The translations under genes were made by a program, and so were the position numbers. DNA of 64,000 bases, filler included, from Rhabdomonas costata (Eukaryota): the NCBI GenBank assembly GCA_019059605.1. It is 47 parts of 47 records of this genome, joined end to end, with 100 filler letters (N's around TTAATTAATTAA, not from the genome) between each part and the next. Parts side by side here need not be neighbours in the genome. Positions count along the whole stretch, not along the records: positions 46,398 to 47,655 come from JAHMHO010021409.1; positions 47,756 to 49,019 come from JAHMHO010021410.1; positions 49,120 to 50,383 come from JAHMHO010021411.1; positions 50,484 to 51,742 come from JAHMHO010021412.1; positions 51,843 to 53,107 come from JAHMHO010021413.1; positions 53,208 to 54,471 come from JAHMHO010021414.1; positions 54,572 to 55,835 come from JAHMHO010021415.1; positions 55,936 to 57,199 come from JAHMHO010021416.1; 39 more parts are not named here. One strand, written 5' to 3'. Under the pieces are notes generated by a model that saw nothing but the letters and a program-made list of their open reading frames with translations, ran no database searches and was not told the origin of the DNA. Position 1 is the stretch's first letter. Each line of letters starts with the position of its first letter. This document shows, piece by piece, positions 1-64,000 of this stretch.

Positions 1-12131: not shown

Positions 12132-15100
12132 GTACTAATGACAAACGGAAGCAACGAAAAAGAAAACTCACACCACCAGGAGACCGTNNNNNNNNNNNNN
12201 NNNNNNNNNNNNNNNNNNNNNNNNNNNNNNNTTAATTAATTAANNNNNNNNNNNNNNNNNNNNNNNNNNNNNNNNNNNNNNNNNNNNGGTGGTTTGTACA
12301 GATCTGGCGTGTGTGCGTGAGCGTGCAAGCGTTTGGGTTGCTCACTTCCACTAAGGTGGCGAAATGGAGGAAATTCTTCAAAACCGGATAAAGGTACAAA
12401 AAAGGAAAGGAAGGAGTACTAGAAACTGAGAAGAGTGAAGTCCCGATGCAAGATTGAGCCATGAGAAACGCACGTTCGACCCTTTTCAGCCGAGGGAGAG
12501 AATCCAGTTACGCGACAGCTGTGCTATCAGTGTAAGGGCGTGCACGTTAAGGGCAGTTGTTTCAAGAAAAAGAAGAACTCAGCGCGTCAAAAACAGAGCA
12601 CACCGCCTCCAATCGGCGGAAGGGCCTTCGGCACCGGAAACCTCGGGCCCGTGGGCTGCAGAACGGGAGTACAAAATCGGGAAAAACATAGTAGCAGACA
12701 AAAGAGACTAAAGAAACAACAAGGTTTTTAACAGACAAAAAAAAACAGACCAAAAAGCATAATGCCTGAGATCGGATGAAAAAAATCACGAAGCTGTGGG
12801 ACCTTCTTTTGGGGCCGCGTAGCCATGATGGCCGGTGCAAAGCCGTTGAAGGCTCGGACCAAGCTCTCGAGGGAACGGCGAATCACCCGAACCTGAAAAA
12901 GTAGCGGATAATCAGAACTTCCCTGGCCACGAAATGGACAAGCATAAAACAAAACAGTGGATGTCGTGAAACACACGCATGCACGCGCATACACACCTCA
13001 AACTCCAAATCCGGAGCTTCACCAGCCCTGTGAAGGACGAAACATAACAATCAGAGAGATCGCAAGACCCCACCCTCCCGCGCTCCACATAAAAACAAAA
13101 GCGTGCATTCCACGCTTCATGATCTAAAGCTTTTCCTCCCATAAAAAGGTTTCCAGTCTGTCGGAACTTCATCTGCATATGTGCACGGCGAAGTGCAGGG
13201 AAGTCACACAGTCTTGTCCGATTGTGGCAGCAACAGCGGCGCAAAATCACGAGTACAGAAACATGGGGAAATAAGAAGAGGAGGCGGTGAACGCGAAGGA
13301 AAAACACTGTCCTTCGCTTCCATTTTTCATTCTAACACCCTTTCCTCGCTTTCTCATTCCAGCATCCCCTCTCCCTCCTAGTGATACCCACACACCCGCA
13401 CAAGTGCGAAGCCTTGAAGGTCTTAGTAGACAGCGAGCTGGGGGTGATGGTGACGGCCCCAGGCGAAGCCGGCACTGGCCTCGACCGCACTGTACCATCC
13501 GCGTTGAACATCACCCCGGGATCCTCTCGGTAGGGTGTAGAACCAACCAACCNNNNNNNNNNNNNNNNNNNNNNNNNNNNNNNNNNNNNNNNNNNNTTAA
13601 TTAATTAANNNNNNNNNNNNNNNNNNNNNNNNNNNNNNNNNNNNNNNNNNNNTTTTGGTTGGATTGCTCGAAAGAAGTGGAAAACGGCAGAATCAAAGAG
13701 GAAACGTAAATAAGGAAATGAAAAGTCGCGGGATCTGTGGTAGAAAAGGCGGCAAATGGACGCGAAAGAGGATGCAGTGGTAGCGGTGCGGCGGGTGGGA
13801 GAAGGGCAGAGCAAGCCCCTTCTGCAAATGTGCGGTGTGCAATTGCAAAGGGATATAGAAACCTCCCAAGCCCACCCAATAACGGAGCAAATCTTAGCAC
13901 CGGAGAAGTTTCGCAAGGATCGGGGCAATTCAAGAAACGTTTCGATTCACATTGAAAAAAAAAAACGCCGCAGCACAGCAAAGTTATTTAGTATTTTGGC
14001 CAGTTTCGAGTTTCGGAGACCTTGGGAATGACTGAGATCAAAGCACCTGGGAACGGCACTGACTGAGGAGAGCCAAGGGAAAAAAGGAATACCGAATGAA
14101 GTTACATCAGAAAAGCGCACTACAAGCCCAGCAGTCGCGCAAGGGTGGAGGCGAGGTGGAGGCGATCCTTCTGAAGGGAAACACTGAGCTTCTGAAACTG
14201 CCACCACTCGAAACCAGCAACGCACCCAATGCACAGCAGGCAGCCGACAGACCGTCAAAAAAAAGTTCCGGGACAAATCCCCACGATGGTAAGACGGGCT
14301 CAACGAGCCATCGCACGCGACGCATCCATTCAAGGACAGGCGCCCGGGCACACGACTGAGAGAGCCCCAGACTACCCAAAAACCACGGGTTGAAATTGGC
14401 CACTGGAGACTGGAGGGCACACCCCATGACCACTTCGTTCGTATGTACCTGGAAAGCAAGTCTCCACATATTCATAATTTCTCTGTGTGTGTGCTGCACA
14501 AACAACCCGCTGAAAGTGGCTGTCGCCTTTTCGCCAAATTTCGTTTATCAGTGATTCATACCCCAACATAGATTCGATAGATTCGGTAAGCGCGCAACTC
14601 GAGCTCGCACTTCTTCCGCATTTGTTGTGGTTGTACCATAAGCCATTACTGAGCGTTGACCTATTGCAACATTGTCTTTGTGTGATTTTGCAACCCCAAA
14701 TCGATGCGATTCGGACCCCAAAAACGTAACGTCAAAATTTAAACTCGAAACTGAAAACTTAAACTTAACCTCGGCCACACACATAGAGAGAAGCTCACAT
14801 GAAGCTCGGCCCATTTCTGAGCCTGACACCAGCCCACCCTTCGCAGCAGCTCACACGGCGGGTGGCCCCGCTCGTGCCCCACACACACAGACACGACGTC
14901 GCGAGAACCCCACCCCCNNNNNNNNNNNNNNNNNNNNNNNNNNNNNNNNNNNNNNNNNNNNTTAATTAATTAANNNNNNNNNNNNNNNNNNNNNNNNNNN
15001 NNNNNNNNNNNNNNNNNTGTTTGTTGGGGATTGTGCCTGACTAGAAAATCAGGAAACATTGTTATGTGTATCGCCAAATTGTTGTGTGGTGTTTTTATTT

Positions 15101-15345
15101 TTTCTATCCATTGATTTTACATTTGTATTTGGGAGACGTTCAGGTCCCTTCCGAATGGTTTCGTTTGATCCGTATTGCAGGCGCAACCACCGGTGTTTCA
15201 AATTAGCGTGTGCTCCCCACTTCTGGCGTTTTCACGCGATAGCGGGATAGTGTCAGTCTTTGGGATTAGGTGTCTGTGCGGGCTGAACTTAATATGTGTA
15301 GGGTGTTGCTTTTCTCCCTCGAAGCGATTGTCTCTTTTCACGCAG

Positions 15346-15753
15346 GGAGATACCCGTGGGGTACCTCTGCCCTCCTGTTCCGAACCGTGAGGCCTACGTT
15401 CGATGGATCGCGCAGCTCGTCCTCTCTCCTGGCGCTGCCGGCACAGACCTTCGTGGGATAGACATAGGTCAGAGCCTCTCTTTTTAAGCAGAGCTTCTGA
15501 AACATTTTGTTCGCTTGTTCTTGTTTTTCTCACGGGACATCGAAAGTCTCCCTTCCTTCTCTCACTTACGCTGCCTCTGGGATCGGCCTTGGCGTGATCT
15601 TTTGGGCTCCGTTTTTGTGTTCCCACAGGGACGGGGGCGTCCTGTATCTACCCTTTGCTGGGCAATGCCCTGTTTGGGTTCCAGTTTGTCGCCACTGAGG
15701 CGGACCCCAAGTCCAGGGACCTGGCACAGCAGAACGTCAGCCGCAACAATCTG
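15346..15753 (+). CDS. METTL16: METTL16/RlmF-family RNA m6A methyltransferase, two exons (15346-15467, 15629-15753)
   Basis: Spliced translation EIPVGYLCPPVPNREAYVRWIAQL...RGIDIG/TGASCIYPLLG...FVATEADPKSRDLAQQNVSRNNL; DIGTGASCIYPLLG is the family SAM-binding motif; GT-AG intron in matching phase. Confidence 0.93.
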
Positions 15754-16867
15754 GTCCGTTTGATACCCACCCAACCACCCTTACTACAAAAAAGGAAGCC
15801 TCGGTTTTTGCCTTGCTCTTCAAACGATGTCCAGATTAATTCTTTTGTATTCACGCTCGACTATGATTCTTGGTAATCCATTGGGTTTGTTTTTCACTGT
15901 GGCGACAAACGTTGCAGTCTCTGTTAGGGGATCTGTTAGGGATGGTTCTGCAATTGTGAATTGCTTAATTGTTTTCTGTCTCTTTTTCTTGTTTCCGCTC
16001 GTGCTTGTCTGCTTGTCATGTTCTTTTTCAGGATGAGAAAATCGAAGTTCGGCTTGTCGACGTATGCCACGCTCGCCAATTTCTTCCAACTGAGCGATTT
16101 GATTTTGCACCACGAAATCTGGAATACAAGCACGCGTCGGACGAACCTGCATTTTGATGATGATGTCTGATGTGAAACGCTGAACACTTTTGGTCGGGAG
16201 GTCTTGTGATCGGGTGAAGTGCCGATGTTCCTTTTCCATTTTGTTCTCAAGTGCGTTTCAGGGATGCACCACCCACCAAGGANNNNNNNNNNNNNNNNNN
16301 NNNNNNNNNNNNNNNNNNNNNNNNNNTTAATTAATTAANNNNNNNNNNNNNNNNNNNNNNNNNNNNNNNNNNNNNNNNNNNNTTTTGGGGTGGACATTTT
16401 CCTTCAAAAGAAAGTAGACCGTGAAACGGCGCGGTTCTACTTTCGTTCAACAACTCAGATAGTTCACCACCACTTGCGGATAGGGCAGTCTAAACGAAGC
16501 TGAAAGAATCCGTTCAGTTCGATGTGCAGTCAAAAAAGTTCTACTATTTGCAATAAAACCCCAGCCACCAAAGTCCACGCTTCAGTTGACCACCTTGGCC
16601 GCCCCGCGGACTCGCCTAGAAATGTCAGCAAGGCGCGACGACCAACACATCTGCTTTATGCTTTCCACGAAAACCATCCACCCAAATTCAAAACGCTCTC
16701 GGGCAGGGCAGCCGACCAAACCTGCCCGTACAGGAGAAGTAGATAGGAATCAGGGTGTTCCCTTAAAATATAGAGAAAAAGATGAGTTGAGGGGAAAGCC
16801 CATGGGGAGCTGCTCTAGATGCCCAACACGATCATGGGCCACATTATTTGTAGAGGAAACGGTCCTC

Positions 16868-17183
16868 CCTGTGTGAAGGCAAAAAGGGCTCAATATCACC
16901 CAAAAGGGCCGTCGAATAGCTTCTAGGGTGGCTGTACACACGCATTCAGGCCCACTCCGGTGCCAAGTGCTCCTGGGCTTAAGGTATGCTAAGCAGGCCC
17001 GGCCGAATGCTCTGGCTCAGTATGCAGGCCTGCATCTGTCCAAAAAGGGCCCTTGAAAATTTTCGGAGTCGAAAATGCCCTGAAAAGGGCAAAAAAAAAA
17101 GGAACCTTGAAGGGGCCGTATCTCGGCGTAGAGAAGGTGTCCGAGGCCAGGATGCGGCCATCCAATTCCTCTCAGGGGTACTA
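16868..17183. repeat. Dispersed repeat family B, copy 1
   Basis: Long collinear similarity to 60937-61285, with shared blocks GGCCCACTCCGGTGCCA, ATGCTAAGCAGGCCCGGCCGAA, GTCGAAAATGCCCT and TATCTCGGCGTAGAGAAGG. Confidence 0.92.
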
Positions 17184-17434
17184 CCGTCCCACCAAATGTG
17201 AGCCCCAACCCTTCACTCCAGCTCGAGTTCTGGTCCACGTTAAGTCTCCGGTCTGGTTCGGGAGTGACCATACCGGATGTCACGTGTTGGCTTTCCTCTC
17301 GACTCATGTTTTCTCTATTCGCGAGCCACTGCTGCACTTAGGTCCGTGCCAATAATGCGGCCCATGATCGTGTTGGGCTTCTACAGGAGCTTCCAGTTGG
17401 CGTTACAGTTACAGGAGTTACAGTTCTGAGGGTT

Positions 17435-17647
17435 CTACCAGGTGGACCTATCTAGCCTCTTCAGCCGGCCTTCCGTACCTCCCGACTTGTCGGAGGCCTC
17501 ATCCGAAATGGGGGGGCCCAAAACTTCACCCTGTTCGCTGGGTAACTGCAAAAATCTGAGCGCATCTCTGGCTTTCGCGTGCCCTTGGTCTGCCGCCTGG
17601 CGGTACCACTCCTTCGCCATCGGTATGTTCCTTTCCACCCCAACCCC
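17435..17647 (-). CDS. Sel1-like repeat protein, C-terminal fragment
   Basis: GVERNIPMAKEWYRQAADQGHAKARDAL is a canonical Sel1 repeat. Confidence 0.88.
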   Translation of the reverse strand, partial: GVGVERNIPMAKEWYRQAADQGHAKARDALRFLQLPSEQGEVLGPPISDEASDKSGGTEGRLKRLDRSTW

Positions 17648-20600
17648 NNNNNNNNNNNNNNNNNNNNNNNNNNNNNNNNNNNNNNNNNNNNTTAATTAAT
17701 TAANNNNNNNNNNNNNNNNNNNNNNNNNNNNNNNNNNNNNNNNNNNNGTGGTGTGGGTAGGCAAACAGGCTGAGGGAGGACGGGGTTTGAGGTGTGGTCC
17801 CATGGGCGGCGGTCAAGGCGGTAGGTCTTGTTTAATTTCAACAGTGAACCCCCTTCTCTTCTTTTTTGCCATTCAGTATGGGGATGGTAGAGTTGGGGGC
17901 TCGAGTGGAGTATGTGCAAAGGCAAGCCTGAAGTTCGAACAGGTTTCTATTTCAAGATGCGGGTGACGTTTGGTCCGCTGAGCGAAGCCGAGGTCTGAGG
18001 GGGGGGTTTCCTTTTACCTCTTCCGTTGTTGTTGTTTTTTTGCCCCGAACACAAACATGCACAGCAGGAGGATGAGTACTCCGGGTCACCATTCCGCTCA
18101 GCAAAAGCAAAAAAAAAGTTTCTGGAGGGACAAGACAGAAGAGGGTTTATTCCACATTAATCTGAATCCGGCAAAAAGCGCTTTCGTGCCTCCTGGACGC
18201 ACGAAAAAAAAAAGCGGTTGGAAAACCTGCCCTTAAGCCACGAAAATAGCCCACGTTGTCCAAAGTACCAAAGTCCCCGGGAAATTCGGGAAGAAGCCAA
18301 GTCGGGCAAGTTGCAAACTGCTTCATCCAAGCGGTGATTTTTGACGAGACTCCATCGACACCTGAGCTTTGCACACGAGCTGCTTGTGGAGGCTTTAAAA
18401 TGAAACCCCGCAGCCTCGTCACCTCGCGCCATCTCATTTCCACACATGCCTGTGTGCAAGCGTGGATGCGCCAGCGTTTGCAGCCGCTCCGACACCAATT
18501 CGAAGACAGACTCGCGACTGGACTGGGAACCAAAATGAAGCCATCCATCCCGAACTCATCCAAAAAGTACCTTCGTGGTTAATATGGTCCGTAGACACCA
18601 CAACCACCGACTTGGCCTTGGGGTCGTAGCTGGTGAGCATCGAGCCATCCAGCCCGATATCCACAGAGTGGTACTGAAGCAAAAAGCATTTGCAGAAACG
18701 GCGATGAAAGCATTGTCTTAATGACATCGTGGCAGAGGCCGCGGGTCAGTGCTGTGGCTGTGGCAGGGACGTTTCCTGAAGCCAAACAGTATTTGAGCAA
18801 ACGGCGACGGAAACTTTGTCCAAATGATGTCGTGGCGGACGAGAAGGGCGGTTTGATCTAAAAATGGTTTCAGCGCCGCACAGCGGGTGGCTGAGGCGGA
18901 AATGTCTTCTTGGGGAAGATCAATGGCGAGACACCTCAACGTCGACGCATTGAAGGGGGACGACCCCACACCTTGTCTCACCTTCCGTAGCATAGCGTCC
19001 AAAAAGTTCACCNNNNNNNNNNNNNNNNNNNNNNNNNNNNNNNNNNNNNNNNNNNNTTAATTAATTAANNNNNNNNNNNNNNNNNNNNNNNNNNNNNNNN
19101 NNNNNNNNNNNNGAAACGACACACACACTCACACCACACACCACACACCATGTTGCCGAGCTCCCTCCGCTTTTGCAGATTGACGTGCGAGTAGATGTCC
19201 AGTTTGGGCTGTGAGAAAGTCATGGCATATGAAATATCCCTGAGCCGCCAAAGACGGGAGACAGAACGGCAAACACCCTTGTCCAAACAACATTACAGAA
19301 CTCCATATACAGCCATATACAGCGCTGTCAGAACCTGCCGGGAACACAAATGATTAACTTTCGCTGAAACCAAAAGGAAAAAGAAGACCCGAAACCCATC
19401 AAAAATACTGCAGTGAACACGATATGGCGCCAATTACATCCAGCAGCTCAAAATGCACACCGCGTCGTTTTTGCTCGACCATCTGCCCAATGTTTGCTTG
19501 AACAGTTGCGCAAGGATTCCCGGCTTTTCCGCGGGCTGCAAGACATTTGCCAGCCGTGGAAAGCTGCGGGCAAGCATCGCTTTCTCAGCACCCTGCGCCT
19601 CCCAGCGTGATGTATTTTACTCTACCCTCAAAAACGCTTCGAAGGATTCGGAAACCACCCAATGAAACGGGAAATCTGCAGCCTGAGAATAAATCAGTGG
19701 ATACCACAAAACCACCCTTAAACAACACCGAAAAGCATCGCAGCATATATCAACTGGACTCCATTATCACAACTGCAGCACACCATTATCACATTATTAC
19801 ATTACATTGCTCAGTGGAGGACTCCAAATTCCGAGAGTTCAATGGACTTCAGTATGCCGAACACAGCAATTCAGTGTATAAAACCACAAAGGGAGTGGGG
19901 CGACAATCTGATGGCAGCATGTCTCATCAAGTCCTGACCTGAACTCAAGACAATACTCGGGCATCGAGGACGGAGGTTTAGTGAACAATGCCCAAAAATG
20001 AGCAAAACGGGCCAGAAAAATGAGTCGGGGGTCAATAACAGTGAAAGAGAAATAGTTTCGAAGCTAGATTCATTCTACAGGGTAGCCAATCGTAACTGGA
20101 AGAAAACAAGACGTGACAAGAAATTGCACGCGATGACGCAAATCACTGGCCACTTTTCATGGTGACGTTCCCTTTTCGAATCGAGTTTTTTCAAATTCGT
20201 ACCTTCCGTTAAAGGCAGCAACCGCAAACGGACGCTTCAGCACCCGCCTCCCGCCACTCTAACGCACCGCAATCCCGAGCAGCTTTACGATTCGCAAATT
20301 CGCATAAAAGAAGATCTCCACCTCTAATTCAGTTCCCCCACACTCTGCACAATAAAGCGGTCGACCGACACTCATTANNNNNNNNNNNNNNNNNNNNNNN
20401 NNNNNNNNNNNNNNNNNNNNNTTAATTAATTAANNNNNNNNNNNNNNNNNNNNNNNNNNNNNNNNNNNNNNNNNNNNGGGGGGTTTTCCTTGTGCTGGAG
20501 AGAAGCTGTTTTTAAGGTCCACCCTTGGATTGGCTGGCCTGTACCTTTTTTATTTGACGTTGAGTTGGGCGGGGAGTCCTGTGAACTCCTTGGACCCTCA

Positions 20601-21914
20601 TACACGCCGAGAGAGTGCCGGTTGATCTGTCGGCACAGGGAGGACAATGCAGGGTGAATCGCTTACGATACCCTCGATGTGTGGCAATATCACGTCGTTG
20701 GGTTTACTTTCGCGTTTCGGTTGCACAGAATGTGGGGAGCTTCTTCTGATTGTGGTCGCGATCGTGATTGTTATTCGTGAAAAATAGCGTCCCTCAGAAA
20801 AAGTATTTGCATTTTCGAACAGCTTCCCTTCTTTTCACTTGCTTTGTCAAGATCAGTGAGGCAATGGTTTTGATTTTGCATCTTCTTTTTCGTCTGATGC
20901 TGGGGCTGGGGGTTTGCAACACAAAGGGGTGCGATGCCCTATGCACTCCTCTCCTTTCTTGACTTTGTTGACACGTTGCAGCGTTTTTTGCCCGTGCTTT
21001 TTTTCCTTCCGTGCTACTTTTCGCCACTCTTGCTCAAGAAGGTTGAGATGCCTGTGGCGCCTCACCGGTGGTAGTCTGTGTGTGTGCGCGCGCGGTACGT
21101 GAGTGGGACGTCCTCGTGCGTGTGTACTTGCCGAGGGGTGTCTTCCCCTCTCCTGTCTGTGTGTCTGTCTGTGTGTCTGTCTGCGTGTCTGTCTGTGAGA
21201 GCAAACCCATGTCAGTGCTCGCGAAGATGCTGGTGAACCCCAGCGCTCACGACCACGCGCACAAGCTCGACGTGATTCAGGACCCCAGGCTGAGAACTTG
21301 CCTCACGGTATGCATCCATGCGGGCGTCCTTTTCCCACATTCTCTCGTTCTGGCGTGCAGCCCGACGAGCACGTCTCTAGTCGCAGGCTTCCTCCCCACA
21401 GTGGGGTTCGACGAGAGAAGGCCGCAGTGCAGGAGTTGAGTCTCGGTGGTTCCATGCTGGGATAAAAAACCGCTTTTTAAAAATGTTTGTGTCAGTTGGG
21501 GGAGGGGGTGAGTTGTTGTCTGGATTTTTGAGCTTATGCATGTGGGCGGGGTCAGCACGCCAATATGAGGGGTAGATTCACATTCCCACCCCGCGAAAAA
21601 AAAAACGGAGTACACCGCAGAACGAGCTAACGAGCAGATCCCGGCCCAAAGGGCCTCATCACCCCACACAAAGACCCGGTTTGTTTAACGTTATCATGAG
21701 GGTAATGTGCACCAAAATAAGGGCTGAAATCCCCCACACACANNNNNNNNNNNNNNNNNNNNNNNNNNNNNNNNNNNNNNNNNNNNTTAATTAATTAANN
21801 NNNNNNNNNNNNNNNNNNNNNNNNNNNNNNNNNNNNNNNNNNTACAATCGATCCGGTTGCGAATCAGAACCCCACTCCCCAGAGTAGCATGGGCCAAAAT
21901 CACATTGCAAGAAC

Positions 21915-22973
21915 CTCGATAATTGATGGTGATCCAGTAGGCGTACAGCTTCGCGCAGGCTGTGCGGCACACAAATCCATGTGTGAGACATTTGTGCGTA
22001 TGTGTGTGAGCGTGCGTGGGAAACCCTCCCGCTGGGTTATGTGTGGACAGAGATACATTGTTTCTGTGCATCCGCAGCATGCGCGGGACCCTCGTCTTCT
22101 TCCCCACTTTCCAGTTTGGATAGAGTGAGGAAGAGCCGGCGGCGGCGTTACACCACAGGTGATACATTATCAACAAGGAGAGAAAAACCACGCACGGAGA
22201 AAGATCAGAGCAGCATAAAGCAATGGCGAAAGAATGGCGGAAAGCAACGTGATGTGGAAATGCAAGACCCAACGAACTCCCGCCCACACCGTAGGGAGAG
22301 CGGGGGTAGAAAGGGGTGGTCTCCTTCTGCGGGATCTCCATCACCTGTCCAAACAGCTCCGAAGTCGAGGCCTGAAGGCCACATCAGAAGACAGAGAGAG
22401 AGAGACAGAAAGAGAGACAGAGAGAGAGAGGAAAAGTTACCCCCTATGAAGGGACAAAGGTATGGGCCGTTGCATGCGCATATTGCGCACAATGAAACTA
22501 GTAAAGGTTGGATGCAACATGGTACACAGCACGCAAGGGTGCCTTTCCACCAAGATACTGCTTGCGCCTGTCCACTTGTCCCCCCGCTCTTATATAGGCA
22601 AAGCACCTTCGAAGATATCTCCCGGTGTTTCGAATGAGTGAATTGCAAGTACAAAAGTATTGACGAAAGCTTTGAACTGGTCCCTGCAGCAGCACAGGAA
22701 AGCCCAACGAATCAACGCACCCCTGGCACACATTTGGTACGAGTCCCCAAAACAACCAAGGCTCAACCAAAGCGGCATTCCTCACCTCCTCTTGCAATCT
22801 GGCACGCAATTTAAAACACACACTGTGGTCGCGCAGCGACACCTGATAGAACTTGACCTTGTGCGTCATCCCGGAGGCTTTGATCGCGTCGAGCATCTTC
22901 AGAACGCCCAACCCGTCCGCAGATCCGGTGTACTCGGGCAGCTCAAACGAGACCTTGACGTGGCTCTGGGCAG
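21915..22973 (-). CDS. GMDS: GDP-mannose 4,6-dehydratase, three exons (22973-22843, 22371-22290, 21959-21915)
   Basis: [16 protein letters not shown]...[12 protein letters not shown]...[28 protein letters not shown]; catalytic T-x-E and YxxxK motifs; both introns GT-AG and in phase. Confidence 0.97.
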
Positions 22974-25433
22974 CTGAGAAAAGCGAAAACTAAAAGAAAT
23001 CCTTAGCACTTACGCTGAAATCTAAGAGCCATATTAAACCATCTCCGTATCCAAGTGTTGATACCCTGTCTGCGCTTCTCGGACCCTCTCACCCCCACAA
23101 CCCCCCCNNNNNNNNNNNNNNNNNNNNNNNNNNNNNNNNNNNNNNNNNNNNTTAATTAATTAANNNNNNNNNNNNNNNNNNNNNNNNNNNNNNNNNNNNN
23201 NNNNNNNGAAAAACGCCAGGGAAGGGAAGGGGAAAGCAAACAGGAGGTTCCACGTCACAGAGGTGGGGCATGCACATGCGCGTAATGCGTAGCTCGAACC
23301 ACGCACCACACAAAGACAAAATACAGAGGAAGGTAGAGGAGTGTATGCAATACTGAGAAAGAAAAAAAGGAACAGGTCCAGAAAAGCGCACATCAAAAAC
23401 GGAGCCATTTGAGCATCGAACAATTAGAAGGATCAGTTGACCGGAGGAATTTCGGCTTGGCAGCGGTACTTGTACACGTACACTATTGTTCGAAGTTCCG
23501 ATGAAGGGGGAGAATATCGATTATCGATATCCAAAGCAAAGTTGCAGCGTTTTCCCTTTCTGCCATCACGAGCTCGATAAAGCAGAACAGACCATCCAGA
23601 AACAAAGGCATCGACAGAAATTTTCCCCTTCAGAATCAAACTGGTAAGCAAGCAAGGATCACGCGAGCCAAAGCACGAGTGAACAAGGGCGCAGGGCAGG
23701 TGACATTCACATATTCACACATACACAATTTCCTGCAGAACGCAGAACGCGTGTCCATGCAGATTCAAACAATGGCTCCTGCTTGGGTCTCAGACAATCT
23801 TCTTCACCGATGGAGAAGAAGCTGGGGCCATCTGAGACTCCATCGTGTGGCGAGGAGATCTACACATCCCACATACCAAAAACGGGGCTCGCAGATACGC
23901 ACGTCATTTTCAAAAAAAAATGCGTGAACCAACATCCCGGCACAAAATGACGGGAAGGGCGGGGAAGGGGGGGCTGCGTGTTCAAGTAGTGAACGATTCT
24001 CCGTCATGAGCACAGAGTCAACCGAAAAAAATGGATAGATAGAAATGGGCTTCACCAGGCGCGAGTATCTGGATCAAATTCGACTGCAATGAATGGTGTC
24101 ACCCATTCCCAAGTTCTTCCAAACTTACACGACGCCCTTCCCAGGCGGCACCCCTCTGACCCCGAAAAAACAATGCAAAGGACACTTGCAGGGCAAACCT
24201 CAGCAAAAGGGGGCATTCCGACTGGTGCGGCGAGAAGTCGTAGAAGATCACACAGTCAAAGTCCTCTGAGTCACACACACATACACACACGTACAACCTT
24301 GCACCGACCCACACAAGCACAGAAGGGTATAAAATGCACAACAGATAAAGCACTGTAACACTTGGGATCGGTTTGTGTGGGGCAAATCATCTTGCATAGC
24401 CGCCCGGCAAATGGCGTAAACTTTTAAGAGACAACACAGATCCATCCTCATGGAGGTGTAGCCAACCCCAACNNNNNNNNNNNNNNNNNNNNNNNNNNNN
24501 NNNNNNNNNNNNNNNNTTAATTAATTAANNNNNNNNNNNNNNNNNNNNNNNNNNNNNNNNNNNNNNNNNNNNGTCGGTGGTTGTGTCCCAAAATTGACCC
24601 ACGAGGAAGAGGGGGTGAAGATGCTTAATTAACGTTAGCTCCACCCGGAAACTGAGAGAATATTCCGTGACATTTTGATCTGAAGTCTTTGTGCGCTATA
24701 TTTGGGCCGCTGGTCTCGGATGGGTGTCTCTGAGTAGAGGTGCATAAACGACAGCTGGCAGTATAGCTTGGCAAACAGAAGGGGTTGCGCACAGACTTTT
24801 CCGCGTACAGGCTGCCATTTGCCCCAATCCAGCGTCCTATTGGGAACACGGTACAGACGACGGAAGGTTTAGACCGTGAACCTGAGTTCAGTCCATGTGA
24901 CAAAAAGTCTCACTTCACGGTGGAGCCCACTATATATATGCCCCTTTAGGATCAGTTTATTGAAAGTTCCGGCAGTGATGCAGGGGATCATTGCAGGCAA
25001 CGGCGCAGTGCTGGAACATACATGAACACGGGGGGTGCGTGGAAAAGGAAGGGAAAAGGAGGAAACGAATCAGGGAACTGCGATACGGGCGTAAGGCACT
25101 ATAAGACTAAAAGTATCCAAAGTTGGGATTCGAGAAAACCCGGAAACGGCATGCGGTCTAGAAATAGAGAGAGGTGGGCGTAACGGGGGTGAGACCTCGG
25201 AGTGGGGAGGAACGGGAGAAGCACCACAAGAGCAGGATGATAATTGCGGGAAAATTGTGTGCGTGCGTCGGCGGAGCATCGGAAGAGAACGGAGAGGAAC
25301 AAAGATGAGTTTATTTTGAGTTTTTGTTTAGTATTGTTTTTAAGGAGCCTTTTTGTGCCTACTGCACATGTCTTCGGTGCTTGTCCCCCAAATTCATTAC
25401 GATCATGACCTGACCCCCCCTCCCCTCGAACAG

Positions 25434-25594
25434 GGGAGCTTTCCCAGGCGCCCAATCTGGAGCTGGGCATCCCGGCCATTCCTATCACCGCCCCCGGGAC
25501 TTTGGTGACCAGCGTGGCCTGCCAGCTGGGGTACACCGCTCCCGATGTGGGGTGGGGCTTGAGCTTCACCAAGTTTCGGTTTTCCGTCTACGAG
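25434..25594 (+). CDS. Probable internal exon of an unknown protein
   Basis: GC-rich open segment bounded by CAG and G|GT; ELSQAPNLELGIPAIPITAPGTLVTSVACQLGY...; no family recognised. Confidence 0.4.
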
Positions 25595-27482
25595 GTTTGT
25601 ATCCCCCCCCCCTCTTCCTTTGGCGAACGATTGGGACTTTACCCCAGGGATGGATCAGGATTGGCCACGATCATAAAAAACGTAAAGAAACGCAAAGGAA
25701 AAGTGAAATTCAGGGTTTCGAAAAACTGTTAAAAAAACAACGAAGAAAACATAGTGAAAAATTGAAAAAACAATCGAAGAAGAAAAAGATGCAGTAGAAA
25801 ATGACCTCTGGCCACCGTGATCAGGAAAAAAACAAAANNNNNNNNNNNNNNNNNNNNNNNNNNNNNNNNNNNNNNNNNNNNTTAATTAATTAANNNNNNN
25901 NNNNNNNNNNNNNNNNNNNNNNNNNNNNNNNNNNNNNGTGTGTGTTTGTAAAATTGTAAAATTAGTTTTATCACTTTCAAAAAAAATAGAGCGTAACTCT
26001 TTAAATCAAAATCCTTCGTTTTCTGCCATGGAAGCCTCTGGGCCCACCCTTCCAAAGCACTGGGTCCCACATTCCAACATTCACATTGACTACTGCAATC
26101 GACACAGGTGCGTTCAAACACACGTTGTGCACTTGGTAAGGGTAAAGTTTCTCTGGGGAGTACTTGAGGTCCACTTCCCCTGGGCTCCCAACGGTCGATG
26201 GGGGCCATGAGCCAATCTGCCCACCTCTTACTTCGTTCGTCACACACACAGATGCACACCACTCCAGCGCGCCACGCTGCCATCCCACAGGCAGCCATAC
26301 TCCTCCTGCAGCTTTCCCTGCCACTCCTGCAAAAGAAAGATGATCCAGTCACATCCAGATAAGCGCACACCCGCACCCCCATTAACACACTGAAACTGTT
26401 GCATCACGTGACATCGCGGGCTGGTAAAAAAAGCAAAACGTTAACAGTGACAAGTGCCCATTTTAAGAGAGGTAGGAAAACTGTCCTGCCTCCCACTCCC
26501 GCAGACACAAGGAAGGCATGGGTGTGGGGGTGATGACGGGAGAGCTGCTCTTCTGTCACATTGGCTAGCTCATCACGCCAGCTCTACTTCCTCGCGGACC
26601 ACTTCCAAAAGAGCCGATCAGCCTCCGCACAACTCAAGCCCGTAGTTTTTGTGTACGTGCTGTTAACGGGCCCAGTGCTGCGGTCCTGACCTGAACGTGG
26701 GAGGGAATCCCCTGCGCCGCAACCGCGATCTGCTGCTGCAGAACGATGACCTCTGACACGAAGGCGCGAAGAAAAAAAAAAGAAAGCAAAAGGCAGAAAG
26801 AACGAAAACACGGGCAGTCCAGTGTCATTCCCAGAGGGAACCCAAGGGGCTTGCATTCGTCAACGGGTGATGTGAGGTCATTCATTCCCTGGCCCATTCC
26901 ATACCACTCGCTCACTCCTCTTTGCTGGCAGTTGGTCTGAATATCGATGTTACCGCCGCTGAAAGTAAAGTTCAGTAAAGGTCGGCACTGAAGTGGGGTT
27001 GAACTCGCACCAGCGGTTTCGGCGATGATGGTCATCAACGTCCTCTCCGCAAAGTCCTGAAAGGATGGAGCCAGGGTGTGAAAGAATCACACAGCAGAGA
27101 ACACTGAGGACGGTGGATCAGTGGAACCCATCGCACCAGATGCAGCAGTTGCCTGTCGTTTGTTTAGAGGAGGGCACCACACTAGTCCAGGAACAAACAA
27201 CCNNNNNNNNNNNNNNNNNNNNNNNNNNNNNNNNNNNNNNNNNNNNTTAATTAATTAANNNNNNNNNNNNNNNNNNNNNNNNNNNNNNNNNNNNNNNNNN
27301 NNCTTCGTACTTACCCACTGAGTCAAAAGCGTAAGGGTATGTTCTTCGCGTGTACCTCGAATGCTCCACTCTACCACCATAGTTCAGTCCCCGACTCACG
27401 TCGGTACGTTCACTCGGTCACATTCACACACGAAAAGAGACAGGAACCAAGCATAGGATCAGAGTGACATGGGTAAGAGGCA

Positions 27483-28567
27483 GTGACAAGAAGGCACGGA
27501 GACACCGACAGCAAGAAGCCCACAGCAAGTACAGCACACACCAACCCTAGAGACTACGACAGCGACACCACTACAGCAAGACCAGCGAACAGAGAAACGG
27601 AACCCAAGCATCCACCCACATCAGCAACCACAAGGCCAAGCAGCAACTCCTTCGACACTCCGACACACGAACCAGGAATACCAGCCACCACAAGCACAAC
27701 CAACAAGAGCTGACACCGACACCGACAGGAGACACAACATGCACCTTACCACCAAAACCTGAGCCCCAACCTGTGACACCGTGACACCAACACCCAACGC
27801 ACCACCCACTGCAGAACCAGCACCACCAACACCAGAGACAGACACAGCATCAACCCACACCCGACCCACTCCAACACCAGACACAGACCCTGGCGCAGAC
27901 CCAGTAGCGAACACAGAAGCAGCACGGACACCAGACACAGCAACGGAAGCAGAACCAACACCCTGACCCAACGTGACACCAACACCAACAGCAGACCCTA
28001 CGCTAACATCCTCAACAGTAACACCGACAACACTGCGCACACCAACCACTACTCCTACTCCTGCAACAACAACACCTACCCTACACACTACGAAACAACC
28101 CTACCCCATACACTACGAAGAAGAAATAGAAGAAGAAGAACACACGCGAGAAACCAGCAGCACCAACAGCAACCACTGCACTCAACCCAACACTGTACAC
28201 ACACACTGCACTCGACACACCCAACCCCTCAACCCCAGAAACATCACCACCGCAAACGCACCCAGCAACATCACAAAACTCACACCCAACCCTGCGACTC
28301 CACAGAACCCCGACCCTGCACCACAAAGAATGACACACAGCCACACCAGACCCAACATCCAAACCAACTCAGCCACCGAACCATCCACTCCACAGCACTC
28401 CTCTGCACACCACAGCTCCAACGCAATACACCACAATTCACCATGCTCCAACTACCATTCACCAGCCCAAGTACCCTCCAACCAAATGCAACAGCTAAAC
28501 ATCAAAACGAGCACCCACCAACCCACCTAAAAAACCAACGCCAACACCACGGAAGCGCACACAAACA
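27483..28567. repeat. A/C-rich strand-asymmetric low-complexity tract (Thr/Pro-rich if translated, with in-frame stops)
   Basis: Strong depletion of G and T on the + strand; recurrent GTGACACCAACACC motif. Confidence 0.75.
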
Positions 28568-29252
28568 NNNNNNNNNNNNNNNNNNNNNNNNNNNNNNNNN
28601 NNNNNNNNNNNTTAATTAATTAANNNNNNNNNNNNNNNNNNNNNNNNNNNNNNNNNNNNNNNNNNNNGGTGGGGTGTGGACAGCCAATCTGTTTTGCAGT
28701 ATGCATTTATGGCTGAGCTACACTTCAAGGGGGCACCTCAGTGGATGGGTATGTACTGGTAGGTGGGTATTTGGGTGTTTGGCAACCGCTTTCCTCCTCC
28801 TTACGCATACGAGTTCCTTAAGAGTCCTCCTTGTGCACACGGACGAGTTGTTATCAGCTCGGAGGTTGATTACTCTCCCGTGTGCCATTCCTGGGGGAGA
28901 TTTGACTAATTTCCATTGACTTTCCAGCACCGCCCTGCAGGTGAAGAAACTGCCGCATCATAAATGCACAAAATAATCTTCGTTTCTGGAGTGGTGGCTC
29001 ATTGGGGAGAGGGAATTTATCTGTGGGCTGTTCTCTGTCGGTCTGCTAAGACTATTTTGGAGCCTTAAGGGGTCATGTGTGGTGACTCGGTCCCGTTATG
29101 TTAAGGTTTCTTTGGGCATATCCTTTTCGTGCTGGCATGTTTTGTGTGGCGGTGCTTGGCTACTGTGTTAACTTTCAGCCACCCACTGAAGGAAGACGTG
29201 CGCGTGTGGACGAGTTTTCCATTTCGTGCTGGCTTCCCTGTGCTTCTTTCAG

Positions 29253-29335
29253 GGGTGGATGGCAAAGTTTTGCTGTGGAACACCAACTTCGACAAGTCGG
29301 ACCAGGGCCAGGGCTCTTCCCTGTGCTGCATGCCA
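29253..29335 (+). CDS. WD40 exon resembling the last repeat of centriolar POC1
   Basis: GVDGKVLLWNTNFD resembles POC1 G-x-D-x-x-V-x-x-W-x-T-N-F-D; polypyrimidine tract plus CAG acceptor; donor position uncertain. Confidence 0.55.
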
Positions 29336-30320
29336 GGTGAGAATGGGCCACTCTAGCAACGATCTATCCCCCCACCCCCCGAAGCAGCTCCAAGTAAACC
29401 AGTCCTCGCAGGTCGTCCTGGTCCACATCTGATGATGCAAGCCTCTTGGCCTGCTCCTTTGCAGAGTGGTTGGTGTGGCCGGACTCGTGGGTCAAAGTTA
29501 CCCAAGCCGGAGGCTGAATGCACTCTCCTTCTGCTTCGTTGGGTGGAAGCGCTGGTTGTTCAGGGGATCTTCTTGGGTTCTATGGGTCCTGTTGGAGTTC
29601 GCAAAATTTTGGAACCTGGACCATTCAGCGCTTCTGCGCCAAGGAAATTGCGGGCCATCCGAAATCATGTGCGATCACTCGCCCGCTGTCATCACACAGA
29701 AGAGTGCTGGAGCCTGTGAGTGAGATTTGCTCTCATCTGCGTGCCGTGATTGACGCTACCACCTGCAGCGAATACAGCAATGCGATGACTGAATTCTCCT
29801 TGGGTTTTGTGCTCTAGGCTTTTGTGTTGCCAGTCTTGGCCGTTGCCAACTGACCACGTGCGTGTTTGATGTGCACTTCTTCGGTTCTAATGCGTCAGTG
29901 AGGTTTCCTAAGAACCAGCGGCCCACTAGAGNNNNNNNNNNNNNNNNNNNNNNNNNNNNNNNNNNNNNNNNNNNNTTAATTAATTAANNNNNNNNNNNNN
30001 NNNNNNNNNNNNNNNNNNNNNNNNNNNNNNNTTGTGTGTGTTACCAATTTTGGTTTCAAAACAGTTCTGCATTTTTATCAGAAAGAGTTGGCCAAGGGGT
30101 ATGTGGATTTATTTTCGCAGTGACGGAACAAATTATCAGATAATAAATTTGTGCATAAATTGCGCCATATTTTGCCAGAAGGGCCCGATTGCGCGCCCGG
30201 AGCCCTTCAATACCTCTTTTTTAATTCGCACACACGTTTGCTGTAATTGCCTAACTGAGAGAAATTTTTCGCAGAGCTGACAGCGCTTTCCTGTTGTCAG
30301 ACTCGGTGTAATTCAGTTTT

Positions 30321-30362
30321 CGATTCCATACAGGCATGCTCCGATTCCATACAGGCATGCTC
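30321..30362. repeat. Exact 21-bp tandem duplication
   Basis: CGATTCCATACAGGCATGCTC x2. Confidence 0.95.
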
Positions 30363-31396
30363 ATCACTGCGGCTATGTGAGTGGAATTTATCAAATTTTT
30401 TTCCTTTTGTTTCCAACCACTTTGCAGCTTTACTGCGTCGCTGTTTTGGACTGTTGGTTTCTTCTCGGCTTTTGAACTGTTCCCCCATGGTGGGCTCCAC
30501 CGCCTTGGCGGTGGAGCCGGAGTTCTGGATTCCCTCCCGTCCAGAGGATCTTTTGGGGCTCTGTTCGGGCCGCCGCCGGGTCGCGGATGAGGCTGATCAG
30601 GGGGACGGTGAGTGTGACCAGGAGGCGGAAAGATACACTGTCCAGGTTGACACTCAAATACCATGTTCTTTCCGAAATTTCTGTTGCTCCCCTTCCCATT
30701 CTACTCACCAGTTTCTTTCATTCGTTTCACGGCCCTCCCTCCCAAACTTGGCCCTCACCCTGGTACCGAACCCAGTGCGTTTCAGTGCCTTTTTTATTGG
30801 AGGAATACTAAACTATATGTAGGCTTAACAAATGGAAAACCTCCGCGGCGTGGGCGGCTTTGCGGGACCTTTTCCTGGAATCAAATTTTGGGCCCTGCAA
30901 GCTGTGTGACAGTGACATATTACAAAGGGACAAGTTGAGTCTTATACTTTGCTATTACTGTAGTGGTCGCTCGCACTCGCGCTCGCGCGAGGCGAGAAGA
31001 ATAGAACACTTGGGACTTTTTCAGCGAAAATGCGTCCGCCAAACTCCAGCAGAGAAAAACACTCGAATATTGAACGGAAAAGATTTCCTTTTTTGCCCCC
31101 TACCGTACAGTTCTTTACAACAGTTCTTTCTCTTATCCTTCGCTTCATGTGTTTCACTGGAATGAGCTTGAGGTAGTCGATGGCGATTGATTTGGGAATG
31201 AGTTATGGATTATGTTTCGTCTACGCTGGCAACTCCAAAATCGCACCACACACGAACGCCTACTGCTACCCCAACCCCCCAAACTCACCTAACACANNNN
31301 NNNNNNNNNNNNNNNNNNNNNNNNNNNNNNNNNNNNNNNNTTAATTAATTAANNNNNNNNNNNNNNNNNNNNNNNNNNNNNNNNNNNNNNNNNNNN

Positions 31397-32661
31397 AGCA
31401 GCTACGGGCTCTGATGGCGCGGTGTGGGGTTTTCCCGGATGTGGTCACCTTCAATATGCTCCTGAATGCCCACGGCAAGGCCCTCAACATGGGTGTGCCC
31501 GAACGAGAACGAATGCTTTCCTGCTTTTCCGGTTGGTTTTTGGGGTTCCACGTAAACCGGCATCGTGAATGCTGTCTATCTTCCGCTCGAACTGGACCCA
31601 TGATATGAGGACCCGTGTGAATTCATTGGCCAGTTGAAACTCTTCGAATTTGCGCTATCCCCGCCCTCTCTAAGGCCTTTTGCTTCTTTGTTCCTGTTCG
31701 GCATCCAACCACTACCACGCACCCCTTCTTTGACACCATTCGATGGAGGTTATTATAAAGGTGCTAAGATGTTTGCGGGAGAAACGCCTGGTGGAGAGGA
31801 TTGAGAATATCTCGTGTGAGGCACAATAACTTCCTCTCCAGTCCGGCGCGACGGTGCGACGGTGAACGGTTGCACACATTTTTAACGGATGGATTTTCAC
31901 CCGCACCTTGTACCCGCTGTCTTGTTCGCTGTGCTAGTTGTGCCTTTTTTGCCAGCAAAGCGCGGGTTTCTGTTACAAATCGACCGGATTCAATTCCAAA
32001 AGACTGTTAGGGCATGGAAGAAAATAGTGTGCGGTCTTGCACCTCTTGCGGGTTTCAGAGGCAGTGGCGCAGGTGGAGCAGGAGATGGCCCAGGCCGGGA
32101 TTCGCCCTGATGTCAGCACCTTCACGGTGCTAATGGAAATCTATGGCAAGGCGGGAAACCCCACTCCCATGCCGCTCCCCATCTCTCCCTTCTCTTCCAC
32201 TCCACCCCATCTCTGCCCGCCACAGCCCTCCCCTTCCGATAAATCCCGTCGGTGCCGCCCACTCTACGCTTCAGGGGATCCTTCTGAAAAGCACGATCGA
32301 GGGTGGGGATGGCGCATTTCAAAAAGATTTGAGACAACGAGGAACCTTTCTGGTTTTCCAGTAAAACTTTCGCGCGTTACGTTCTGTTCAAATGAACCCG
32401 ATGAAAAGACCAGACGAGACAATCATTGATTCTCGCACGTGTGCAACTATGCAAAAGGATCTGGGTCTGCTTCGGCTCGGCTTTATAGTTTAGGATTTGG
32501 GGTGATTGTAGTGTAGGCCCTGGCAGCCAAATGTGACTGGACGACCTTGACCTTGGGCATTGCGAGCTCCTTTCTATCACATTCTTCACTAGGCTCGGCG
32601 TTGGGACAACGTCGCCAGGTTGAAGCAGCAGATGACAGCTCTGGGCATCTCCCCACCACCC
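31397..32661 (+). CDS. Pentatricopeptide repeat protein, three exons (31397-31492, 32059-32150, 32593-about 32655)
   Basis: Spliced product gives two exact 35-aa repeats, PDVVTFNMLLNAHGKALNMEAVAQVEQEMAQAGIR and PDVSTFTVLMEIYGKARRWDNVARLKQQMTALGIS. Confidence 0.9.
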
Positions 32662-33449
32662 NNNNNNNNNNNNNNNNNNNNNNNNNNNNNNNNNNNNNNN
32701 NNNNNTTAATTAATTAANNNNNNNNNNNNNNNNNNNNNNNNNNNNNNNNNNNNNNNNNNNNGGTTGGGTTGAAAGTCGTTGAGGAAAGACTCGCGAGTTG
32801 CTTGGTGACATGTTCAGCTTCTGTGACGATCCTGCGGTTCCTGAGAGGCATGGTGGTGCCGTACGTATTATCGTTTGGTGCCATTCGGCTAAGCACCCAT
32901 ATGTTTCTTCAAAAAGGTTTGCTTTTGCGAGGGTAGCATAGGAGTGGCTTCGACGCCTGCGGTGACTCAGAGAATTGGAATATTCTGATCAAATACAGAA
33001 GCAATGCTGTGTGCCTGAAACTCAAAACCTGACGCAACAGGGGGCAAAAGCTTTCTCTCACTTTTCCCCGCTTGTGTACGTGCAAGCGCTCCAGTTTCCT
33101 TTTAGCACGTGCATTTACGCAGTTCCGCATTCCGCGTTCTTCGTTCTTTGTTTTTTGTTTCAGGAAGTTTATTTGTGCCAATATTTACGTCCACTGATGC
33201 TTGGGGGGGGGGGTTATCAAGAATCTGAAAGGTCCCGAAGTTCCAAACGCACCAATAGCAACCCGAAAATTCAAGCTTTTCAGAGCCATATTTAACCGAC
33301 TGTACTTTGCACCCGTAATTTGCTTTTGCCATTTTACAGACGTAGTTTCAATCAATCAATCAATCAATCAATTATCCAGCCAGTCAGTCAGTCATTCAAT
33401 CAACTAATCGATCCATTAATCAGTCAGAAAGTCAACTGAATCACTCTAG

Positions 33450-33594
33450 GAAAGGGAGGGGGGGGGTTCTCGAAAGATCTAACGGTCCACTACATCCCTG
33501 CTCACATGCCTGTCGACCTGGAGGCTGGGCTGCGGGAGGCCTTCCGCTCTGGCGATAGTGCCTCAAAGCTGGTCGTCATGAACATCGGCCTTTG
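33450..33594 (+). CDS. Possible PC-esterase/SGNH-like exon
   Basis: ...LREAFRSGDSASKLVVMNIGLW resembles the VVMN-x-G-x-W motif; TAG acceptor and G|GT donor. Confidence 0.4.
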
Positions 33595-34746
33595 GTGTGG
33601 GGCTGCTTTCTTTTTGTCGCTTTAAATTGACATGTTATGTTTTTATTGGCATTGTATTCGCATTGATTGTCACCAAGTGGAAAATGTAAAATCATGTTGG
33701 TGGATGGTGGGGAGGCGGCTTGACCGTATTGTTTCTACTTTTTATTTAAGGTCTTTACCTTGTGTAGCGTTTTTTATCTTTCGGGATTGATTGCCTTCCT
33801 GCACCGTTACCTGCAATTTATGCGGGATTTTTCCGCCAGTTTCCCCAGACGAAGACGTGCCTTTTTCTGAAATCTGCTTGCTTGATTTTAAAGAGCTTTT
33901 TCAGTGCCCTTATTCACACTCTGGGTTGCATATGGGTTATGGAACTTCCCTGGTATAGGCCGATGGCGGGGCAGAACCACCTGCAAGTGGTCCGGAAGCA
34001 CGATCCAGATGTCAGTCCCACCCCCCNNNNNNNNNNNNNNNNNNNNNNNNNNNNNNNNNNNNNNNNNNNNTTAATTAATTAANNNNNNNNNNNNNNNNNN
34101 NNNNNNNNNNNNNNNNNNNNNNNNNNGTTGTGTTTTTCTTTGTAGCAACGGAGAAATTTTGAAAACTGATTGGGTCAGTGGCATATGTCCGAAAACGCGG
34201 TGAAGAATTGATGTGCATCCTTTGCTCGTGGGGAAATTTACCGCAGTGCCTCATCGCTGGCCCATTCTCTCTCCCTGCCTCCCGCATCCAATGATGGTAT
34301 ATTTACGCAATAACACTGAAGCGCGCAGGTCAGGTTTCGGTTTTTCGTTCACCTGATAAGAATGGTTCTATGTGTTGGCTGCGGCAGATTTAATTCACAC
34401 CTTCATTGAATGCACGTTGAATTATTTAACGCACGATTGAAAAACCACATTGCGGCGCTCCTTGGTTGGAGGATGGCCAACAATTTATCATTCCTTGGGT
34501 TTGCCCTTGGCTGGTAACCACGCTCTTGTCTGATTTATGTCTCTTGATTCCTGATTCCGGGCTAATTTTTGGCTTTTTTGTCTGTCATTACCAGGGGCGG
34601 CGGTAACAACTTTGATTCTGAACGATTTATCATTTGTTAGTGTCCGATGTCTGCAGTGCTTGGCGAGGGCTGGGGATCATTATAGCATCTTATCAATTTC
34701 TTCTTGACTGCCTGCTCGAACTCTTCACAATTCTTCACTATCGCCA

Positions 34747-35197
34747 ATGAAGTTGACCCTGGTGCACGTTTGGGTAAAGCCCGACCGGGTCGACGACTTC
34801 ATCGCCGCGTCCAAGCAGAATCACCAGAACTCGATCAAGGTATCCTTTCCAAGCATCTAGCGAATTAAAAAAGAAAACTCGAAACGGAAAATATTTAACA
34901 CACGGATATCGCCTCCATCACGGGCTCTCACCCGTAAACTTTCGGCTGTCAGGTGGCTTCTGCGCCGCTGAACTTTCTTCCCTTCTTTCTTTGATGTAAT
35001 ATTTGCATCAGTTTGCATTGGGGTGTGAGCATTTATGTCTTTATTTATAGATGCTGGTGGTTGGGGTGGTTCAGGAACCCGGAAACATGCGCTTTGACGT
35101 GCTGCAAGACCCCAAGGAGCCCACCAAGTTTATCCTTTACGAAGCATATGAATCGGACGAGGCCGCGGCGGCTCATAAGGACACGGCTCACTACAAG
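34747..35197 (+). CDS. lsrG: LsrG-like ABM-family protein (phospho-AI-2 isomerase-like), exons 34747-34839 and 35075-35197; 3-prime exon outside the contig
   Basis: [72 protein letters not shown] aligns without gaps to bacterial LsrG as I recall it; phase-0 GT-AG intron; second GT donor at 35198. Confidence 0.88.
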
Positions 35198-35513
35198 GTA
35201 GGATACCAACATCTTAACAAGTCACATCGTAAATTAAGTTCGTTTATTTAGGTGTTATAAAGAGTTTATCCAACGCCAAGAAAGCCACTCTGAAATAACG
35301 CCAAATCGAAATTCGTCGCGTGCTGCTCTCTTGCGCTGTTGAGTTATAAAAAAGCTGGTAACAAAGCTTTTCGACACACAACANNNNNNNNNNNNNNNNN
35401 NNNNNNNNNNNNNNNNNNNNNNNNNNNTTAATTAATTAANNNNNNNNNNNNNNNNNNNNNNNNNNNNNNNNNNNNNNNNNNNNGTGTGGGGGGGGTAGTT
35501 GGGTGGGAGAGTA

Positions 35514-36693
35514 TCACTGAGTGCCTGGAGCGGCAGCGGAGGGGTTTCCTCGAGTATAGGGCACTCCACGGGAACGGCAGTGGGCCAAGCGGTCCCTCTC
35601 CAGCACCACAAGCTGCTTGAAGAAGACGTCCATGGGGTGCTCCCATGTCGACTCCCCCTGACCCCACCCCCATCACCAGTGTCGAAGAGGCGGTGGTTAG
35701 TGAAAGCGTATTTAAAAAAAATTGTTCAAAATTTTACCATGCAAACGATTAGGTAGCTGACGTAAGCGCCCTCGAAATGACTTTACCGTAAGGGGGGTTG
35801 GGTGACCTGCGCTGGTGTCCCAAGATGAGTATTCTTGGTTTGTAACCCAAAAGGACAGGGGTTGGAAAAAATGCAAATGGGCCAGACCAAAAATGCGACG
35901 CAAAAAATGGCAAAAAGTGCATTTCAAATTTCCGCCCCGGTTCCATTTTGTCAACTTCACAAAACCGAATTACAAGGGCAAGAGAGGGGAGAATTTCCAT
36001 CAGCTTCAGCAGCAGACACCAGCGGCGACAAGCGTGGGGACCCAGAAATCGGCTCCGGAAGGAAAAATGCAAAATGGGGTCAAAAAAGGGTCAATTTGCA
36101 AAAATGCATGAAAAGTGCCCCTGGTTGCACACGATCTACCTCGCTACGTCATGCAGTTCGGTGTAGCGCATAGGGTTACTGATAGCCGTAAGCGTGCTCA
36201 CCTCTCAGAGCCCTGTCAGAGCAGTCTGGGGTGCGGTGAAACCCGACCCCTGTGGTGCTGTGTTGTCTTCTGCTCCCGCATACTCGCCCACGTCTCCCTG
36301 TTCTAGCGAGACGGCTGTTCCCAAGGCCCCAAGGCAACCAAAAATCAGATTCGGGGGACAGCTGTGCAAGAGCATTTGCATATCCCGTGTTCCTCGGGGG
36401 TTGGACTGAGCGCCTTCCGAGGGAAGGGTAGAATGGATTGCAAGAAAAGCTTTTGCAGGAGGGGGTTAGGTGGTGATGCACGCGTCCCCTAGGATCCCGA
36501 TGGAAGGGTTTGCAGGAGGTTCGGTGGCGATGCACGTGCTCGTATTTTACAACCACAATACCGTCTCGAAGTTGAAGTAGTAGAGGTCCCCAGAGTCCGT
36601 CTTGCACGGCCGCCAGGGCTCGGGCAGCGGGGTGGTCAGCCCGTCCCGAGCGATCCACCGCAGCTCCGGCTCCGAGGCTTGCAGCCCTAGCCA
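35514..36693 (-). CDS. CEP164-type WW domain protein, exons 36693-36562 and 35657-35514
   Basis: WLGL...[47 protein letters not shown] matches the CEP164 N-terminal helical plus WW module; GT-AG intron, phase 0. Confidence 0.88.
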
Positions 36694-36886
36694 CTGCGCC
36701 CCCCCCACACCACACACACAATGCAGACAAAACATACACCACAACCNNNNNNNNNNNNNNNNNNNNNNNNNNNNNNNNNNNNNNNNNNNNTTAATTAATT
36801 AANNNNNNNNNNNNNNNNNNNNNNNNNNNNNNNNNNNNNNNNNNNNGTGTGGTTTGCAAGGGTGACGAGGATGATAAGGAGCCGCC

Positions 36887-38111
36887 ATCGGGGGAAGAGC
36901 GTTTGGATCCTCTGCAGCGTGGGATACAGAAGCAGGAGCAGGTTTCGGTCGCCGTCTGTCAGGGGGCGGTACATCAACGATGATACCGCCAAGAATTCCG
37001 TCAATCGCCCTCTCCAGATTCCCGTTTGTAGTCCGAAGGGCTCGCTCTGCCAAGGAACGTGGTGTTCCCTCCAGAATCTCTAATATCTGCAACACTTTGG
37101 GGTCCTTCGGTGGAGGCGGCTCCTTATCATCCTCGTCACCCTTGCAAATCACGACAGAAGCACCGTTCGAGAGTACAAAGGCCAGGCTGCGTCGCTCACA
37201 GGCAAACGGAAACATCGCAGTTGCTTTGGTGCCTTCGGGCCGCACAACAGTGACCCTGTCAGGTTGGAGCTCCACCGTGTAAATGCCACGGGCGTTCCCG
37301 GAAACCACTGTCACGTCCAGTCCTCGGTCAAGGTTGCTCGTCAGCCGGTGAAACCCAAACCCCAACGTCGTGCTGCTGTTTCCGCCAGCCGAGAAGTCAA
37401 ACTCAAACCAGGTGCAGGTGCGAGGGACAGTGAGACAAGCAATTTTGGGCCCGTTCGACCCAAGGCCGGCATCCCTCTCATCCTCACCAATCGTAATGGC
37501 CGAGTGGCAGCGCTTGCGGTCAAAGCTTGGAACGGGCCCTAGTGCCGAAGTCTGCTCAGGAAGTCCCAAAACAACGGCGTTTGTCATGAGCATGGCGGTT
37601 CGAGTCGACGAAGAAATTGCAAGCCCGGACTTCGGATTCCGCTGCAGGCAAACCGCAAAGGTGTACAGACCCGACATGCTCTCCGTCGGGCACCGCTTTT
37701 CAATTTCCCCGTTTCGAAGAATTGTCAGTTCGCCAGGCTCAAGCCGAATCTCCAGAGATGTTCCAGCAGTAACGCTTTGACCTGGAATGAGTTTTACAAC
37801 CAGAGACAAATCTTCTGGATCCATGGAGCACAGGGGCTTCGCGGAAGCCCTTTCTTTTTCCACGGATTTCTCTGACAAAAGCCCGAACCAAACTAAAGCG
37901 CTCAGATGCTCCACTCTATAAAATGTCACGGCAAAAGCAGCGGGGCCATTAATATCGAAGCTGCGGTCCAGGACAAAGGTCCCCTCCGAGAAAGACGGAC
38001 CCCAGATTATGCCAGCTCCCCCACAGCGCAGACACCTGGAGTTGGGGTGCAGGCAGTCTGGGGAGGTGAATTGAACGGGCAGACGCTGGCCCTTCAATTC
38101 ACCTCCCCCCA
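36887..38111 (-). CDS. Protein with two SPRY/NHR-like beta domains followed by a UBA domain (partial)
   Basis: Contig-long open frame; UBA-like DPKVLQILEILEGTPRSLAERALRTTNGNLERAIDGIL; two units starting FTSPDCLHPNS and FDRKRCHSAITI; residues from 36886 downward come from a fold-back artefact. Confidence 0.7.
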
Positions 38112-38211
38112 NNNNNNNNNNNNNNNNNNNNNNNNNNNNNNNNNNNNNNNNNNNNTTAATTAATTAANNNNNNNNNNNNNNNNNNNNNNNNNNNNNNNNN
38201 NNNNNNNNNNN

Positions 38212-39288
38212 TGTGTTGTTGCTGTGGGTCTGTCTTCTCCTCGTCTCCGGGGCCTTCTTTGCGGCCTTCACGGCCAGTGTTCGCCGGGCCTTTACCCGCG
38301 CCAGGGTTTCCTCTGTGGAGAGCCTCGCCGAGGTCTTCCAAATCACGGTGATGCGGGATGTCACGCAGCGTGTAACGAGCGTTCTGGATGGCATGGTACT
38401 GATGCTGAATGGCTGGTCAGCGATCCCAAATGTGGAGCAGATCTCCCTGGCGGAGGCGCACGCCTACACCTTCAGCGTGGTGGGCAGTGTGCCCCCCGCG
38501 CAAGAGATGCTGCTGGTGCGCTGCGACGGGGAGGTCGTGGGCGCAGCCCTGATGCCCTCGGGGCAGATCGTCGTGGGGCACCGGCCTCCCTCCACTTCTG
38601 TGGCCCATGGGGAATTTTGAAGACGCTGGTTGCTCCTGCTTGCTCCAGCGGGCGTGATAGAGATTCTGTTTAATGGTGGGCACACCAGAAAGAGTCGGGT
38701 CTGATAAAGTTTTACGTTTACAATTATGCCATGTACTTACCGGTCGCTGATGGTGGTGGGTTGTTGCAGCATGCATTTCGAGACTGGGTCGGTTAAGGAA
38801 CATTTTAAGACGGACACCACATGGGTGAGTTTTAGTGGCAATGATTTTCCAGTTTTTGTTAAGTTGCGGGATTGAGCTGCTGTCGTGAATTTATCGGCTG
38901 CGACCTTTTCCGAAGATTCCCATGGGCATGTTTCCGTGTTGGGCACCCCTGAGAACATCACCTTCTGGACCTACAATGGCTCCTTGGGGCTGCCCTACCT
39001 CATCAATCCCTTTGAGGCACGAGAACAGCCGTGGTACCGCAGCGCTCTTCAGACCCATGACTTAGTATTCACTCATTCCTTCCGGCTGGACTTCCTCCCG
39101 GAGCAGGATCTGATCTCCGTCTCTTCTGCGGTGTATGCCTCCGCCGAAGGGTTTGAGGCAGCCGCGGTTCTGGCAGTATTCTTCCCCATTCGTGCAATTT
39201 CGGAGCAGCTCAGGGCGGCGCACTACGAGCTGCGGAGCTCTGGAATGCTGCTGTTAATGGAGCAGGGCACAAAACTTCCCATTGCCAG
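38212..39288 (+). CDS. Membrane sensor with N-terminal TM helix and Cache-like extracellular domain (exons about 38212-38578 and about 38916-39288)
   Basis: Hydrophobic helix, then a long helix, then FEAREQPWYRSA (Cache F/YDPRxRPWY motif) and ISVSSAVY...AVLAVFF...ISEQL; exon boundaries approximate. Confidence 0.65.
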
Positions 39289-41526
39289 GCATCTGCCCCT
39301 GTAAATTGTATCATCGTGTACCCTCCGCATTGCCACCTTGTGAGCAGAGGCGAAATTTCCTCTGAACTTTTCACATTTCTCTTGCAGAATACATCATTAT
39401 TGTTTTCGGTCTTTGCTGGCCGCAACCATCGCACCCAACAGGAAGAGGCCTCCCAGTTAAAGATGCTCCAGACAACNNNNNNNNNNNNNNNNNNNNNNNN
39501 NNNNNNNNNNNNNNNNNNNNTTAATTAATTAANNNNNNNNNNNNNNNNNNNNNNNNNNNNNNNNNNNNNNNNNNNNTTTGTTGGGTACTATGACAATGGT
39601 GTAGGGTGTATGAAAGTGGTTGAGCGTTGAGGCCTTGAGAGATTGTTTCCGGTGCTTGTGCAATGATCACTGGTGGCGATGTTGAAGGCTTTTGACGTTT
39701 CCAAGGGTTCCGTGATGTCCTGGGGGAAATCGGCAAAATGATGCAAAACTAAAGGGATGGCGGAAAAGATACCGCCTCTCTCTTCCTCTCCTTCGGGGCT
39801 TCTGTCAGTCGTTCTTCGGTGCTACTCCCCCAGACCTTAACACAGGTGCACAATCTTTTGCAAAGCGTTCGTTTGCCTTACTTCTTTCGCTCTGTTCTTT
39901 GTGCTCTCATTTTTTTTACGCGAGTATGCCGCTTCATCGGTTAGTTTGCTGACCAGTGATTAGCACGGCAGACAGAACGTGAGACACAAGCAGTCGGAGA
40001 AATTAAGGGTGCTGTATGAGGCGGCTTGGAATTAGCTTCCGTGTTGACCCGTGAGAGGTGTGTCTCGTGTCTTGTGGACGGTATGGATTGAGGAGGAAAA
40101 GAAAATTAGCGTGTAGCGACTTGCCCGAGTTGCTGGATGACGTTTTTGCACTAATACCCAGGTTGAAGCAACAAACCGGAAGCAAGTTCGAAAAAGAGGG
40201 GGAGAAAGAGGGAAAATCGGCGGGAAGGGCAACCAGAACGCAATTCAGAAGAAGAAGGAGCGCTGGCGAGGATAGTCAGACTCTATGTTCTGTCCGGTAG
40301 AGCCGGTGTAGTTATCACAGGCTGTGGAACCCATCAACCCACCGATATCGCGGAAACCCGACCCCACAGCACAGGATGGACTTCCGAAGGGATCCCCCCG
40401 ATCGGGCCGGGTAGCTCCGGAACAATGCGGCAGTAATGCCGCGGAATAAGTCTCCCATCCTCGGTGTTGACCACGACCCGCTCTTTTTGGGAGCACCTTC
40501 TGGTGCAGGTCAAACTACAGGGAGCCGAAGTGTACGGAACGCAAGTTGACCGCCGTGGTCTTGACCCTCTAGAAAAGCGTCCGCAGGGCCTGTACCGTTA
40601 TTCAGCCCGAAGGCAGACCCCTACGGCGTCTGCGAACTACCGCAGAGCGTTATGCCTGGCGTACCGAGGTTGGGGCAGCTGGTGAATGGCTCCCGTGGAC
40701 ATTCCCTCGGAGGCCTAAAAAATGACAAGAGAGACTAGAGCGCAAGAGATAGCTGCTTTCGCGTGTACCGTCATCAAGGAACTACCCCCCCCCCCTCCTT
40801 CATTCAACGAGGGTGGGCACACTCAATAACCGGAAGCCANNNNNNNNNNNNNNNNNNNNNNNNNNNNNNNNNNNNNNNNNNNNTTAATTAATTAANNNNN
40901 NNNNNNNNNNNNNNNNNNNNNNNNNNNNNNNNNNNNNNNAGATGAGTAAGTAGTTTCGGTGAACCAACGATGCACGCATGTGTAAGGTATTGGTTGTCTT
41001 TCTCCTGAACAATTGGCCAACGATGCAATCTTTGAAAATTTTGAAGGACAATGATACCGAAAACTAAGATGTTATTTTTTCAGAAAGAGGTCGAAGCCGA
41101 AGCGGGCCTGGGGTCTTTTGTATATTCAGCAGGCTCCGCGAAATGCTGCATTGCCGATCCTTGGTTTCGGAACTTTCACCCTCGGTCGCTTGTGGTGCGC
41201 ATCCCATTTACGACAGCGCCCATAACTATTTACAAAGAGCGACCCATTCCTCACCCCACACTACGGTTGTTTATTGTGAATCCGTGGCTGATTGATTTTT
41301 TATCCACCAGTTAGATTATAGAAATTTACTGGCGGTGTATCGCTTCTGGTCGCCAGCGACTGATTAGCACTTTGACTAATTCAAGTTCTGTGCCGTTTCA
41401 GTTCTATTAGTTGTTCTAGTGCTGCTTTGTTTTTGCTCCTGGTGTTTGTGGAAGAGCTGTGTGTCTTTTCGAGTACCGACAGCCGGTGTGTCAGGTTGCA
41501 GGTCGGTGTTTTCCCTTTTCCCGCAG

Positions 41527-41754
41527 CCCTTGCTGCAAAGCCACCGTGCCTCGTTGTCCTCCTCCCCACCGCGGTCGGTCTCTGCGGGCAAGGCTTTGGT
41601 GGAGAAGGTCATTGCGGGCCACCGCGAGGAGGCCAGGCGGATCCTTGAGCAGCAAAACCCCGACGTGGGGCAGGCCCGCGATGGCTGCACCCCGCTGCAT
41701 ATCGCGGCGTACAGCGGGTGGGCGGATATCACGGAGATGCTGCTGAAGTCCAAG
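41527..41754 (+). CDS. Ankyrin-repeat protein exon
   Basis: DGCTPLHIAAYSGWADITEMLLKSK is a canonical ankyrin repeat; CAG acceptor and AAG|GT donor. Confidence 0.88.
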
Positions 41755-43680
41755 GTTCCGCTCCCCTCTCCTCCCCTTTCTCTTTTGCGCAGCCGATGCT
41801 GAGCAATTGAGATCTCGCAGTACACACGAACTTATAGAACTTATAGGGGGCTTGATGGTTGTGCCTTTTCACCTCGAAATACGAGACACTTTAGTACCTG
41901 AGGAGATTTTTCGGCCGGTGAGGGGAAGAAAAATCTCCACTGTGTTCTAAAAGCAAAGCGAGACATCTCTTTGTTCTGAGAACAACGCCTACCAGGGACC
42001 TTCTCAATGGAGCTCGGTGTCCCAAAGTTGGTGTCCAAAGCACCTAATTTGTGCCCGTTATTTGATTTCAAGCTGTTCTCAGTCTCTTCTCAGTCTCTTT
42101 TCAACCTTTTGGTCAGAATCGGGAGTTTTCCACAGCAGAAAAGGTGTTAGGTGTGCGTTCCTTGGAGTGGGCTGAATTTCCCATTTTGAGTTTGCCAAAT
42201 AGAANNNNNNNNNNNNNNNNNNNNNNNNNNNNNNNNNNNNNNNNNNNNTTAATTAATTAANNNNNNNNNNNNNNNNNNNNNNNNNNNNNNNNNNNNNNNN
42301 NNNNGGTTTGTGTGTCTGAATTCGTGAGGTTTCTGAAGTCCTTCACGTTCCATCAAACTACATATTGTACATGATCGCATGGTATGAAGACAGCAAACTG
42401 AACAAATTGAATTTTCTTTTGTGGTCTTGGTATTTTCCATGGTATTGCAGCTCCCCCTGTGTGTTTGCTATTTTGCACCACATTTAAATTATCAGTTCTT
42501 GAAATAAAAATGTCCAATGTGCCTTCTCAAAGCTCAATTTTACGCGTTCGCTCGATGTTCAGGCCCTGCGGGCTTTTTCCTGTTGGCGCTCCATATTCTC
42601 GTCAATTCAATTCCTCCCGCGAAGTGAAGTTAAATTGAAGTAGTAAAAATCGAAGGTTAACAAATGCTCAGCAATAATAAAGGTTTGAAAAAACGTATAG
42701 AAAGAAGGTATGTCAGTCAATAGATGTTAATCACAAGGCTGAGATTCGCCCAGTCGTATTTATCTGGCACCCTCCACTAAACTTGCAGACTTTCAGATAT
42801 GTTGCTTTTCTCGCAGGGAGTTAGGCAGGATAACAGCGTCATGCGTTTGTTTCTTTTCAACAACAACCGGACTTACATAACGCCTCCACGCCTCCAGATG
42901 CTACCACACGTTCCCTCGCTTTTCCCCCGCACGTACCCGCCACATGTCGCAGTTGGTGACGCACTGCACAGTTGCGCACCGCGGCTCCAAGAACAGACAT
43001 GCCACCTCTCCGAAGACTTCCCCTGAAGTCAGCGTGGCCACCTGGTTGCCGTAGTCCACCGGGGGAGGTCGGGCCTGTGGGCGAACAAAAGATTTGGGTG
43101 ATAGTTTTGAGAAGGCAAAGCCGAAGCAGGCCTGGCGTCATTTGTATGTATAGCAAGGCCGAAAGGAGTTTCCCGATTTTTCATCCCACCAGTTGTGGCG
43201 CCCCCATGGCGAACCTTTCGAGTCCCGTTTGCGACGTTGTGGCCTCTCGCAGCGGAGGGATTACGACAGCACCTACAATGTACTTTAGAAGAAAGCTCGG
43301 AAACTGGCTCTTGGCCGCCTGCAACCCCAAATCAATAAAATTCGCACAGTGACAAAGCCAAATTTCAGAAACCGGATAATCTCGGACAGCATCCAAGCTC
43401 CCCCCCCTTTCCTTACTGCTCATTATGAGAAGGAAATGGTCGAGTTGAGTCGGAGGTGGACTTTCTTGGGTGGGATGAGTTGTTTTCAGGTAACCCGCGC
43501 GCGTCGGTTGGAGCGATCGCTAAATTAAAGTTCTCTCCCTTTTACGCAGCACGTGGGTTACCCAAAAACNNNNNNNNNNNNNNNNNNNNNNNNNNNNNNN
43601 NNNNNNNNNNNNNTTAATTAATTAANNNNNNNNNNNNNNNNNNNNNNNNNNNNNNNNNNNNNNNNNNNNGGGTGGGGGTG

Positions 43681-43782
43681 TATGCATGCGAGGTTTCTTA
43701 TAACCCTTGTCTGAAGATATCTGAATTGCCCTCCGTATTCAGATATCTTCAGACAAGGGTTATAAGAAACCTCGCATGCATA
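43681..43782. repeat. Perfect 46-bp inverted repeat with 10-nt loop at contig start (likely amplification fold-back)
   Basis: 43681-43726 is the exact reverse complement of 43737-43782. Confidence 0.95.
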
Positions 43783-44517
43783 TCCCCGCAACGAAATGTG
43801 GCATCCTTGCATCCTGCTTTTCGTGCAGCAGGTAGAATGTTTCACTTGAAATTGGTGCTTCCATTTCTGATTACTCCGCGTAGCTGTGGGAGTGACTTCT
43901 CAGCGGAGTCAGCGAATCGCCTTATCCCTGCGGAAAGTGCCAGGGGTTTGCTCCATTACGGTTGACATGTCACCCCACTCAAAGTTACCGCCTTCCTTTA
44001 CTATCATTACAATCCTGCATTTCAGTCACCTGAGAGGCGGAGCTCCCCTGACCCCAACAAGCGGTCCCTCGTCGCCCTCTGCGCTCCCGATGGCTTGCAA
44101 GACTTGGCGCCATAGATGGAGAACCTTGATGGACCCAGCGGCGTCCAGCTGTGCCCTTCTACTTCTGCCCTCACTGTGTGCTCCGCCCGTTCAGCACAGT
44201 TCTTACGGATGCAGATGCAGGGGGTTTCACAGCTGCGTATCGGGCTCACTTTCACCGAAGAAAAACGAACACATTCCGTCCTCAGCAGTGCAACGGTTCC
44301 TGTACGCGCGTCGGTTCGGGGGAGGGACAATGAGTGAGGCAGCCGAGCAGACCCGAGGCCCTTCGTCCGAGTTTCTCATCGCCCTGTCTCTTTACAAGTC
44401 GCAGGACGCGGCACCCCGCAGCAGATTGTCCGCGGGGGGTGAGGGATGGGGATACCCTTTCCAAAGATCCCCCCTCCCAAGAAGCTGCAAGGTAGCACCC
44501 TCCCAGGCCAGTTTCTC

Positions 44518-44699
44518 TCAGCGGAGAAGAGATTCCGTGATGGGGAGCACCACAACATCCTCCTCTCCGGGCCACCGCTTCTGCCCACCCACGAACAGCA
44601 GCTGCCCGGTGGATGGGTGGGCCACCATCGCGCCCATGTACCGCCAGTGCGGCACCGCCCCAACGCACTCCGCGGAGCTCCACCACTCCCACTGCTCAC
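44518..44699 (-). CDS. Possible kelch-like terminal exon
   Basis: GAVPHWRYMGAMVAHPSTGQLLFVGGQ resembles a kelch blade (PxxR...hhhGG); CAG acceptor. Confidence 0.35.
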
Positions 44700-45090
44700 C
44701 TGTGGCAAAAATCCAATGCATTTCTGCATGCCCTCCTCTTGGAGTTATCCTCCCTGCAGTTCAGCCTTCCCAGCATCTTTGATTCACTTCACCTCTAAAA
44801 ACAGGAGTACATTCTTCTATAAAACTGCTTCCACTGCTCCAAAGCTCCACTCCTCTAACTGAACACACACACCTCCCTCACTTTCCCAAAACTATTTGAG
44901 CACCACCAGCACCACCAGCACCACCACCAGCACNNNNNNNNNNNNNNNNNNNNNNNNNNNNNNNNNNNNNNNNNNNNTTAATTAATTAANNNNNNNNNNN
45001 NNNNNNNNNNNNNNNNNNNNNNNNNNNNNNNNNGTGTGTTTTAGTACAAATATTGTGTCCTTTTTGTCTTCAGGACCTGGTTAACATCTT

Positions 45091-45980
45091 TCTGGAGTTC
45101 TCGCTGACTCTCTGGAGCGGTGCGAATCACTGAAGAGACTTTACCTAGGTGGATTTTCTCAGTTGAAAGAAGTCAACGCTGCAAGAATCCTCAACGTTCT
45201 GATGCACAAGAAGATCTCAGGACTGGAACTTCCGGACTTCAACCTTGCACTTCTACGACCAAGCTCCCAGTCACCTGGAATGCACCAGAGCGTCGAGCAC
45301 CTGTTTTACGTGCTTGGCTTCCACGACAAATCCAGGGCATTCTTGGTATTGCTCCCCCATATCTTCGGTACCAGGACATCACCTCAGTTGCGCTGTGGGT
45401 GTCCGTCACCGTGCTGGACTTGGAGATTAGGGAGCAGCCTGACTATGCCGTGCTCACTACTTCCTTCATGGCGCTGACCAACTTGAGCGTGCTGAGGCTT
45501 CACCAGTGCTACTCAGCTCTTAACCCAGCGCTTACCGCTTCACAAGTTCAGAACCTCTCCGCACTGCAACTTCACAGGCAGCTGACCAGATTTGAGATCG
45601 TTCTGCCATCAAATTACGCGGACAGCGAGGCCTCCATTCTCTCCACTCTGGATGTTGCCCGCAACATGAGCTTTACCTTCTCATCATACAACATGACGGA
45701 GAGGGCTCTGGAAGGATTCCTCAGACTTTGGAAGGAAAGTACTAAGCTTCGGAGACTAACGGTTAAGATGCAGAGCATGGTTACTGACGTTCGTGATTTG
45801 AGCTGCCTTTTGCGTCTTGAGTCTCCCCCAACAAATGCAATTTTTTGCCTCTTTCTGAACACGGATGTGTTTCGGCACCTCACTTCAGTGCAAGTGCAGG
45901 GCCTGGAGAAGATCAATCTCTTTCTGACCTTCTCGTTTTGGAATCACGGTCCATTGGAAGACGATGAAGACAATCACTAG
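45091..45980 (+). CDS. Leucine-rich-repeat-like protein (two frames joined by a probable very short intron near 45337-45374)
   Basis: LERCESLKRLYLGG, LTNLSVLRLHQC, LTRFEIVL and LRRLTVKM are LxxLxL-like units. Confidence 0.5.
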
Positions 45981-46847
45981 AGTGCAATTTTCTGTGCTTA
46001 TGTGTACCCTGTTGGGTAGCTTTTGAAACTCCTTCCCCTCGGTTCGTGTGAGCACTATTCTGCCAGTTTTGCTCACTACGTTTCTGTGCAACGTTGAGCT
46101 ACTATTTTGGGTGAACTCCTTGTGCACGGTGAAACTCCTTTGTATGATTTGTTGTGTTTCCTCAGACGTGATCAAGAAGAGAGTTATGTCTAATACAGTT
46201 GCGGTGATTGCAAAAACTGTGCGAATCAAAGAATTTCTCCATTGGAATTGTTTTTTATGATTTTCTTGATCACGTCTGAGGAAACACAACAAACCACNNN
46301 NNNNNNNNNNNNNNNNNNNNNNNNNNNNNNNNNNNNNNNNNTTAATTAATTAANNNNNNNNNNNNNNNNNNNNNNNNNNNNNNNNNNNNNNNNNNNNGGG
46401 GGTGAAGCAGGATGCAATTCTTGTTACAATCATGAAAGGGCACCAAACAAAGTGCACAGAGGAAAAAATTTCCGGTGCATGAGGATAAAACAAAGGACAG
46501 GGGGATGGAAGGCGTGGTGACAAGGAAAACAGTGAAAGCAGTGAAGAATGAAAACAGTTTAGGCGATGTTGAAGTTGAAAGTGGCAATTGCCAAGAGAAG
46601 AGAGGCGCTTAGCGAAAGTGGTGAATAACACGTATATAAGAAAGGGATGGGTTTTGGGTGATTGGGACAGCGTACGGTGCAAAAAAACTGAGGGCAAACC
46701 AAAGCCGCGGGTCATGTTCCAAACCGCGCGTCATGCGAACCGCCAGCCTTTCCGCCTTTATATTGAGAGATGGTGCAGTTCCGTGCCGCTGTGGATGCCG
46801 CCTCTCCCATCATCACTGCACGTGCCCACCGCACGACCGGGACCTAC

Positions 46848-47074
46848 CTGTGGGGTCGGAGGTGATCTTCCGGATCACGCAATCTCGGTCCGCCGCGGTC
46901 GCCCCATCCAGCAGGGCCTGCACCACAGGCTGTGCCGGCTGGTGCTGCAGCAGGTCAACGAAGTCTCCCGTGGGGTGGGCCCCAGAAACCCCATACCGCA
47001 GATTACCCGCGCCACCACCACCACCGCTGCTGCTGCTACCGCGCCCCTCCCCTCGCTCGCCATCGTCATCGCCA

Positions 47075-47109
<35 letters not shown>

Positions 47110-47184
47110 ATCACCCGCACCCGAGCCCAGCTCATCGGCAGAGGAATTCCTCAGCAAAGCCTTGGTTGATGGTGCGGGTGGCAT
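46848..47184 (-). CDS. Exon with (GD)n low-complexity run and a possible Pumilio-like repeat
   Basis: FVDLLQHQPAQPVVQALLDGATAADRDCVIRKI resembles a PUF repeat; (GACGGC)n hexamers; CAG|GTAGGT donor; start uncertain. Confidence 0.35.
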
Positions 47185-49131
47185 TAACGCGAAGAACGCA
47201 AGGGCCCGCTGAAAGAGTCTGACGGCCGATGTTCAAAATTGCTGTCCGTGGCATTGCCCCTGAAGCAATTCATTGCACATGGACATGTCGCAATGAACCC
47301 CGAGACTATCTCATCTCGGTTGAGACCCTTCGCATTAAAATTCTGGATTGTTGTTGGAGCCCAGTAACTGTGAATGGAACTGGGTATGTACAAGAGCGCG
47401 TGTAGCGAAGTACATTTCGTGTGAAATCATTCTCGCATATCCCCAAGCGCAACGGAGGGCATAATGACGAAACCAACAACGTATGTATAAAAACCCACAT
47501 GCCTCTATACCCGGGGGCCCAGACAAATGGCTCTCGGTCGGAAGAAACAAAGCAAGAATAGAGAATCCCCCGGACACCACCTGCAGCACCCTGCCGTGGA
47601 CCTCCGTCCGCCCGCCACGCAGCAGCTGCACCACCACGCGGCACCCGTTTGGGTCNNNNNNNNNNNNNNNNNNNNNNNNNNNNNNNNNNNNNNNNNNNNT
47701 TAATTAATTAANNNNNNNNNNNNNNNNNNNNNNNNNNNNNNNNNNNNNNNNNNNNGGGGGGGTTGTTCGAGAAGTGCACTCTGTGTGGGTGTGGCCCTGA
47801 AACCAATGTCCTGGCGTACTGGTTCCGTGCTTCCCGTGCGCCAGGCGGGACCAACGTCACCCAGCTGTGGTACCCCAGCAACTCCAGCAAGGACTGCATC
47901 CCTGGACGAGGCTCGCCCTGGGTGGACATCATCCTCCGGCCGAAGCCCTTGTGGGCCCTGCTCGCTCGGGCGATGGATGCGGTGATTGAAAACAAGAAGG
48001 CTCGGCCCATGCCGTTTCACTTTTATCCTAACCGGCTGTGGGATGCCCCGAGGTGAGAGACAGGCCACGATGGGATCAAAGTGATAAGTAGTGCCGAGCC
48101 CGGGCGCGAGCGAACGGCTGCGGCTCAGCTGGGTTTTTGAAGCACTCAGGCCAGAGCGATATCAGCTGGAAACAGGCTTCTTTCGAATGCTAGTGTTTAC
48201 AATCTGTCAGTCGGTATTGTTTGGGGCGACTTTTTTTTTGCGTGACAGCTGTTCGTGTCCACTGGGGAACGAGAACCCAGGTGGTGGGTTTTAGTAAGAG
48301 GTTTCTTTAAGTAGGCTAACACCTTCAAATGCACTCGGAGAGCAAAACAATTCTTGTTGTCCTTTATGCTTTGATGCCATTGACGGACCAGATGTCTGTG
48401 CATGTAACTCCCGGATATTGGGCCAGAATTTGGGTGGTGTGGTTGTTGATGTTGAGGTTGTTGACCCTGCCTACTCTCGCAGCGGACGCGCTTTGGTGAC
48501 ACTGTATTGGGGCTGAAGCTTTTTCGGCCATAATAAACACTCTGTTCTGAGTGGATGTTGTCCCGGTGATTGCTGGCTGCACTCCAATGGAGAGTCCAGC
48601 CTCCGCTGCAGCAGTGGAGCCGCCTCCCCTCGTGGATGAGGATCCTTTTATGATTCCGCCATCATTGTACCACAAGTACCTTGCCCTGTTTGAGCGGCAC
48701 CGGGAGCAGCCTCTATGGATTTCCAGTATGCCGCTGCACGGCGAGGGATTCGGGAAAAGCGTCGCTCTGTAGTTCTTCCGGATTGTGTCTGTGTGTGTGG
48801 CAGCCAGGACGGCTTGCAGGTTGTGCACCGTTCTGGATTTGTGGTTTGATTTCCGCTTTTTGCGAGTTGTTTGCGAGTCCCCCCACCCCGTGATTCTTTG
48901 TTTCTGCTGTCCGTTCCATCCTGCTTGCGGCTTATTTGCATGGTTTTGTGTTTCCCCTTCACCAATGCTTCGTGCCGTTAATCGTTCACTCGCTTGCTGC
49001 GAGTGTTCCACACAAACCCNNNNNNNNNNNNNNNNNNNNNNNNNNNNNNNNNNNNNNNNNNNNTTAATTAATTAANNNNNNNNNNNNNNNNNNNNNNNNN
49101 NNNNNNNNNNNNNNNNNNNGGGTGTGGGGGT

Positions 49132-50383
49132 AGATTAAAATATTTAGGTGATTCAGTAATTCGTTTATTATTATCTGAATATTTATATTGGAGATATGAA
49201 GATCAAGATGAAGGATTTCTAACAAGTCTAAGAATAAAATTAGAAAATGGTATTATGTTATCTAAAATATCACAATCATTAAATTTACATGAATATGTTT
49301 TAGTTGGTGATTGTGCACAAGAAGATACTGACATTGTTTATAAATCAAATTATAAAACAATTATGAGTGAAAGTGTAAAAATTCTAATTGGTGTATTATA
49401 TATTGATAAAAAATTAGATGTATGTAGAACATTATTTATAAATATAATAGAAGATGAATTTGATATTGCTGATATATTATATAATAACATAAATTACAAA
49501 GATAAATTATTACAATATTATCATAAAATGAAATGGAATGATCCAATTTATATCGTAGTTGAAAATTCAATAAATAATTATTCACATGAATTTGTAATTG
49601 GTGTACAAAATGGAATCGATAAAACAATTATTAGTTTAGGAACAGGTACAAGTAAATTAAATGCTGAACAAGAAGCTGCAAAAAATGCATTACAATATTA
49701 TGATGTTGATTATACATCATCTCAAGTTATACAAACTAAAACTGATCATGATATAAATGAAATTATACCACATTTATTAAATATGAAAAATATACATATA
49801 ACAGAAGAATATATAATAAATTTATTTAAAACATATAGTGAAGATATTGAAATTGATGATTTACATTTATATCAAATAGCAATGACACATAATTCGTATA
49901 CACATAATATTAAAAAATTAAACATAGTAAAAAAATTCATTAAAAATACATTAATTGTTCCTTCTAAACTAAAATCAGTAATACCATTACAGAAACAATC
50001 ATATGAAAGATTAGAATTCTTAGGTGATTCTGTATTACGTCTAATTTTATCAGAATATATATATTTAAGATATAGTGAAAGTAATGAAGGATTTATGACA
50101 AAATTACGAACAAATATTGAAAATAATAAAATATTGAATATTTTAACAAAAAAAATAAATTTACATAATTATTTATTAATCTCTAAAATAGAAGAACAAC
50201 ATTGTGGACGTACTGGAAAAATAGATATATTAGGTGATTTATTTGAATCTTTTTTAGGTGCTACTTATATTAATACATCATATGATACATCATATAAATT
50301 TGTTAAAGAAATATACGAAAAAGAAATAGATTTTGCATCTATCATTTATAATGATACAAATTATAAAGATCAATTATTAAGAT
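49132..50383 (+). CDS. Tandem ribonuclease III (degenerate RNase III - dsRBD - intact RNase III - start of second dsRBD), giant-virus (Mimiviridae-like) type; truncated at both ends
   Basis: Frame is open from contig start: RLKYLGDS...; dsRBD NYKDKLLQ...GTGTSKLNAEQEAAKNAL; second domain SYERLEFLGDS...ILGDLFESFLGA; then NYKDQLLR; intronless and about 20% GC by eye. Confidence 0.92.
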
Positions 50384-50771
50384 NNNNNNNNNNNNNNNNN
50401 NNNNNNNNNNNNNNNNNNNNNNNNNNNTTAATTAATTAANNNNNNNNNNNNNNNNNNNNNNNNNNNNNNNNNNNNNNNNNNNNTGTGTTTTGTGGCAGAG
50501 CCTGTGTCATGAGTCTGCTGATCCGAGGAAACAGAGGGCGCCTGTTGCTGTGTGTCTCACTCGGTGTGGGAAAACTATGTCGGTCTCGGAACCGGAACAT
50601 GTGGAGCCCTACAGCACTTGGGGAAGGCACCACATCATTACGTCGTCCATGAATGGCCAGCATTTGGCCTCAGCTAAGATTGCGCAGACAGGTTGACTCA
50701 GTCAGGAAGACATCGTGATGCGAATGATGCGAATTGGAAGTTGTAACGGTAAACACTTTTAATGGTTGCCC

Positions 50772-51073
50772 GTGTTAACCGTAACCAGAGGTGACAAAAA
50801 ACTGGATCAAAAGTTTCGCCAAATTAATTTCAAAACCGTAATGCATGCCAGCATTCTTAAAACAGCTTCATTTTTGCAAGGAGGTTAGGTTAGCTTTACC
50901 AGTGCTCCCTAAATGATAGTATTTTTGCTTAGCAGCTGAAAACTACTGCTGGTTAATACAGACTCGTCAACGGCTGGGATGTGGGCAGAGGAGTAGGACG
51001 GCATTAAATTAGGGGCCTTAATTAGTTTGTTAATGGTATACTCATATAAAAACTGATCATTGCTAACAGTTAC
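50772..51073. mobile_element. Family A MITE-like copy (intronic)
   Basis: GTGTTAACCGTAACCAGAGGTGAC...ATGCCAGCA...TTTACCAGTGCTC aligns to 327-478; right end TGCTAACAGTTAC. Confidence 0.55.
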
Positions 51074-51123
51074 GGTTACAGATACACACACACACACGTG
51101 AAAAAAAGGTTCAACGGCTGTAC

Positions 51124-51445
51124 CTCCGTAAATGTACAGCTCCGTTACAGGGGAAGCCCCATAAAGGGAGGCCGTACCCCCAGTGATAAAAATGCGGGAC
51201 CCATTCACAACGGCCCCAAAGAAAGTTAGTGGACCGGGCAGAAGGCTTCCTACCGCCCACTGGACCCCGCTCTCCGAGACCAAGACTTCGCTCACCGCAT
51301 CTGCCTGTGGGGAAGCAGTGGCACCGCCGAGAAGCCACATCTGCTCCCCATAGGTAACCAGTACGGCGCCCCAGCGGCCCCGATAGGTGTTCGAGGTAAA
51401 ATCCTGTATCCTGGACCATGAGATCCCATCACCGGTGCTCCACAC
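51124..51445 (-). CDS. Kelch-type beta-propeller exon
   Basis: VWSTGDGISW...RWGAVLVTYGEQMWLLGG...SESGVQW...FFGAVVNGSRIFITGG; CAG acceptor and G|GT donor. Confidence 0.8.
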
Positions 51446-51504
51446 CTGAGAGGATCCGAGGCAGACAGCGGAAAGAAAGCCTCAGTGCTCTAAATGTTTG
51501 GGGG

Positions 51505-51736
51505 GGGGTAACGGTTCCCAGTATTGTAAAGGACAGCCGCACCCGGTCGTGCCGTGCCGTGCCGTGCCAGGCAAAAACCATCATTAATCATCATCAACGG
51601 AGCACTGGCAAAATTATCCTAACCCCCCTTACGCAAAAATGAAGTTATCTTACGAATGCTGGCATGCTTTGCCTAATCCTCATCAAAATTAATTTCGCAA
51701 AAGCTTTGGGAAAAATTTCTTTTGCCACTGCTAACC
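51505..51736. mobile_element. Family A MITE-like copy, inverted relative to 50772-51073
   Basis: Starts GGGGTAACGGTT (exact reverse complement of 714-725); 51599-51736 reverse-complements to the shared internal block; ends CCACTGCTAACC. Confidence 0.55.
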
Positions 51737-51842
51737 AACACCNNNNNNNNNNNNNNNNNNNNNNNNNNNNNNNNNNNNNNNNNNNNTTAATTAATTAANN
51801 NNNNNNNNNNNNNNNNNNNNNNNNNNNNNNNNNNNNNNNNNN

Positions 51843-53107
51843 TTGTGTGTGGGATTTATGAAAGTGGTGGAATTCTGGAATTTGGGTGGAGGATTTTTCA
51901 CCAGGGGGGTCATTTTTTTCCGTGGAGTGTGATTTTTTGATGGGGTGCAGGAAATCTGGACCCCCTGTTTTCATTTTTAGCTAAGGTGTATGGTTTTTGG
52001 TTTTCATGTTTCGGGTTTTGGATTTTGGTCTTCGGTTTTCGTCTCCCTGGTTCCGGTTTCTGGCATCCTGTGTCTCGGCCTTTGTATGCATTGGGGTCGT
52101 CCTGGTTTCTGCGTGGGTGCGTAGGTGCGTGGGTGTGGGGTCGCGTGCAGGGTGAATTTCGGTCTTTGGTGTCAGGGTCGGGTTTGGGTATGGGTTCTTG
52201 CGTGCTGGCCTTAGTTTCGTGTACGTGCGCGTCGTCTTCTTCTTGTATTCTTGGGTTTTGGATTCTGGGTTCTGAGTTGGGTTGAACTTCAGGGTGACCA
52301 ATCCATACTACTCAGGACACTGGGAACGATCGTCGATATGTTGTGAAGCACGGAAGTAGCGAGTGGAGCAATGTTGGCCTTCCAACGATGGATATCCCGA
52401 GGGACAGCCGAGACAGAAACGAAGGCAGAGACCCTGACCCAGAACTCCTGACACGAAACGCACCCTCCATCCTGACACCGTGATGTCGCACCAACCCTCC
52501 ACCATCCACCCTTCACCTTCCACCCACACGACCAGCACGCAACCCACCCTGCAGCTCTCCTGCTCACAAACTCCAGCTCACACCGTCACGTCACACAACC
52601 TACGCACCTTCACCTTCTCACGCTCCACGTCACCCTCACCGTCTCACCCTCCGTCACACCTTCGCTTCCTCCATCCTCCACGAAATCCACGCAAACACGA
52701 AACCGTCCACCCTCCCCAACACCCACACCATCGACCCTCCACACACCCCAACCACCGACGCAAGACAGACCCTCAGACCCAACGCACAGACCGTGACCCT
52801 CCGACACCGTGACCCTCAACGTGACCCTGACCCCAACATCGCAACGTGACCCCAACGTGACACCATCCATCATCCACACCCTCTGACCCACCGCTCCAAC
52901 CTTCCACGCAACCTCCAACCTTCCACGCAACCTCCAACCTCCATCCTACGCACAGAACCCGAGAAACGAAACGCACGACCCTCACGCAAACCATCACCAT
53001 GACCCTCACGTCCAACCTCACGACGCTCCACTCCACTCCACTCCACTACAACTCACCCACTCCACCTTCCCACCTTACCCTCAGACTCCGACTCAGAACC
53101 CACCACC
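51843..53107. repeat. Low-complexity contig: G/T-rich left part switching to C/A-rich right part, with a 19-bp tandem repeat near 52898-52940
   Basis: Base composition visible by eye; motif CCCAACGTGACACCA shared with the tract near 27970. Confidence 0.7.
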
Positions 53108-53416
53108 NNNNNNNNNNNNNNNNNNNNNNNNNNNNNNNNNNNNNNNNNNNNTTAATTAATTAANNNNNNNNNNNNNNNNNNNNNNNNNNNNNNNNNNNNN
53201 NNNNNNNCGCTGGGAACCATGCCGGTGAATTTGGCTTGCTTCCGACGAGCGTTGCCATCTGCTCAACATATTGCCGAACTTCTGATTTACGCCAGTCCCT
53301 TAGCGTCCTTATGTGGCAGGCTACACTCTCTCAACGGACCCCAGGCGCCCTTCGCAAGTCCATCCGCAGTGGTATTACTAAGAAGTTATGACAATGCGAC
53401 GCTGGCCGAGACTCAG

Positions 53417-53525
53417 GGCAAGCTCGAGCGATCGCGCGAATCTCACCATGGGGCTTCTTTACGCGCTCAGCGTCATGTTGGGACTCAAATTCCTCCCCAT
53501 TCCCATCTTTAGTACCCTGAAAAGG
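53417..53525 (+). CDS. Possible nucleotide-sugar transporter (SLC35D/GONST-like) exon
   Basis: GLLYALSVMLGLKFLPIPIFSTLKR resembles the L-x-x-L-x-h-P-h-F-x-x-L-K-R helix of this family; boundaries uncertain. Confidence 0.5.
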
Positions 53526-54571
53526 GCGGCGTGGCTTGGTGTTGTGGTGTGGCTTGAGGAGTACTTCAGAGCCTCTGGTTGTCAAATTATTGAAAAGTTC
53601 CAATTTAAGATGACGCCTGATTCAGCAAATGCGACCCCCTCCCCAGGACTCTGTAATGTGATGCCGTACTGTCAAAGGTGAGAGGAGTCAACAGCTCGCG
53701 CACACATCCTGAAAACCTTTTTGCAGACAAGGCAAGACCACTATTCAAAAACAACAAATACAGCGGTGCTTGAAAATCGCCCAATGAGAAAATTTTCATT
53801 TCTAACCCAAAACCTGCCTTTTGGTGGCACTTTTTCTTTCTCGGACACGTGTTGTATTTTGGAAAGCATATTGCGTGACTTCGCCCGTAAGCGTTGGAAA
53901 TAGTTTCAGCTGGTCGTTGTAAGTCAGTGCAAAAGTGAGAGTAACCCCTCCACCATCGCCTATCCGTACCCTGAGATTGCTGGCTGGCTGGCTGGCTGGC
54001 TTTATTGTGGATTGAAAGTTCCCGGGGTTGGGTTCTCTCCGCCGTTTGAAAACGATGCAAGTGATGTCGAGCTAATCGAACAGCCGAGGAGGGGATCCTG
54101 TTCCAAAACGAGAGCTTCTGAAGGGTGAGATGATGTGCATTTGGGTTTGACCAGCCCTGCTTGTGTCCATTTTCTATTTCCCAGCTGCTCTCTGTCTTTT
54201 TTTTAAGTCTATTTGCTTCGATAAGAGAATGCCCCAGGAGGGCTACGCCCGGGACCCTTATTCCTTTGCTGGTGTGAACGCATTTCCAAACACTCCCCAC
54301 GGTGTTTTATTGGGGGTCTTTCTATTCTTACTTTTGAACACAATAGCTCTCGCTTTGGGTCGTCGCACACCCGACCTTAACTTGAGCCCTTAACTTGAGG
54401 CTGTTTTGCCTCCCCTCTTTCGCGATTAATCCGCTGCGAGCATGATAGACTACTAACAACCGGGGACAACANNNNNNNNNNNNNNNNNNNNNNNNNNNNN
54501 NNNNNNNNNNNNNNNTTAATTAATTAANNNNNNNNNNNNNNNNNNNNNNNNNNNNNNNNNNNNNNNNNNNN

Positions 54572-55835
54572 TTGTTTTGGCGGAGCTGCACTATTGGAAG
54601 CTTCGCTTGACTCAACTGAGCGGGCTGGCCGACCAGCTCAAAGCACGGCAGTGCAAAACCGTCTTGCAGGTTTTGAATGCAGCAAAGGATCCGCTTTTGG
54701 TGCGGTTCCGGGAAATGGATGGCCGGGTCACTGACGTCCTAAACGAGGTAAAGGACAACGTGAAGTATTTATCTACCCTGGAGAAATTTGTTGAGCCAAT
54801 GTACGCCGCGGATCCGTGCCGAATGATTGCTGCCATTCCTGGGCTGATAAGTGCCATTCGGATAATGCACAGCATTGCCAGGCATTACAACACGGAAAAG
54901 ATGACGTCGCTTTTCACACGGATCACAAATCAGTTGATTGTGTGTTGCAGAAGCTACATCGAATCTGAAGGATCCATTTGGGAGCAAGACACTGGAGCTG
55001 TCATCACCAAGCTTGGGACCTGCATCAACCTGAATCAGGTGTACCAGAGCGAGTATCGACGCACCAAAACCGACTTGTCCTCCAACTTATTTGGGAAACA
55101 GTTCGACTTCAGTGAAGTTGCCATCTTCAGTCGATTTGACGTTTTTTGCGCGAGAGCCGAGAAGTTAATTGCCGTGCTTGAGACGACAATGCAATTTGCT
55201 ACTCTGGCCAAGTCTCCGATAGAGGGCATCGGACCGATCTGCACAAAGTTTGAGAACGTTTTCACCACTTTTCGTCGAAGAAACAATGCGGACGTTCTGG
55301 ATACTCGCAAAATTGCTTTTGATGCCGTGTACCACGAGTTTAGCAACGGCGTCGCGGACCTGTCTGTGGAGCTAGTGGTGTTTATCAACAATTGCTTTCT
55401 GACGGTTACGCAAACCACCAAGGCATTGGAGCTGCTCGCGCAGTTTCGGGCGGTGCTCAGCAAGGAACACGAATCTCTGCTCGAGGAAAAGCACCTCGCC
55501 ATTTTTCACAATTATGGCCGTGATTTAGAAATGCTTCGGTCCGTGTACGAGAAGAGCAAGGAGCGGCCCCCGATTCAGCGCAATATGCCTCCTGTTGCCT
55601 CTGCGATAGCATGGGCCAGGCAGTTGCTACGACAGATTGAGCAGCCCATGTTAAAGTTCCAGGAAACGCCCTCAATCTTGAAGTCCAAGGATGCGAAGAG
55701 GATAATTCGAAGTTACAACCAGCTTGCCAAGACGCTGCTGATGTTTGAGGCACGATGGTACGCAAAGTGGTGTGAGGGGATTAAAGCTGCCAAAGCAGGT
55801 CTCGGAGCTACGCTGCTAGTTGAGGACACGAATTC
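54572..55835 (+). CDS. Axonemal dynein heavy chain, N-terminal tail (DHC_N1), outer-arm gamma / DNAH5-8-like; truncated at both ends
   Basis: ELHYWK, NEVKDNVKYLSTLEKF, SIARHYNTEKMTSLFTRITNQLI, FDFSEVAIFSRFDVF, RNMPPVASAIAWARQL; contig-long open frame. Confidence 0.95.
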
Positions 55836-57046
55836 NNNNNNNNNNNNNNNNNNNNNNNNNNNNNNNNNNNNNNNNNNNNTTAATTAATTAANNNNNNNNN
55901 NNNNNNNNNNNNNNNNNNNNNNNNNNNNNNNNNNNTGTTTTTTTTGAAGGTCCAGGATTCTTGGGGGATTTGCAATGAAGAAGGTGGACTGGACTCTTTC
56001 CGGTCAATTTCTGACAATCTCCCCCTCCGGCCGGACAAACATCAAGTTTTGCCATGAACTGTCTGGATTCCGTCCCCTGTACCCGTGGGATTCAACCCCA
56101 GCTTCCGCGGGAAGAGGTGAACAGAAGTCTTTCCCCCAGGCCGCCGTGCCAGCTTGCGGACCCACAACGTTGGACTGTGGGTGATCGCCTTGCCCATGTG
56201 GCTCGATTTTGGATGAAGGAATCATGCTCGACGATTCTCACCTTATCCGGCGGACCAAGCTATTCAAACAGGAAACCCTTCGGGTCCAACCTGAATGCAT
56301 AGCACTGCATGTAACCTTTGTGGGTCAAGTGTCATGCGCGAGCGAATGAGTGGACTGAAACCAACACTCAGGTGGCTCACATTGAGTCAAATAGCGAGGG
56401 CGCAAGATTTGGGAAAGACGACAATGGATGTAATCCGTATTCTCGGAAAAGCCCACCTGGGGCGAAATCAAGAACTGATACTGAAGAACTGATGCTGGGC
56501 ATTGGTACCGGAGAGAGAGTATGCCGTCACACATAAGGTGTTGGGTCGCTTAATAACCCCCTGATCAGCAAAAATGAGCTTACAAGCTAACCGTTTGCTC
56601 CCTTGCTCGATGCCGAAATGAAGTGCAGTGGACGCATCTGCGCTGAGATCCTCCCACCAAATTCTCTTTGCTATTTAAGACTGGCAGGTGAGAGAGAGAG
56701 AGAGAGGACAATATGTGCCCTCACTATCACTATCACCACCACTCTGCCCTCTCTCAAAGGGAACCCCTGAAGCCTGCTCTGCGTCGGGTGCTGCTACGCA
56801 CGTCTCCGGACGACGACAGCACTGGCGGCAGCAGCAGCAAAGCCGCCGTAGAGCAGCTGGTGCGGAAGTTGATGGTCCCTGTGGTTGTCATGGGCCCGGG
56901 GATCTTCGGCACGGAGCGCCCTGTCACTGCGCCAGTTCAGGTGCCACCTCATTCACTTCAGCTTCAGGTCCCTCGTCGCTCACCCTCGCCAAAAAAAAAG
57001 AAAGAAAGGAAATAAACTCTCGAAAAAACACGAGGAAGGTTTTCAC

Positions 57047-57192
57047 GTTCAATGCTTTGCAACGGCTTTTCAGCCCCTCCAGAATGTCTGCATAACAGTT
57101 CGAGTGCGAAGTTGAAGCACGTGCAAGTGTCCGCCTCTACTTGTGTCGCAGACATTCTGGAGGGGCTGAAAAGCCGTTGCAAAGCATTGAAC
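57047..57192. repeat. Perfect 45-bp inverted repeat at contig end (likely fold-back)
   Basis: 57047-57091 is the reverse complement of 57148-57192. Confidence 0.95.
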
Positions 57193-57299
57193 AACAAAAN
57201 NNNNNNNNNNNNNNNNNNNNNNNNNNNNNNNNNNNNNNNNNNNTTAATTAATTAANNNNNNNNNNNNNNNNNNNNNNNNNNNNNNNNNNNNNNNNNNNN

Positions 57300-58562
57300 T
57301 GTGGGTTGTGCGCCTTCGCGCCGCCAAGGTCGTGTCCATTCCCCGCCATACGAGGCTGTTAGGGTACCCTGGCCGCGCCCGCGAGCGAAGCCGCACAACC
57401 CGCGCCACGCCCATGCATAGCAGCTGCAACCCCTGCCGCACTTGCGTCACGGCCTGCACCGGGTCCTCTATTAGCACAAAGTCCTTTTCCAGGAATAGCA
57501 CGTAGGGCGTGGGGCTGCGCTGCACAAGCGCGTCCAGGACGACCCCAGCGGTGAGAGGGCGGGAAGCCGGTCGGGCCTTGACGGCCGTTCCAGGAAACAC
57601 GGTGAAGTTGTAGGAGTGGAGAATCTGCAGGATCTGTGAAGATTTTCGACCACCCAGGGGAACGAGAGCCAGAGCAAAGACGATCTCTGGTTTGGCATCA
57701 TCAATGATTTTTCATATTGATGGGTGGCTGTGTCTGCATGTGTTTCTTTTTTGAGCAGAAGGGGGGGGGGGCATGTTTTGGAACGGCATGGCCAGCGGCT
57801 TGGAGGGGTTCATCCGGGTGCACCGCTATTTTTTTTGGAGCCGGACTGACAACCACGCCGCCACACGGCCAGGGCTTGCTGTGCGCGAAAGCACCATAGG
57901 AAAAAATCCTGCCGGGACATGACCTTCTGCTGACAAACATGAACATACGCAAACGGCAGCGAATCAGAACAGGAGTTGGTAACGCCCGCCAGTGGTGCAA
58001 AGAACGGGCTAGGGTATTCGGCAGTGAGGGACCGGGAGGAAGGACCAAAGCCACAATGAAACAATGCCACGCAATCCACAAATAGGCAGCACATTTGCCA
58101 TTGAATGATACATGTCGTGTTCGGTGTGGCGAAGGTATGAAAACAAAACCTTCTCGAAGCGCCTCCTTCATACATACACGATTCGCCCATCTTAATTCTC
58201 TCCCACGGCATAGTCAACCGCCGCTCCTCCGCATTCCACCGATTGCCTAGCAGAACACCAACCAGGACAAAAGAGAGCGAAGCCCACCTTCTTGCCAGGC
58301 CCAGGTAGCATCAGGGCCAACTTGTGCTGCACCAGTGCCAGCAAGCCCGCGGCGGCCCAGCTAAGCAGGGCAGGCTGCAAAGCGGGGAAGTCCTTTGGCC
58401 CCGAGGCCACCGCAAGGGTGATCGGAAAGGGAGCAGCCTCGCGCAGGAACCTGCACTGTCTTTCCGGAATGGCAGAAGGCGGGGCCATCTGCACGGCAAC
58501 CGCAGTCGGGATGCCCCCTTGCCCTGGAGATGCAATGCACTCTCCAAAGGCCAACCACAACC
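57300..58562 (-). CDS. GT-A fold glycosyltransferase-like protein, exons about 58562-58288 and 57624-57300
   Basis: ITLAVAS...LQPALLSWAAAGLL, then YVLFLEKDFVLIE (DxD-equivalent EKD) and VVRLRSRARPG; AAG|GT donor and CAG acceptor. Confidence 0.6.
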
Positions 58563-58668
58563 NNNNNNNNNNNNNNNNNNNNNNNNNNNNNNNNNNNNNN
58601 NNNNNNTTAATTAATTAANNNNNNNNNNNNNNNNNNNNNNNNNNNNNNNNNNNNNNNNNNNNGGTGGT

Positions 58669-58764
58669 GTGGGGGACGTACCACGGCTGTCAAATTTGGG
58701 ATGCCCGAAAGACTATCTTGCCTTTCGGGCATCCCAAATTTGACAGCCGTGGTACGTCCCCCAC
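58669..58764. repeat. Perfect 43-bp inverted repeat with 10-nt loop at contig start (likely fold-back)
   Basis: 58669-58711 is the reverse complement of 58722-58764. Confidence 0.95.
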
Positions 58765-60894
58765 TCCTCCCTGGTGATAGTGAGGTCAAAAAGACCATAG
58801 TGTATGCTATCATCTTTTGAAAGACGACAGTGACAAGAAAAAGTCAGTAGTGTTTACGATCAAAGTATTCTGCACACCATCTTTTCCCGTTGCTATGGTA
58901 TGGTATGGTATTTTGGATTCGCGTTTAGAGTTTTCAACCCAGCAAGTTGAGTTTCGAAAATTACACCTCGCTTCGGCTTCACTTTTTTGCCTAGTATTAA
59001 TGCGGATATCACTGCATGGGATTGAATTGTTTACAGTGCGTGGCCGAGATTTTTGCGTGGGTGCAGTCAGGGTGTAACAATAAGCGGATTCATTACAACC
59101 GTGCTTGTAAGGGAGGGAAAAAATGTCTTTTCGTTGCTCCGCTTGACGCTTTTATTTTTAATTTTTTTTCCCGAAAACTTCCTTTTCGCCGGAGAGCGAG
59201 AGAGATTCAACCACAGGCACAAATTTGTAACCCGCAGATCAAAGTCAGCGGAAAGTCGCAGGGTTCCATTATGCACATTTGGTGAGGGAGATTTACGTTA
59301 CGTGTGCGTTTGGTGGTGCCGAGCCGCTTGTTATCCCGGAGGGGTATTCTAGCAGGATCCTCTTCGCATACCCACAAGAGCCTCTGTAGCGAGAAAATAT
59401 CGGTGATTTTAGGCAGCCCAGGTAGAGTCCTCAGGGGCACCGGCCACCACCTCAGAAGGTTGACCGCGTGCCACCAAACCGGCATGGGCGAGTGTACATT
59501 GAGGTGTTCCACAATTTTTCACTTGGAAACTCTCAAGTCAACCGCCGCCACTAAAACCCTTCCCGAATTACTGACTCAATTCGATTTTGCAAATCGATCA
59601 AGGGAAAATTTTTGGACATAGCTTCTCAATCTTTGAAGCATATAGAATCCAAAGATCCTTCCTCCCATTTGACGCAAGTGGCGAAGAATCCCGAAAGACG
59701 GTTCATGGCACCATTTTCGTCGAACAACTTTCCTTCATCCACGTAACAGTAAAATCGAACTTGTTAGCTACACGGAGAGGGGCGACCGCATTCAAATGGA
59801 AGCGGCCGCCTATCAAGGACAGGTAAGCCAGACAAAGCGTCAGATCTTTTTCTTGGATTTTGCCGTCTGAGGGTGCCGAGAATGTTGGCGATGGACGGTG
59901 GCACTGTGCTCGGTACCCAAAAAANNNNNNNNNNNNNNNNNNNNNNNNNNNNNNNNNNNNNNNNNNNNTTAATTAATTAANNNNNNNNNNNNNNNNNNNN
60001 NNNNNNNNNNNNNNNNNNNNNNNNGGGTGGGGTGGTGGCAGGGGTAAAAGGAAGTGCGAGTGGTGGTATTACATCTATCCGTTATGTGTCTGAAGGTCTA
60101 ACTAGTTGCTTTCTCTTCTTCAGATATTTTCTCGTTTATTGAATCTCGCCTGTATTCGCCTCCCTCTTTCAGCCTGGTGGTTTCTGTATATTAGCCTGGA
60201 AGCTTCTCCGACGTCAAAAGCGTGGAGGAGCACCAAATAAGGTTTACTTTCATTCTGGCCTATGATGACTAGCTGTGAATTGCACCAACTTTGGCATGGG
60301 TCTCAAGTCAGTGGAATTTTGGCGTGCGCATTGGAAGAAGTAGTTTCGAGCATTCGCACTTCCAAGCTCCGATTTCTCACGTTGAGGTAGATCCACGTTT
60401 GCCAGGTGTAGGTTTTCCCACGTTACTACCAATGCGTTGCCTTCCTCAGCTTTAAAACAGCAGCACCCCCTCCCTCAATTGTCAGCAAATTTAATCACCA
60501 TTATACCTCATGCGAAATTCATCGTTCAATGCGTCAGGTGTGAGCTTGATATGACACTGGCATTCTTGTGCATCGGTTTGCACGCGTCCGAAGTCCTTCT
60601 CTTTCCCTCAGAATTTCAAGCTAGTTCCGTTATTTTGTTCCTGTGTCATGGTGTTGCTGTGGAACTGAAAGCTCAACAATGGTGCGTCTACTTTCCTCTT
60701 CATTCTGGATCGGTCAGGAAGTGTGTTTCTCTCCATTTAACACATTTAACATTTACAAGGTAAAAAACTATTCTGTGCTTTGAAGTCAATTTTTTTGTGT
60801 CATCCGAGCAATGTTACTTAAGATATAAATCGCTGCCGACACACCGGCGTGCAGGTGGGCGGACGGTGCGCCAGCCTACAGTTCTTTCTCGTAT

Positions 60895-61285
60895 CAGTAC
60901 GCAGGCCTGCAAAGGGCCAAAAAGCGCCCTTGGAAGCCTGTGTAAAGGCAAAAAAGGGGGGCTCAAAAATACCCAAAAACGGCCCTGAAATGGCCTCTAG
61001 CGTGTCTCTAAACCGAAGCATTCCGGCCCACTCCGGTGCCAGCATGAAGTACTCCTGGGCTCTACCTTTAGGCCTTAGGGATGCTAAGCAGGCCCGGCCG
61101 AAAGCTTAGGCTCAGCATGCAGACCTGCAAGGGGCCAAAAAGTGCACCCCCGGCCCTTGAAATTCTTTCCAAGTCGAAAATGCCCTTAAAAGTTCCAAAA
61201 TGGGACCTTGATGGGGCCATATCTCGGCGTAGAGAAGGACCCGGAGTCCGGGAAGCGGCCAACCAATTCATCTCAGGAGTACTAT
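60895..61285. repeat. Dispersed repeat family B, copy 2, with an internal partial duplication
   Basis: Collinear with 16868-17183; block CAGYAYGCAGRCCTGCAARGGGCCAAAAAG occurs at about 60895 and 61114. Confidence 0.92.
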
Positions 61286-61391
61286 CAAANNNNNNNNNNN
61301 NNNNNNNNNNNNNNNNNNNNNNNNNNNNNNNNNTTAATTAATTAANNNNNNNNNNNNNNNNNNNNNNNNNNNNNNNNNNNNNNNNNNNNGG

Positions 61392-62654
61392 TCAAACTTT
61401 AACGGTCAAATTCCTTTTACATTTAAAACACCAACGAATAAATGGTGCAAGCCTAGAGAATGCTTTTTAGCTGTAAAACTTCGAATTGATCAAGTAGATG
61501 CTTCAGGTGTTCATAGTCCTCTTCAAGCTGTTTCTGGTGCTGGAACACCCTACATTTCCAAAAATCCCGTCTCTCTGCTCTTCTCCACTGGGAAAGTCTT
61601 AGTCAATGATAAGATGATATCCAATATGAACGAATTGCCTGCCACGAATACATTATTTCGTACAATTTATGATACAAAGAGCATGCAAGAAACGATAGAA
61701 TCAACTAATCCAATTTTGCCACAATCTCTGACTGACACTGTTAGCAATACAGCACGTCTTGCTTATGCTAATAAATGTCAGCTTCTATTAAATACGTTTC
61801 AAGAGCAGACTTTAACTTGGTCTTTACCATTTCCACTCTTTCAATCTAATGAATGGATTCCGCCACATACTAAAGTAGAAATTGATTTTAATGTAAACAC
61901 GAATTGGATAAATGAGATCTTATCTGTAGTTGGGACGTTTCCAGCTGGTGGTGTAGTTCCTTTATCATCAACTGGTACAAATTCCACTGTATCGAGCGTC
62001 GGAATAGGTGTGGACGATATCAGTCTTTGGCTTTATTATGTTACAGATGTAACACCTGTAAATATGGTTCATGAAATTCATCTTAAACAGTACTTTTCTC
62101 AAGTACATACGATTACATCTAATAATGAAGCATTCACATTGACACTTCCAAATGGAGGACGTAACATTACTCATATTTTAGCTTGCTTCTTACAAACTGG
62201 TAGGTCTGGAACTGTAAAAAAATCATCTAATGATTTTAGCTCTGGTTTTACAAATGCTGCAACAGAGGCTAAAATTACAACTGATGCTACAACTAAGCTT
62301 CAAATGATTAGATTCCAACTTGATAAAACATACCCAAATCCTGATTATAACTTATGTTTTGATTCATCTAAAAAAGATTCTATAGACGTGGGTAGAGCAT
62401 TCTACGATTTCATTAATAATGCTGATGCTAAATTTGATCGTAGTGGGAATGTTGTATCTATTCAACAATGGATTAATGAACCTATTTTCTGTTTTAAGGT
62501 AAATTCTGATGCTACTACTTATCACGAATCACTTCAAGTATATATTACGTTAGATTCTGGTTACACACCTGCTACGACTTCTTCTCAACTTTTGGTAGTA
62601 GCATTGTATGATGAAACATTGCGGCTACATTTCGATACAACATTCCCACAAACC
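61392..62654 (+). CDS. Putative double-jelly-roll major capsid protein of a Polinton/Maverick or Polinton-like virus (nearly complete, both ends cut)
   Basis: Frame open from 61392: NFNGQIPFTF...WCKPRECFLAVKLRI; NPVSLLFSTGKVLVNDKMIS; PLFQSNEWIPPHTKVEIDF; VDDISLWL; YPNPDYNLCF; RAFYDF; VSIQQWINEPIFCFKV; LLVVALYDETLRL. Motif order fits Polinton-type capsids; intronless and AT-richer than host contigs. Confidence 0.75.
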
Positions 62655-63233
62655 NNNNNNNNNNNNNNNNNNNNNNNNNNNNNNNNNNNNNNNNNNNNTT
62701 AATTAATTAANNNNNNNNNNNNNNNNNNNNNNNNNNNNNNNNNNNNNNNNNNNNGGGGGGGTGGTGCATACATGTGTACGCGCACTGTACCTTTGCGCTT
62801 TCCCAACCCCCAGGAACTTGTTCTCCCATTTTGTCCGAGAGTCTCGTTCCGCGAGTGTCTCTCTTTTTCTCTGACACAATGGACATAGACCTGTGGGGTG
62901 TGGCTGCCACTGCGTTTCCATTCCTTGTCACTTGGTCCATCGCCTTCCTTCCCTGCTTGTTAGTCAAACAACAGGTCAAAGAGACTTCAGTTCAAAAAGT
63001 TATGGACTAGGTTTTTGATTTGGTGATGCCACAGACTCCCCGCTCAGGAACTGTGGTCTAATTGCATTATTCATGTTTCCAGAACGTAAAGACAAGGAAA
63101 TGCGTATTCGCTTAAATGTTCGCGCCCATGAGGACCGTGCAAATGTTCCCCCAAGATCAAAAGCACTTCCAAGCACTTCTCGTCGATCAGCACACCACCC
63201 CTTGCACCCTCTCCCCCAAAAAGCTCAGAGGAC

Positions 63234-63918
63234 CTGTAGGAATAGGCACAGAGAAAGCGATCTCCATGGCAGACAGGGAGGCTTCCCTACTGGTCGAGGT
63301 GGGGTGAACATTACAAATCTGGTAAAGCGGCTCGTACACCGCCACCACGGAGACCTTTCCAGGGACGGTGATGAAGCCCACGTTGCGGAACGCGAACGCG
63401 CCCTGGGCGCCGGTGCGTGTGGACTCCGCGACAAGCACCACCGTGCCGAAGGGCTGTCCCACCAACGCAAGGGGTAAAATGGACCCTGGGTGGGATCGGG
63501 GTGGGGATGGCGGGGACGGCAATCCGCAGGCGAGGGTGAATGAGAAGTGTGAGAACAACGCAGCAGTGGAGCAGCAGAGCAAAAACAGGCAATGCAACCA
63601 GATAATGCGTAGGAGGGAATTTTAGGGAAACTTAAGGGGGAGTCCCTCGCCAGACAGCCCCAACCAAACCCGTGCCACTTGCCGTCGGAGAGGCAAACAG
63701 AGGAGACACGTGCTTCTCATAAAAGAAAGGATTGGAAAGCGGGGGCTCACTGTCCCCTGGCGAGAAGCGGGGGAAGAGGTGCAGTCTGTCGTGCCTTGTT
63801 GGCGGCCTCCAGGCGGCTCGCAAGGTTGACCCCATCCCCCAGCACGGTGTAGTTGATGCGGTACTCGCAGCCGAAGTTGCCCACCAGAACGGTGTCTGTG
63901 TTGATCCCAATCCGAAAC
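63234..63918 (-). CDS. Class III adenylate cyclase catalytic domain, exons 63918-63795 and 63453-63234
   Basis: [53 protein letters not shown]...[12 protein letters not shown]...VYEP; catalytic N and R present; GC-AG intron. Confidence 0.93.
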
Positions 63919-64000
63919 CTGAAGGTCAAAAGGAATTAGAAAATAGTAGGCTCCACTGTGAACTGATACCCTTTGCCACCCTTTGCCACACCGTACACAC

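Follow-up and report, generated by a model that had tools for sequence, protein, structure and literature searches.

The LsrG protein of Escherichia coli, a (4S)-4-hydroxy-5-phosphonooxypentane-2,3-dione isomerase represented by the NCBIfam equivalog NF007791 and the structures PDB 3QMQ and 2GFF, carries residues N25, E54, H65 and H70, which we take to be its catalytic residues. According to PMC2728841, LsrG acts on AI-2 only once LsrK has phosphorylated it. ArqI of Pseudomonas aeruginosa is an LsrG-like ABM protein outside AI-2 catabolism, which acts in signalling beside a glyoxalase and, according to PMC12274486, serves the dicarbonyl (glyoxal) response. Another comparison is offered by the structure 2OMO ('DUF176') and by LsrG-like proteins encoded in bacteria as a pair with an Fe-type alcohol dehydrogenase (Fe-ADH), such as that of Stanieria cyanosphaera (STA7437_RS22900/22905); no function for the 2OMO-type family was found in the open-access literature.

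In this study, a gene of the euglenid Rhabdomonas costata was analysed that lies on the contig at positions 34127-35383 (G000:C21400) of the window, that is, of the whole stretch of 64,000 nucleotides under analysis. The window is composed of 47 separate contigs of about 1.26 kb each, with runs of N around the stop linker TTAATTAATTAA between them, and because neighbouring contigs were artificially joined, adjacency in the window is uninformative on linkage. The genome assembly comprises 97.2 Mb in 104,289 contigs, and partner searches were run in it exon by exon. Other contigs of the window hold an uninterrupted frame with RNase III and dsRNA-binding domains at 49120-50383 (21% GC; a host nuclear origin is improbable), the N-terminal region of a dynein heavy chain in 420 intronless codons at 54574-55833, and a 420-codon open frame at 61390-62654 (35% GC) for which the Pfam scan gave no match. 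In addition, the assembly includes, on G000:C25815 (L004), a second SSU rRNA fragment that is eukaryotic and of ordinary length, unlike the long, insertion-rich main SSU rRNA of the host, which has a euglenid look. This fragment, which we assume to be green-lineage-like, is that of a contaminant eukaryote within the assembly.

From the sequence alone, an ATG-initiated exon, a phase-0 GT-AG intron, a second exon and a further GT donor at 35198 had been proposed, which accounted for 72 of the 96 residues of the protein. All of these boundaries were confirmed in the sequence, and the features of the complete gene are as follows:

34685..34746, plus strand: 5' UTR, from the start of the spliced contig
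34747..34839, plus strand: coding part of exon 1, beginning with the ATG, 31 codons for residues 1-31, holding N25 (sequence, LsrG model and spliced contig)
34840..35074, plus strand: intron 1, 235 nt, GT-AG, phase 0, at a junction of AAG and G (skipped in the run X4 contig)
35075..35197, plus strand: exon 2, 41 codons for residues 32-72, holding E54, H65 and H70 (sequence, Pfam ABM and LsrG models and spliced contig)
35198..35383, plus strand: 5' part of intron 2, GT donor at 35198, phase 0, ending at the contig end (spliced contig)
L002:226-300 on G000:C21281, outside the window: exon 3, 24 codons for residues 73-96, including W74 and R75, followed by TAA and preceded by an AG, the acceptor of intron 2

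The stretch was present in four public runs from a single sample, three of which yielded unspliced contigs only. In run X4, a 374-nt contig omitted exactly the 235-nt GT..AG intron and extended 95 letters past 35198, and this 95-letter tail matched G000:C21281 directly after an AG; exon 3 was located by a genome search with a bacterial relative together with the same tail. The record of X4 gives no library kind, the run shares its sample and study with the three unspliced runs, and none is recorded as RNA, which is uninformative on expression; since its contig is spliced, however, the X4 sequence itself implies RNA. The removal of a GT-AG intron in a transcript, seen in one contig from one sample, is that of a nuclear spliceosomal gene. 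Both introns are phase-0 GT-AG introns at AAG and G junctions, and the GC content of intron 1 is 43% compared with 55-56% in the exons. The complete product of the three exons has 96 amino acids, with a GC3 of 0.76, and one copy of the gene was found in the genome. Moreover, the first letter of the spliced contig is the G of an AG dinucleotide (34684-34685), which weakly hints at a spliced-leader acceptor, and an in-frame TGA at 34705-34707, within the transcribed 5' part, rules out an N-terminal presequence or leader peptide. The gene is therefore nuclear, spliced, transcribed and single-copy, with three exons, and encodes a stand-alone ABM-fold protein without a targeting peptide.

Two other accounts of this sequence were rejected. 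Bacterial contamination, already discounted in the sequence-only reading, is ruled out by the spliced contig and by the existence of the third exon, and a C-terminus formed by read-through of the second donor is ruled out by the continuation of the transcript into exon 3. The run X1 contig departed from the assembly through small deletions and a single change, all in noncoding sequence, at window positions 34566-34610 and 35040-35070, and possibly represents a second allele. Two further ABM-domain exons in the genome (L142:1093-1215 and L143:167-325) were unrelated, with 21% identity or no alignment.

With respect to identity, exon 1 matched positions 1-31 (E 4.8e-5) and exon 2 positions 32-72 (E 5.4e-15) of the NCBIfam LsrG model, consecutively and without gaps, and exon 2 alone reached 43.8 bits against the Pfam ABM model PF03992, whose gathering cut-off is 23.1, which places the protein in the ABM family. 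The gap-free alignment to E. coli LsrG that had been claimed for the first two exons holds for the full 96 residues (44 of 96 identical, 46%), with N25, E54, H65 and H70 identical in the same columns. The agreement in these four residues and in length, together with the fact that LsrG was the only NCBIfam model matched, speaks for the explanation originally proposed, in which a horizontally acquired LsrG would enable the protist to break down or quench bacterial AI-2 via phospho-DPD; the database label of the relatives, 'autoinducer 2-degrading protein', points the same way and is automatic. However, N25, E54, H65 and H70 were kept in 344, 355, 356 and 350 of 358 relatives, respectively, so that they mark the wider family rather than the lsr enzyme and lose the identifying value that had been given to them.

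The cut-off of the LsrG equivalog NF007791 (135 bits) was not reached, the exon-wise scores being 23.8 and 55.7 bits with no match for exon 3; the nearest full-length relatives scored 82-104 bits and E. coli LsrG 191.8 bits, and a divergent true LsrG may also fall below this cut-off. Among 359 compared domains ranked by their match to the window protein, E. coli LsrG stood 237th, and the top matches, 64-71% identical, included those of a sister family with up to 71% identity. The LsrG proteins of true alphaproteobacterial lsr operons, often labelled plain ABM, themselves share just 41-44% identity with the E. coli protein, which favours the AI-2 explanation insofar as low identity alone does not exclude LsrG function. 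The residue at position 74 was W in all 120 relatives chosen by exon 2 alone, whereas all 7 lsr-operon LsrG proteins have C-V there, and the W74, R75 and V78 of the window protein are C, V and L in E. coli LsrG. A W followed by R or K after the H70-Y71 motif and an identity of 50-70% to Fe-ADH-linked proteins, the features by which the sister family was recognised, were both found. Furthermore, the best PDB match was 2OMO (E 5e-15), before E. coli LsrG (1e-11), and the W74 motif is shared with 2OMO and the bacterial proteins paired with Fe-ADH. The window protein is thus a member of the uncharacterised sister family of LsrG to which 2OMO belongs; its assignment to the LsrG-type rather than the YgiN-type ABM proteins stands, and its naming as LsrG proper does not, as it lies outside the lsr-operon clade. 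An ESM Atlas look-up of P0001 returned bacterial ABM clusters only, and a profile built from the three exons and P0043, dominated by the latter, returned mostly relatives of P0043, with no named eukaryote in the best 120.

The same comparison bears on whether the protein is a generic ABM enzyme, that is, a cofactor-free oxygenase or redox-cycling (YgiN-like) protein acting together with a reductase on quinones or small aldehydes, or else an ArqI-like aldehyde sensor without catalytic activity. Against the family profile the LsrG structures scored 104-110 bits, whereas no other ABM structure exceeded 37 bits, and the nearly invariant LsrG residue set argues in the same direction. ArqI, whose structures we take to be PDB 8ECX and 8ECP, is more distant from the family, with a profile score of 33-35 bits compared with 104-152 bits. 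ABM membership and the participation in the degradation of aromatics or in quinone redox cycling that PMC12274486 describes as postulated for the LsrG family are in keeping with a generic enzyme, which we nevertheless regard as quite improbable.

The gene neighbourhoods of the bacterial relatives were sampled in three ways. The LsrG-like/Fe-ADH pair in GTDB was represented by the best 80 of at least 584 loci, 44 of the 80 being at least 10 kb long, and the window protein is 50-66% identical to the proteins of these loci. Fe-ADH was found in 68 of these best 80 loci, directly downstream on the same strand in 67, and was absent from 12. In an independent sample, the LsrG HMM was run on 300 genomes from the class to which G001 (Methylotuvimicrobium) belongs, a tally that includes two unpublished genomes; 68 matched, none of them above the cut-off, and 29 of the HMM-chosen loci, leaving out one unpublished and one seed genome, were examined with flanks of up to 1.5 kb and contained Fe-ADH in 23 cases. 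In metagenomes, Fe-ADH occurred in 63 of the best 80 of 586 loci and adjoined the gene in 58 of the 72 with at least 400 bp downstream. The annotation of a cyanobacterial plasmid shows the same ABM and Fe-ADH pair. The sister family and the Fe-type alcohol dehydrogenase therefore form a two-gene unit in bacteria, and the carriers of the module include cyanobacteria, nitrifiers, methanotrophs, autotrophs, Bacteroidota and many algae. No bacterial locus had an aldo-keto reductase adjoining the gene.

The lsr pathway was conspicuous by its absence from these loci. LsrK, LsrR, LsrB, LsrC, LsrD and LsrF were found in none of the best 80 of at least 584 GTDB loci, none of the 29 HMM-chosen loci and none of the best 80 of 586 metagenome loci, so that no lsr pathway gene appeared in any of the 189 bacterial sister-family loci of the best-matching and HMM-chosen samples; generic ABC-ATPase matches only were seen, in 6, 1 and 1 loci, respectively. 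In contrast, LsrK or LsrF lay directly upstream of LsrG in all 7 annotated lsr loci used as a control. Moreover, none of 5 carrier genomes had an LsrK above the cut-off. These observations weigh against the catabolism or quenching of AI-2 by the Lsr route, since the nearest relatives adjoin Fe-ADH and, in these samples, never lie in lsr operons.

The Fe-ADH partner most resembled lactaldehyde, propanediol and methanol dehydrogenases, with all 6 tested proteins below every curated NCBIfam cut-off. This resemblance, together with the polysaccharide degradation presumably practised by many carriers, would suit another explanation, in which the isomerase and the dehydrogenase form a step in the degradation of an external sugar, polyol or sugar-derived compound. 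Against this, no conserved transporter, kinase or regulator lies near the pair, since ORF clustering placed no third gene there in more than 8 of the best 80 of at least 584 GTDB loci (the dehydrogenase cluster was present in 65), and the pair also occurs in autotrophs, in methanotrophs and in algal forms with leaders. A role in external catabolism is accordingly considered unlikely.

In the genome of R. costata itself, nothing matched the LsrK model, and the E. coli LsrF query produced no candidate, across the 104,289 contigs searched exon by exon; three of the four FGGY exons belong to glycerol kinase and one is unclassified. An Fe-ADH query likewise gave no candidate in this genome, where the window gene, in contrast to the bacterial pair, is also split by introns. 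The sole Pfam Fe-ADH match in the genome was glycerol-1-phosphate/glycerol dehydrogenase-like. Because the assembly is highly fragmented, the missing LsrK, LsrF and Fe-ADH are weak evidence; the search for LsrK and LsrF homologues that had been suggested with the AI-2 proposal thus speaks against that proposal to this extent. An exon-like stretch at L128:828-1145 on the minus strand (G000:C24254) had as its closest match (E 3e-13) the NAD(P)-dependent glycerol-1-phosphate dehydrogenase, whose family is characteristic of archaea.

An aldo-keto reductase on G000:C5384 (L131) is a candidate partner of a different fold. Four exon-like pieces of it were recovered, with the 5' and 3' ends absent, and they were 52-54% identical to reductases fused to ABM domains, as against 36% to E. 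coli DkgA/DkgB. Of the 9 reductase loci of the genome that were compared, this one best matched the fused reductases, the next best showing 40-46% identity over more than 150 amino acids. Its connection to the window gene rests on the likeness to fusions in other species rather than on linkage or co-expression.

These fusions occur among the eukaryotic relatives, which are numerous. Members of the family were found in the dinoflagellates Symbiodinium natans (database label lsrG), Effrenium, Durusdinium, Polarella, Heterocapsa and Yihiella, in green algae (Prasinoderma and Pseudoscourfieldia), diatoms, cryptophytes (Chroomonas and Guillardia) and Vitrella, and outside the algae in the choanoflagellate Diaphanoeca and the diplonemid Namystynia. 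In contrast to the single-domain window protein, the eukaryotic forms mostly carry two domains in tandem. Among 30 relatives chosen for their length, 11 were fusions to Fe-ADH, 3 to an aldo-keto reductase and 1 to a SWEET-type transporter domain, and 15 contained ABM domains only. The carriers of reductase fusions include the Vitrella brassicaformis cluster, whose fusion is present in genome and transcript sets alike, and Namystynia karyoxenos; some bacterial fusions may be frameshift artefacts. P0192 and P0196 are fusions to a SWEET-type sugar-transporter domain (Polarella glacialis) and to PF08670. A hydrophobic N-terminal stretch scored above the threshold in 4 of the 5 eukaryotic forms checked, and the leaders of the algal and Eutreptiella forms are presumably for plastid targeting. 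Such organelle-type leaders fit poorly with the interception of an external signal, and with the neighbourhood data they leave the AI-2 explanation very improbable.

The closest named eukaryotic relative is from another euglenid, Eutreptiella braarudii (P0478 of EukProt, with P0191), and is 71% identical to the window protein over 94 amino acids. Among 579 compared sequences, the motif PR.GQKM was present in the window protein and in 2 others, both of the Eutreptiella braarudii cluster, which suggests inheritance from a shared euglenid ancestor. The Eutreptiella protein differs in carrying an N-terminal leader of about 160 amino acids with two hydrophobic stretches, which we take to be of plastid type; the window protein has no leader. 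The sequence-only reading had named a broad, vertically inherited eukaryotic ABM clade as the finding that would tell against it, and this was encountered in part, in the form of a likely euglenophyte orthologue and many eukaryotic relatives.

Taken together, we lean towards the explanation that the gene is old in euglenids, probably came from bacteria and encodes a dicarbonyl isomerase whose product goes to a reductase. Conservation of the residue set points to carbonyl-shift chemistry like that of LsrG: the acid-base chemistry of LsrG would be kept, and the carbonyl of a hydroxy-diketone would be shifted through an enediol. The product would then be handed to an NAD(P)H-dependent carbonyl reductase, which in this genome may be the aldo-keto reductase on G000:C5384. 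That the family is paired again and again with reductases of two unrelated folds implies reduction of a carbonyl within the same pathway, and cooperation of an isomerase with a carbonyl reductase, judged from sequence comparisons, is reasonably probable.

The substrate is more a matter of guesswork. As kinase, transporter and thiolase are not nearby, it is more likely produced inside the cell, and it could be a compound like DPD or phospho-DPD that arises there from the breakdown of pentose phosphates, in which case the role would be metabolite damage control and not signal interception; this is a guess that we hold open to considerable doubt. In support, DPD arises spontaneously from ribulose-5-phosphate according to PMC2443158 and the Discussion of PMC8092285, and the former source proposed in 2008 that organisms without LuxS, including non-bacterial ones, may need machinery to metabolise DPD derived in this way. 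The presumed plastid leaders of the algal and Eutreptiella forms and the part played by ArqI in the glyoxal response also speak for such a substrate. A reductive inactivation of AI-2 by a different enzyme is put forward as a hypothesis in PMC4942472. Many carriers of the module, among them Bacteroidota, Fibrobacter, Spirochaetota and this protist, are not known to run the Calvin cycle, which counts against the explanation favoured here, as do the failure to find the Fe-ADH partner in this genome, the 12 GTDB loci that lack the dehydrogenase and the lack of an adjoining aldo-keto reductase in the bacterial loci. Phospho-DPD may correspond to an elimination by-product of Rubisco, of opposite C4 configuration. 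No confirmation of this idea was found in the literature searched, and a passage of PMC8787814 on the subject names only the bisphosphate.

The origin of the gene was examined with trees on 98 columns, which are weak and left out most unnamed bacterial proteins and, for the LG+G4 tree, also the long-branch eukaryotic domains; the results cited from the 160-row tree come from a quick tree. The 7 lsr-operon LsrG proteins formed a clade without the window protein, supported at 100/99 (LG+G4) and, with one extra Ensifer row, at 98 (mixture model). This phylogeny, of the kind proposed with the original reading, thus separates the window protein from the LsrG of lsr operons; a sister position to them was not rejected (AU p 0.27), which is a point for the AI-2 explanation. 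In the mixture-model tree, the window protein paired with P0191 (86), and these two together branched as sister to the remaining eukaryotes (SH-aLRT 84), the diplonemid being next. In the LG+G4 tree, it stood apart from Eutreptiella and the other eukaryotes, in a Bacteroidota-rich group (91/92). The other eukaryotic domains formed one clade in both (96 in the mixture model and 99/84 in LG+G4). None of the three groupings was rejected by AU tests (with lsr LsrG, p 0.27; with Eutreptiella, 0.35; all eukaryotes, 0.41), and as the position of the window protein also shifts between models, the trees do not settle donor or timing.

The identity of the window protein reaches 71% with bacteria and is 44-65% with non-euglenid eukaryotes. 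The earlier proposal of horizontal acquisition followed by intron gain is plausible in view of the approximately 70% identity to bacterial proteins, and we consider it likely that the gene is of bacterial origin and was acquired before this lineage split from the photosynthetic euglenids, with the introns gained later. A single early acquisition in eukaryotes or Euglenozoa, inherited with many losses, would replace a separate euglenid transfer, and this is possible but doubtful. The single clade of the other eukaryotic domains, the sister position of the window protein and P0191 in the mixture-model tree and the AU value of 0.41 for one eukaryotic clade speak for such a history, but the placement in the Bacteroidota-rich group in the LG+G4 tree, the closer identity to bacteria than to non-euglenid eukaryotes and the single domain of the window protein, where most eukaryotic forms are tandem, speak against it.

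In conclusion, a bacterial-type gene with introns in a euglenid is ordinary, and its eukaryotic relatives are already automatically labelled lsrG, so that the family-level result is the more useful one. In the open-access literature searched, neither a eukaryotic LsrG-like gene nor the ABM and Fe-ADH pair was found described; as far as that literature shows, the module is undescribed, and it carries the main interest of this work. Many of the 'autoinducer 2-degrading' automatic annotations are probably mislabelled and belong to this isomerase-plus-reductase module. The module is also a concrete candidate for the DPD-metabolising machinery proposed in 2008 in PMC2443158. As a broader, speculative and rather unlikely possibility, the LsrG sister family with its carbonyl reductase could be a kinase-independent means of disposing of the DPD or phospho-DPD that ribulose phosphates give rise to spontaneously. 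It would have been taken into the plastids of algae and the cytosol of euglenids and would have recruited reductases of two unrelated folds, and the quorum-sensing LsrG would be a specialised offshoot of it. If this is true, the disposal route would also destroy imported AI-2, so that depletion of the signal could be within reach of many bacteria and protists that have no lsr operon.

Follow-up and report, generated by a model that had tools for sequence, protein, structure and literature searches.

Introduction

Few cultured or cell-resolved systems that combine a host, a giant virus and a virophage or Polinton-like virus (PLV) exist, and each added system helps to test integrated small viruses as an inducible defence against giant viruses. 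The closest described case is that of Cafeteria with its giant virus CroV and mavirus, together with the mavirus-related EMALEs; Phaeocystis and Tetraselmis provide further models, and a Tetraselmis preprint reportedly describes such a system of giant virus and small virus. PLVs as originally defined mostly lack a protein-primed family B DNA polymerase (pPolB) and an rve integrase. Passages of PMC8547959 and PMC5294985 give the CroV late and mavirus promoter as TCTA flanked by AT, and a passage of the latter gives AAAATTGA as the early promoter motif of Mimivirus and CroV.

Here we analysed a window of 64,000 nt, filler included, from the genome assembly of Rhabdomonas costata, for which an earlier note had proposed a three-party system of flagellate host, giant virus and PLV. 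The window is, in all probability, best explained as a piece of a eukaryote DNA library with two viral passengers, a giant-virus RNase III fragment (contig A) and a small-virus capsid fragment (contig B). Like the Cafeteria–CroV–mavirus system, it combines a eukaryote host that has a flagellar dynein with a Mimiviridae-like virus sequence in the same library; giant-virus dependence, integration and protection are putative for the contig B virus. If real, the system would be a further example of this known kind.

Results

Two non-host-like contigs carry the tails of the host library

The window consists of 47 size-sorted contigs of 1246–1270 bp, whose joints are N runs flanking a TTAATTAATTAA linker. 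GC averaged 0.515 in 45 of them (sd 0.032, range 0.457 to 0.598), compared with 0.210 in contig A (z = −9.5 against these 45) and 0.354 in contig B (z = −5.0). Strand-symmetrised tetranucleotide profiles were compared with a host centroid built from the 45 contigs, with leave-one-out for each host contig. The host contigs correlated with the centroid at 0.47 to 0.80, whereas contigs A and B reached r = 0.24 and r = 0.27, respectively, and correlated with each other at 0.27. The low correlations with the host and with each other show that both contigs are non-host-like and mutually unlike, as had been noticed earlier by eye.

A run of at least 8 nt made up of G and T only was found at the start of 35 of the 47 contigs, and a C/A-only run of the same minimum length at the end of 29; both tails occurred in 22, neither in 5 and the reversed orientation in none of the 47. 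At internal positions of these contigs, 1% of 8-mers were G/T-only. Contigs A and B have a single tail each, at the 5′ end only (12 nt) and at the 3′ end only (10 nt), respectively, which bears out the primer-like tails described in the earlier note. The first 4 codons of contig A did not align to its relatives, and the tblastn match of contig B to its relatives stopped 15 nt short of the contig end. Since homology halts at the tail in both contigs, the tails are primer-derived and not viral. The common primer tails indicate one and the same amplification chemistry for contigs A and B and for the host DNA; such tails are present on most of the 47 contigs. We infer that both viral templates were physically present in the same amplification, although tailed contigs would also result from index hopping or from material carried over out of a second library prepared with the same kit. 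The window is probably a sample of a eukaryote genomic DNA assembly amplified with degenerate G/T primers, with viral passengers as 2 of its 47 amplicon-sized contigs.

Table 1. Positions of the main features along the window
Feature	Position	Strand	Remarks
Contig A, internal fragment of a putative giant-virus-type tandem RNase III	49120..50383	+	GC 0.21
Primer-like tail, contig A	49120..49131	+	12 nt, G/T-only, non-homologous to relatives
RNase III domain, unit 1	49132..49494	+	Pfam
dsRNA-binding motif, unit 1	49495..49698	+	residues 126-193; PF00035, E 5e-9
RNase III domain, unit 2	49990..50316	+	residues 291-399; ERLEFLGD and GDLFESFLGA intact
Host contig, dynein heavy chain tail fragment (DHC_N1)	54572..55835	+	uninterrupted
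Contig B, fragment of a putative double-jelly-roll major capsid protein gene	61390..62654	+	GC 0.354
Primer-like tail, contig B	62645..62654	+	10 nt, C/A-only; homology ends at 62639

Contig A encodes a tandem RNase III of probable giant-virus origin

Contig A holds one reading frame, 421 codons long and open at either end. It matched PF00636 Ribonuclease_3 (1.7e-34, in two stretches), PF14622 (1.7e-36) and PF00035 dsrm (5e-9), and the order of its domains, catalytic first and dsRNA-binding second, is that of a class 1 RNase III. The two signature stretches of unit 1 have lysine in place of glutamate (RLKYLGD and SESVKIL), so that this domain is probably catalytically degenerate. The predicted protein fuses two units of RNase III plus dsRNA-binding domain in a single chain, with the first nuclease site apparently degenerate, and may cleave double-stranded or hairpin viral RNA.

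The best relatives of contig A are tandem RNase III proteins of 553–640 aa (49–55% identity, 83–100% query cover), located on contigs of up to 490 kb. Furthermore, a scan of IMG/VR confirmed 592 of 597 pattern matches, from which 80 loci were kept, and the best 8 of these (L016–L023) aligned at 42–45% identity with unit 2, including its N-terminal extension. The tandem form was absent among all 80 loci, in which every gene was single-unit. The loci, with a median of 0.264, are very low in GC, as is contig A (0.21), and by our own count 31 of the 80 contig names carry a GVMAG label. The gene order TFIIS, APMV-type poly(A) polymerase, RNase III and SNF2 helicase was found in 5 of the 5 loci inspected, and the mimivirus counterpart beside the poly(A) polymerase is presumably gene R343. 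The single-unit gene of related giant viruses lies within this cluster for transcription and RNA processing. In the upstream stretches of 1107 ORFs from the 80 loci, the 8-mer with the strongest enrichment was the Mimivirus/CroV early motif AAAATTGA (66 observed vs 7.1 expected, 9-fold). The nearest ESM Atlas clusters to the contig A protein were 95–100% viral, with Nucleocytoviricota commonest, and records of the phage collection reached at most 26–30% identity.

These results support the view that contig A is a gene piece from an Imitervirales/Mimiviridae-like giant virus. The giant-virus origin proposed earlier holds up in that the closest relatives open to inspection are found in gene clusters of Mimiviridae type; because none of the 80 IMG/VR loci is tandem, the assignment rests on single-unit relatives at 42–45% identity and on contig sizes. 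Contig A differs from the RNase III of Mimiviridae in that two whole units are fused in tandem and in that unit 1 has lysine where two of the signature residues are otherwise acidic.

Contig B encodes a fragment of a putative double-jelly-roll capsid protein

The frame of contig B (61392–62654) spans 421 codons, again with both ends open, and the protein is a short form that lacks an insertion of about 107 aa. There were 32 relatives with E <= 0.001, the closest at 72–74% identity, and a capsid profile search returned 198 cluster representatives at 50% identity. Two pattern scans of IMG/VR found no capsid relatives, and informative names were absent among the relatives of the family, which consists of metagenome sequences only and has no named member.

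The contig B protein was not recognised by sequence profiles (Pfam, PHROGs and PDB), and in this absence of sequence-level similarity to solved or Pfam capsid families it differs from mavirus. An AF2 model was computed for P0004, a relative 72% identical to contig B, from an alignment of 18 sequences that included the contig B protein (pLDDT 68.4). The best Foldseek matches of this model were capsid proteins of virophages, adintoviruses, adomaviruses and NCLDVs (best E 7e-12). At E <= 0.001 there were 77 matches in BFVD and 186 in PDB, adenovirus capsid included; among the solved structures matched were SGIV MCP, Sputnik 3j26, PRD1 P3, PBCV-1 and the mavirus MCP (6g44/6g45, E about 1e-9). By its pLDDT of 68 and TM values of 0.36–0.47, the model can be called moderate in quality. 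These results make contig B a probable piece of a major capsid gene, from a small dsDNA virus of polinton/mavirus-like type, and support the earlier guess of a PLV. Such a virus would have an icosahedral shell of double-jelly-roll capsomers and a dsDNA genome of about 19 kb.

The size estimate follows L001, a 19-kb relative of about 30% GC whose capsid is 72% identical to that of contig B. Outside the window, in this relative, we found an rve integrase (17396–18415, PF00665, E 2e-12), a cysteine protease (10379–11125, Peptidase_C1, E 7e-8), of which a homologue also occurs in L004, and PLA2-like and HNH domains. An ORF on the minus strand (5862–6533) showed Walker A (AGTNQGKT) and Walker B-like (LFILED) motifs by eye and had no Pfam match. 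A 1376-aa ORF showed Exo and Pol motifs by eye and had no PolB match among Pfam and PDB sequences; its nearest Atlas clusters were of DNA_pol_B_2 plus Endonuclease_7 (DNA_pol_B_2 at score 0.98), mostly from eukaryote genomes and Preplasmiviricota, a putative likeness to PLVs and Polintons. A penton candidate (3929–4732) had no Pfam match, and its single-sequence AF2 model was unusable (pLDDT 32). L003, L004, L013 and further loci share conserved synteny around the capsid gene. A search of L001 for terminal inverted repeats returned none. Over the last ~190 nt of L001, GC climbs from about 27% to 44%, and this end could be flanking DNA.

In size, GC, rve integrase, probable protein-primed PolB, cysteine protease, putative packaging-type ATPase and double-jelly-roll MCP, L001 resembles mavirus and the EMALEs, but its protease match is papain-type (Peptidase_C1) and not of the Ulp1/adenain type. 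Like PLVs and Polintons/Mavericks, it is a small dsDNA virus that has a double-jelly-roll MCP and a putative morphogenetic module. L001 apparently has both pPolB and rve integrase, unlike most PLVs as first defined, and thus looks more polinton/mavirus-like; a further difference from PLVs and Polintons is that the capsid clade of contig B has no named member. Judged by L001, the contig B virus may package its DNA by a Walker-type ATPase, would probably replicate by its own protein-primed PolB and could integrate by means of the rve integrase.

No shared upstream motif found for the capsid family and the giant-virus loci

In each of 8 family loci, an AT-flanked TTTTCT[AC] precedes the capsid gene by 20–26 nt, and the motif also lies upstream of the next small ORF in all 8. 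In L001 it occurred in 7 of 17 upstream windows, a count that none of 2000 shuffles reached. Plain TCTA was not enriched there (6 of 17 windows; 397 of 2000 shuffles reached 6). The TCT[AC] core is reminiscent of the CroV late and mavirus promoter, from which the family motif differs in not being plain TCTA. Upstream of the 1107 ORFs in the loci related to contig A, the extended motif was not enriched (ATTTTCTA, 7 observed vs 7.0 expected). As an indirect test of the proposed three-party system, the comparison yielded no upstream motif common to the capsid family and the giant-virus loci related to contig A.

Origin of the two viral fragments

The window is compatible with several histories; ingestion or attachment of virions, integrated elements and cross-contamination of libraries fit the data equally well. 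In a true three-party system, the flagellate would be infected by a Mimiviridae-like giant virus, with the small virus as a virophage of that giant virus or as a PLV dependent on it, perhaps integrated and protective. The library tails on both fragments, the mavirus-like gene set of L001 and the TTTTCT[AC] motif, with a core that recalls the CroV late/mavirus promoter (passages of PMC8547959 and PMC5294985), speak for this account, and comparable systems exist in flagellates and algae according to part of PMC10945749. We nevertheless consider it unlikely: the evidence is the co-occurrence of two 1.26-kb fragments, neither plain TCTA in L001 nor the extended motif in the giant-virus loci is enriched, the window has no other L001-like or giant-virus-specific gene, and PLVs may replicate free of giant viruses, as the same part of PMC10945749 indicates. 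It is correspondingly improbable that this flagellated eukaryote, whose dynein fragment has no close named relative, is the natural host of a giant virus with a half-dead tandem RNase III and of a mavirus-like virophage. If true, this would provide the first host and giant-virus partner for a capsid clade (198 clusters at 50% identity) seen so far in metagenomes only, and a new tripartite model beyond Cafeteria, Phaeocystis and Tetraselmis.

That the fragments are unrelated passengers, from virions or DNA that were ingested, stuck, co-sorted or carried over with the same kit while neither virus infects the host, is a serious possibility, if still short of probable. Viral DNA is frequent in marine protist single-cell genomes, and the authors of PMC7541821 trace it to cells feeding on free virus particles. 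Relatives of the two fragments were found in metagenome, environmental-assembly and IMG/VR collections, with organism names absent but for one MAG label; the composition is distant from that of the host, with no sign of amelioration; and each kind is represented by a single contig of the 47. Everything in the window is also compatible with infection, however, and a share of 1 in 47 contigs for each virus would be high if it were representative, a weak point given amplification bias. An endogenous origin, with the capsid gene in an integrated polinton- or virophage-like element and the RNase III perhaps in an integrated giant-virus segment, is rather doubtful. Protist genomes commonly contain integrated virophage- and PLV-like elements according to a passage of PMC8547959, L001 encodes an rve integrase, and its terminal rise in GC would suit flanking DNA. 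But L001 gave no terminal inverted repeats, no host junction is seen in the window, and GC values of 0.35 and 0.21 against 0.515 in the host argue against long residence; the intactness of both frames over 421 codons agrees equally with an active virus and with a recent insertion. For the favoured reading of a eukaryote library with two viral passengers, the data as they stand place both viruses in the amplified material, which is common in low-input protist genomics.

Gene content of the contigs in the window

Contigs A and B are wholly coding, 1.26 kb each, without host junction, intergenic DNA or a second gene. In the search of the 64-kb window for giant-virus genes, the sole further match was an intron-split GDP-mannose dehydratase of host composition, and other L001-like or giant-virus-specific genes were absent. 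The host dynein fragment matched DHC_N1 at 1.2e-119, and its named relatives are axonemal outer-arm dyneins (40–45% identity), which makes the designation of the host as a flagellate reasonable. A PCI domain was also found among the host contigs.

Two compositional outliers in amplified DNA of a probable flagellate

Splitting the window at runs of N yielded 47 contigs of 1246–1270 bp each, joined by N...TTAATTAATTAA...N linkers, so the window represents one size class of a fragmented, length-sorted assembly. A 5′ run of at least 8 nt containing only G and T was found in 35 of the 47 contigs and a 3′ run of at least 8 nt containing only C and A in 29; 22 contigs had both tails and 5 had neither, and tails in the opposite sense (5′ C/A, 3′ G/T) were seen in 0 of the 47. 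The background rate of G/T-only 8-mers at internal positions of these contigs was 1%. The tail counts and their orientation show that many contigs are single amplicons, flanked on one side by a degenerate primer that is not self-complementary and on the other by the complement of that primer; such amplification primers are typically composed solely of G and T.

The GC contents of contig A (the tandem RNase III fragment) and contig B (the major capsid protein [MCP] fragment) were 0.210 and 0.354, and those of the other 45 contigs were 0.457–0.598 (mean 0.515, SD 0.032), giving z-scores of −9.5 and −5.0, respectively. The composition-corrected tetranucleotide correlation with the host centroid was 0.24 for contig A and 0.27 for contig B, compared with 0.47–0.80 for the host contigs (leave-one-out), and contigs A and B correlated with each other at 0.27. 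Contig A carries a 5′ tail only (12 nt) and contig B a 3′ tail only (10 nt), and in both the similarity to relatives ends at the tail. The earlier note had described two compositional outliers, each with a single tail, and the GC z-scores, tetranucleotides, and tails bear this out in every respect. It follows from the tails that the two viral templates and the host DNA were amplified by the same chemistry.

Among the remaining 45 contigs, most contain short ORFs only. A GDP-mannose 4,6-dehydratase gene on a host-composition contig is interrupted by approximately 460 nt of intron-like sequence, which shows that the assembly is intron-bearing genomic DNA. Given the mostly short ORFs and the intron-split dehydratase, the material is most probably eukaryotic genomic DNA that had been amplified. 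The contigs are unlikely to derive from a transcriptome, since long ORFs are absent from most host contigs and one gene is intron-split. The host contigs also include a PCI-domain fragment and a dynein heavy chain tail fragment. The top match of the latter (63% identity) is a protein without a name, and its best named relatives are only 40–45% identical, so the host lacks a close named relative in this collection. The named relatives (30–45% identity), from oomycetes, ochrophytes, alveolates, a euglenid, and animals, are of the axonemal outer-arm type (DNAH5, DNAH8, and "flagellar outer arm gamma chain"), which makes the proposal of a flagellate host reasonable. An Rfam search of the whole window gave no match.

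Contig A encodes a tandem RNase III of probable giant-virus origin

Contig A is open in a single frame from end to end (421 codons), and a Pfam search of its protein detected two RNase III domains with a dsRNA-binding motif between them. Its best relatives are proteins of 553–640 aa built as RNase III–dsRBD–linker–RNase III–dsRBD; their identity is 49–55% over 83–100% of the query, and they lie on contigs of up to 490 kb. More distant tandem forms (30–35% identity) were found on contigs of 144–530 kb, and none of the tandem relatives has an informative protein name. The protein is a fusion of two full copies of an RNase III domain with its dsRBD, and these two units are 39% identical to one another. 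Unit 2 keeps the signature stretches ERLEFLGD and GDLFESFLGA. Unit 1 reads RLKYLGD and SESVKILIG, with lysine at two glutamate signature positions, and these lysines (RLK.LGD; E..K) are invariant in all six tandem proteins aligned (P0035–P0039 and the window protein). We take the substituted positions to be catalytic residues of RNase III. The invariant lysines at acidic signature positions suggest that the two units of one chain form a pseudo-dimer having only one active centre.

A scan of IMG/VR with a single-domain RNase III alignment gave 597 pattern matches, of which 592 were confirmed and 80 were kept as loci L016–L095. All 80 kept loci carry single-unit genes; the tandem form was present in none of them, and searches of IMG/VR for the tandem form, by protein and by alignment, gave no confirmed relative. 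The RNase III genes of the eight best of these giant-virus loci (L016–L023) are 42–45% identical to that of contig A, the median GC content of the 80 loci is 0.264, and 31 of the 80 have a GVMAG label in their contig names (hand count). The gene order TFIIS, APMV-type poly(A) polymerase (PF19244 and PF21649), RNase III, SNF2 helicase was found in 5/5 loci inspected, which were drawn from the eight best of the 80. One or two ORFs without a known family lie between the poly(A) polymerase and RNase III; in the giant-virus locus L016, a Band 7 gene lies at this position. Within 60 nt upstream of 1107 ORFs in the 80 loci, the top enriched 8-mer was AAAATTGA (66 occurrences versus 7.1 expected), a motif described for the early promoters of Mimivirus and CroV (PMC5294985). 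In the ESM Atlas, the nearest clusters were 95–100% viral, with Nucleocytoviricota the commonest group. A phage or bacterial origin was rejected because records in the phage collection reached at most 26–30% identity, compared with 49–55% for the tandem proteins on large contigs and 42–45% for the giant-virus loci. The source of contig A is very probably an Imitervirales/Mimiviridae-like giant virus, and the giant-virus origin proposed for one outlier is supported by the RNase III relatives, the TFIIS-to-SNF2 helicase clusters, and the enrichment of AAAATTGA. When 1128 ORFs of the giant-virus loci were compared with the window, the sole further match was the host-composition GDP-mannose 4,6-dehydratase, whose two pieces are 47–57% identical to a homologue in locus L088.

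Contig B belongs to a capsid family with a predicted polinton/mavirus gene complement

Contig B is open in one frame (421 codons). Its protein matched no family in Pfam or PHROGs and no entry in the phage collection, searches of IMG/VR by protein and by alignment gave no confirmed relative, and the protein and its profile gave chance-level matches only against PDB sequences. In a large protein collection, 32 relatives were found at E ≤ 0.001, the closest being 72–74% identical, and a profile search of 1.84 billion cluster representatives returned 198 at E ≤ 0.001; the 10 representatives looked up had no informative protein name. Full-length members have either approximately 435–458 aa (short form, to which the contig B gene belongs) or 545–552 aa (long form). 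In the capsid alignment the two forms differ by one insertion of approximately 107 aa (residues ~142–247 of the L001 MCP), which is predicted to be an extra beta-rich module. An AlphaFold2 model built from an 18-sequence alignment (pLDDT 68.4, pTM 0.56) had as its best BFVD matches a Sputnik-like virophage capsid (E 7e-12) together with an adintovirus capsid protein, the Qinghai Lake virophage MCP, adomavirus LO7, and pithovirus, ASFV, and mimivirid MCPs. Its PDB matches included the SGIV MCP, Sputnik (3j26), mavirus (6g44/6g45), PRD1 P3, adenovirus hexon, and PBCV-1 Vp54. The TM-scores were modest (0.36–0.47), and the match list consisted uniformly of double-jelly-roll capsid proteins.

One metagenome scan provided 15 loci of this family, one of which, L001, measures 19,042 bp at ~30% GC and carries the genes tabulated below. 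The order candidate ATPase, 328-aa protein, MCP, 83-aa ORF, 149-aa ORF, protease, HNH is partly kept across loci, with partial synteny to L001 in L003, L004, L005, L007, L008, L010, and L013–L015. The 1376-aa ORF shows, by eye, Exo I/II and Pol A/B/C-like motifs with an Endonuclease VII insert; its nearest Atlas clusters (score 0.98) combine DNA_pol_B_2 with Endonuclease_7 and come from eukaryote genomes and Preplasmiviricota. The ATPase and PolB candidates had no Pfam match, and the single-sequence AF2 model of the candidate penton (pLDDT 32) was unusable for a fold search. No terminal inverted repeats were found at the L001 ends, and no further L001-family genes were found within the window. 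As judged from its sequence, the predicted gene set of L001 is a polinton/mavirus complement, so the label "Polinton-like virus" (PLV) given to contig B is right in a broad sense.

Features of the window and of the capsid-family loci
Feature	Sequence	Position	Strand	Size	Match or remark
Tandem RNase III fragment (contig A)	Window	49120-50383
MCP fragment (contig B)	Window	61390-62654
GDP-mannose 4,6-dehydratase, two exon-like pieces	Window, contig 21843-23107	22837-22974 and 22210-22374	-
Dynein heavy chain tail fragment	Window	54572-55835		420 codons, uninterrupted	DHC_N1, 1.2e-119
S/T/N-rich repeat protein	L001	153-3947	-	1264 aa
Candidate penton	L001	3929-4732		267 aa
PLA2-like domain protein	L001	4754-5479		241 aa	E 2e-8
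Walker A/B ORF	L001	5862-6533	-	223 aa
Basic protein	L001	6627-7613		328 aa
MCP upstream-motif site	L001	7600-7667
Major capsid protein	L001	7668-9320		550 aa
Two small ORFs	L001	9356-9607 and 9684-10133		83 and 149 aa
Peptidase_C1-type protease	L001	10379-11125		248 aa	7e-8
Peptidase_C1-type protease	L004	3586-4332
HNH endonuclease	L001	12273-12869		198 aa
PolB-like ORF	L001	13265-17395		1376 aa
rve integrase	L001	17396-18415		339 aa	2e-12

Promoter motifs in the relatives of the two viruses

Contigs A and B contain no intergenic DNA, and a promoter link was examined in their relatives. The motif TTATTTTCT[CA]..TATAG was found 20–26 nt before the start of the MCP gene in 8/8 capsid-family loci (L001 and homologous sites in L002, L003, L004, L006, L010, L014, and L015) and also upstream of the 83-aa ORF that follows the MCP in all eight. 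Upstream of the 149-aa ORF, an AATCTAA[TC]TAATTA-type box was present in four of six loci and the shorter AATCTA core alone in the other two. The two conserved boxes may represent two temporal promoter classes. TTTTCT was found in 7 of 17 45-nt upstream windows of L001, a count reached by 0/2000 shuffles and 0/2000 random-window sets; it was also present in two antisense windows. Plain TCTA was not enriched in the L001 upstream windows (6/17, reached by 397/2000 shuffles).

The CroV late promoter, described as "TCTA flanked by AT-rich sequence," is common to mavirus and type-4 EMALEs (PMC8547959, PMC5294985), and the core of the capsid-family motif is similar to it. In the 80 giant-virus loci, the extended motif showed no enrichment in front of ORFs: ATTTTCTA occurred 7 times versus 7.0 expected and ATTTTCTC 6 times versus 2.9 expected (1107 ORFs), and TTTTCT was present in 70 of the 1107 upstream windows. 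The capsid family may therefore use a giant-virus-type late promoter, which we regard as a lead only. The motif comparison, which the earlier note had suggested between the viral bins and which was made here between relatives of the two viruses, gave no link: the promoter evidence does not tie the capsid family to the contig A lineage.

Association of the two viruses with the host

The shared tails fit equally well infection of the cell, integration of the elements, uptake or attachment of virions, and carry-over from a sister library. A functional system of host, giant virus, and small virus, as originally proposed, is established in Cafeteria, and PLVs are described as either needing or not needing a giant virus (PMC10945749); tripartite systems have also been reported for Phaeocystis and Tetraselmis. 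For the present material we consider such a system unlikely. Integration of one or both viral elements, a reading that overlaps with the three-party system, is doubtful but somewhat easier to entertain, and integrated virophage- and PLV-like elements are described as common in protists (PMC8547959, PMC10120064). That the two viruses are unrelated passengers is quite plausible, if short of probable, and is favored by the frequent occurrence of viral DNA in single protist cells, which has been ascribed to cells that graze on virions (PMC7541821).

Three aspects are modestly new: a fairly large capsid clade without a named member and with a mavirus-like genome, possibly the first association of this clade with a cell, and the tandem RNase III fusion, its first site probably degenerate, on contigs of giant-virus size.

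Additional features of L001

Between the genes for the candidate penton and the candidate ATPase, L001 encodes a protein with a phospholipase A2-like domain of the parvovirus type (PF08398), which is possibly a membrane-penetration factor of the polinton-like virus. Polintons and virophages typically have an adenain/Ulp1-type protease, whereas the cysteine protease of L001 and L004 matches the papain-type Peptidase_C1. Over the last ~190 nt of L001 (18850–19042), the GC content rises from approximately 27% to 44%; this segment could be flanking cellular DNA, implying integration, or a distinct terminal region.

What the first reader, a model, noticed from the sequence alone, without database searches (positions are those of the whole stretch)
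49132..50383. Giant-virus-like tandem RNase III with one dead and one live domain: a possible single-chain dsRNA nickase
Seen in sequence: one intronless, very AT-rich frame encodes RNaseIII(a)-dsRBD-RNaseIII(b)-dsRBD start, which looks like a head-to-tail duplication of a whole RNase III gene. Domain b keeps all acidic catalytic positions (ERLEFLGDS; D-L-F-E). Domain a has Lys at both catalytic glutamates (RLKYLGDS; ESVK in place of DLFE). Established: RNase III acts as a dimer in which each domain cuts one strand; E-to-K at the second motif (E. coli E117K) gives a protein that binds but does not cleave; Mimiviridae encode two-domain RNase III proteins. Inference: an intramolecular a/b dimer would cut only one strand of an RNA hairpin, which could serve hairpin-directed 3-prime end processing of viral mRNAs or suppression of host RNAi. 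The dsRBD between the two domains differs from the Dicer/Drosha layout. Caveat: the first Lys codon lies only about 6 nt from the amplification-primer tail.
Basis: partly seen in the sequence, partly recalled or inferred. Interest (0 to 1): 0.8.

Follow-up and report, generated by a model that had tools for sequence, protein, structure and literature searches.

The report
Giant-virus tandem RNase III, dead half first
This 1.26-kb AT-rich contig is a fragment of a giant-virus-type double RNase III in which the first nuclease half has lost its metal-binding residues and the second is intact, the mirror image of the published Mimivirus hairpin-nicking enzyme.

Summary
Window 49132-50382 is one open 417-codon frame on a separate 1264-bp, 21% GC contig. 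It encodes RNase III(a)-dsRBD-RNase III(b)-start of a second dsRBD.

- Domain b keeps all six acidic active-site residues.
- Domain a has Lys at the E41 and E117 positions (E. coli numbering) and Glu at D114.
- The changes are real. The primer tail is G/T-only and ends 6 nt before the AAA codon. All 9 full-length relatives (49-55% identical, metagenomic) carry the same changes.

The idea of a single-chain RNase III with one live site that nicks mRNA 3' hairpins is already published for Mimivirus R343 and Megavirus Mg559 (Priet 2015). There the N-terminal domain is the live one. In my survey, 69 of 83 complete tandem proteins have that polarity. Eleven, six of them this clade, have the reverse.

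AlphaFold models of the fragment and of a full-length relative pack a against b as in the Drosha and Dicer intramolecular dimers. The tree favours a separate duplication for this clade, but AU tests do not exclude the alternatives. No genomic context could be obtained.

Verdict: a new variant of a known kind, of moderate interest.

The parts
49120..49131 (.). G/T-only amplification-primer tail (12 nt). It is not template sequence and it overwrites the codon at the E38 position of domain a.
   Evidence: 35 of 47 contigs start with a G/T-only run of 8 nt or more, and 29 of 47 end with an A/C-only run of 8 nt or more.
49132..50382 (+). Open reading frame of 417 codons, cut at both contig ends. 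It is a fragment of a tandem RNase III of about 550-640 aa.
   Evidence: Translation has no stop. Full-length relatives of 553-640 aa cover 84-100% of it.
49132..49488 (+). RNase III domain a (residues 1-119, N-terminus missing), predicted to be catalytically dead.
   Evidence: HMM domain 1-119 with signature -KDEEK at positions E38/E41/D45/E65/D114/E117. Alignment to 3n3w.
49138..49140 (+). AAA, Lys at the E41 position of domain a.
   Evidence: Conserved in 9 of 9 relatives.
49369..49380 (+). GAA AGT GTA AAA = E-S-V-K. Glu sits at the D114 position and Lys at the E117 position of domain a.
   Evidence: Relatives read GELIK.
49495..49698 (+). dsRBD 1 (residues 122-189), between the two nuclease domains. 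Its calculated pI of about 6.1 is unusually low.
   Evidence: Pfam dsrm E 4.9e-9. pI.
49699..49938 (+). Linker plus the N-terminal extension of the second module (residues 190-269).
   Evidence: In alignment A1, the stretch ahead of domain b repeats the N-terminal extension seen ahead of domain a and in single-domain relatives.
49939..50355 (+). RNase III domain b (residues 270-408) with all six acidic residues intact: E292, E295, D299, E319, D369, E372 (codons 50005-07, 50014-16, 50026-28, 50086-88, 50236-38, 50245-47).
   Evidence: Signature EEDEDE. Alignment to 3n3w. Codons read.
50356..50382 (+). First 9 residues of dsRBD 2 (NDTNYKDQLLR region). The contig ends here.
   Evidence: Relatives continue into a complete second dsRBD.

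Best explanation
The contig is a fragment of a tandem RNase III gene of an uncultured giant virus (Mimiviridae-like, order Imitervirales by affinity). It sits in a whole-genome-amplified assembly of a flagellated eukaryote.

The full protein is two complete RNase III modules in one chain: N-extension, nuclease domain, dsRBD, twice over.

Inferred mechanism:
- The two nuclease domains pair within the chain into the usual RNase III pseudo-dimer.
- Only the site built by domain b can bind Mg2+ and cut.
- In domain a, the Lys side chains at the E41 and E117 positions occupy the former metal site. They probably still hold the RNA backbone, as E. coli E117K does.
- The enzyme therefore cuts one strand of an RNA stem.

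The most likely job is the one shown for Mimivirus R343: cutting the palindromic hairpin at the 3' end of viral transcripts so that the viral poly(A) polymerase can add a tail.

The difference from R343 is that the dead domain is the first one, not the second. Most likely this is because the clade duplicated its RNase III gene separately and then lost the other copy's active site.

Shown: the architecture, the residue states, their conservation and the predicted intramolecular pairing. Inferred: monomeric action, nicking, and the mRNA 3'-end role.
For: **Architecture.** Two RNase III domains with a dsRBD between them. 100% query coverage by 500-670 aa tandem proteins, including Tupanvirus and Moumouvirus RNase III.

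**Residue states.**
- Domain a has K/E/K at E41/D114/E117 and domain b is intact.
- 9 of 9 full-length clade members share this.
- E41, D45 and E117 tolerate no substitution in E. coli. E117K binds dsRNA but does not cleave it (PMC10037077, passages read).

**The dead domain is under constraint.** Mean pairwise identity in the clade is 0.70 for domain a and 0.71 for domain b, against 0.55 for the linker.

**One live and one dead domain is the rule in the family.** Of 83 complete tandem proteins, 69 are a-live/b-dead, 11 a-dead/b-live, 2 both live and 1 both dead.

**Structure.**
- The AF2 model of the window fragment has pLDDT 88.4 and pTM 0.82.
- It superposes on the Drosha RIIIDa+RIIIDb core (5b16 Z 27.3, rmsd 3.4 A, 271 residues; 6lxd Z 24.7, rmsd 2.5 A, 265 residues) across model residues 1-417.
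- Single bacterial nuclease domains match only residues 221-414 (143-158 residues, Z 16-19.5).
- The full-length relative P0005 gives the same picture (6v5b Z 28.9, rmsd 3.4 A, 368 residues).

**Function precedent.** Priet 2015 report tandem R343/Mg559 with an intact N-terminal domain and a second domain lacking metal ligands. They propose a monomer nick, and R343 cuts inside the hairpin in vitro.

**Separate duplication.** In the careful tree, this clade's a and b domains are sisters (UFBoot 97 / SH-aLRT 88), nested among single-domain proteins. Holding all 23 a domains as one clade is rejected (delta lnL 303, p-AU 1.5e-79).
Against: **No biochemistry and no genomic context.**
- The contig holds nothing but the ORF, and no whole genome is held.
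- No DNA of clade relatives could be fetched.
- A neighbouring poly(A) polymerase and 3' hairpins are therefore untested.

**AF2 cannot tell intra-chain from inter-chain pairing.** It was trained on Drosha and Dicer, so it cannot exclude b/b pairing between two chains.

**In vitro data on R343 are not a clean single nick.** R343 gave two products, 34 and 51 nt, and its site differed from the in vivo site. Even the prototype is not a proven clean nickase.

**The separate-duplication claim is not secured.**
- Holding this clade's a domain with Mimivirus-type a costs only 8.8 lnL (p-AU 0.219).
- Holding it with Mimivirus-type b costs 7.4 lnL (p-AU 0.256).
- An earlier quick tree was a poor optimum.
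- Sisterhood of a and b could also come from intragenic conversion or shared AT-driven amino-acid composition.

**The dsRBDs are less basic than in other lineages.** In this clade they are near neutral (pI 6.1-6.9 and 7.0-8.7) against 8.8-9.9 in six other tandem proteins and above 10 reported for Mimivirus. RNA binding may therefore differ.

**Viral origin is by affinity only.** None of the five nearest relatives carries a name.
Confidence: 0.6

Rival explanations
1. The protein works as an intermolecular dimer. Two chains pair through their live b domains and make ordinary two-strand RNase III cuts. Domain a and its dsRBD would then be an RNA-binding or regulatory appendage.
For: Single-domain relatives (170 of 175 with a complete live site) presumably act as homodimers, so b retains a dimer-competent surface. 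R343 gave two cleavage products in vitro.
Against: Both AF2 models pack a against b with high confidence (pTM 0.82; superpositions). Domain a is as conserved as b across the clade, including the signature-motif region that forms the dimer interface (alignment A2). The recurrent one-live-one-dead pattern (80 of 83) is what a pseudo-dimer with one site predicts.
Confidence: 0.12
2. It is a counter-defence enzyme that binds or degrades dsRNA or siRNA precursors to blunt host RNAi or dsRNA sensing, rather than an mRNA 3'-end processing factor.
For: RNase III proteins of some other large DNA and RNA viruses are reported as RNAi suppressors (recalled, not checked here). The window's bulk is a eukaryote (dynein heavy chain) that could have RNAi.
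Against: A single active site is a poor design for destroying duplexes. The only experimentally studied member of the tandem family acts on transcript 3' hairpins. Bodo saltans virus and Marseilleviridae papers assign their RNase III to the same role (passages read).
Confidence: 0.1
3. The gene is not from a free virus. It would be a giant-virus-derived insertion (endogenous viral element) or a horizontally acquired gene in the eukaryote's genome, possibly decaying, and the dead domain a would reflect relaxed selection.
For: The contig comes from a eukaryotic assembly and carries no flanks. Endogenous giant-virus elements are common (abstracts listed).
Against: GC content is 21% against about 50% for the other contigs. 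The frame is intact over 417 codons. The same K/E/K state is fixed in 9 of 9 relatives from other sources, one on a 490-kb contig. Domain a is as conserved as b, so it is not decaying.
Confidence: 0.1
4. Artefact: the tandem layout is a whole-genome-amplification chimera, or the Lys residues are primer or amplification errors.
For: The assembly is made of amplified fragments with degenerate primer tails. The first Lys is 6 nt from the tail.
Against: Full-length colinear relatives have the same layout and the same substitutions. A G/T-only primer cannot write AAA. The second Lys is 247 nt into the contig.
Confidence: 0.02

Closest known systems
Mimivirus R343 / Megavirus chilensis Mg559 tandem RNase III (Priet et al. 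2015, PMC4402537)
   Same: One chain holds two RNase III domains, each followed by a dsRBD. Only one domain has the full set of metal ligands. The proposed mode is an intramolecular pseudo-dimer that nicks transcript 3' hairpins. The named Tupanvirus and Moumouvirus homologues align over 100% of the fragment.
   Different: Polarity is reversed: there a is live and b dead (typically E41Q plus D114G), here a is dead (E41K, D114E, E117K) and b live. Identity is only 31-33%. The tree favours a separate duplication, though this is not proven. The dsRBDs are near neutral rather than strongly basic. Gene-cluster context is unknown.
Drosha and Dicer (class 3/4 eukaryotic RNase III)
   Same: Two RNase III domains in one chain form an intramolecular dimer. 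The models superpose on that core at Z 25-29.
   Different: Dicer and Drosha have no dsRBD between the two nuclease domains. Both of their sites are active and make a two-strand cut. They carry PAZ, helicase, platform or other large N-terminal parts that are absent here (Pfam shows only RNase III and dsrm). Sequence identity is 20-25%.
E. coli RNase III E117K (rnc70) / A. aeolicus E110K, and artificial one-dead-subunit heterodimers
   Same: The same Glu-to-Lys change at the same position gives a protein that binds dsRNA without cleaving it (PMC10037077; PDB 1rc7 title). One functional subunit suffices for cleavage in engineered heterodimers (only the titles of Conrad 2002 and Meng & Nicholson 2008 were seen, in the reference list; their content is recalled).
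   Different: Those are laboratory mutants of a homodimeric single-domain enzyme. Here the change is natural, conserved, joined by E41K and D114E, and fused in one chain to a live partner.
Trypanosome editosome endonucleases KREN1-3 with KREPB6-8 partners
   Same: An enzyme-pseudoenzyme pairing of one catalytic and one non-catalytic RNase III domain is proposed to cut only one strand of a duplex (PMC6800513, abstract and passages read).
   Different: Those are two separate polypeptides inside a large complex. They are mitochondrial, unrelated in lineage, and act on mRNA/gRNA duplexes.
Single-domain RNase III of large DNA viruses (about 300 aa metagenomic relatives; Marseilleviridae NMV_212 / MEL_219)
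   Same: They are the nearest sequence neighbours of both halves (40-49% identity over half of the query; sister group in the tree at 91/77). They have the same N-extension, nuclease domain and dsRBD module.
   Different: They have one module with a live site (170 of 175), so they are presumably homodimers that cut both strands.

Membership tests
RNase III superfamily (Pfam PF00636 / PF14622) | RNase III domain profile match above the curated cut-off | tested here: met
   PF14622 scores 123.9 bits (cut-off 35) and PF00636 118.5 bits (cut-off 27), with two stretches each.
RNase III superfamily (Pfam PF00636 / PF14622) | Signature motif and acidic metal ligands (E38, E41, D45, E65, D114, E117) | tested here: met
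   Met for domain b (EEDEDE). Not met for domain a (-KDEEK), which is therefore a pseudo-nuclease domain.
Mimivirus R343-type tandem RNase III (single-chain hairpin nickase) | Two RNase III domains, each followed by a dsRBD, in one polypeptide | tested here: met
   The second dsRBD is only begun in the window and is complete in 9 of 9 relatives.
Mimivirus R343-type tandem RNase III (single-chain hairpin nickase) | Exactly one domain retains the metal ligands | tested here: met
Mimivirus R343-type tandem RNase III (single-chain hairpin nickase) | The live domain is the N-terminal one (as described by Priet 2015) | tested here: not met
   Here the N-terminal domain is dead and the C-terminal one live. 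69 of 83 surveyed tandem proteins have the Mimivirus polarity.
Mimivirus R343-type tandem RNase III (single-chain hairpin nickase) | Descent from the same duplication (orthology of a with a and b with b) | tested here: inconclusive
   The ML tree puts this clade's a and b together (97/88). AU does not reject a with Mimivirus a (p 0.219) or a with Mimivirus b (p 0.256).
Mimivirus R343-type tandem RNase III (single-chain hairpin nickase) | Strongly basic dsRBDs (pI above 10 reported) | tested here: not met
   dsRBD1 of the window protein has pI 6.1. The clade ranges over 6.1-6.9 and 7.0-8.7, against 8.8-9.9 in six other tandem proteins. The calculation used fixed 76-residue slices, so it is approximate.
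Mimivirus R343-type tandem RNase III (single-chain hairpin nickase) | Gene cluster with the viral poly(A) polymerase and the R342-like gene; hairpins at transcript 3' ends | not testable with these tools
   The contig is 1264 bp, no genome is held, and no DNA of clade relatives was found.
Mimivirus R343-type tandem RNase III (single-chain hairpin nickase) | Metal-dependent cleavage inside an RNA hairpin | not testable with these tools
   This needs a biochemical assay.
Dicer / Drosha class | Intramolecular RIIIDa-RIIIDb dimer | tested here: met
   Met by prediction only. Models superpose on the Drosha and Dicer cores at Z 25-29 over 261-380 residues.
Dicer / Drosha class | Adjacent RIIIDs with a single C-terminal dsRBD, accessory PAZ, helicase or platform domains, and both sites active | tested here: not met
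   A dsrm lies between the two nuclease domains and there are no other Pfam domains. One site is dead.
Class 1 bacterial-type RNase III (homodimer of RIIID-dsRBD) | Single nuclease domain per chain | tested here: not met
   Two domains per chain.

The most novel reading that the evidence does not exclude
Single-chain, one-site RNase III nickases have arisen several times independently in giant viruses. Each time a whole RNase III gene was duplicated head to tail, and then either copy lost its active site. This clade would be one such independent origin in which the first copy died. Its paired Glu-to-Lys changes would act as a built-in replacement for the metal ions. The flipped polarity, together with its unusually non-basic dsRBDs, could place the cut on the other arm of the transcript hairpin or require a different positioning partner.
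Probability: 0.35. Interest if true: 0.6.

Novelty: new variant of a known kind. Interest (0 to 1): 0.42.

Why it matters
Giant viruses of the Mimivirus group end their mRNAs at RNA hairpins instead of sequence signals. The only enzyme known to read those hairpins is a double RNase III with one working half. This finding shows that an uncultured lineage uses the mirror-image arrangement. It also suggests that the one-live-one-dead design recurs in several separately duplicated lineages. That gives a natural test of what fixes the position and strand of the cut, a point Priet et al. left open. It also supplies natural pseudo-nuclease domains for studying how a dead RNase III half guides a live one. 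The practical consequence is small: annotation pipelines that call these proteins plain "ribonuclease III" miss the asymmetry.

Tried and rejected
**Genome and reads**
- Whole genome of the window: none is held.

**Searches for DNA of clade relatives**
- Viral contigs with the protein and with the clade alignment: no relatives.
- Metagenome contigs: 395 relatives, 80 kept. All have matches of about 0.5-0.95 kb, which means single-domain genes. None belongs to the clade.
- Genome contigs: one weak hit at 31% identity in a Clostridia MAG, not followed.
- The genome search by locus handles: the records are not held.
- The listing of cluster members: no names or accessions for the clade.

**Neighbourhood of single-domain relatives**
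- I looked for a poly(A) polymerase next to the single-domain relatives in 35 loci of 9 kb or more.
- Pfam on 10 conserved neighbours gave TFIIS, ERCC4, patatin, thioredoxin, DUF5759 and a 1842-aa protein with Helicase_C.
- Two frequent neighbours without a Pfam hit had no PDB sequence match.
- No PAP was recognised, but four of the ten neighbours remain unidentified. This is no evidence of absence, and these loci are not the clade.

**Phylogeny**
- The quick 102-row tree proved a poor optimum: a constrained tree scored 35 lnL higher. I discarded it in favour of the careful 56-row tree.

**Not run**
- Complex prediction. RNase III halves would pass by likeness to solved dimers, and the result would not separate a/b from b/b pairing.

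**Literature**
- Searches found only Priet 2015 describing the asymmetry.
- None described the reversed polarity.
- Supplements were not seen.
Full report
**What the window is.**
- The 64-kb window is not one locus. It is 47 contigs of about 1265 bp joined by N...TTAATTAATTAA...N spacers.
- 35 of 47 contigs begin with a G/T-only run of 8 nt or more, and 29 of 47 end with an A/C-only run of 8 nt or more. These look like degenerate-primer tails from whole-genome amplification.
- Most contigs are about 50% GC. One encodes a dynein heavy chain N-terminal region (PF08385, E 1e-119), so the bulk is a flagellated eukaryote.
- The finding sits on contig 49120-50383, the GC outlier at 21%.
- No whole genome is held for the window.

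**The observation.**
- From 49132 the frame is open for 417 codons to the contig end. Other frames give at most 53-63 aa.
- Pfam finds two RNase III domains (PF14622 E 5.8e-36; PF00636 E 2.5e-34) with a dsRBD at residues 122-189 between them.
- The last nine residues start a second dsRBD, which is complete in relatives.
- In the HMMER alignment to C. jejuni RNase III (3n3w), domain b matches all acidic positions. Domain a has Lys at the E41 position, Asp at D45, Glu at E65, Glu at D114 and Lys at E117. My profile-based extraction gives the same result: '-KDEEK' against 'EEDEDE'.
- According to a deep mutational scan of E. coli rnc, E41, D45 and E117 tolerate no substitution. E117K binds dsRNA but cannot cleave it (PMC10037077, passages read).

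**Not an artefact.**
- The tail at 49120-49131 is 12 nt of G and T only. The first Lys codon is AAA at 49138-49140, which such a primer cannot write. The second Lys lies 247 nt into the contig.
- The five nearest database proteins (49-55% identical, 553-640 aa, all metagenomic and unnamed) and four further members of their clusters all read [DE]RLKFLGD and GELIK[ST]F in domain a. All read YERLEFLGD and GD[IV]FE in domain b. That is 9 of 9.
- The relatives are colinear with the fragment, so the tandem layout is not an amplification chimera.
- The residue at the E38 position of domain a is hidden under the tail. Relatives have D or E there.
- Reads could not be consulted.

**What family it belongs to.**
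- The protein search returned 2035 hits at E of 1e-3 or better.
- Proteins of about 500-670 aa that cover the whole fragment include 'putative ribonuclease 3 [Tupanvirus deep ocean]' and 'ribonuclease III [Acanthamoeba polyphaga moumouvirus]' at 31-33% identity.
- Proteins of about 300 aa match either half at 40-49% identity.
- PDB sequence matches are single-domain bacterial RNase III, plus Drosha and Dicer domain by domain.
- Long metagenomic loci carrying the single-domain relatives hold TFIIS, ERCC4, patatin and thioredoxin genes next to them. This fits large DNA viruses.
- The giant-virus affinity is therefore supported, although no member of the immediate clade carries a name.

**What is already known.**
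- Priet et al. [quoted passage not shown] - The authors propose that the monomer recognises the transcript 3' hairpin as a homodimer would, but nicks it instead of excising it, allowing polyadenylation inside the hairpin.
- They show metal-dependent cleavage inside the hairpin by R343. It gave two products, of 34 and 51 nt, and the in vitro site was not identical to the in vivo site.
- They suggest the neighbouring gene R342 as a missing 'ruler'.
The Bodo saltans virus and Noumeavirus papers assign their RNase III genes to the same role (passages read).

**What is different here: polarity.** I collected the 264 proteins returned by the two searches, located RNase III domains with a profile built from them, and read the six active-site columns.

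| Class (83 complete tandem proteins of 88 found) | Count |
|---|---|
| First domain live, second dead (Mimivirus arrangement, typically E41Q plus D114G) | 69 |
| First domain dead, second live | 11 |
| Both live (P0101, P0134) | 2 |
| Both dead (P0175) | 1 |

- The 11 reversed cases are the window protein with its 5 relatives, a second small clade (P0137, P0147, P0186), and P0229 and P0204.
- Five tandem proteins were incomplete at these columns.
- Of the single-domain proteins, 170 are live, 4 dead and 1 incomplete.
- 'Live' means E41, D45, D114 and E117 are all canonical.
- The sample is ranked by similarity to the query, so these are not population frequencies.
- Lys at both the E41 and E117 positions occurs only in this clade and, in its second domain, in P0131.
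- In five searches of the held library I found no paper describing the reversed arrangement. Supplements were closed.

**Is the dead half still doing something?**
- Within the clade, domain a is as conserved as domain b: mean pairwise identity 0.70 against 0.71, with the linker at 0.55.
- The signature-motif region of domain a is invariant across the six sequences apart from the catalytic changes.
- This argues for a retained structural role rather than decay.

**Predicted structure.**
- AlphaFold2 with an 82-sequence family alignment gives pLDDT 88.4 and pTM 0.82 for the window fragment and the same values for the full-length relative P0005.
- The fragment model superposes on the RIIIDa+RIIIDb core of Drosha across model residues 1-417 (5b16 Z 27.3, rmsd 3.4 A, 271 residues; 6lxd Z 24.7, rmsd 2.5 A, 265 residues), and on the Dicer cores as well.
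- Bacterial nuclease domains match only residues 221-414, over 143-158 residues at Z 16-19.5.
- P0005 behaves the same way: 6v5b Z 28.9, rmsd 3.4 A, 368 residues; Giardia Dicer Z 22.6, rmsd 2.7 A, 285 residues.
- An alignment nearly twice the size of one nuclease domain at about 3 A means the two halves are placed as an intramolecular dimer.
- This is a prediction by a method trained on such dimers. It cannot exclude pairing between chains.

**Origin of the arrangement.**
- In a careful ML tree of 56 modules (23 tandem proteins split into a and b, plus 10 single-domain proteins), this clade's a and b are sisters (UFBoot 97 / SH-aLRT 88). They sit next to a group of single-domain proteins (91/77).
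- Several other tandem lineages also pair their own a with their own b: P0008 100/98, P0131 100/99, the P0009 group 100/99, P0229/P0101/P0134 100/97, and the P0137 group 94/78.
- Mimivirus-type a and b form two separate clades.
- Forcing all 23 a domains into one clade costs 303 lnL (p-AU 1.5e-79). That group was defined after the tree had been seen, but it is the natural single-duplication hypothesis.
- One ancient duplication therefore cannot explain the family. Repeated duplication, or repeated homogenisation, is needed.
- For this clade specifically the question stays open. Holding its a with Mimivirus-type a costs 8.8 lnL (p-AU 0.219). Holding its a with Mimivirus-type b, the 'permutation' reading, costs 7.4 lnL (p-AU 0.256). 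Neither is rejected.
- An earlier quick tree on 102 rows was a poor optimum and is not used.
- The whole module, including the N-terminal extension seen in single-domain relatives, is repeated.

**A further difference.** Calculated on 76-residue slices, the dsRBDs of this clade are near neutral: pI 6.1-6.9 for the first and 7.0-8.7 for the second. Six other tandem proteins give 8.8-9.9, and Priet et al. report above 10. Whether this weakens RNA binding or reflects reliance on a partner is unknown.

**Mechanism proposed.**
- Shown: the architecture, the residue states, their conservation, and the predicted a/b pairing.
- Inferred: the chain acts as a monomeric pseudo-dimer with a single Mg2+ site, on domain b.
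- Inferred: the two Lys of domain a fill the former metal pocket against the retained D45 and the Glu at D114, and keep contact with the uncut strand.
- Inferred: the enzyme nicks one arm of the 3' hairpin of viral transcripts for polyadenylation.
- I put 0.6 on this overall. I put about 0.95 on the dead/live tandem description itself.
- Rivals: intermolecular b/b dimers with ordinary cuts (0.12), a dsRNA or RNAi counter-defence role (0.10), an endogenous viral element rather than a free virus, which concerns origin and not mechanism (0.10), and artefact (0.02).

**Limits.**
- There is no genomic context for the clade, no reads and no biochemistry.
- The poly(A) polymerase neighbourhood and the hairpin rule could not be tested.
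- In the loci of single-domain relatives no PAP was recognised, but several conserved neighbours remain unidentified.

**Verdict.** The concept is already published for Mimivirus and Megavirus. What is new is a conserved mirror-image version, with hints that one-site tandem RNase IIIs arose repeatedly. It is a new variant of a known kind, of moderate interest (0.42).

Noticed in passing
window 61390-62654: A 35% GC contig (the others are about 50%) with one frame open end to end (421 aa) and no Pfam hit at E of 0.01 or better. A protein-language-model look-up places it nearest to all-viral clusters, one with PF16903 Capsid_N in 24% of members and one with a DJR-like domain in 10%. The recognition value of 1808 is below the tool's 2300 guide, so this is only a lead. 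It may be a double-jelly-roll capsid of a virophage or polinton-like virus, which would be notable beside a Mimivirus-like gene in the same assembly.
   Followed up: partly
window 1-64000: The window is 47 unrelated contigs of about 1265 bp, sorted by length and joined by spacers. 35 of 47 carry G/T-only 5' tails and 29 of 47 carry A/C-only 3' tails of 8 nt or more. Features that span spacers are meaningless, and the first and last 10-13 nt of each contig are primer sequence.
   Followed up: yes
window 54572-55835: An intron-free 420-aa stretch of a dynein heavy chain (PF08385, E 1e-119). Contig 36847-38111 (minus strand) holds a weak UBA-domain protein. The bulk of the assembly is a flagellated eukaryote of about 50% GC.
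   Followed up: partly
P0003, P0004, P0006, P0007 (relatives), domain a between the E65 and D114 positions: Four of the five nearest relatives carry a low-complexity insertion in the dead domain, of about 30 to 70 residues in alignment A1. It splits that domain into two HMM hits. The window protein and P0005 lack it.
   Followed up: no
P0131 (694 aa, JGI/ENA) domain b; P0101 and P0134: P0131 has the Mimivirus polarity, but its dead second domain carries exactly the same E-K-D-E-E-K pattern as this clade's first domain. Its own a and b are sisters in the tree (100/99), so the pattern appears convergent. P0101 and P0134 are tandem proteins with both sites intact and may represent the pre-decay state.
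   Followed up: partly
L001-L080, the 35 loci of 9 kb or more: In 30 of the 35 long metagenomic loci, the single-domain RNase III gene lies near a very large ORF (1842 aa in L019:2717-8242) whose only Pfam hit is Helicase_C. This is a conserved neighbour of unknown role.
   Followed up: partly
window 49495-49698 and clade relatives: The dsRBDs of this clade are near neutral (pI 6.1-8.7), against 8.8-9.9 in six other tandem RNase III proteins. In the alignment the usual basic SKKKAEQ stretch reads SKL-AEQ or TKLQAEQ in the clade.
   Followed up: partly

Follow-up and report, generated by a model that had tools for sequence, protein, structure and literature searches.

Small DNA viruses of the Polinton type pervade protist genomes and cultures. 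Bellas et al. 2023, whose search covered 1352 draft assemblies, describe major capsid protein (MCP) genes in 462 protist genomes, with more than 35,000 MCP hits, 73 MCP clusters and a check by ColabFold and Foldseek; they also state that insertions often depart from the GC content of the host and that repeats fragment short-read assemblies (PMC10120064). Another study names PolB and a retrovirus-like integrase in its abstract as hallmark genes, and reports a PLA2 gene class in Polintons and Alpha adintoviruses (PMC8502044). Yutin et al. 2015 describe in their abstract the Polinton-like viruses (PLVs; PgVV/TVS), which occur in metagenomes as well as in assemblies of protists and algae; these have an MCP, a minor capsid protein and an ATPase as their minimal morphogenetic module and, with one exception, are without rve integrase and protease (PMC4642659).

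In this work, we describe a contig from the assembly of Rhabdomonas costata (GCA_019059605.1) that probably holds most (about 95%) of an MCP gene from a small Polinton/Maverick-type dsDNA virus (Preplasmiviricota). A sequence-only reading of the same DNA had already proposed a capsid gene of this type, and we specifically analyzed the open frame, the predicted fold of its product, its sequence family and the genes that surround its relatives.

Results

The contig and its open frame

The window, that is, the whole stretch of 64,000 nucleotides analyzed, was split at its 46 N/TTAATTAATTAA spacers into 47 pieces of 1246-1270 nt each. The piece at 61390..62654 is a complete short contig of 1265 nt and 35.4% GC with a spacer on either side, and without element or host flank. 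Translation of 61392..62654 on the plus strand yielded 421 residues and no stop, whereas the five other frames contain 22-53 stops; at the same composition, a run of 421 codons would be free of stops with a probability of about 2e-13. These figures agree with the roughly 420 uninterrupted codons put forward previously, as does the excess of 74 codons over the ORF track, as the ATG-started ORF begins at 61614, that is, at residue 75. According to the ORF list and the alignment with homologues, this first in-frame ATG (61614..61616, plus strand) encodes Met75 and lies inside the conserved protein; Met75 is not the true start, and the real one is situated past the end of the contig. Relative to the 435-aa homologue P0010, the fragment lacks about 19 residues at the N terminus and about 10 at the C terminus, so that the frame, truncated at both ends, represents about 95% of a short-form (~435-450 aa) double jelly-roll (DJR) MCP. 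It is colinear with the short-form homologues in the alignment and an intron is absent, in line with its earlier description as intronless. Its description as intact holds only in that there is no stop within the fragment, since both ends of the contig truncate the frame.

The GC content of the piece is indeed below that of the host contigs, as had been pointed out: 35.4% versus 45.7-59.8% in 45 of the 46 other pieces, the remaining one having 21.0%. Furthermore, the GC3 of the frame is 22.6%, versus 57-66% in three host-like ORFs, a value that is like that of the virus relatives and unlike that of the co-assembled eukaryote. The composition of the gene therefore points to one of three origins, namely an insertion of recent date, a virus that is not integrated, or a different organism in the sample.

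Predicted fold of the encoded protein

The AlphaFold2 (AF2) model, obtained from a 70-sequence alignment with a mean pLDDT of 92.9 and a pTM of 0.92, is beta-rich, as the alternating beta-strand pattern seen in the sequence had suggested, and shows two consecutive jelly rolls in a single chain, in both of which a helix follows the fifth strand. The N-terminal jelly roll covers model residues ~1-220 (61392..62051, plus strand, the boundary being approximate); in the AF2 secondary-structure string its strands are 6-12, 25-35, 51-55, 64-71, 74-79, 138-144, 161-168, 177-181, 187-190 and 202-213, with helix 82-93 after strand 74-79. The C-terminal jelly roll, defined from the AF2 model and VIA-align, covers model residues ~221-416 (62052..62639, plus strand, likewise with an approximate boundary), with strands 226-240, 245-251, 259-268, 303-309, 365-369, 380-387 and 398-413 and helix 333-343.

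Foldseek returned 223 matches in the PDB at E<=0.001, and among the matches listed all were DJR capsid proteins, including those of SGIV (1.9e-16), Sputnik (4.9e-15) and mavirus (4e-12), as well as PBCV-1, EhV-201, PRD1 and ASFV p72 (listed range 1.9e-16 to 5e-10). The 50 entries listed by VIA-align (Z 22.2 to 12.5) were all DJR capsid or scaffold proteins, headed by Faustovirus (Z 22.2, rmsd 3.8, 335 aligned) and PBCV-1 (22.0) and comprising Sputnik (19.6), mavirus (18.5), PRD1 (~14) and adenovirus hexon (12.9), and the alignments spanned model residues 1 to ~415, i.e. the whole length. An iridovirus was among the structural matches. The best matches in BFVD were a 'MELD virus sp.' protein (2.1e-17), virophage capsids and an adintovirus capsid protein, and the nearest Atlas clusters were viral, one of them with Capsid_N on 24% of its members. 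The comparison by AlphaFold and Foldseek that had been suggested as a check thus came out in favor of a capsid: the modelled fold (pLDDT 92.9, Z up to 22.2 in VIA-align) is a DJR, and no cellular family was matched. On the basis of this model, the contig protein is predicted to be a DJR MCP of the PRD1-adenovirus lineage (Bamfordvirae). The fold scores do not split the Polinton, PLV and virophage groups from giant-virus capsids, and Z gaps of 2-3 are non-discriminating.

Sequence family of the capsid protein

Searches with the MCP fragment (P0001) gave no match in Pfam or PHROGs at E<=10, and the fragment did not reach the gathering score of the Pfam NCLDV capsid models (Capsid_N / Capsid_NCLDV). 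Only two chance matches were obtained with phmmer in the PDB (E 0.1 and 0.28) and one in a PDB profile search with the 70-sequence alignment (E 2.2), so that no cellular family was matched in Pfam or in the PDB sequence and profile searches. Similarly, there was no match by tblastn to 50,697 'phages' records and no relative among the IMG/VR viral contigs (queries P0003 and alignment A1) or the GTDB genome contigs. The homologues, 32 in one search and, across public metagenomes, 163 representative clusters (50% identity), all come from metagenomes, one of them from a mis-binned 'Alphaproteobacteria' MAG, and relatives 66-75% identical to the window copy are part of a conserved block of genes on metagenome contigs. 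The divergence of the capsid lineage that had been put forward is only relative: no Pfam model covers the family, yet it comprises these 163 representative clusters. Weak matches to PF16903 (NCLDV Capsid_N) were found in 3 of the 70 family members, with a best E of 0.011.

The strand motifs that had been proposed for Polinton/Maverick and PLV capsids are present in the expected order, namely GQIPF (residues 5-9), WCKP (18-21), LAVKLRI (26-32), VLVNDKMI (69-76) and LLVVALY (400-406), and the alignments show that this series is largely conserved within the family. Alignment A1 (18 sequences, the window copy included) contains 95 invariant columns, which by construction are kept in the window copy. 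It also places, together with the model, an extra stretch of ~100-110 residues of the long forms (511-552 aa) at V117/S118 (61740..61745, plus strand); this insert is absent from the window copy and the other short forms, and probably forms a 'tower' loop on the surface of the N-terminal jelly roll. Comparison with six relatives yielded pN values of 0.19-0.32 versus pS values of 0.74-0.81, which indicates purifying selection, although it is seen only across the long divergence from the relatives. The view that the intact frame marks a recent or active copy is therefore not borne out, the copy being a fragment and selection being visible only over that long divergence.

Gene block of the metagenomic relatives

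Relatives of the MCP are encoded at 15 metagenome loci, of which one, L004, is the only long contig with a close MCP relative. It is 19,042 nt long, has 30% GC, is densely packed and carries 73%-identical MCP genes. In tblastn its block has the order ATPase (minus strand), a 328-aa basic protein, MCP, an 83-aa protein, a 149-aa protein, C1 protease and HNH. When 19 L004 proteins were used as tblastn queries, the MCP was found at all 14 other loci, and 12 of these 14 (not L010 and L011) also matched at least one neighbouring gene.

The genes whose search had been recommended for the assembly all have a counterpart on this relative: the penton is identified by fold and the rve integrase by Pfam, whereas the ATPase, the protease and the protein-primed family B polymerase (pPolB) are candidates by motifs only. 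The penton protein (3938-4732; AF2 pLDDT 84.4) has the mavirus penton as its best structural match (3.3e-10), along with the adenovirus penton base and the Sputnik penton. The rve integrase matches PF00665 above the cut-off (E 2e-12), and Pfam also detects a PLA2-like protein (2.1e-08) and a papain-family (C1) protease. The candidate packaging ATPase (5862-6533, minus strand) contains the Walker A/B-like strings AGTNQGKT and FILED and has only a weak terminase match in PHROGs (9e-4). The 149-aa candidate adenain-like protease (9684-10133) displays a conserved H-W...D...Q...C-G series, kept in 4 of 6 aligned sequences, those reaching that far, and has no Pfam or PDB support; ferritins appeared as its PDB profile matches (best E 0.005) and were judged spurious. 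In the candidate protein-primed polymerase (1376 aa), motif-like strings for Exo I-III and Pol A-C follow one another in canonical order (YADFES, HNGKGYD, YLQTD, DANNLYG, KIKNNGVFGK, FSDTDS); the protein has no Pfam DNA_pol_B_2 (PF03175) match even at E<=5, and its look-alike clusters in the Atlas carry DNA_pol_B_2 on 18-27% of members and Endonuclease_7 as well. Neither the polymerase nor the ATPase candidate has a PDB sequence match or a useful NCBIfam match. The ATPase, adenain-like protease and polymerase assignments, made from motif consensus sequences, are putative.

No terminal inverted repeats (TIRs) were detected on L004, with nothing above chance-length matches of 9-14 nt; the longest inverted pairs lie in the interior of the contig, with a complementarity of 71-84%. 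Over the last ~180 nt the GC content shifts from 13-33% to ~48%, and the contig may be incomplete.

Other contents of the window

The other 18 L004 proteins, penton included, had no tblastn match to any other piece of the window, which also contains nothing resembling the polymerase candidate, and no viral hallmark family, rve included, was found by Pfam in the 83 other window ORFs of at least 120 aa. The other contigs are eukaryotic, with a dynein heavy chain (piece 54572-55835) and intron-split genes such as that of a GDP-mannose dehydratase, whose exons lie in two frames. The contig with 21% GC (49120-50383) encodes a tandem RNase III. Relatives of this protein occur on metagenome contigs that range from 100 kb to 1.3 Mb, one labelled 'viral metagenome'; one cluster of them is annotated 'ribonuclease III', and their cluster records give no taxon.

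Discussion

The DJR fold of the protein, together with the occurrence of its relatives in a conserved block of virion genes accompanied by Polinton-type genes, leads us to regard the contig, with considerable confidence, as carrying a Polinton/Maverick-type capsid gene. The identity proposed from the sequence alone is thus supported by the fold and by the gene complement of L004. The copy may be an integrated one, a free virus or a contaminant, and it may be complete or partial, active or inactive. By analogy with solved homologues, three copies of the MCP would form a pseudo-hexagonal capsomer, and capsomers with pentons at the vertices would build an icosahedral shell, into which an FtsK/A32-like ATPase would pack the DNA and which an adenain-like protease would mature; a protein-primed family B polymerase would copy the genome and the rve integrase would insert it into host DNA. 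The replication and integration genes of the window copy may differ from those of relatives with ~73%-identical MCPs, because gene modules are freely exchanged among viruses of this type.

Among the described systems, Polintons/Mavericks and the adintovirus-like 'MELD' viruses share the DJR MCP with the window copy. L004 resembles them in its penton, rve integrase, candidate ATPase, candidate adenain-like protease, parvovirus-type PLA2-like virion protein and size of ~19 kb, and in a candidate protein-primed PolB that bears an insert like Endonuclease VII/HNH; besides, a 'MELD virus sp.' protein is the best BFVD match of the MCP. The differences are that (i) the MCP has no detectable sequence similarity to named members in the searches above, being 11-13% identical in structural alignments and without a Pfam match, (ii) L004 is without TIRs, and (iii) it has a papain-family (C1) protease besides the adenain-like candidate. 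With the PLVs there is the likeness of a small dsDNA element with a morphogenetic module that occurs in metagenomes and in a protist assembly. L004 does not fit the PLVs as defined by Yutin et al. 2015, as the rve integrase and C1 protease that Pfam detects on it set it apart from the description in that abstract, although the wider current usage of 'PLV' would still cover the element. The endogenous MCPs of Bellas et al. 2023 likewise take the form of an isolated DJR match on a short, AT-shifted contig in a fragmented eukaryote assembly.

A serious, though less probable, alternative concerns the bearer of the virus: the contig may derive from a virus of another organism (prey, a co-cultured alga or environmental carry-over) that was merely co-assembled. 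The GC content of 35.4%, the GC3 of 22.6% versus 57-66% in host-like ORFs, the missing host flank and the metagenomic provenance of all MCP relatives, including the one in the mis-binned 'Alphaproteobacteria' MAG, would fit this origin, as would the second foreign-looking contig (21% GC), which shows that the assembly is not from a single genome. However, an endogenous copy would appear equally as a short, AT-rich and flankless contig, because insertions often differ in GC from their host and repeats break short-read assemblies, as the survey of protist genomes states (PMC10120064).

The same gene could also belong to an element that parasitizes a giant virus as a virophage, or in a virophage-like manner, with a lifestyle like that of Maveriviricetes, rather than to an autonomous Polinton-type virus; it would then replicate in the giant virus factory and possibly protect the host population. 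We consider this unlikely, despite several resemblances. The mavirus-type virophages share with our family the MCP fold (Z 18.5), the best L004 penton match (E 3.3e-10), and a gene complement with a pPolB candidate and rve; L004 also resembles mavirus in size and GC, and its set of MCP, penton, ATPase, cysteine protease, pPolB candidate and rve on 19 kb at 30% GC is mavirus-like. In addition, the RNase III contig (49120-50383, 21% GC) would be in keeping with the presence of a giant virus in this sample. In contrast, identity in structural alignments is 9-12% to mavirus, and 9-14% when Sputnik is included, and the MCP of our family is much shorter, with ~440 aa (short form) or ~546 aa (long form) versus 503-515 residues in the solved mavirus MCP chains without C-terminal domain. 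Moreover, the Z values of Sputnik and mavirus (19.6 and 18.5) are no higher than those of giant-virus capsids, which score equally or better, so that the fold does not tie the family to virophages in particular. Lifestyle is not readable from sequence, and the giant-virus source of the RNase III contig is only putative. It is tempting to speculate on three partners, namely the eukaryotic host, an extremely AT-rich giant virus represented by 49120-50383, and a Polinton-type element acting as virophage-like parasite or as host-carried defence, whose MCP would belong to an unnamed lineage with short and 'towered' forms; this is a doubtful picture, and more so than a virophage as such.

That the gene encodes instead a capsid of a giant virus (Nucleocytoviricota), free or endogenised, rather than of a small Polinton-type element, appears very improbable. 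The highest VIA-align scores do belong to Faustovirus (22.2) and PBCV-1 (22.0), PF16903 is weakly matched by 3 of the 70 family members, and one of the nearest Atlas clusters is labelled Nucleocytoviricota, with the phylum known for 4 members only; but Z differences of 2-3 are uninformative among DJR capsids, the NCLDV capsid families of Pfam are unmatched by the fragment even at E<=10, among long contigs, a close relative is carried only by a dense 19-kb element with rve and penton, and the same short gene block recurs at 12 of the 14 other loci. Least credible of all is a host gene of capsid origin, domesticated or in decay and not backed by any virus, which would account for a single gene fragment with no further viral gene in the window, but has against it the 421 codons without a stop, the unameliorated composition, the retention of all 95 invariant columns of A1 (though by construction), and the intron-split host genes of the window (GDP-mannose dehydratase), the MCP gene not being split.

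Altogether, a Polinton/Maverick-type capsid gene in this assembly adds one more eukaryote assembly and one Pfam-less MCP family to a known kind of element. The contig at 61390-62654 should not carry a host-gene annotation, and the assembly is flagged as worth checking for complete elements, for which the 70-sequence MCP alignment, the high-confidence model and the 19-kb relative constitute a ready probe set for its remaining genes. Should there be a giant virus as well, the strain could serve as an experimental host-virus-virophage system.

Results

The window (1-64000) consists of 47 contigs of near-equal length (1246-1270 nt), separated by 46 spacers that are runs of N around TTAATTAATTAA. 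Since the pieces were joined artificially, those side by side here are not adjacent in the genome, and no argument from gene context holds across a spacer. The capsid-gene feature is one entire contig, 61390-62654, and flanking DNA is absent altogether. We analyzed its plus-strand open frame, which runs without a stop for 421 codons from 61392 to the last base of the contig; the remaining five frames contain 22-53 stops each, and the chance of 421 stop-free codons at this base composition is about 2e-13. The sequence-only reading, which had proposed a major capsid protein (MCP) gene of Polinton/PLV type at 61392-62654, described about 420 uninterrupted codons, and this count holds; the 74 codons that it found beyond the ORF list are accounted for by the start of that list at an internal ATG (61614, Met75). 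Its description of the frame as intact stands as regards stops and fails as regards the termini, as both contig ends truncate the gene (about 19 N-terminal and 10 C-terminal residues are missing relative to a 435-aa homologue). The lower GC was likewise found, at 35.4% versus 45.7-59.8% in 45 of the 46 other pieces (21.0% in the remaining one), with a third-position GC of 22.6% in the capsid frame, where three long ORFs on host-like pieces have 57-66%. The sequence observation is therefore confirmed, with the qualification of the truncated ends. A recent insertion, a free virus and foreign DNA would each account equally well for this unameliorated composition.

In their content, the remaining pieces resemble eukaryotic nuclear DNA. 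The N-terminal region 1 of a dynein heavy chain (54574-55833; Pfam E 1.2e-119) occupies an entire contig, which marks the assembly as eukaryotic, and PCI and ankyrin domains were found among other pieces. On the minus strand of 21843-23107, consecutive profile segments of a GDP-mannose 4,6-dehydratase (83-128 and 125-156) are read in different frames; an intron thus splits this host gene, in contrast to the unbroken capsid frame. None of the 83 other window ORFs of at least 120 aa matched a viral hallmark family in Pfam.

At the sequence level the capsid protein is an orphan: searches of Pfam and PHROG returned no family even at E<=10, PDB sequences gave matches at chance level only, and a phage record collection gave none. 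Among 4886 candidate proteins, 32 matched at E<=0.001, the best being 72-74% identical, and an exhaustive search retrieved 163 representative clusters at the same threshold (77 at <=1e-10 and 18 at <=1e-30); the protein is thus a member of a sizeable family. Three of 70 family members weakly match PF16903 (best E 0.011), and the look-alikes found by a protein language model are viral clusters, in one of which 24% of the members carry Capsid_N. The window's copy keeps every invariant column of an 18-sequence alignment. Purifying selection has acted strongly on it during its divergence from six relatives, with a nonsynonymous difference of 0.19-0.32 and a synonymous difference, at saturation, of 0.74-0.81.

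Full-length relatives occur in two forms, a short one (435-458 aa), of which the window's copy is a member, and a long one (511-552 aa), and the same genes lie beside both. The long form carries about 100-110 extra residues at a single site, between window residues 117 and 118 (61740-61745; compared with 7668-9320 of the metagenome contig L004), in a stretch where T, S, A, I and N are abundant.

The AlphaFold2 model, built on a 70-sequence alignment, shows two successive beta-sandwiches (mean pLDDT 92.9, pTM 0.92). Foldseek returned 223 PDB matches at E<=0.001, and among the matches listed all are double jelly roll (DJR) capsid proteins: Singapore grouper iridovirus (SGIV, 1.9e-16), Sputnik (4.9e-15), mavirus (4e-12) and, further, PBCV-1, EhV-201, PRD1 and ASFV p72. 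VIA-align ranked Faustovirus first (Z 22.2, rmsd 3.8 over 335 residues), followed by PBCV-1 (22.0), SGIV (20.4), Sputnik (19.6), mavirus (18.5), PRD1 (about 14), STIV (13) and adenovirus hexon (12.9), every alignment covering model residues 1 to about 415. Among predicted viral structures the top match was a 'MELD virus sp.' protein (2.1e-17), and next came virophage capsids, an adintovirus capsid protein and numerous giant-virus capsids. The model and the structural searches bear out a DJR capsid, as opposed to another fold or a cellular protein family, and on this predicted structure we assign the window's protein as a two-jelly-roll capsid protein. Fold alone cannot tell Polinton-type viruses, virophages and giant viruses apart; what separates them is the genomic neighbourhood of close relatives.

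Scanning metagenome contigs yielded 15 loci that encode MCP relatives. L004, the longest (19,042 nt, 30% GC, about 20 densely packed ORFs), encodes an MCP 73% identical to the window's. It also carries an rve integrase (17396-18415; PF00665, E 2e-12), an HNH endonuclease (Pfam) and a papain-family (C1) protease (10379-11125; Pfam E 7e-08). A 264-aa protein (3938-4732), modelled from 21 homologues at pLDDT 84.4, matches the mavirus penton (3.3e-10), adenovirus penton bases and the Sputnik penton. A candidate ATPase of 223 aa on the minus strand has Walker A and B-like strings and a weak PHROG terminase match, and between the penton and ATPase genes sits a parvovirus-type PLA2-like gene (4754-5479; PF08398, E 2.1e-08) whose product contains the strings YLGPGT and HD..Y. 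Immediately downstream of the MCP gene, a 149-aa protein (9684-10133) shows an H-W...D...Q...C-G pattern that is kept in the related loci L002, L003 and L009 and that we take to be adenain/Ulp1-like; Pfam and PDB searches gave this candidate protease no support. L004 thus has two distinct cysteine-protease candidates in one element. A 1376-aa protein has, in canonical order, the exonuclease I-III and polymerase A-C motifs of protein-primed family B polymerases, and is our candidate for that enzyme. Within it lies an insert resembling Endonuclease VII (Pfam E 0.0011), its look-alike Atlas clusters carry DNA_pol_B_2 and Endonuclease_7, and Pfam and PDB gave no direct polymerase match. A 1245-aa protein on the minus strand (153-3890), with internal DNA repeats of 63 nt and 159 nt and matches to PHROGs of unknown function only, may be a virion fibre or adhesin.

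The gene block runs in the order ATPase (minus strand), 328-aa lysine-rich protein, MCP, 83-aa basic protein, 149-aa protein, C1 protease and HNH. This arrangement recurs on the other loci: tblastn against the 14 of them recovered the MCP in all 14 and at least one neighbouring gene in 12, the two others being L010 and L011.

Discussion

PolB and a retrovirus-like integrase are given as hallmark genes of Polintons/Mavericks in the abstract of PMC8502044, whose section 3.2 adds that PLA2-like virion genes had been noted in Polintons and Alpha adintoviruses. On L004 the integrase has its counterpart in rve (by Pfam) and PolB in the candidate polymerase (by motifs), and a PLA2-like gene is likewise present. 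PLVs in the original sense are described, in the abstract of PMC4642659, as mostly lacking rve and protease, whereas L004 has rve and a C1 protease. Given this gene content, Polinton/Maverick-type viruses is the most fitting name for the MCP relatives, which could also live as virophages in the manner of mavirus. Two observations count against the Polinton/Maverick-type reading: a search of L004 for terminal inverted repeats found none, and in its last ~180 nt (18861-19042), just past the rve gene, GC rises sharply from 13-33% to about 48%. The rise may mark a junction with cellular DNA, a distinct terminal sequence or an incomplete end.

By analogy with solved homologues, the MCP would form trimeric pseudo-hexagonal capsomers, which together with pentons would build an icosahedral shell that the ATPase would fill and the protease mature. 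In the first jelly roll, strand 74-79 is followed by a helix, and the long-form insertion lies beyond this helix; the insertion is probably an outward-facing tower, missing in the window's copy.

In the survey of Bellas et al. 2023 (PMC10120064), 1352 protist assemblies were searched for MCP genes, with >35,000 endogenous hits in 462 genomes and 73 clusters; GC shifts and the fragmentation of short-read assemblies were remarked on, and divergent MCPs were confirmed by ColabFold and Foldseek, likewise the route taken here. The window's capsid gene adds one more case of this phenomenon.

The contig at 49120-50383 is by its composition also foreign to the other pieces of the window (GC 21.0%, GC3 5.7%). 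Its single open frame of 421 codons encodes an RNase III domain, a dsRNA-binding domain and a second RNase III domain. Metagenome contigs of up to 490 kb carry the best relatives of this protein (49-55% identical, 553-640 aa), and others of up to 1.3 Mb carry more distant ones, one relative being labelled 'viral metagenome'. The contig at 49120-50383 may derive from a giant virus or from some other organism of very high AT content present in the sample. If it does belong to a giant virus, the assembly may hold three partners at once, namely the host, that virus and a Polinton-type or virophage-like element; this seems to us improbable.
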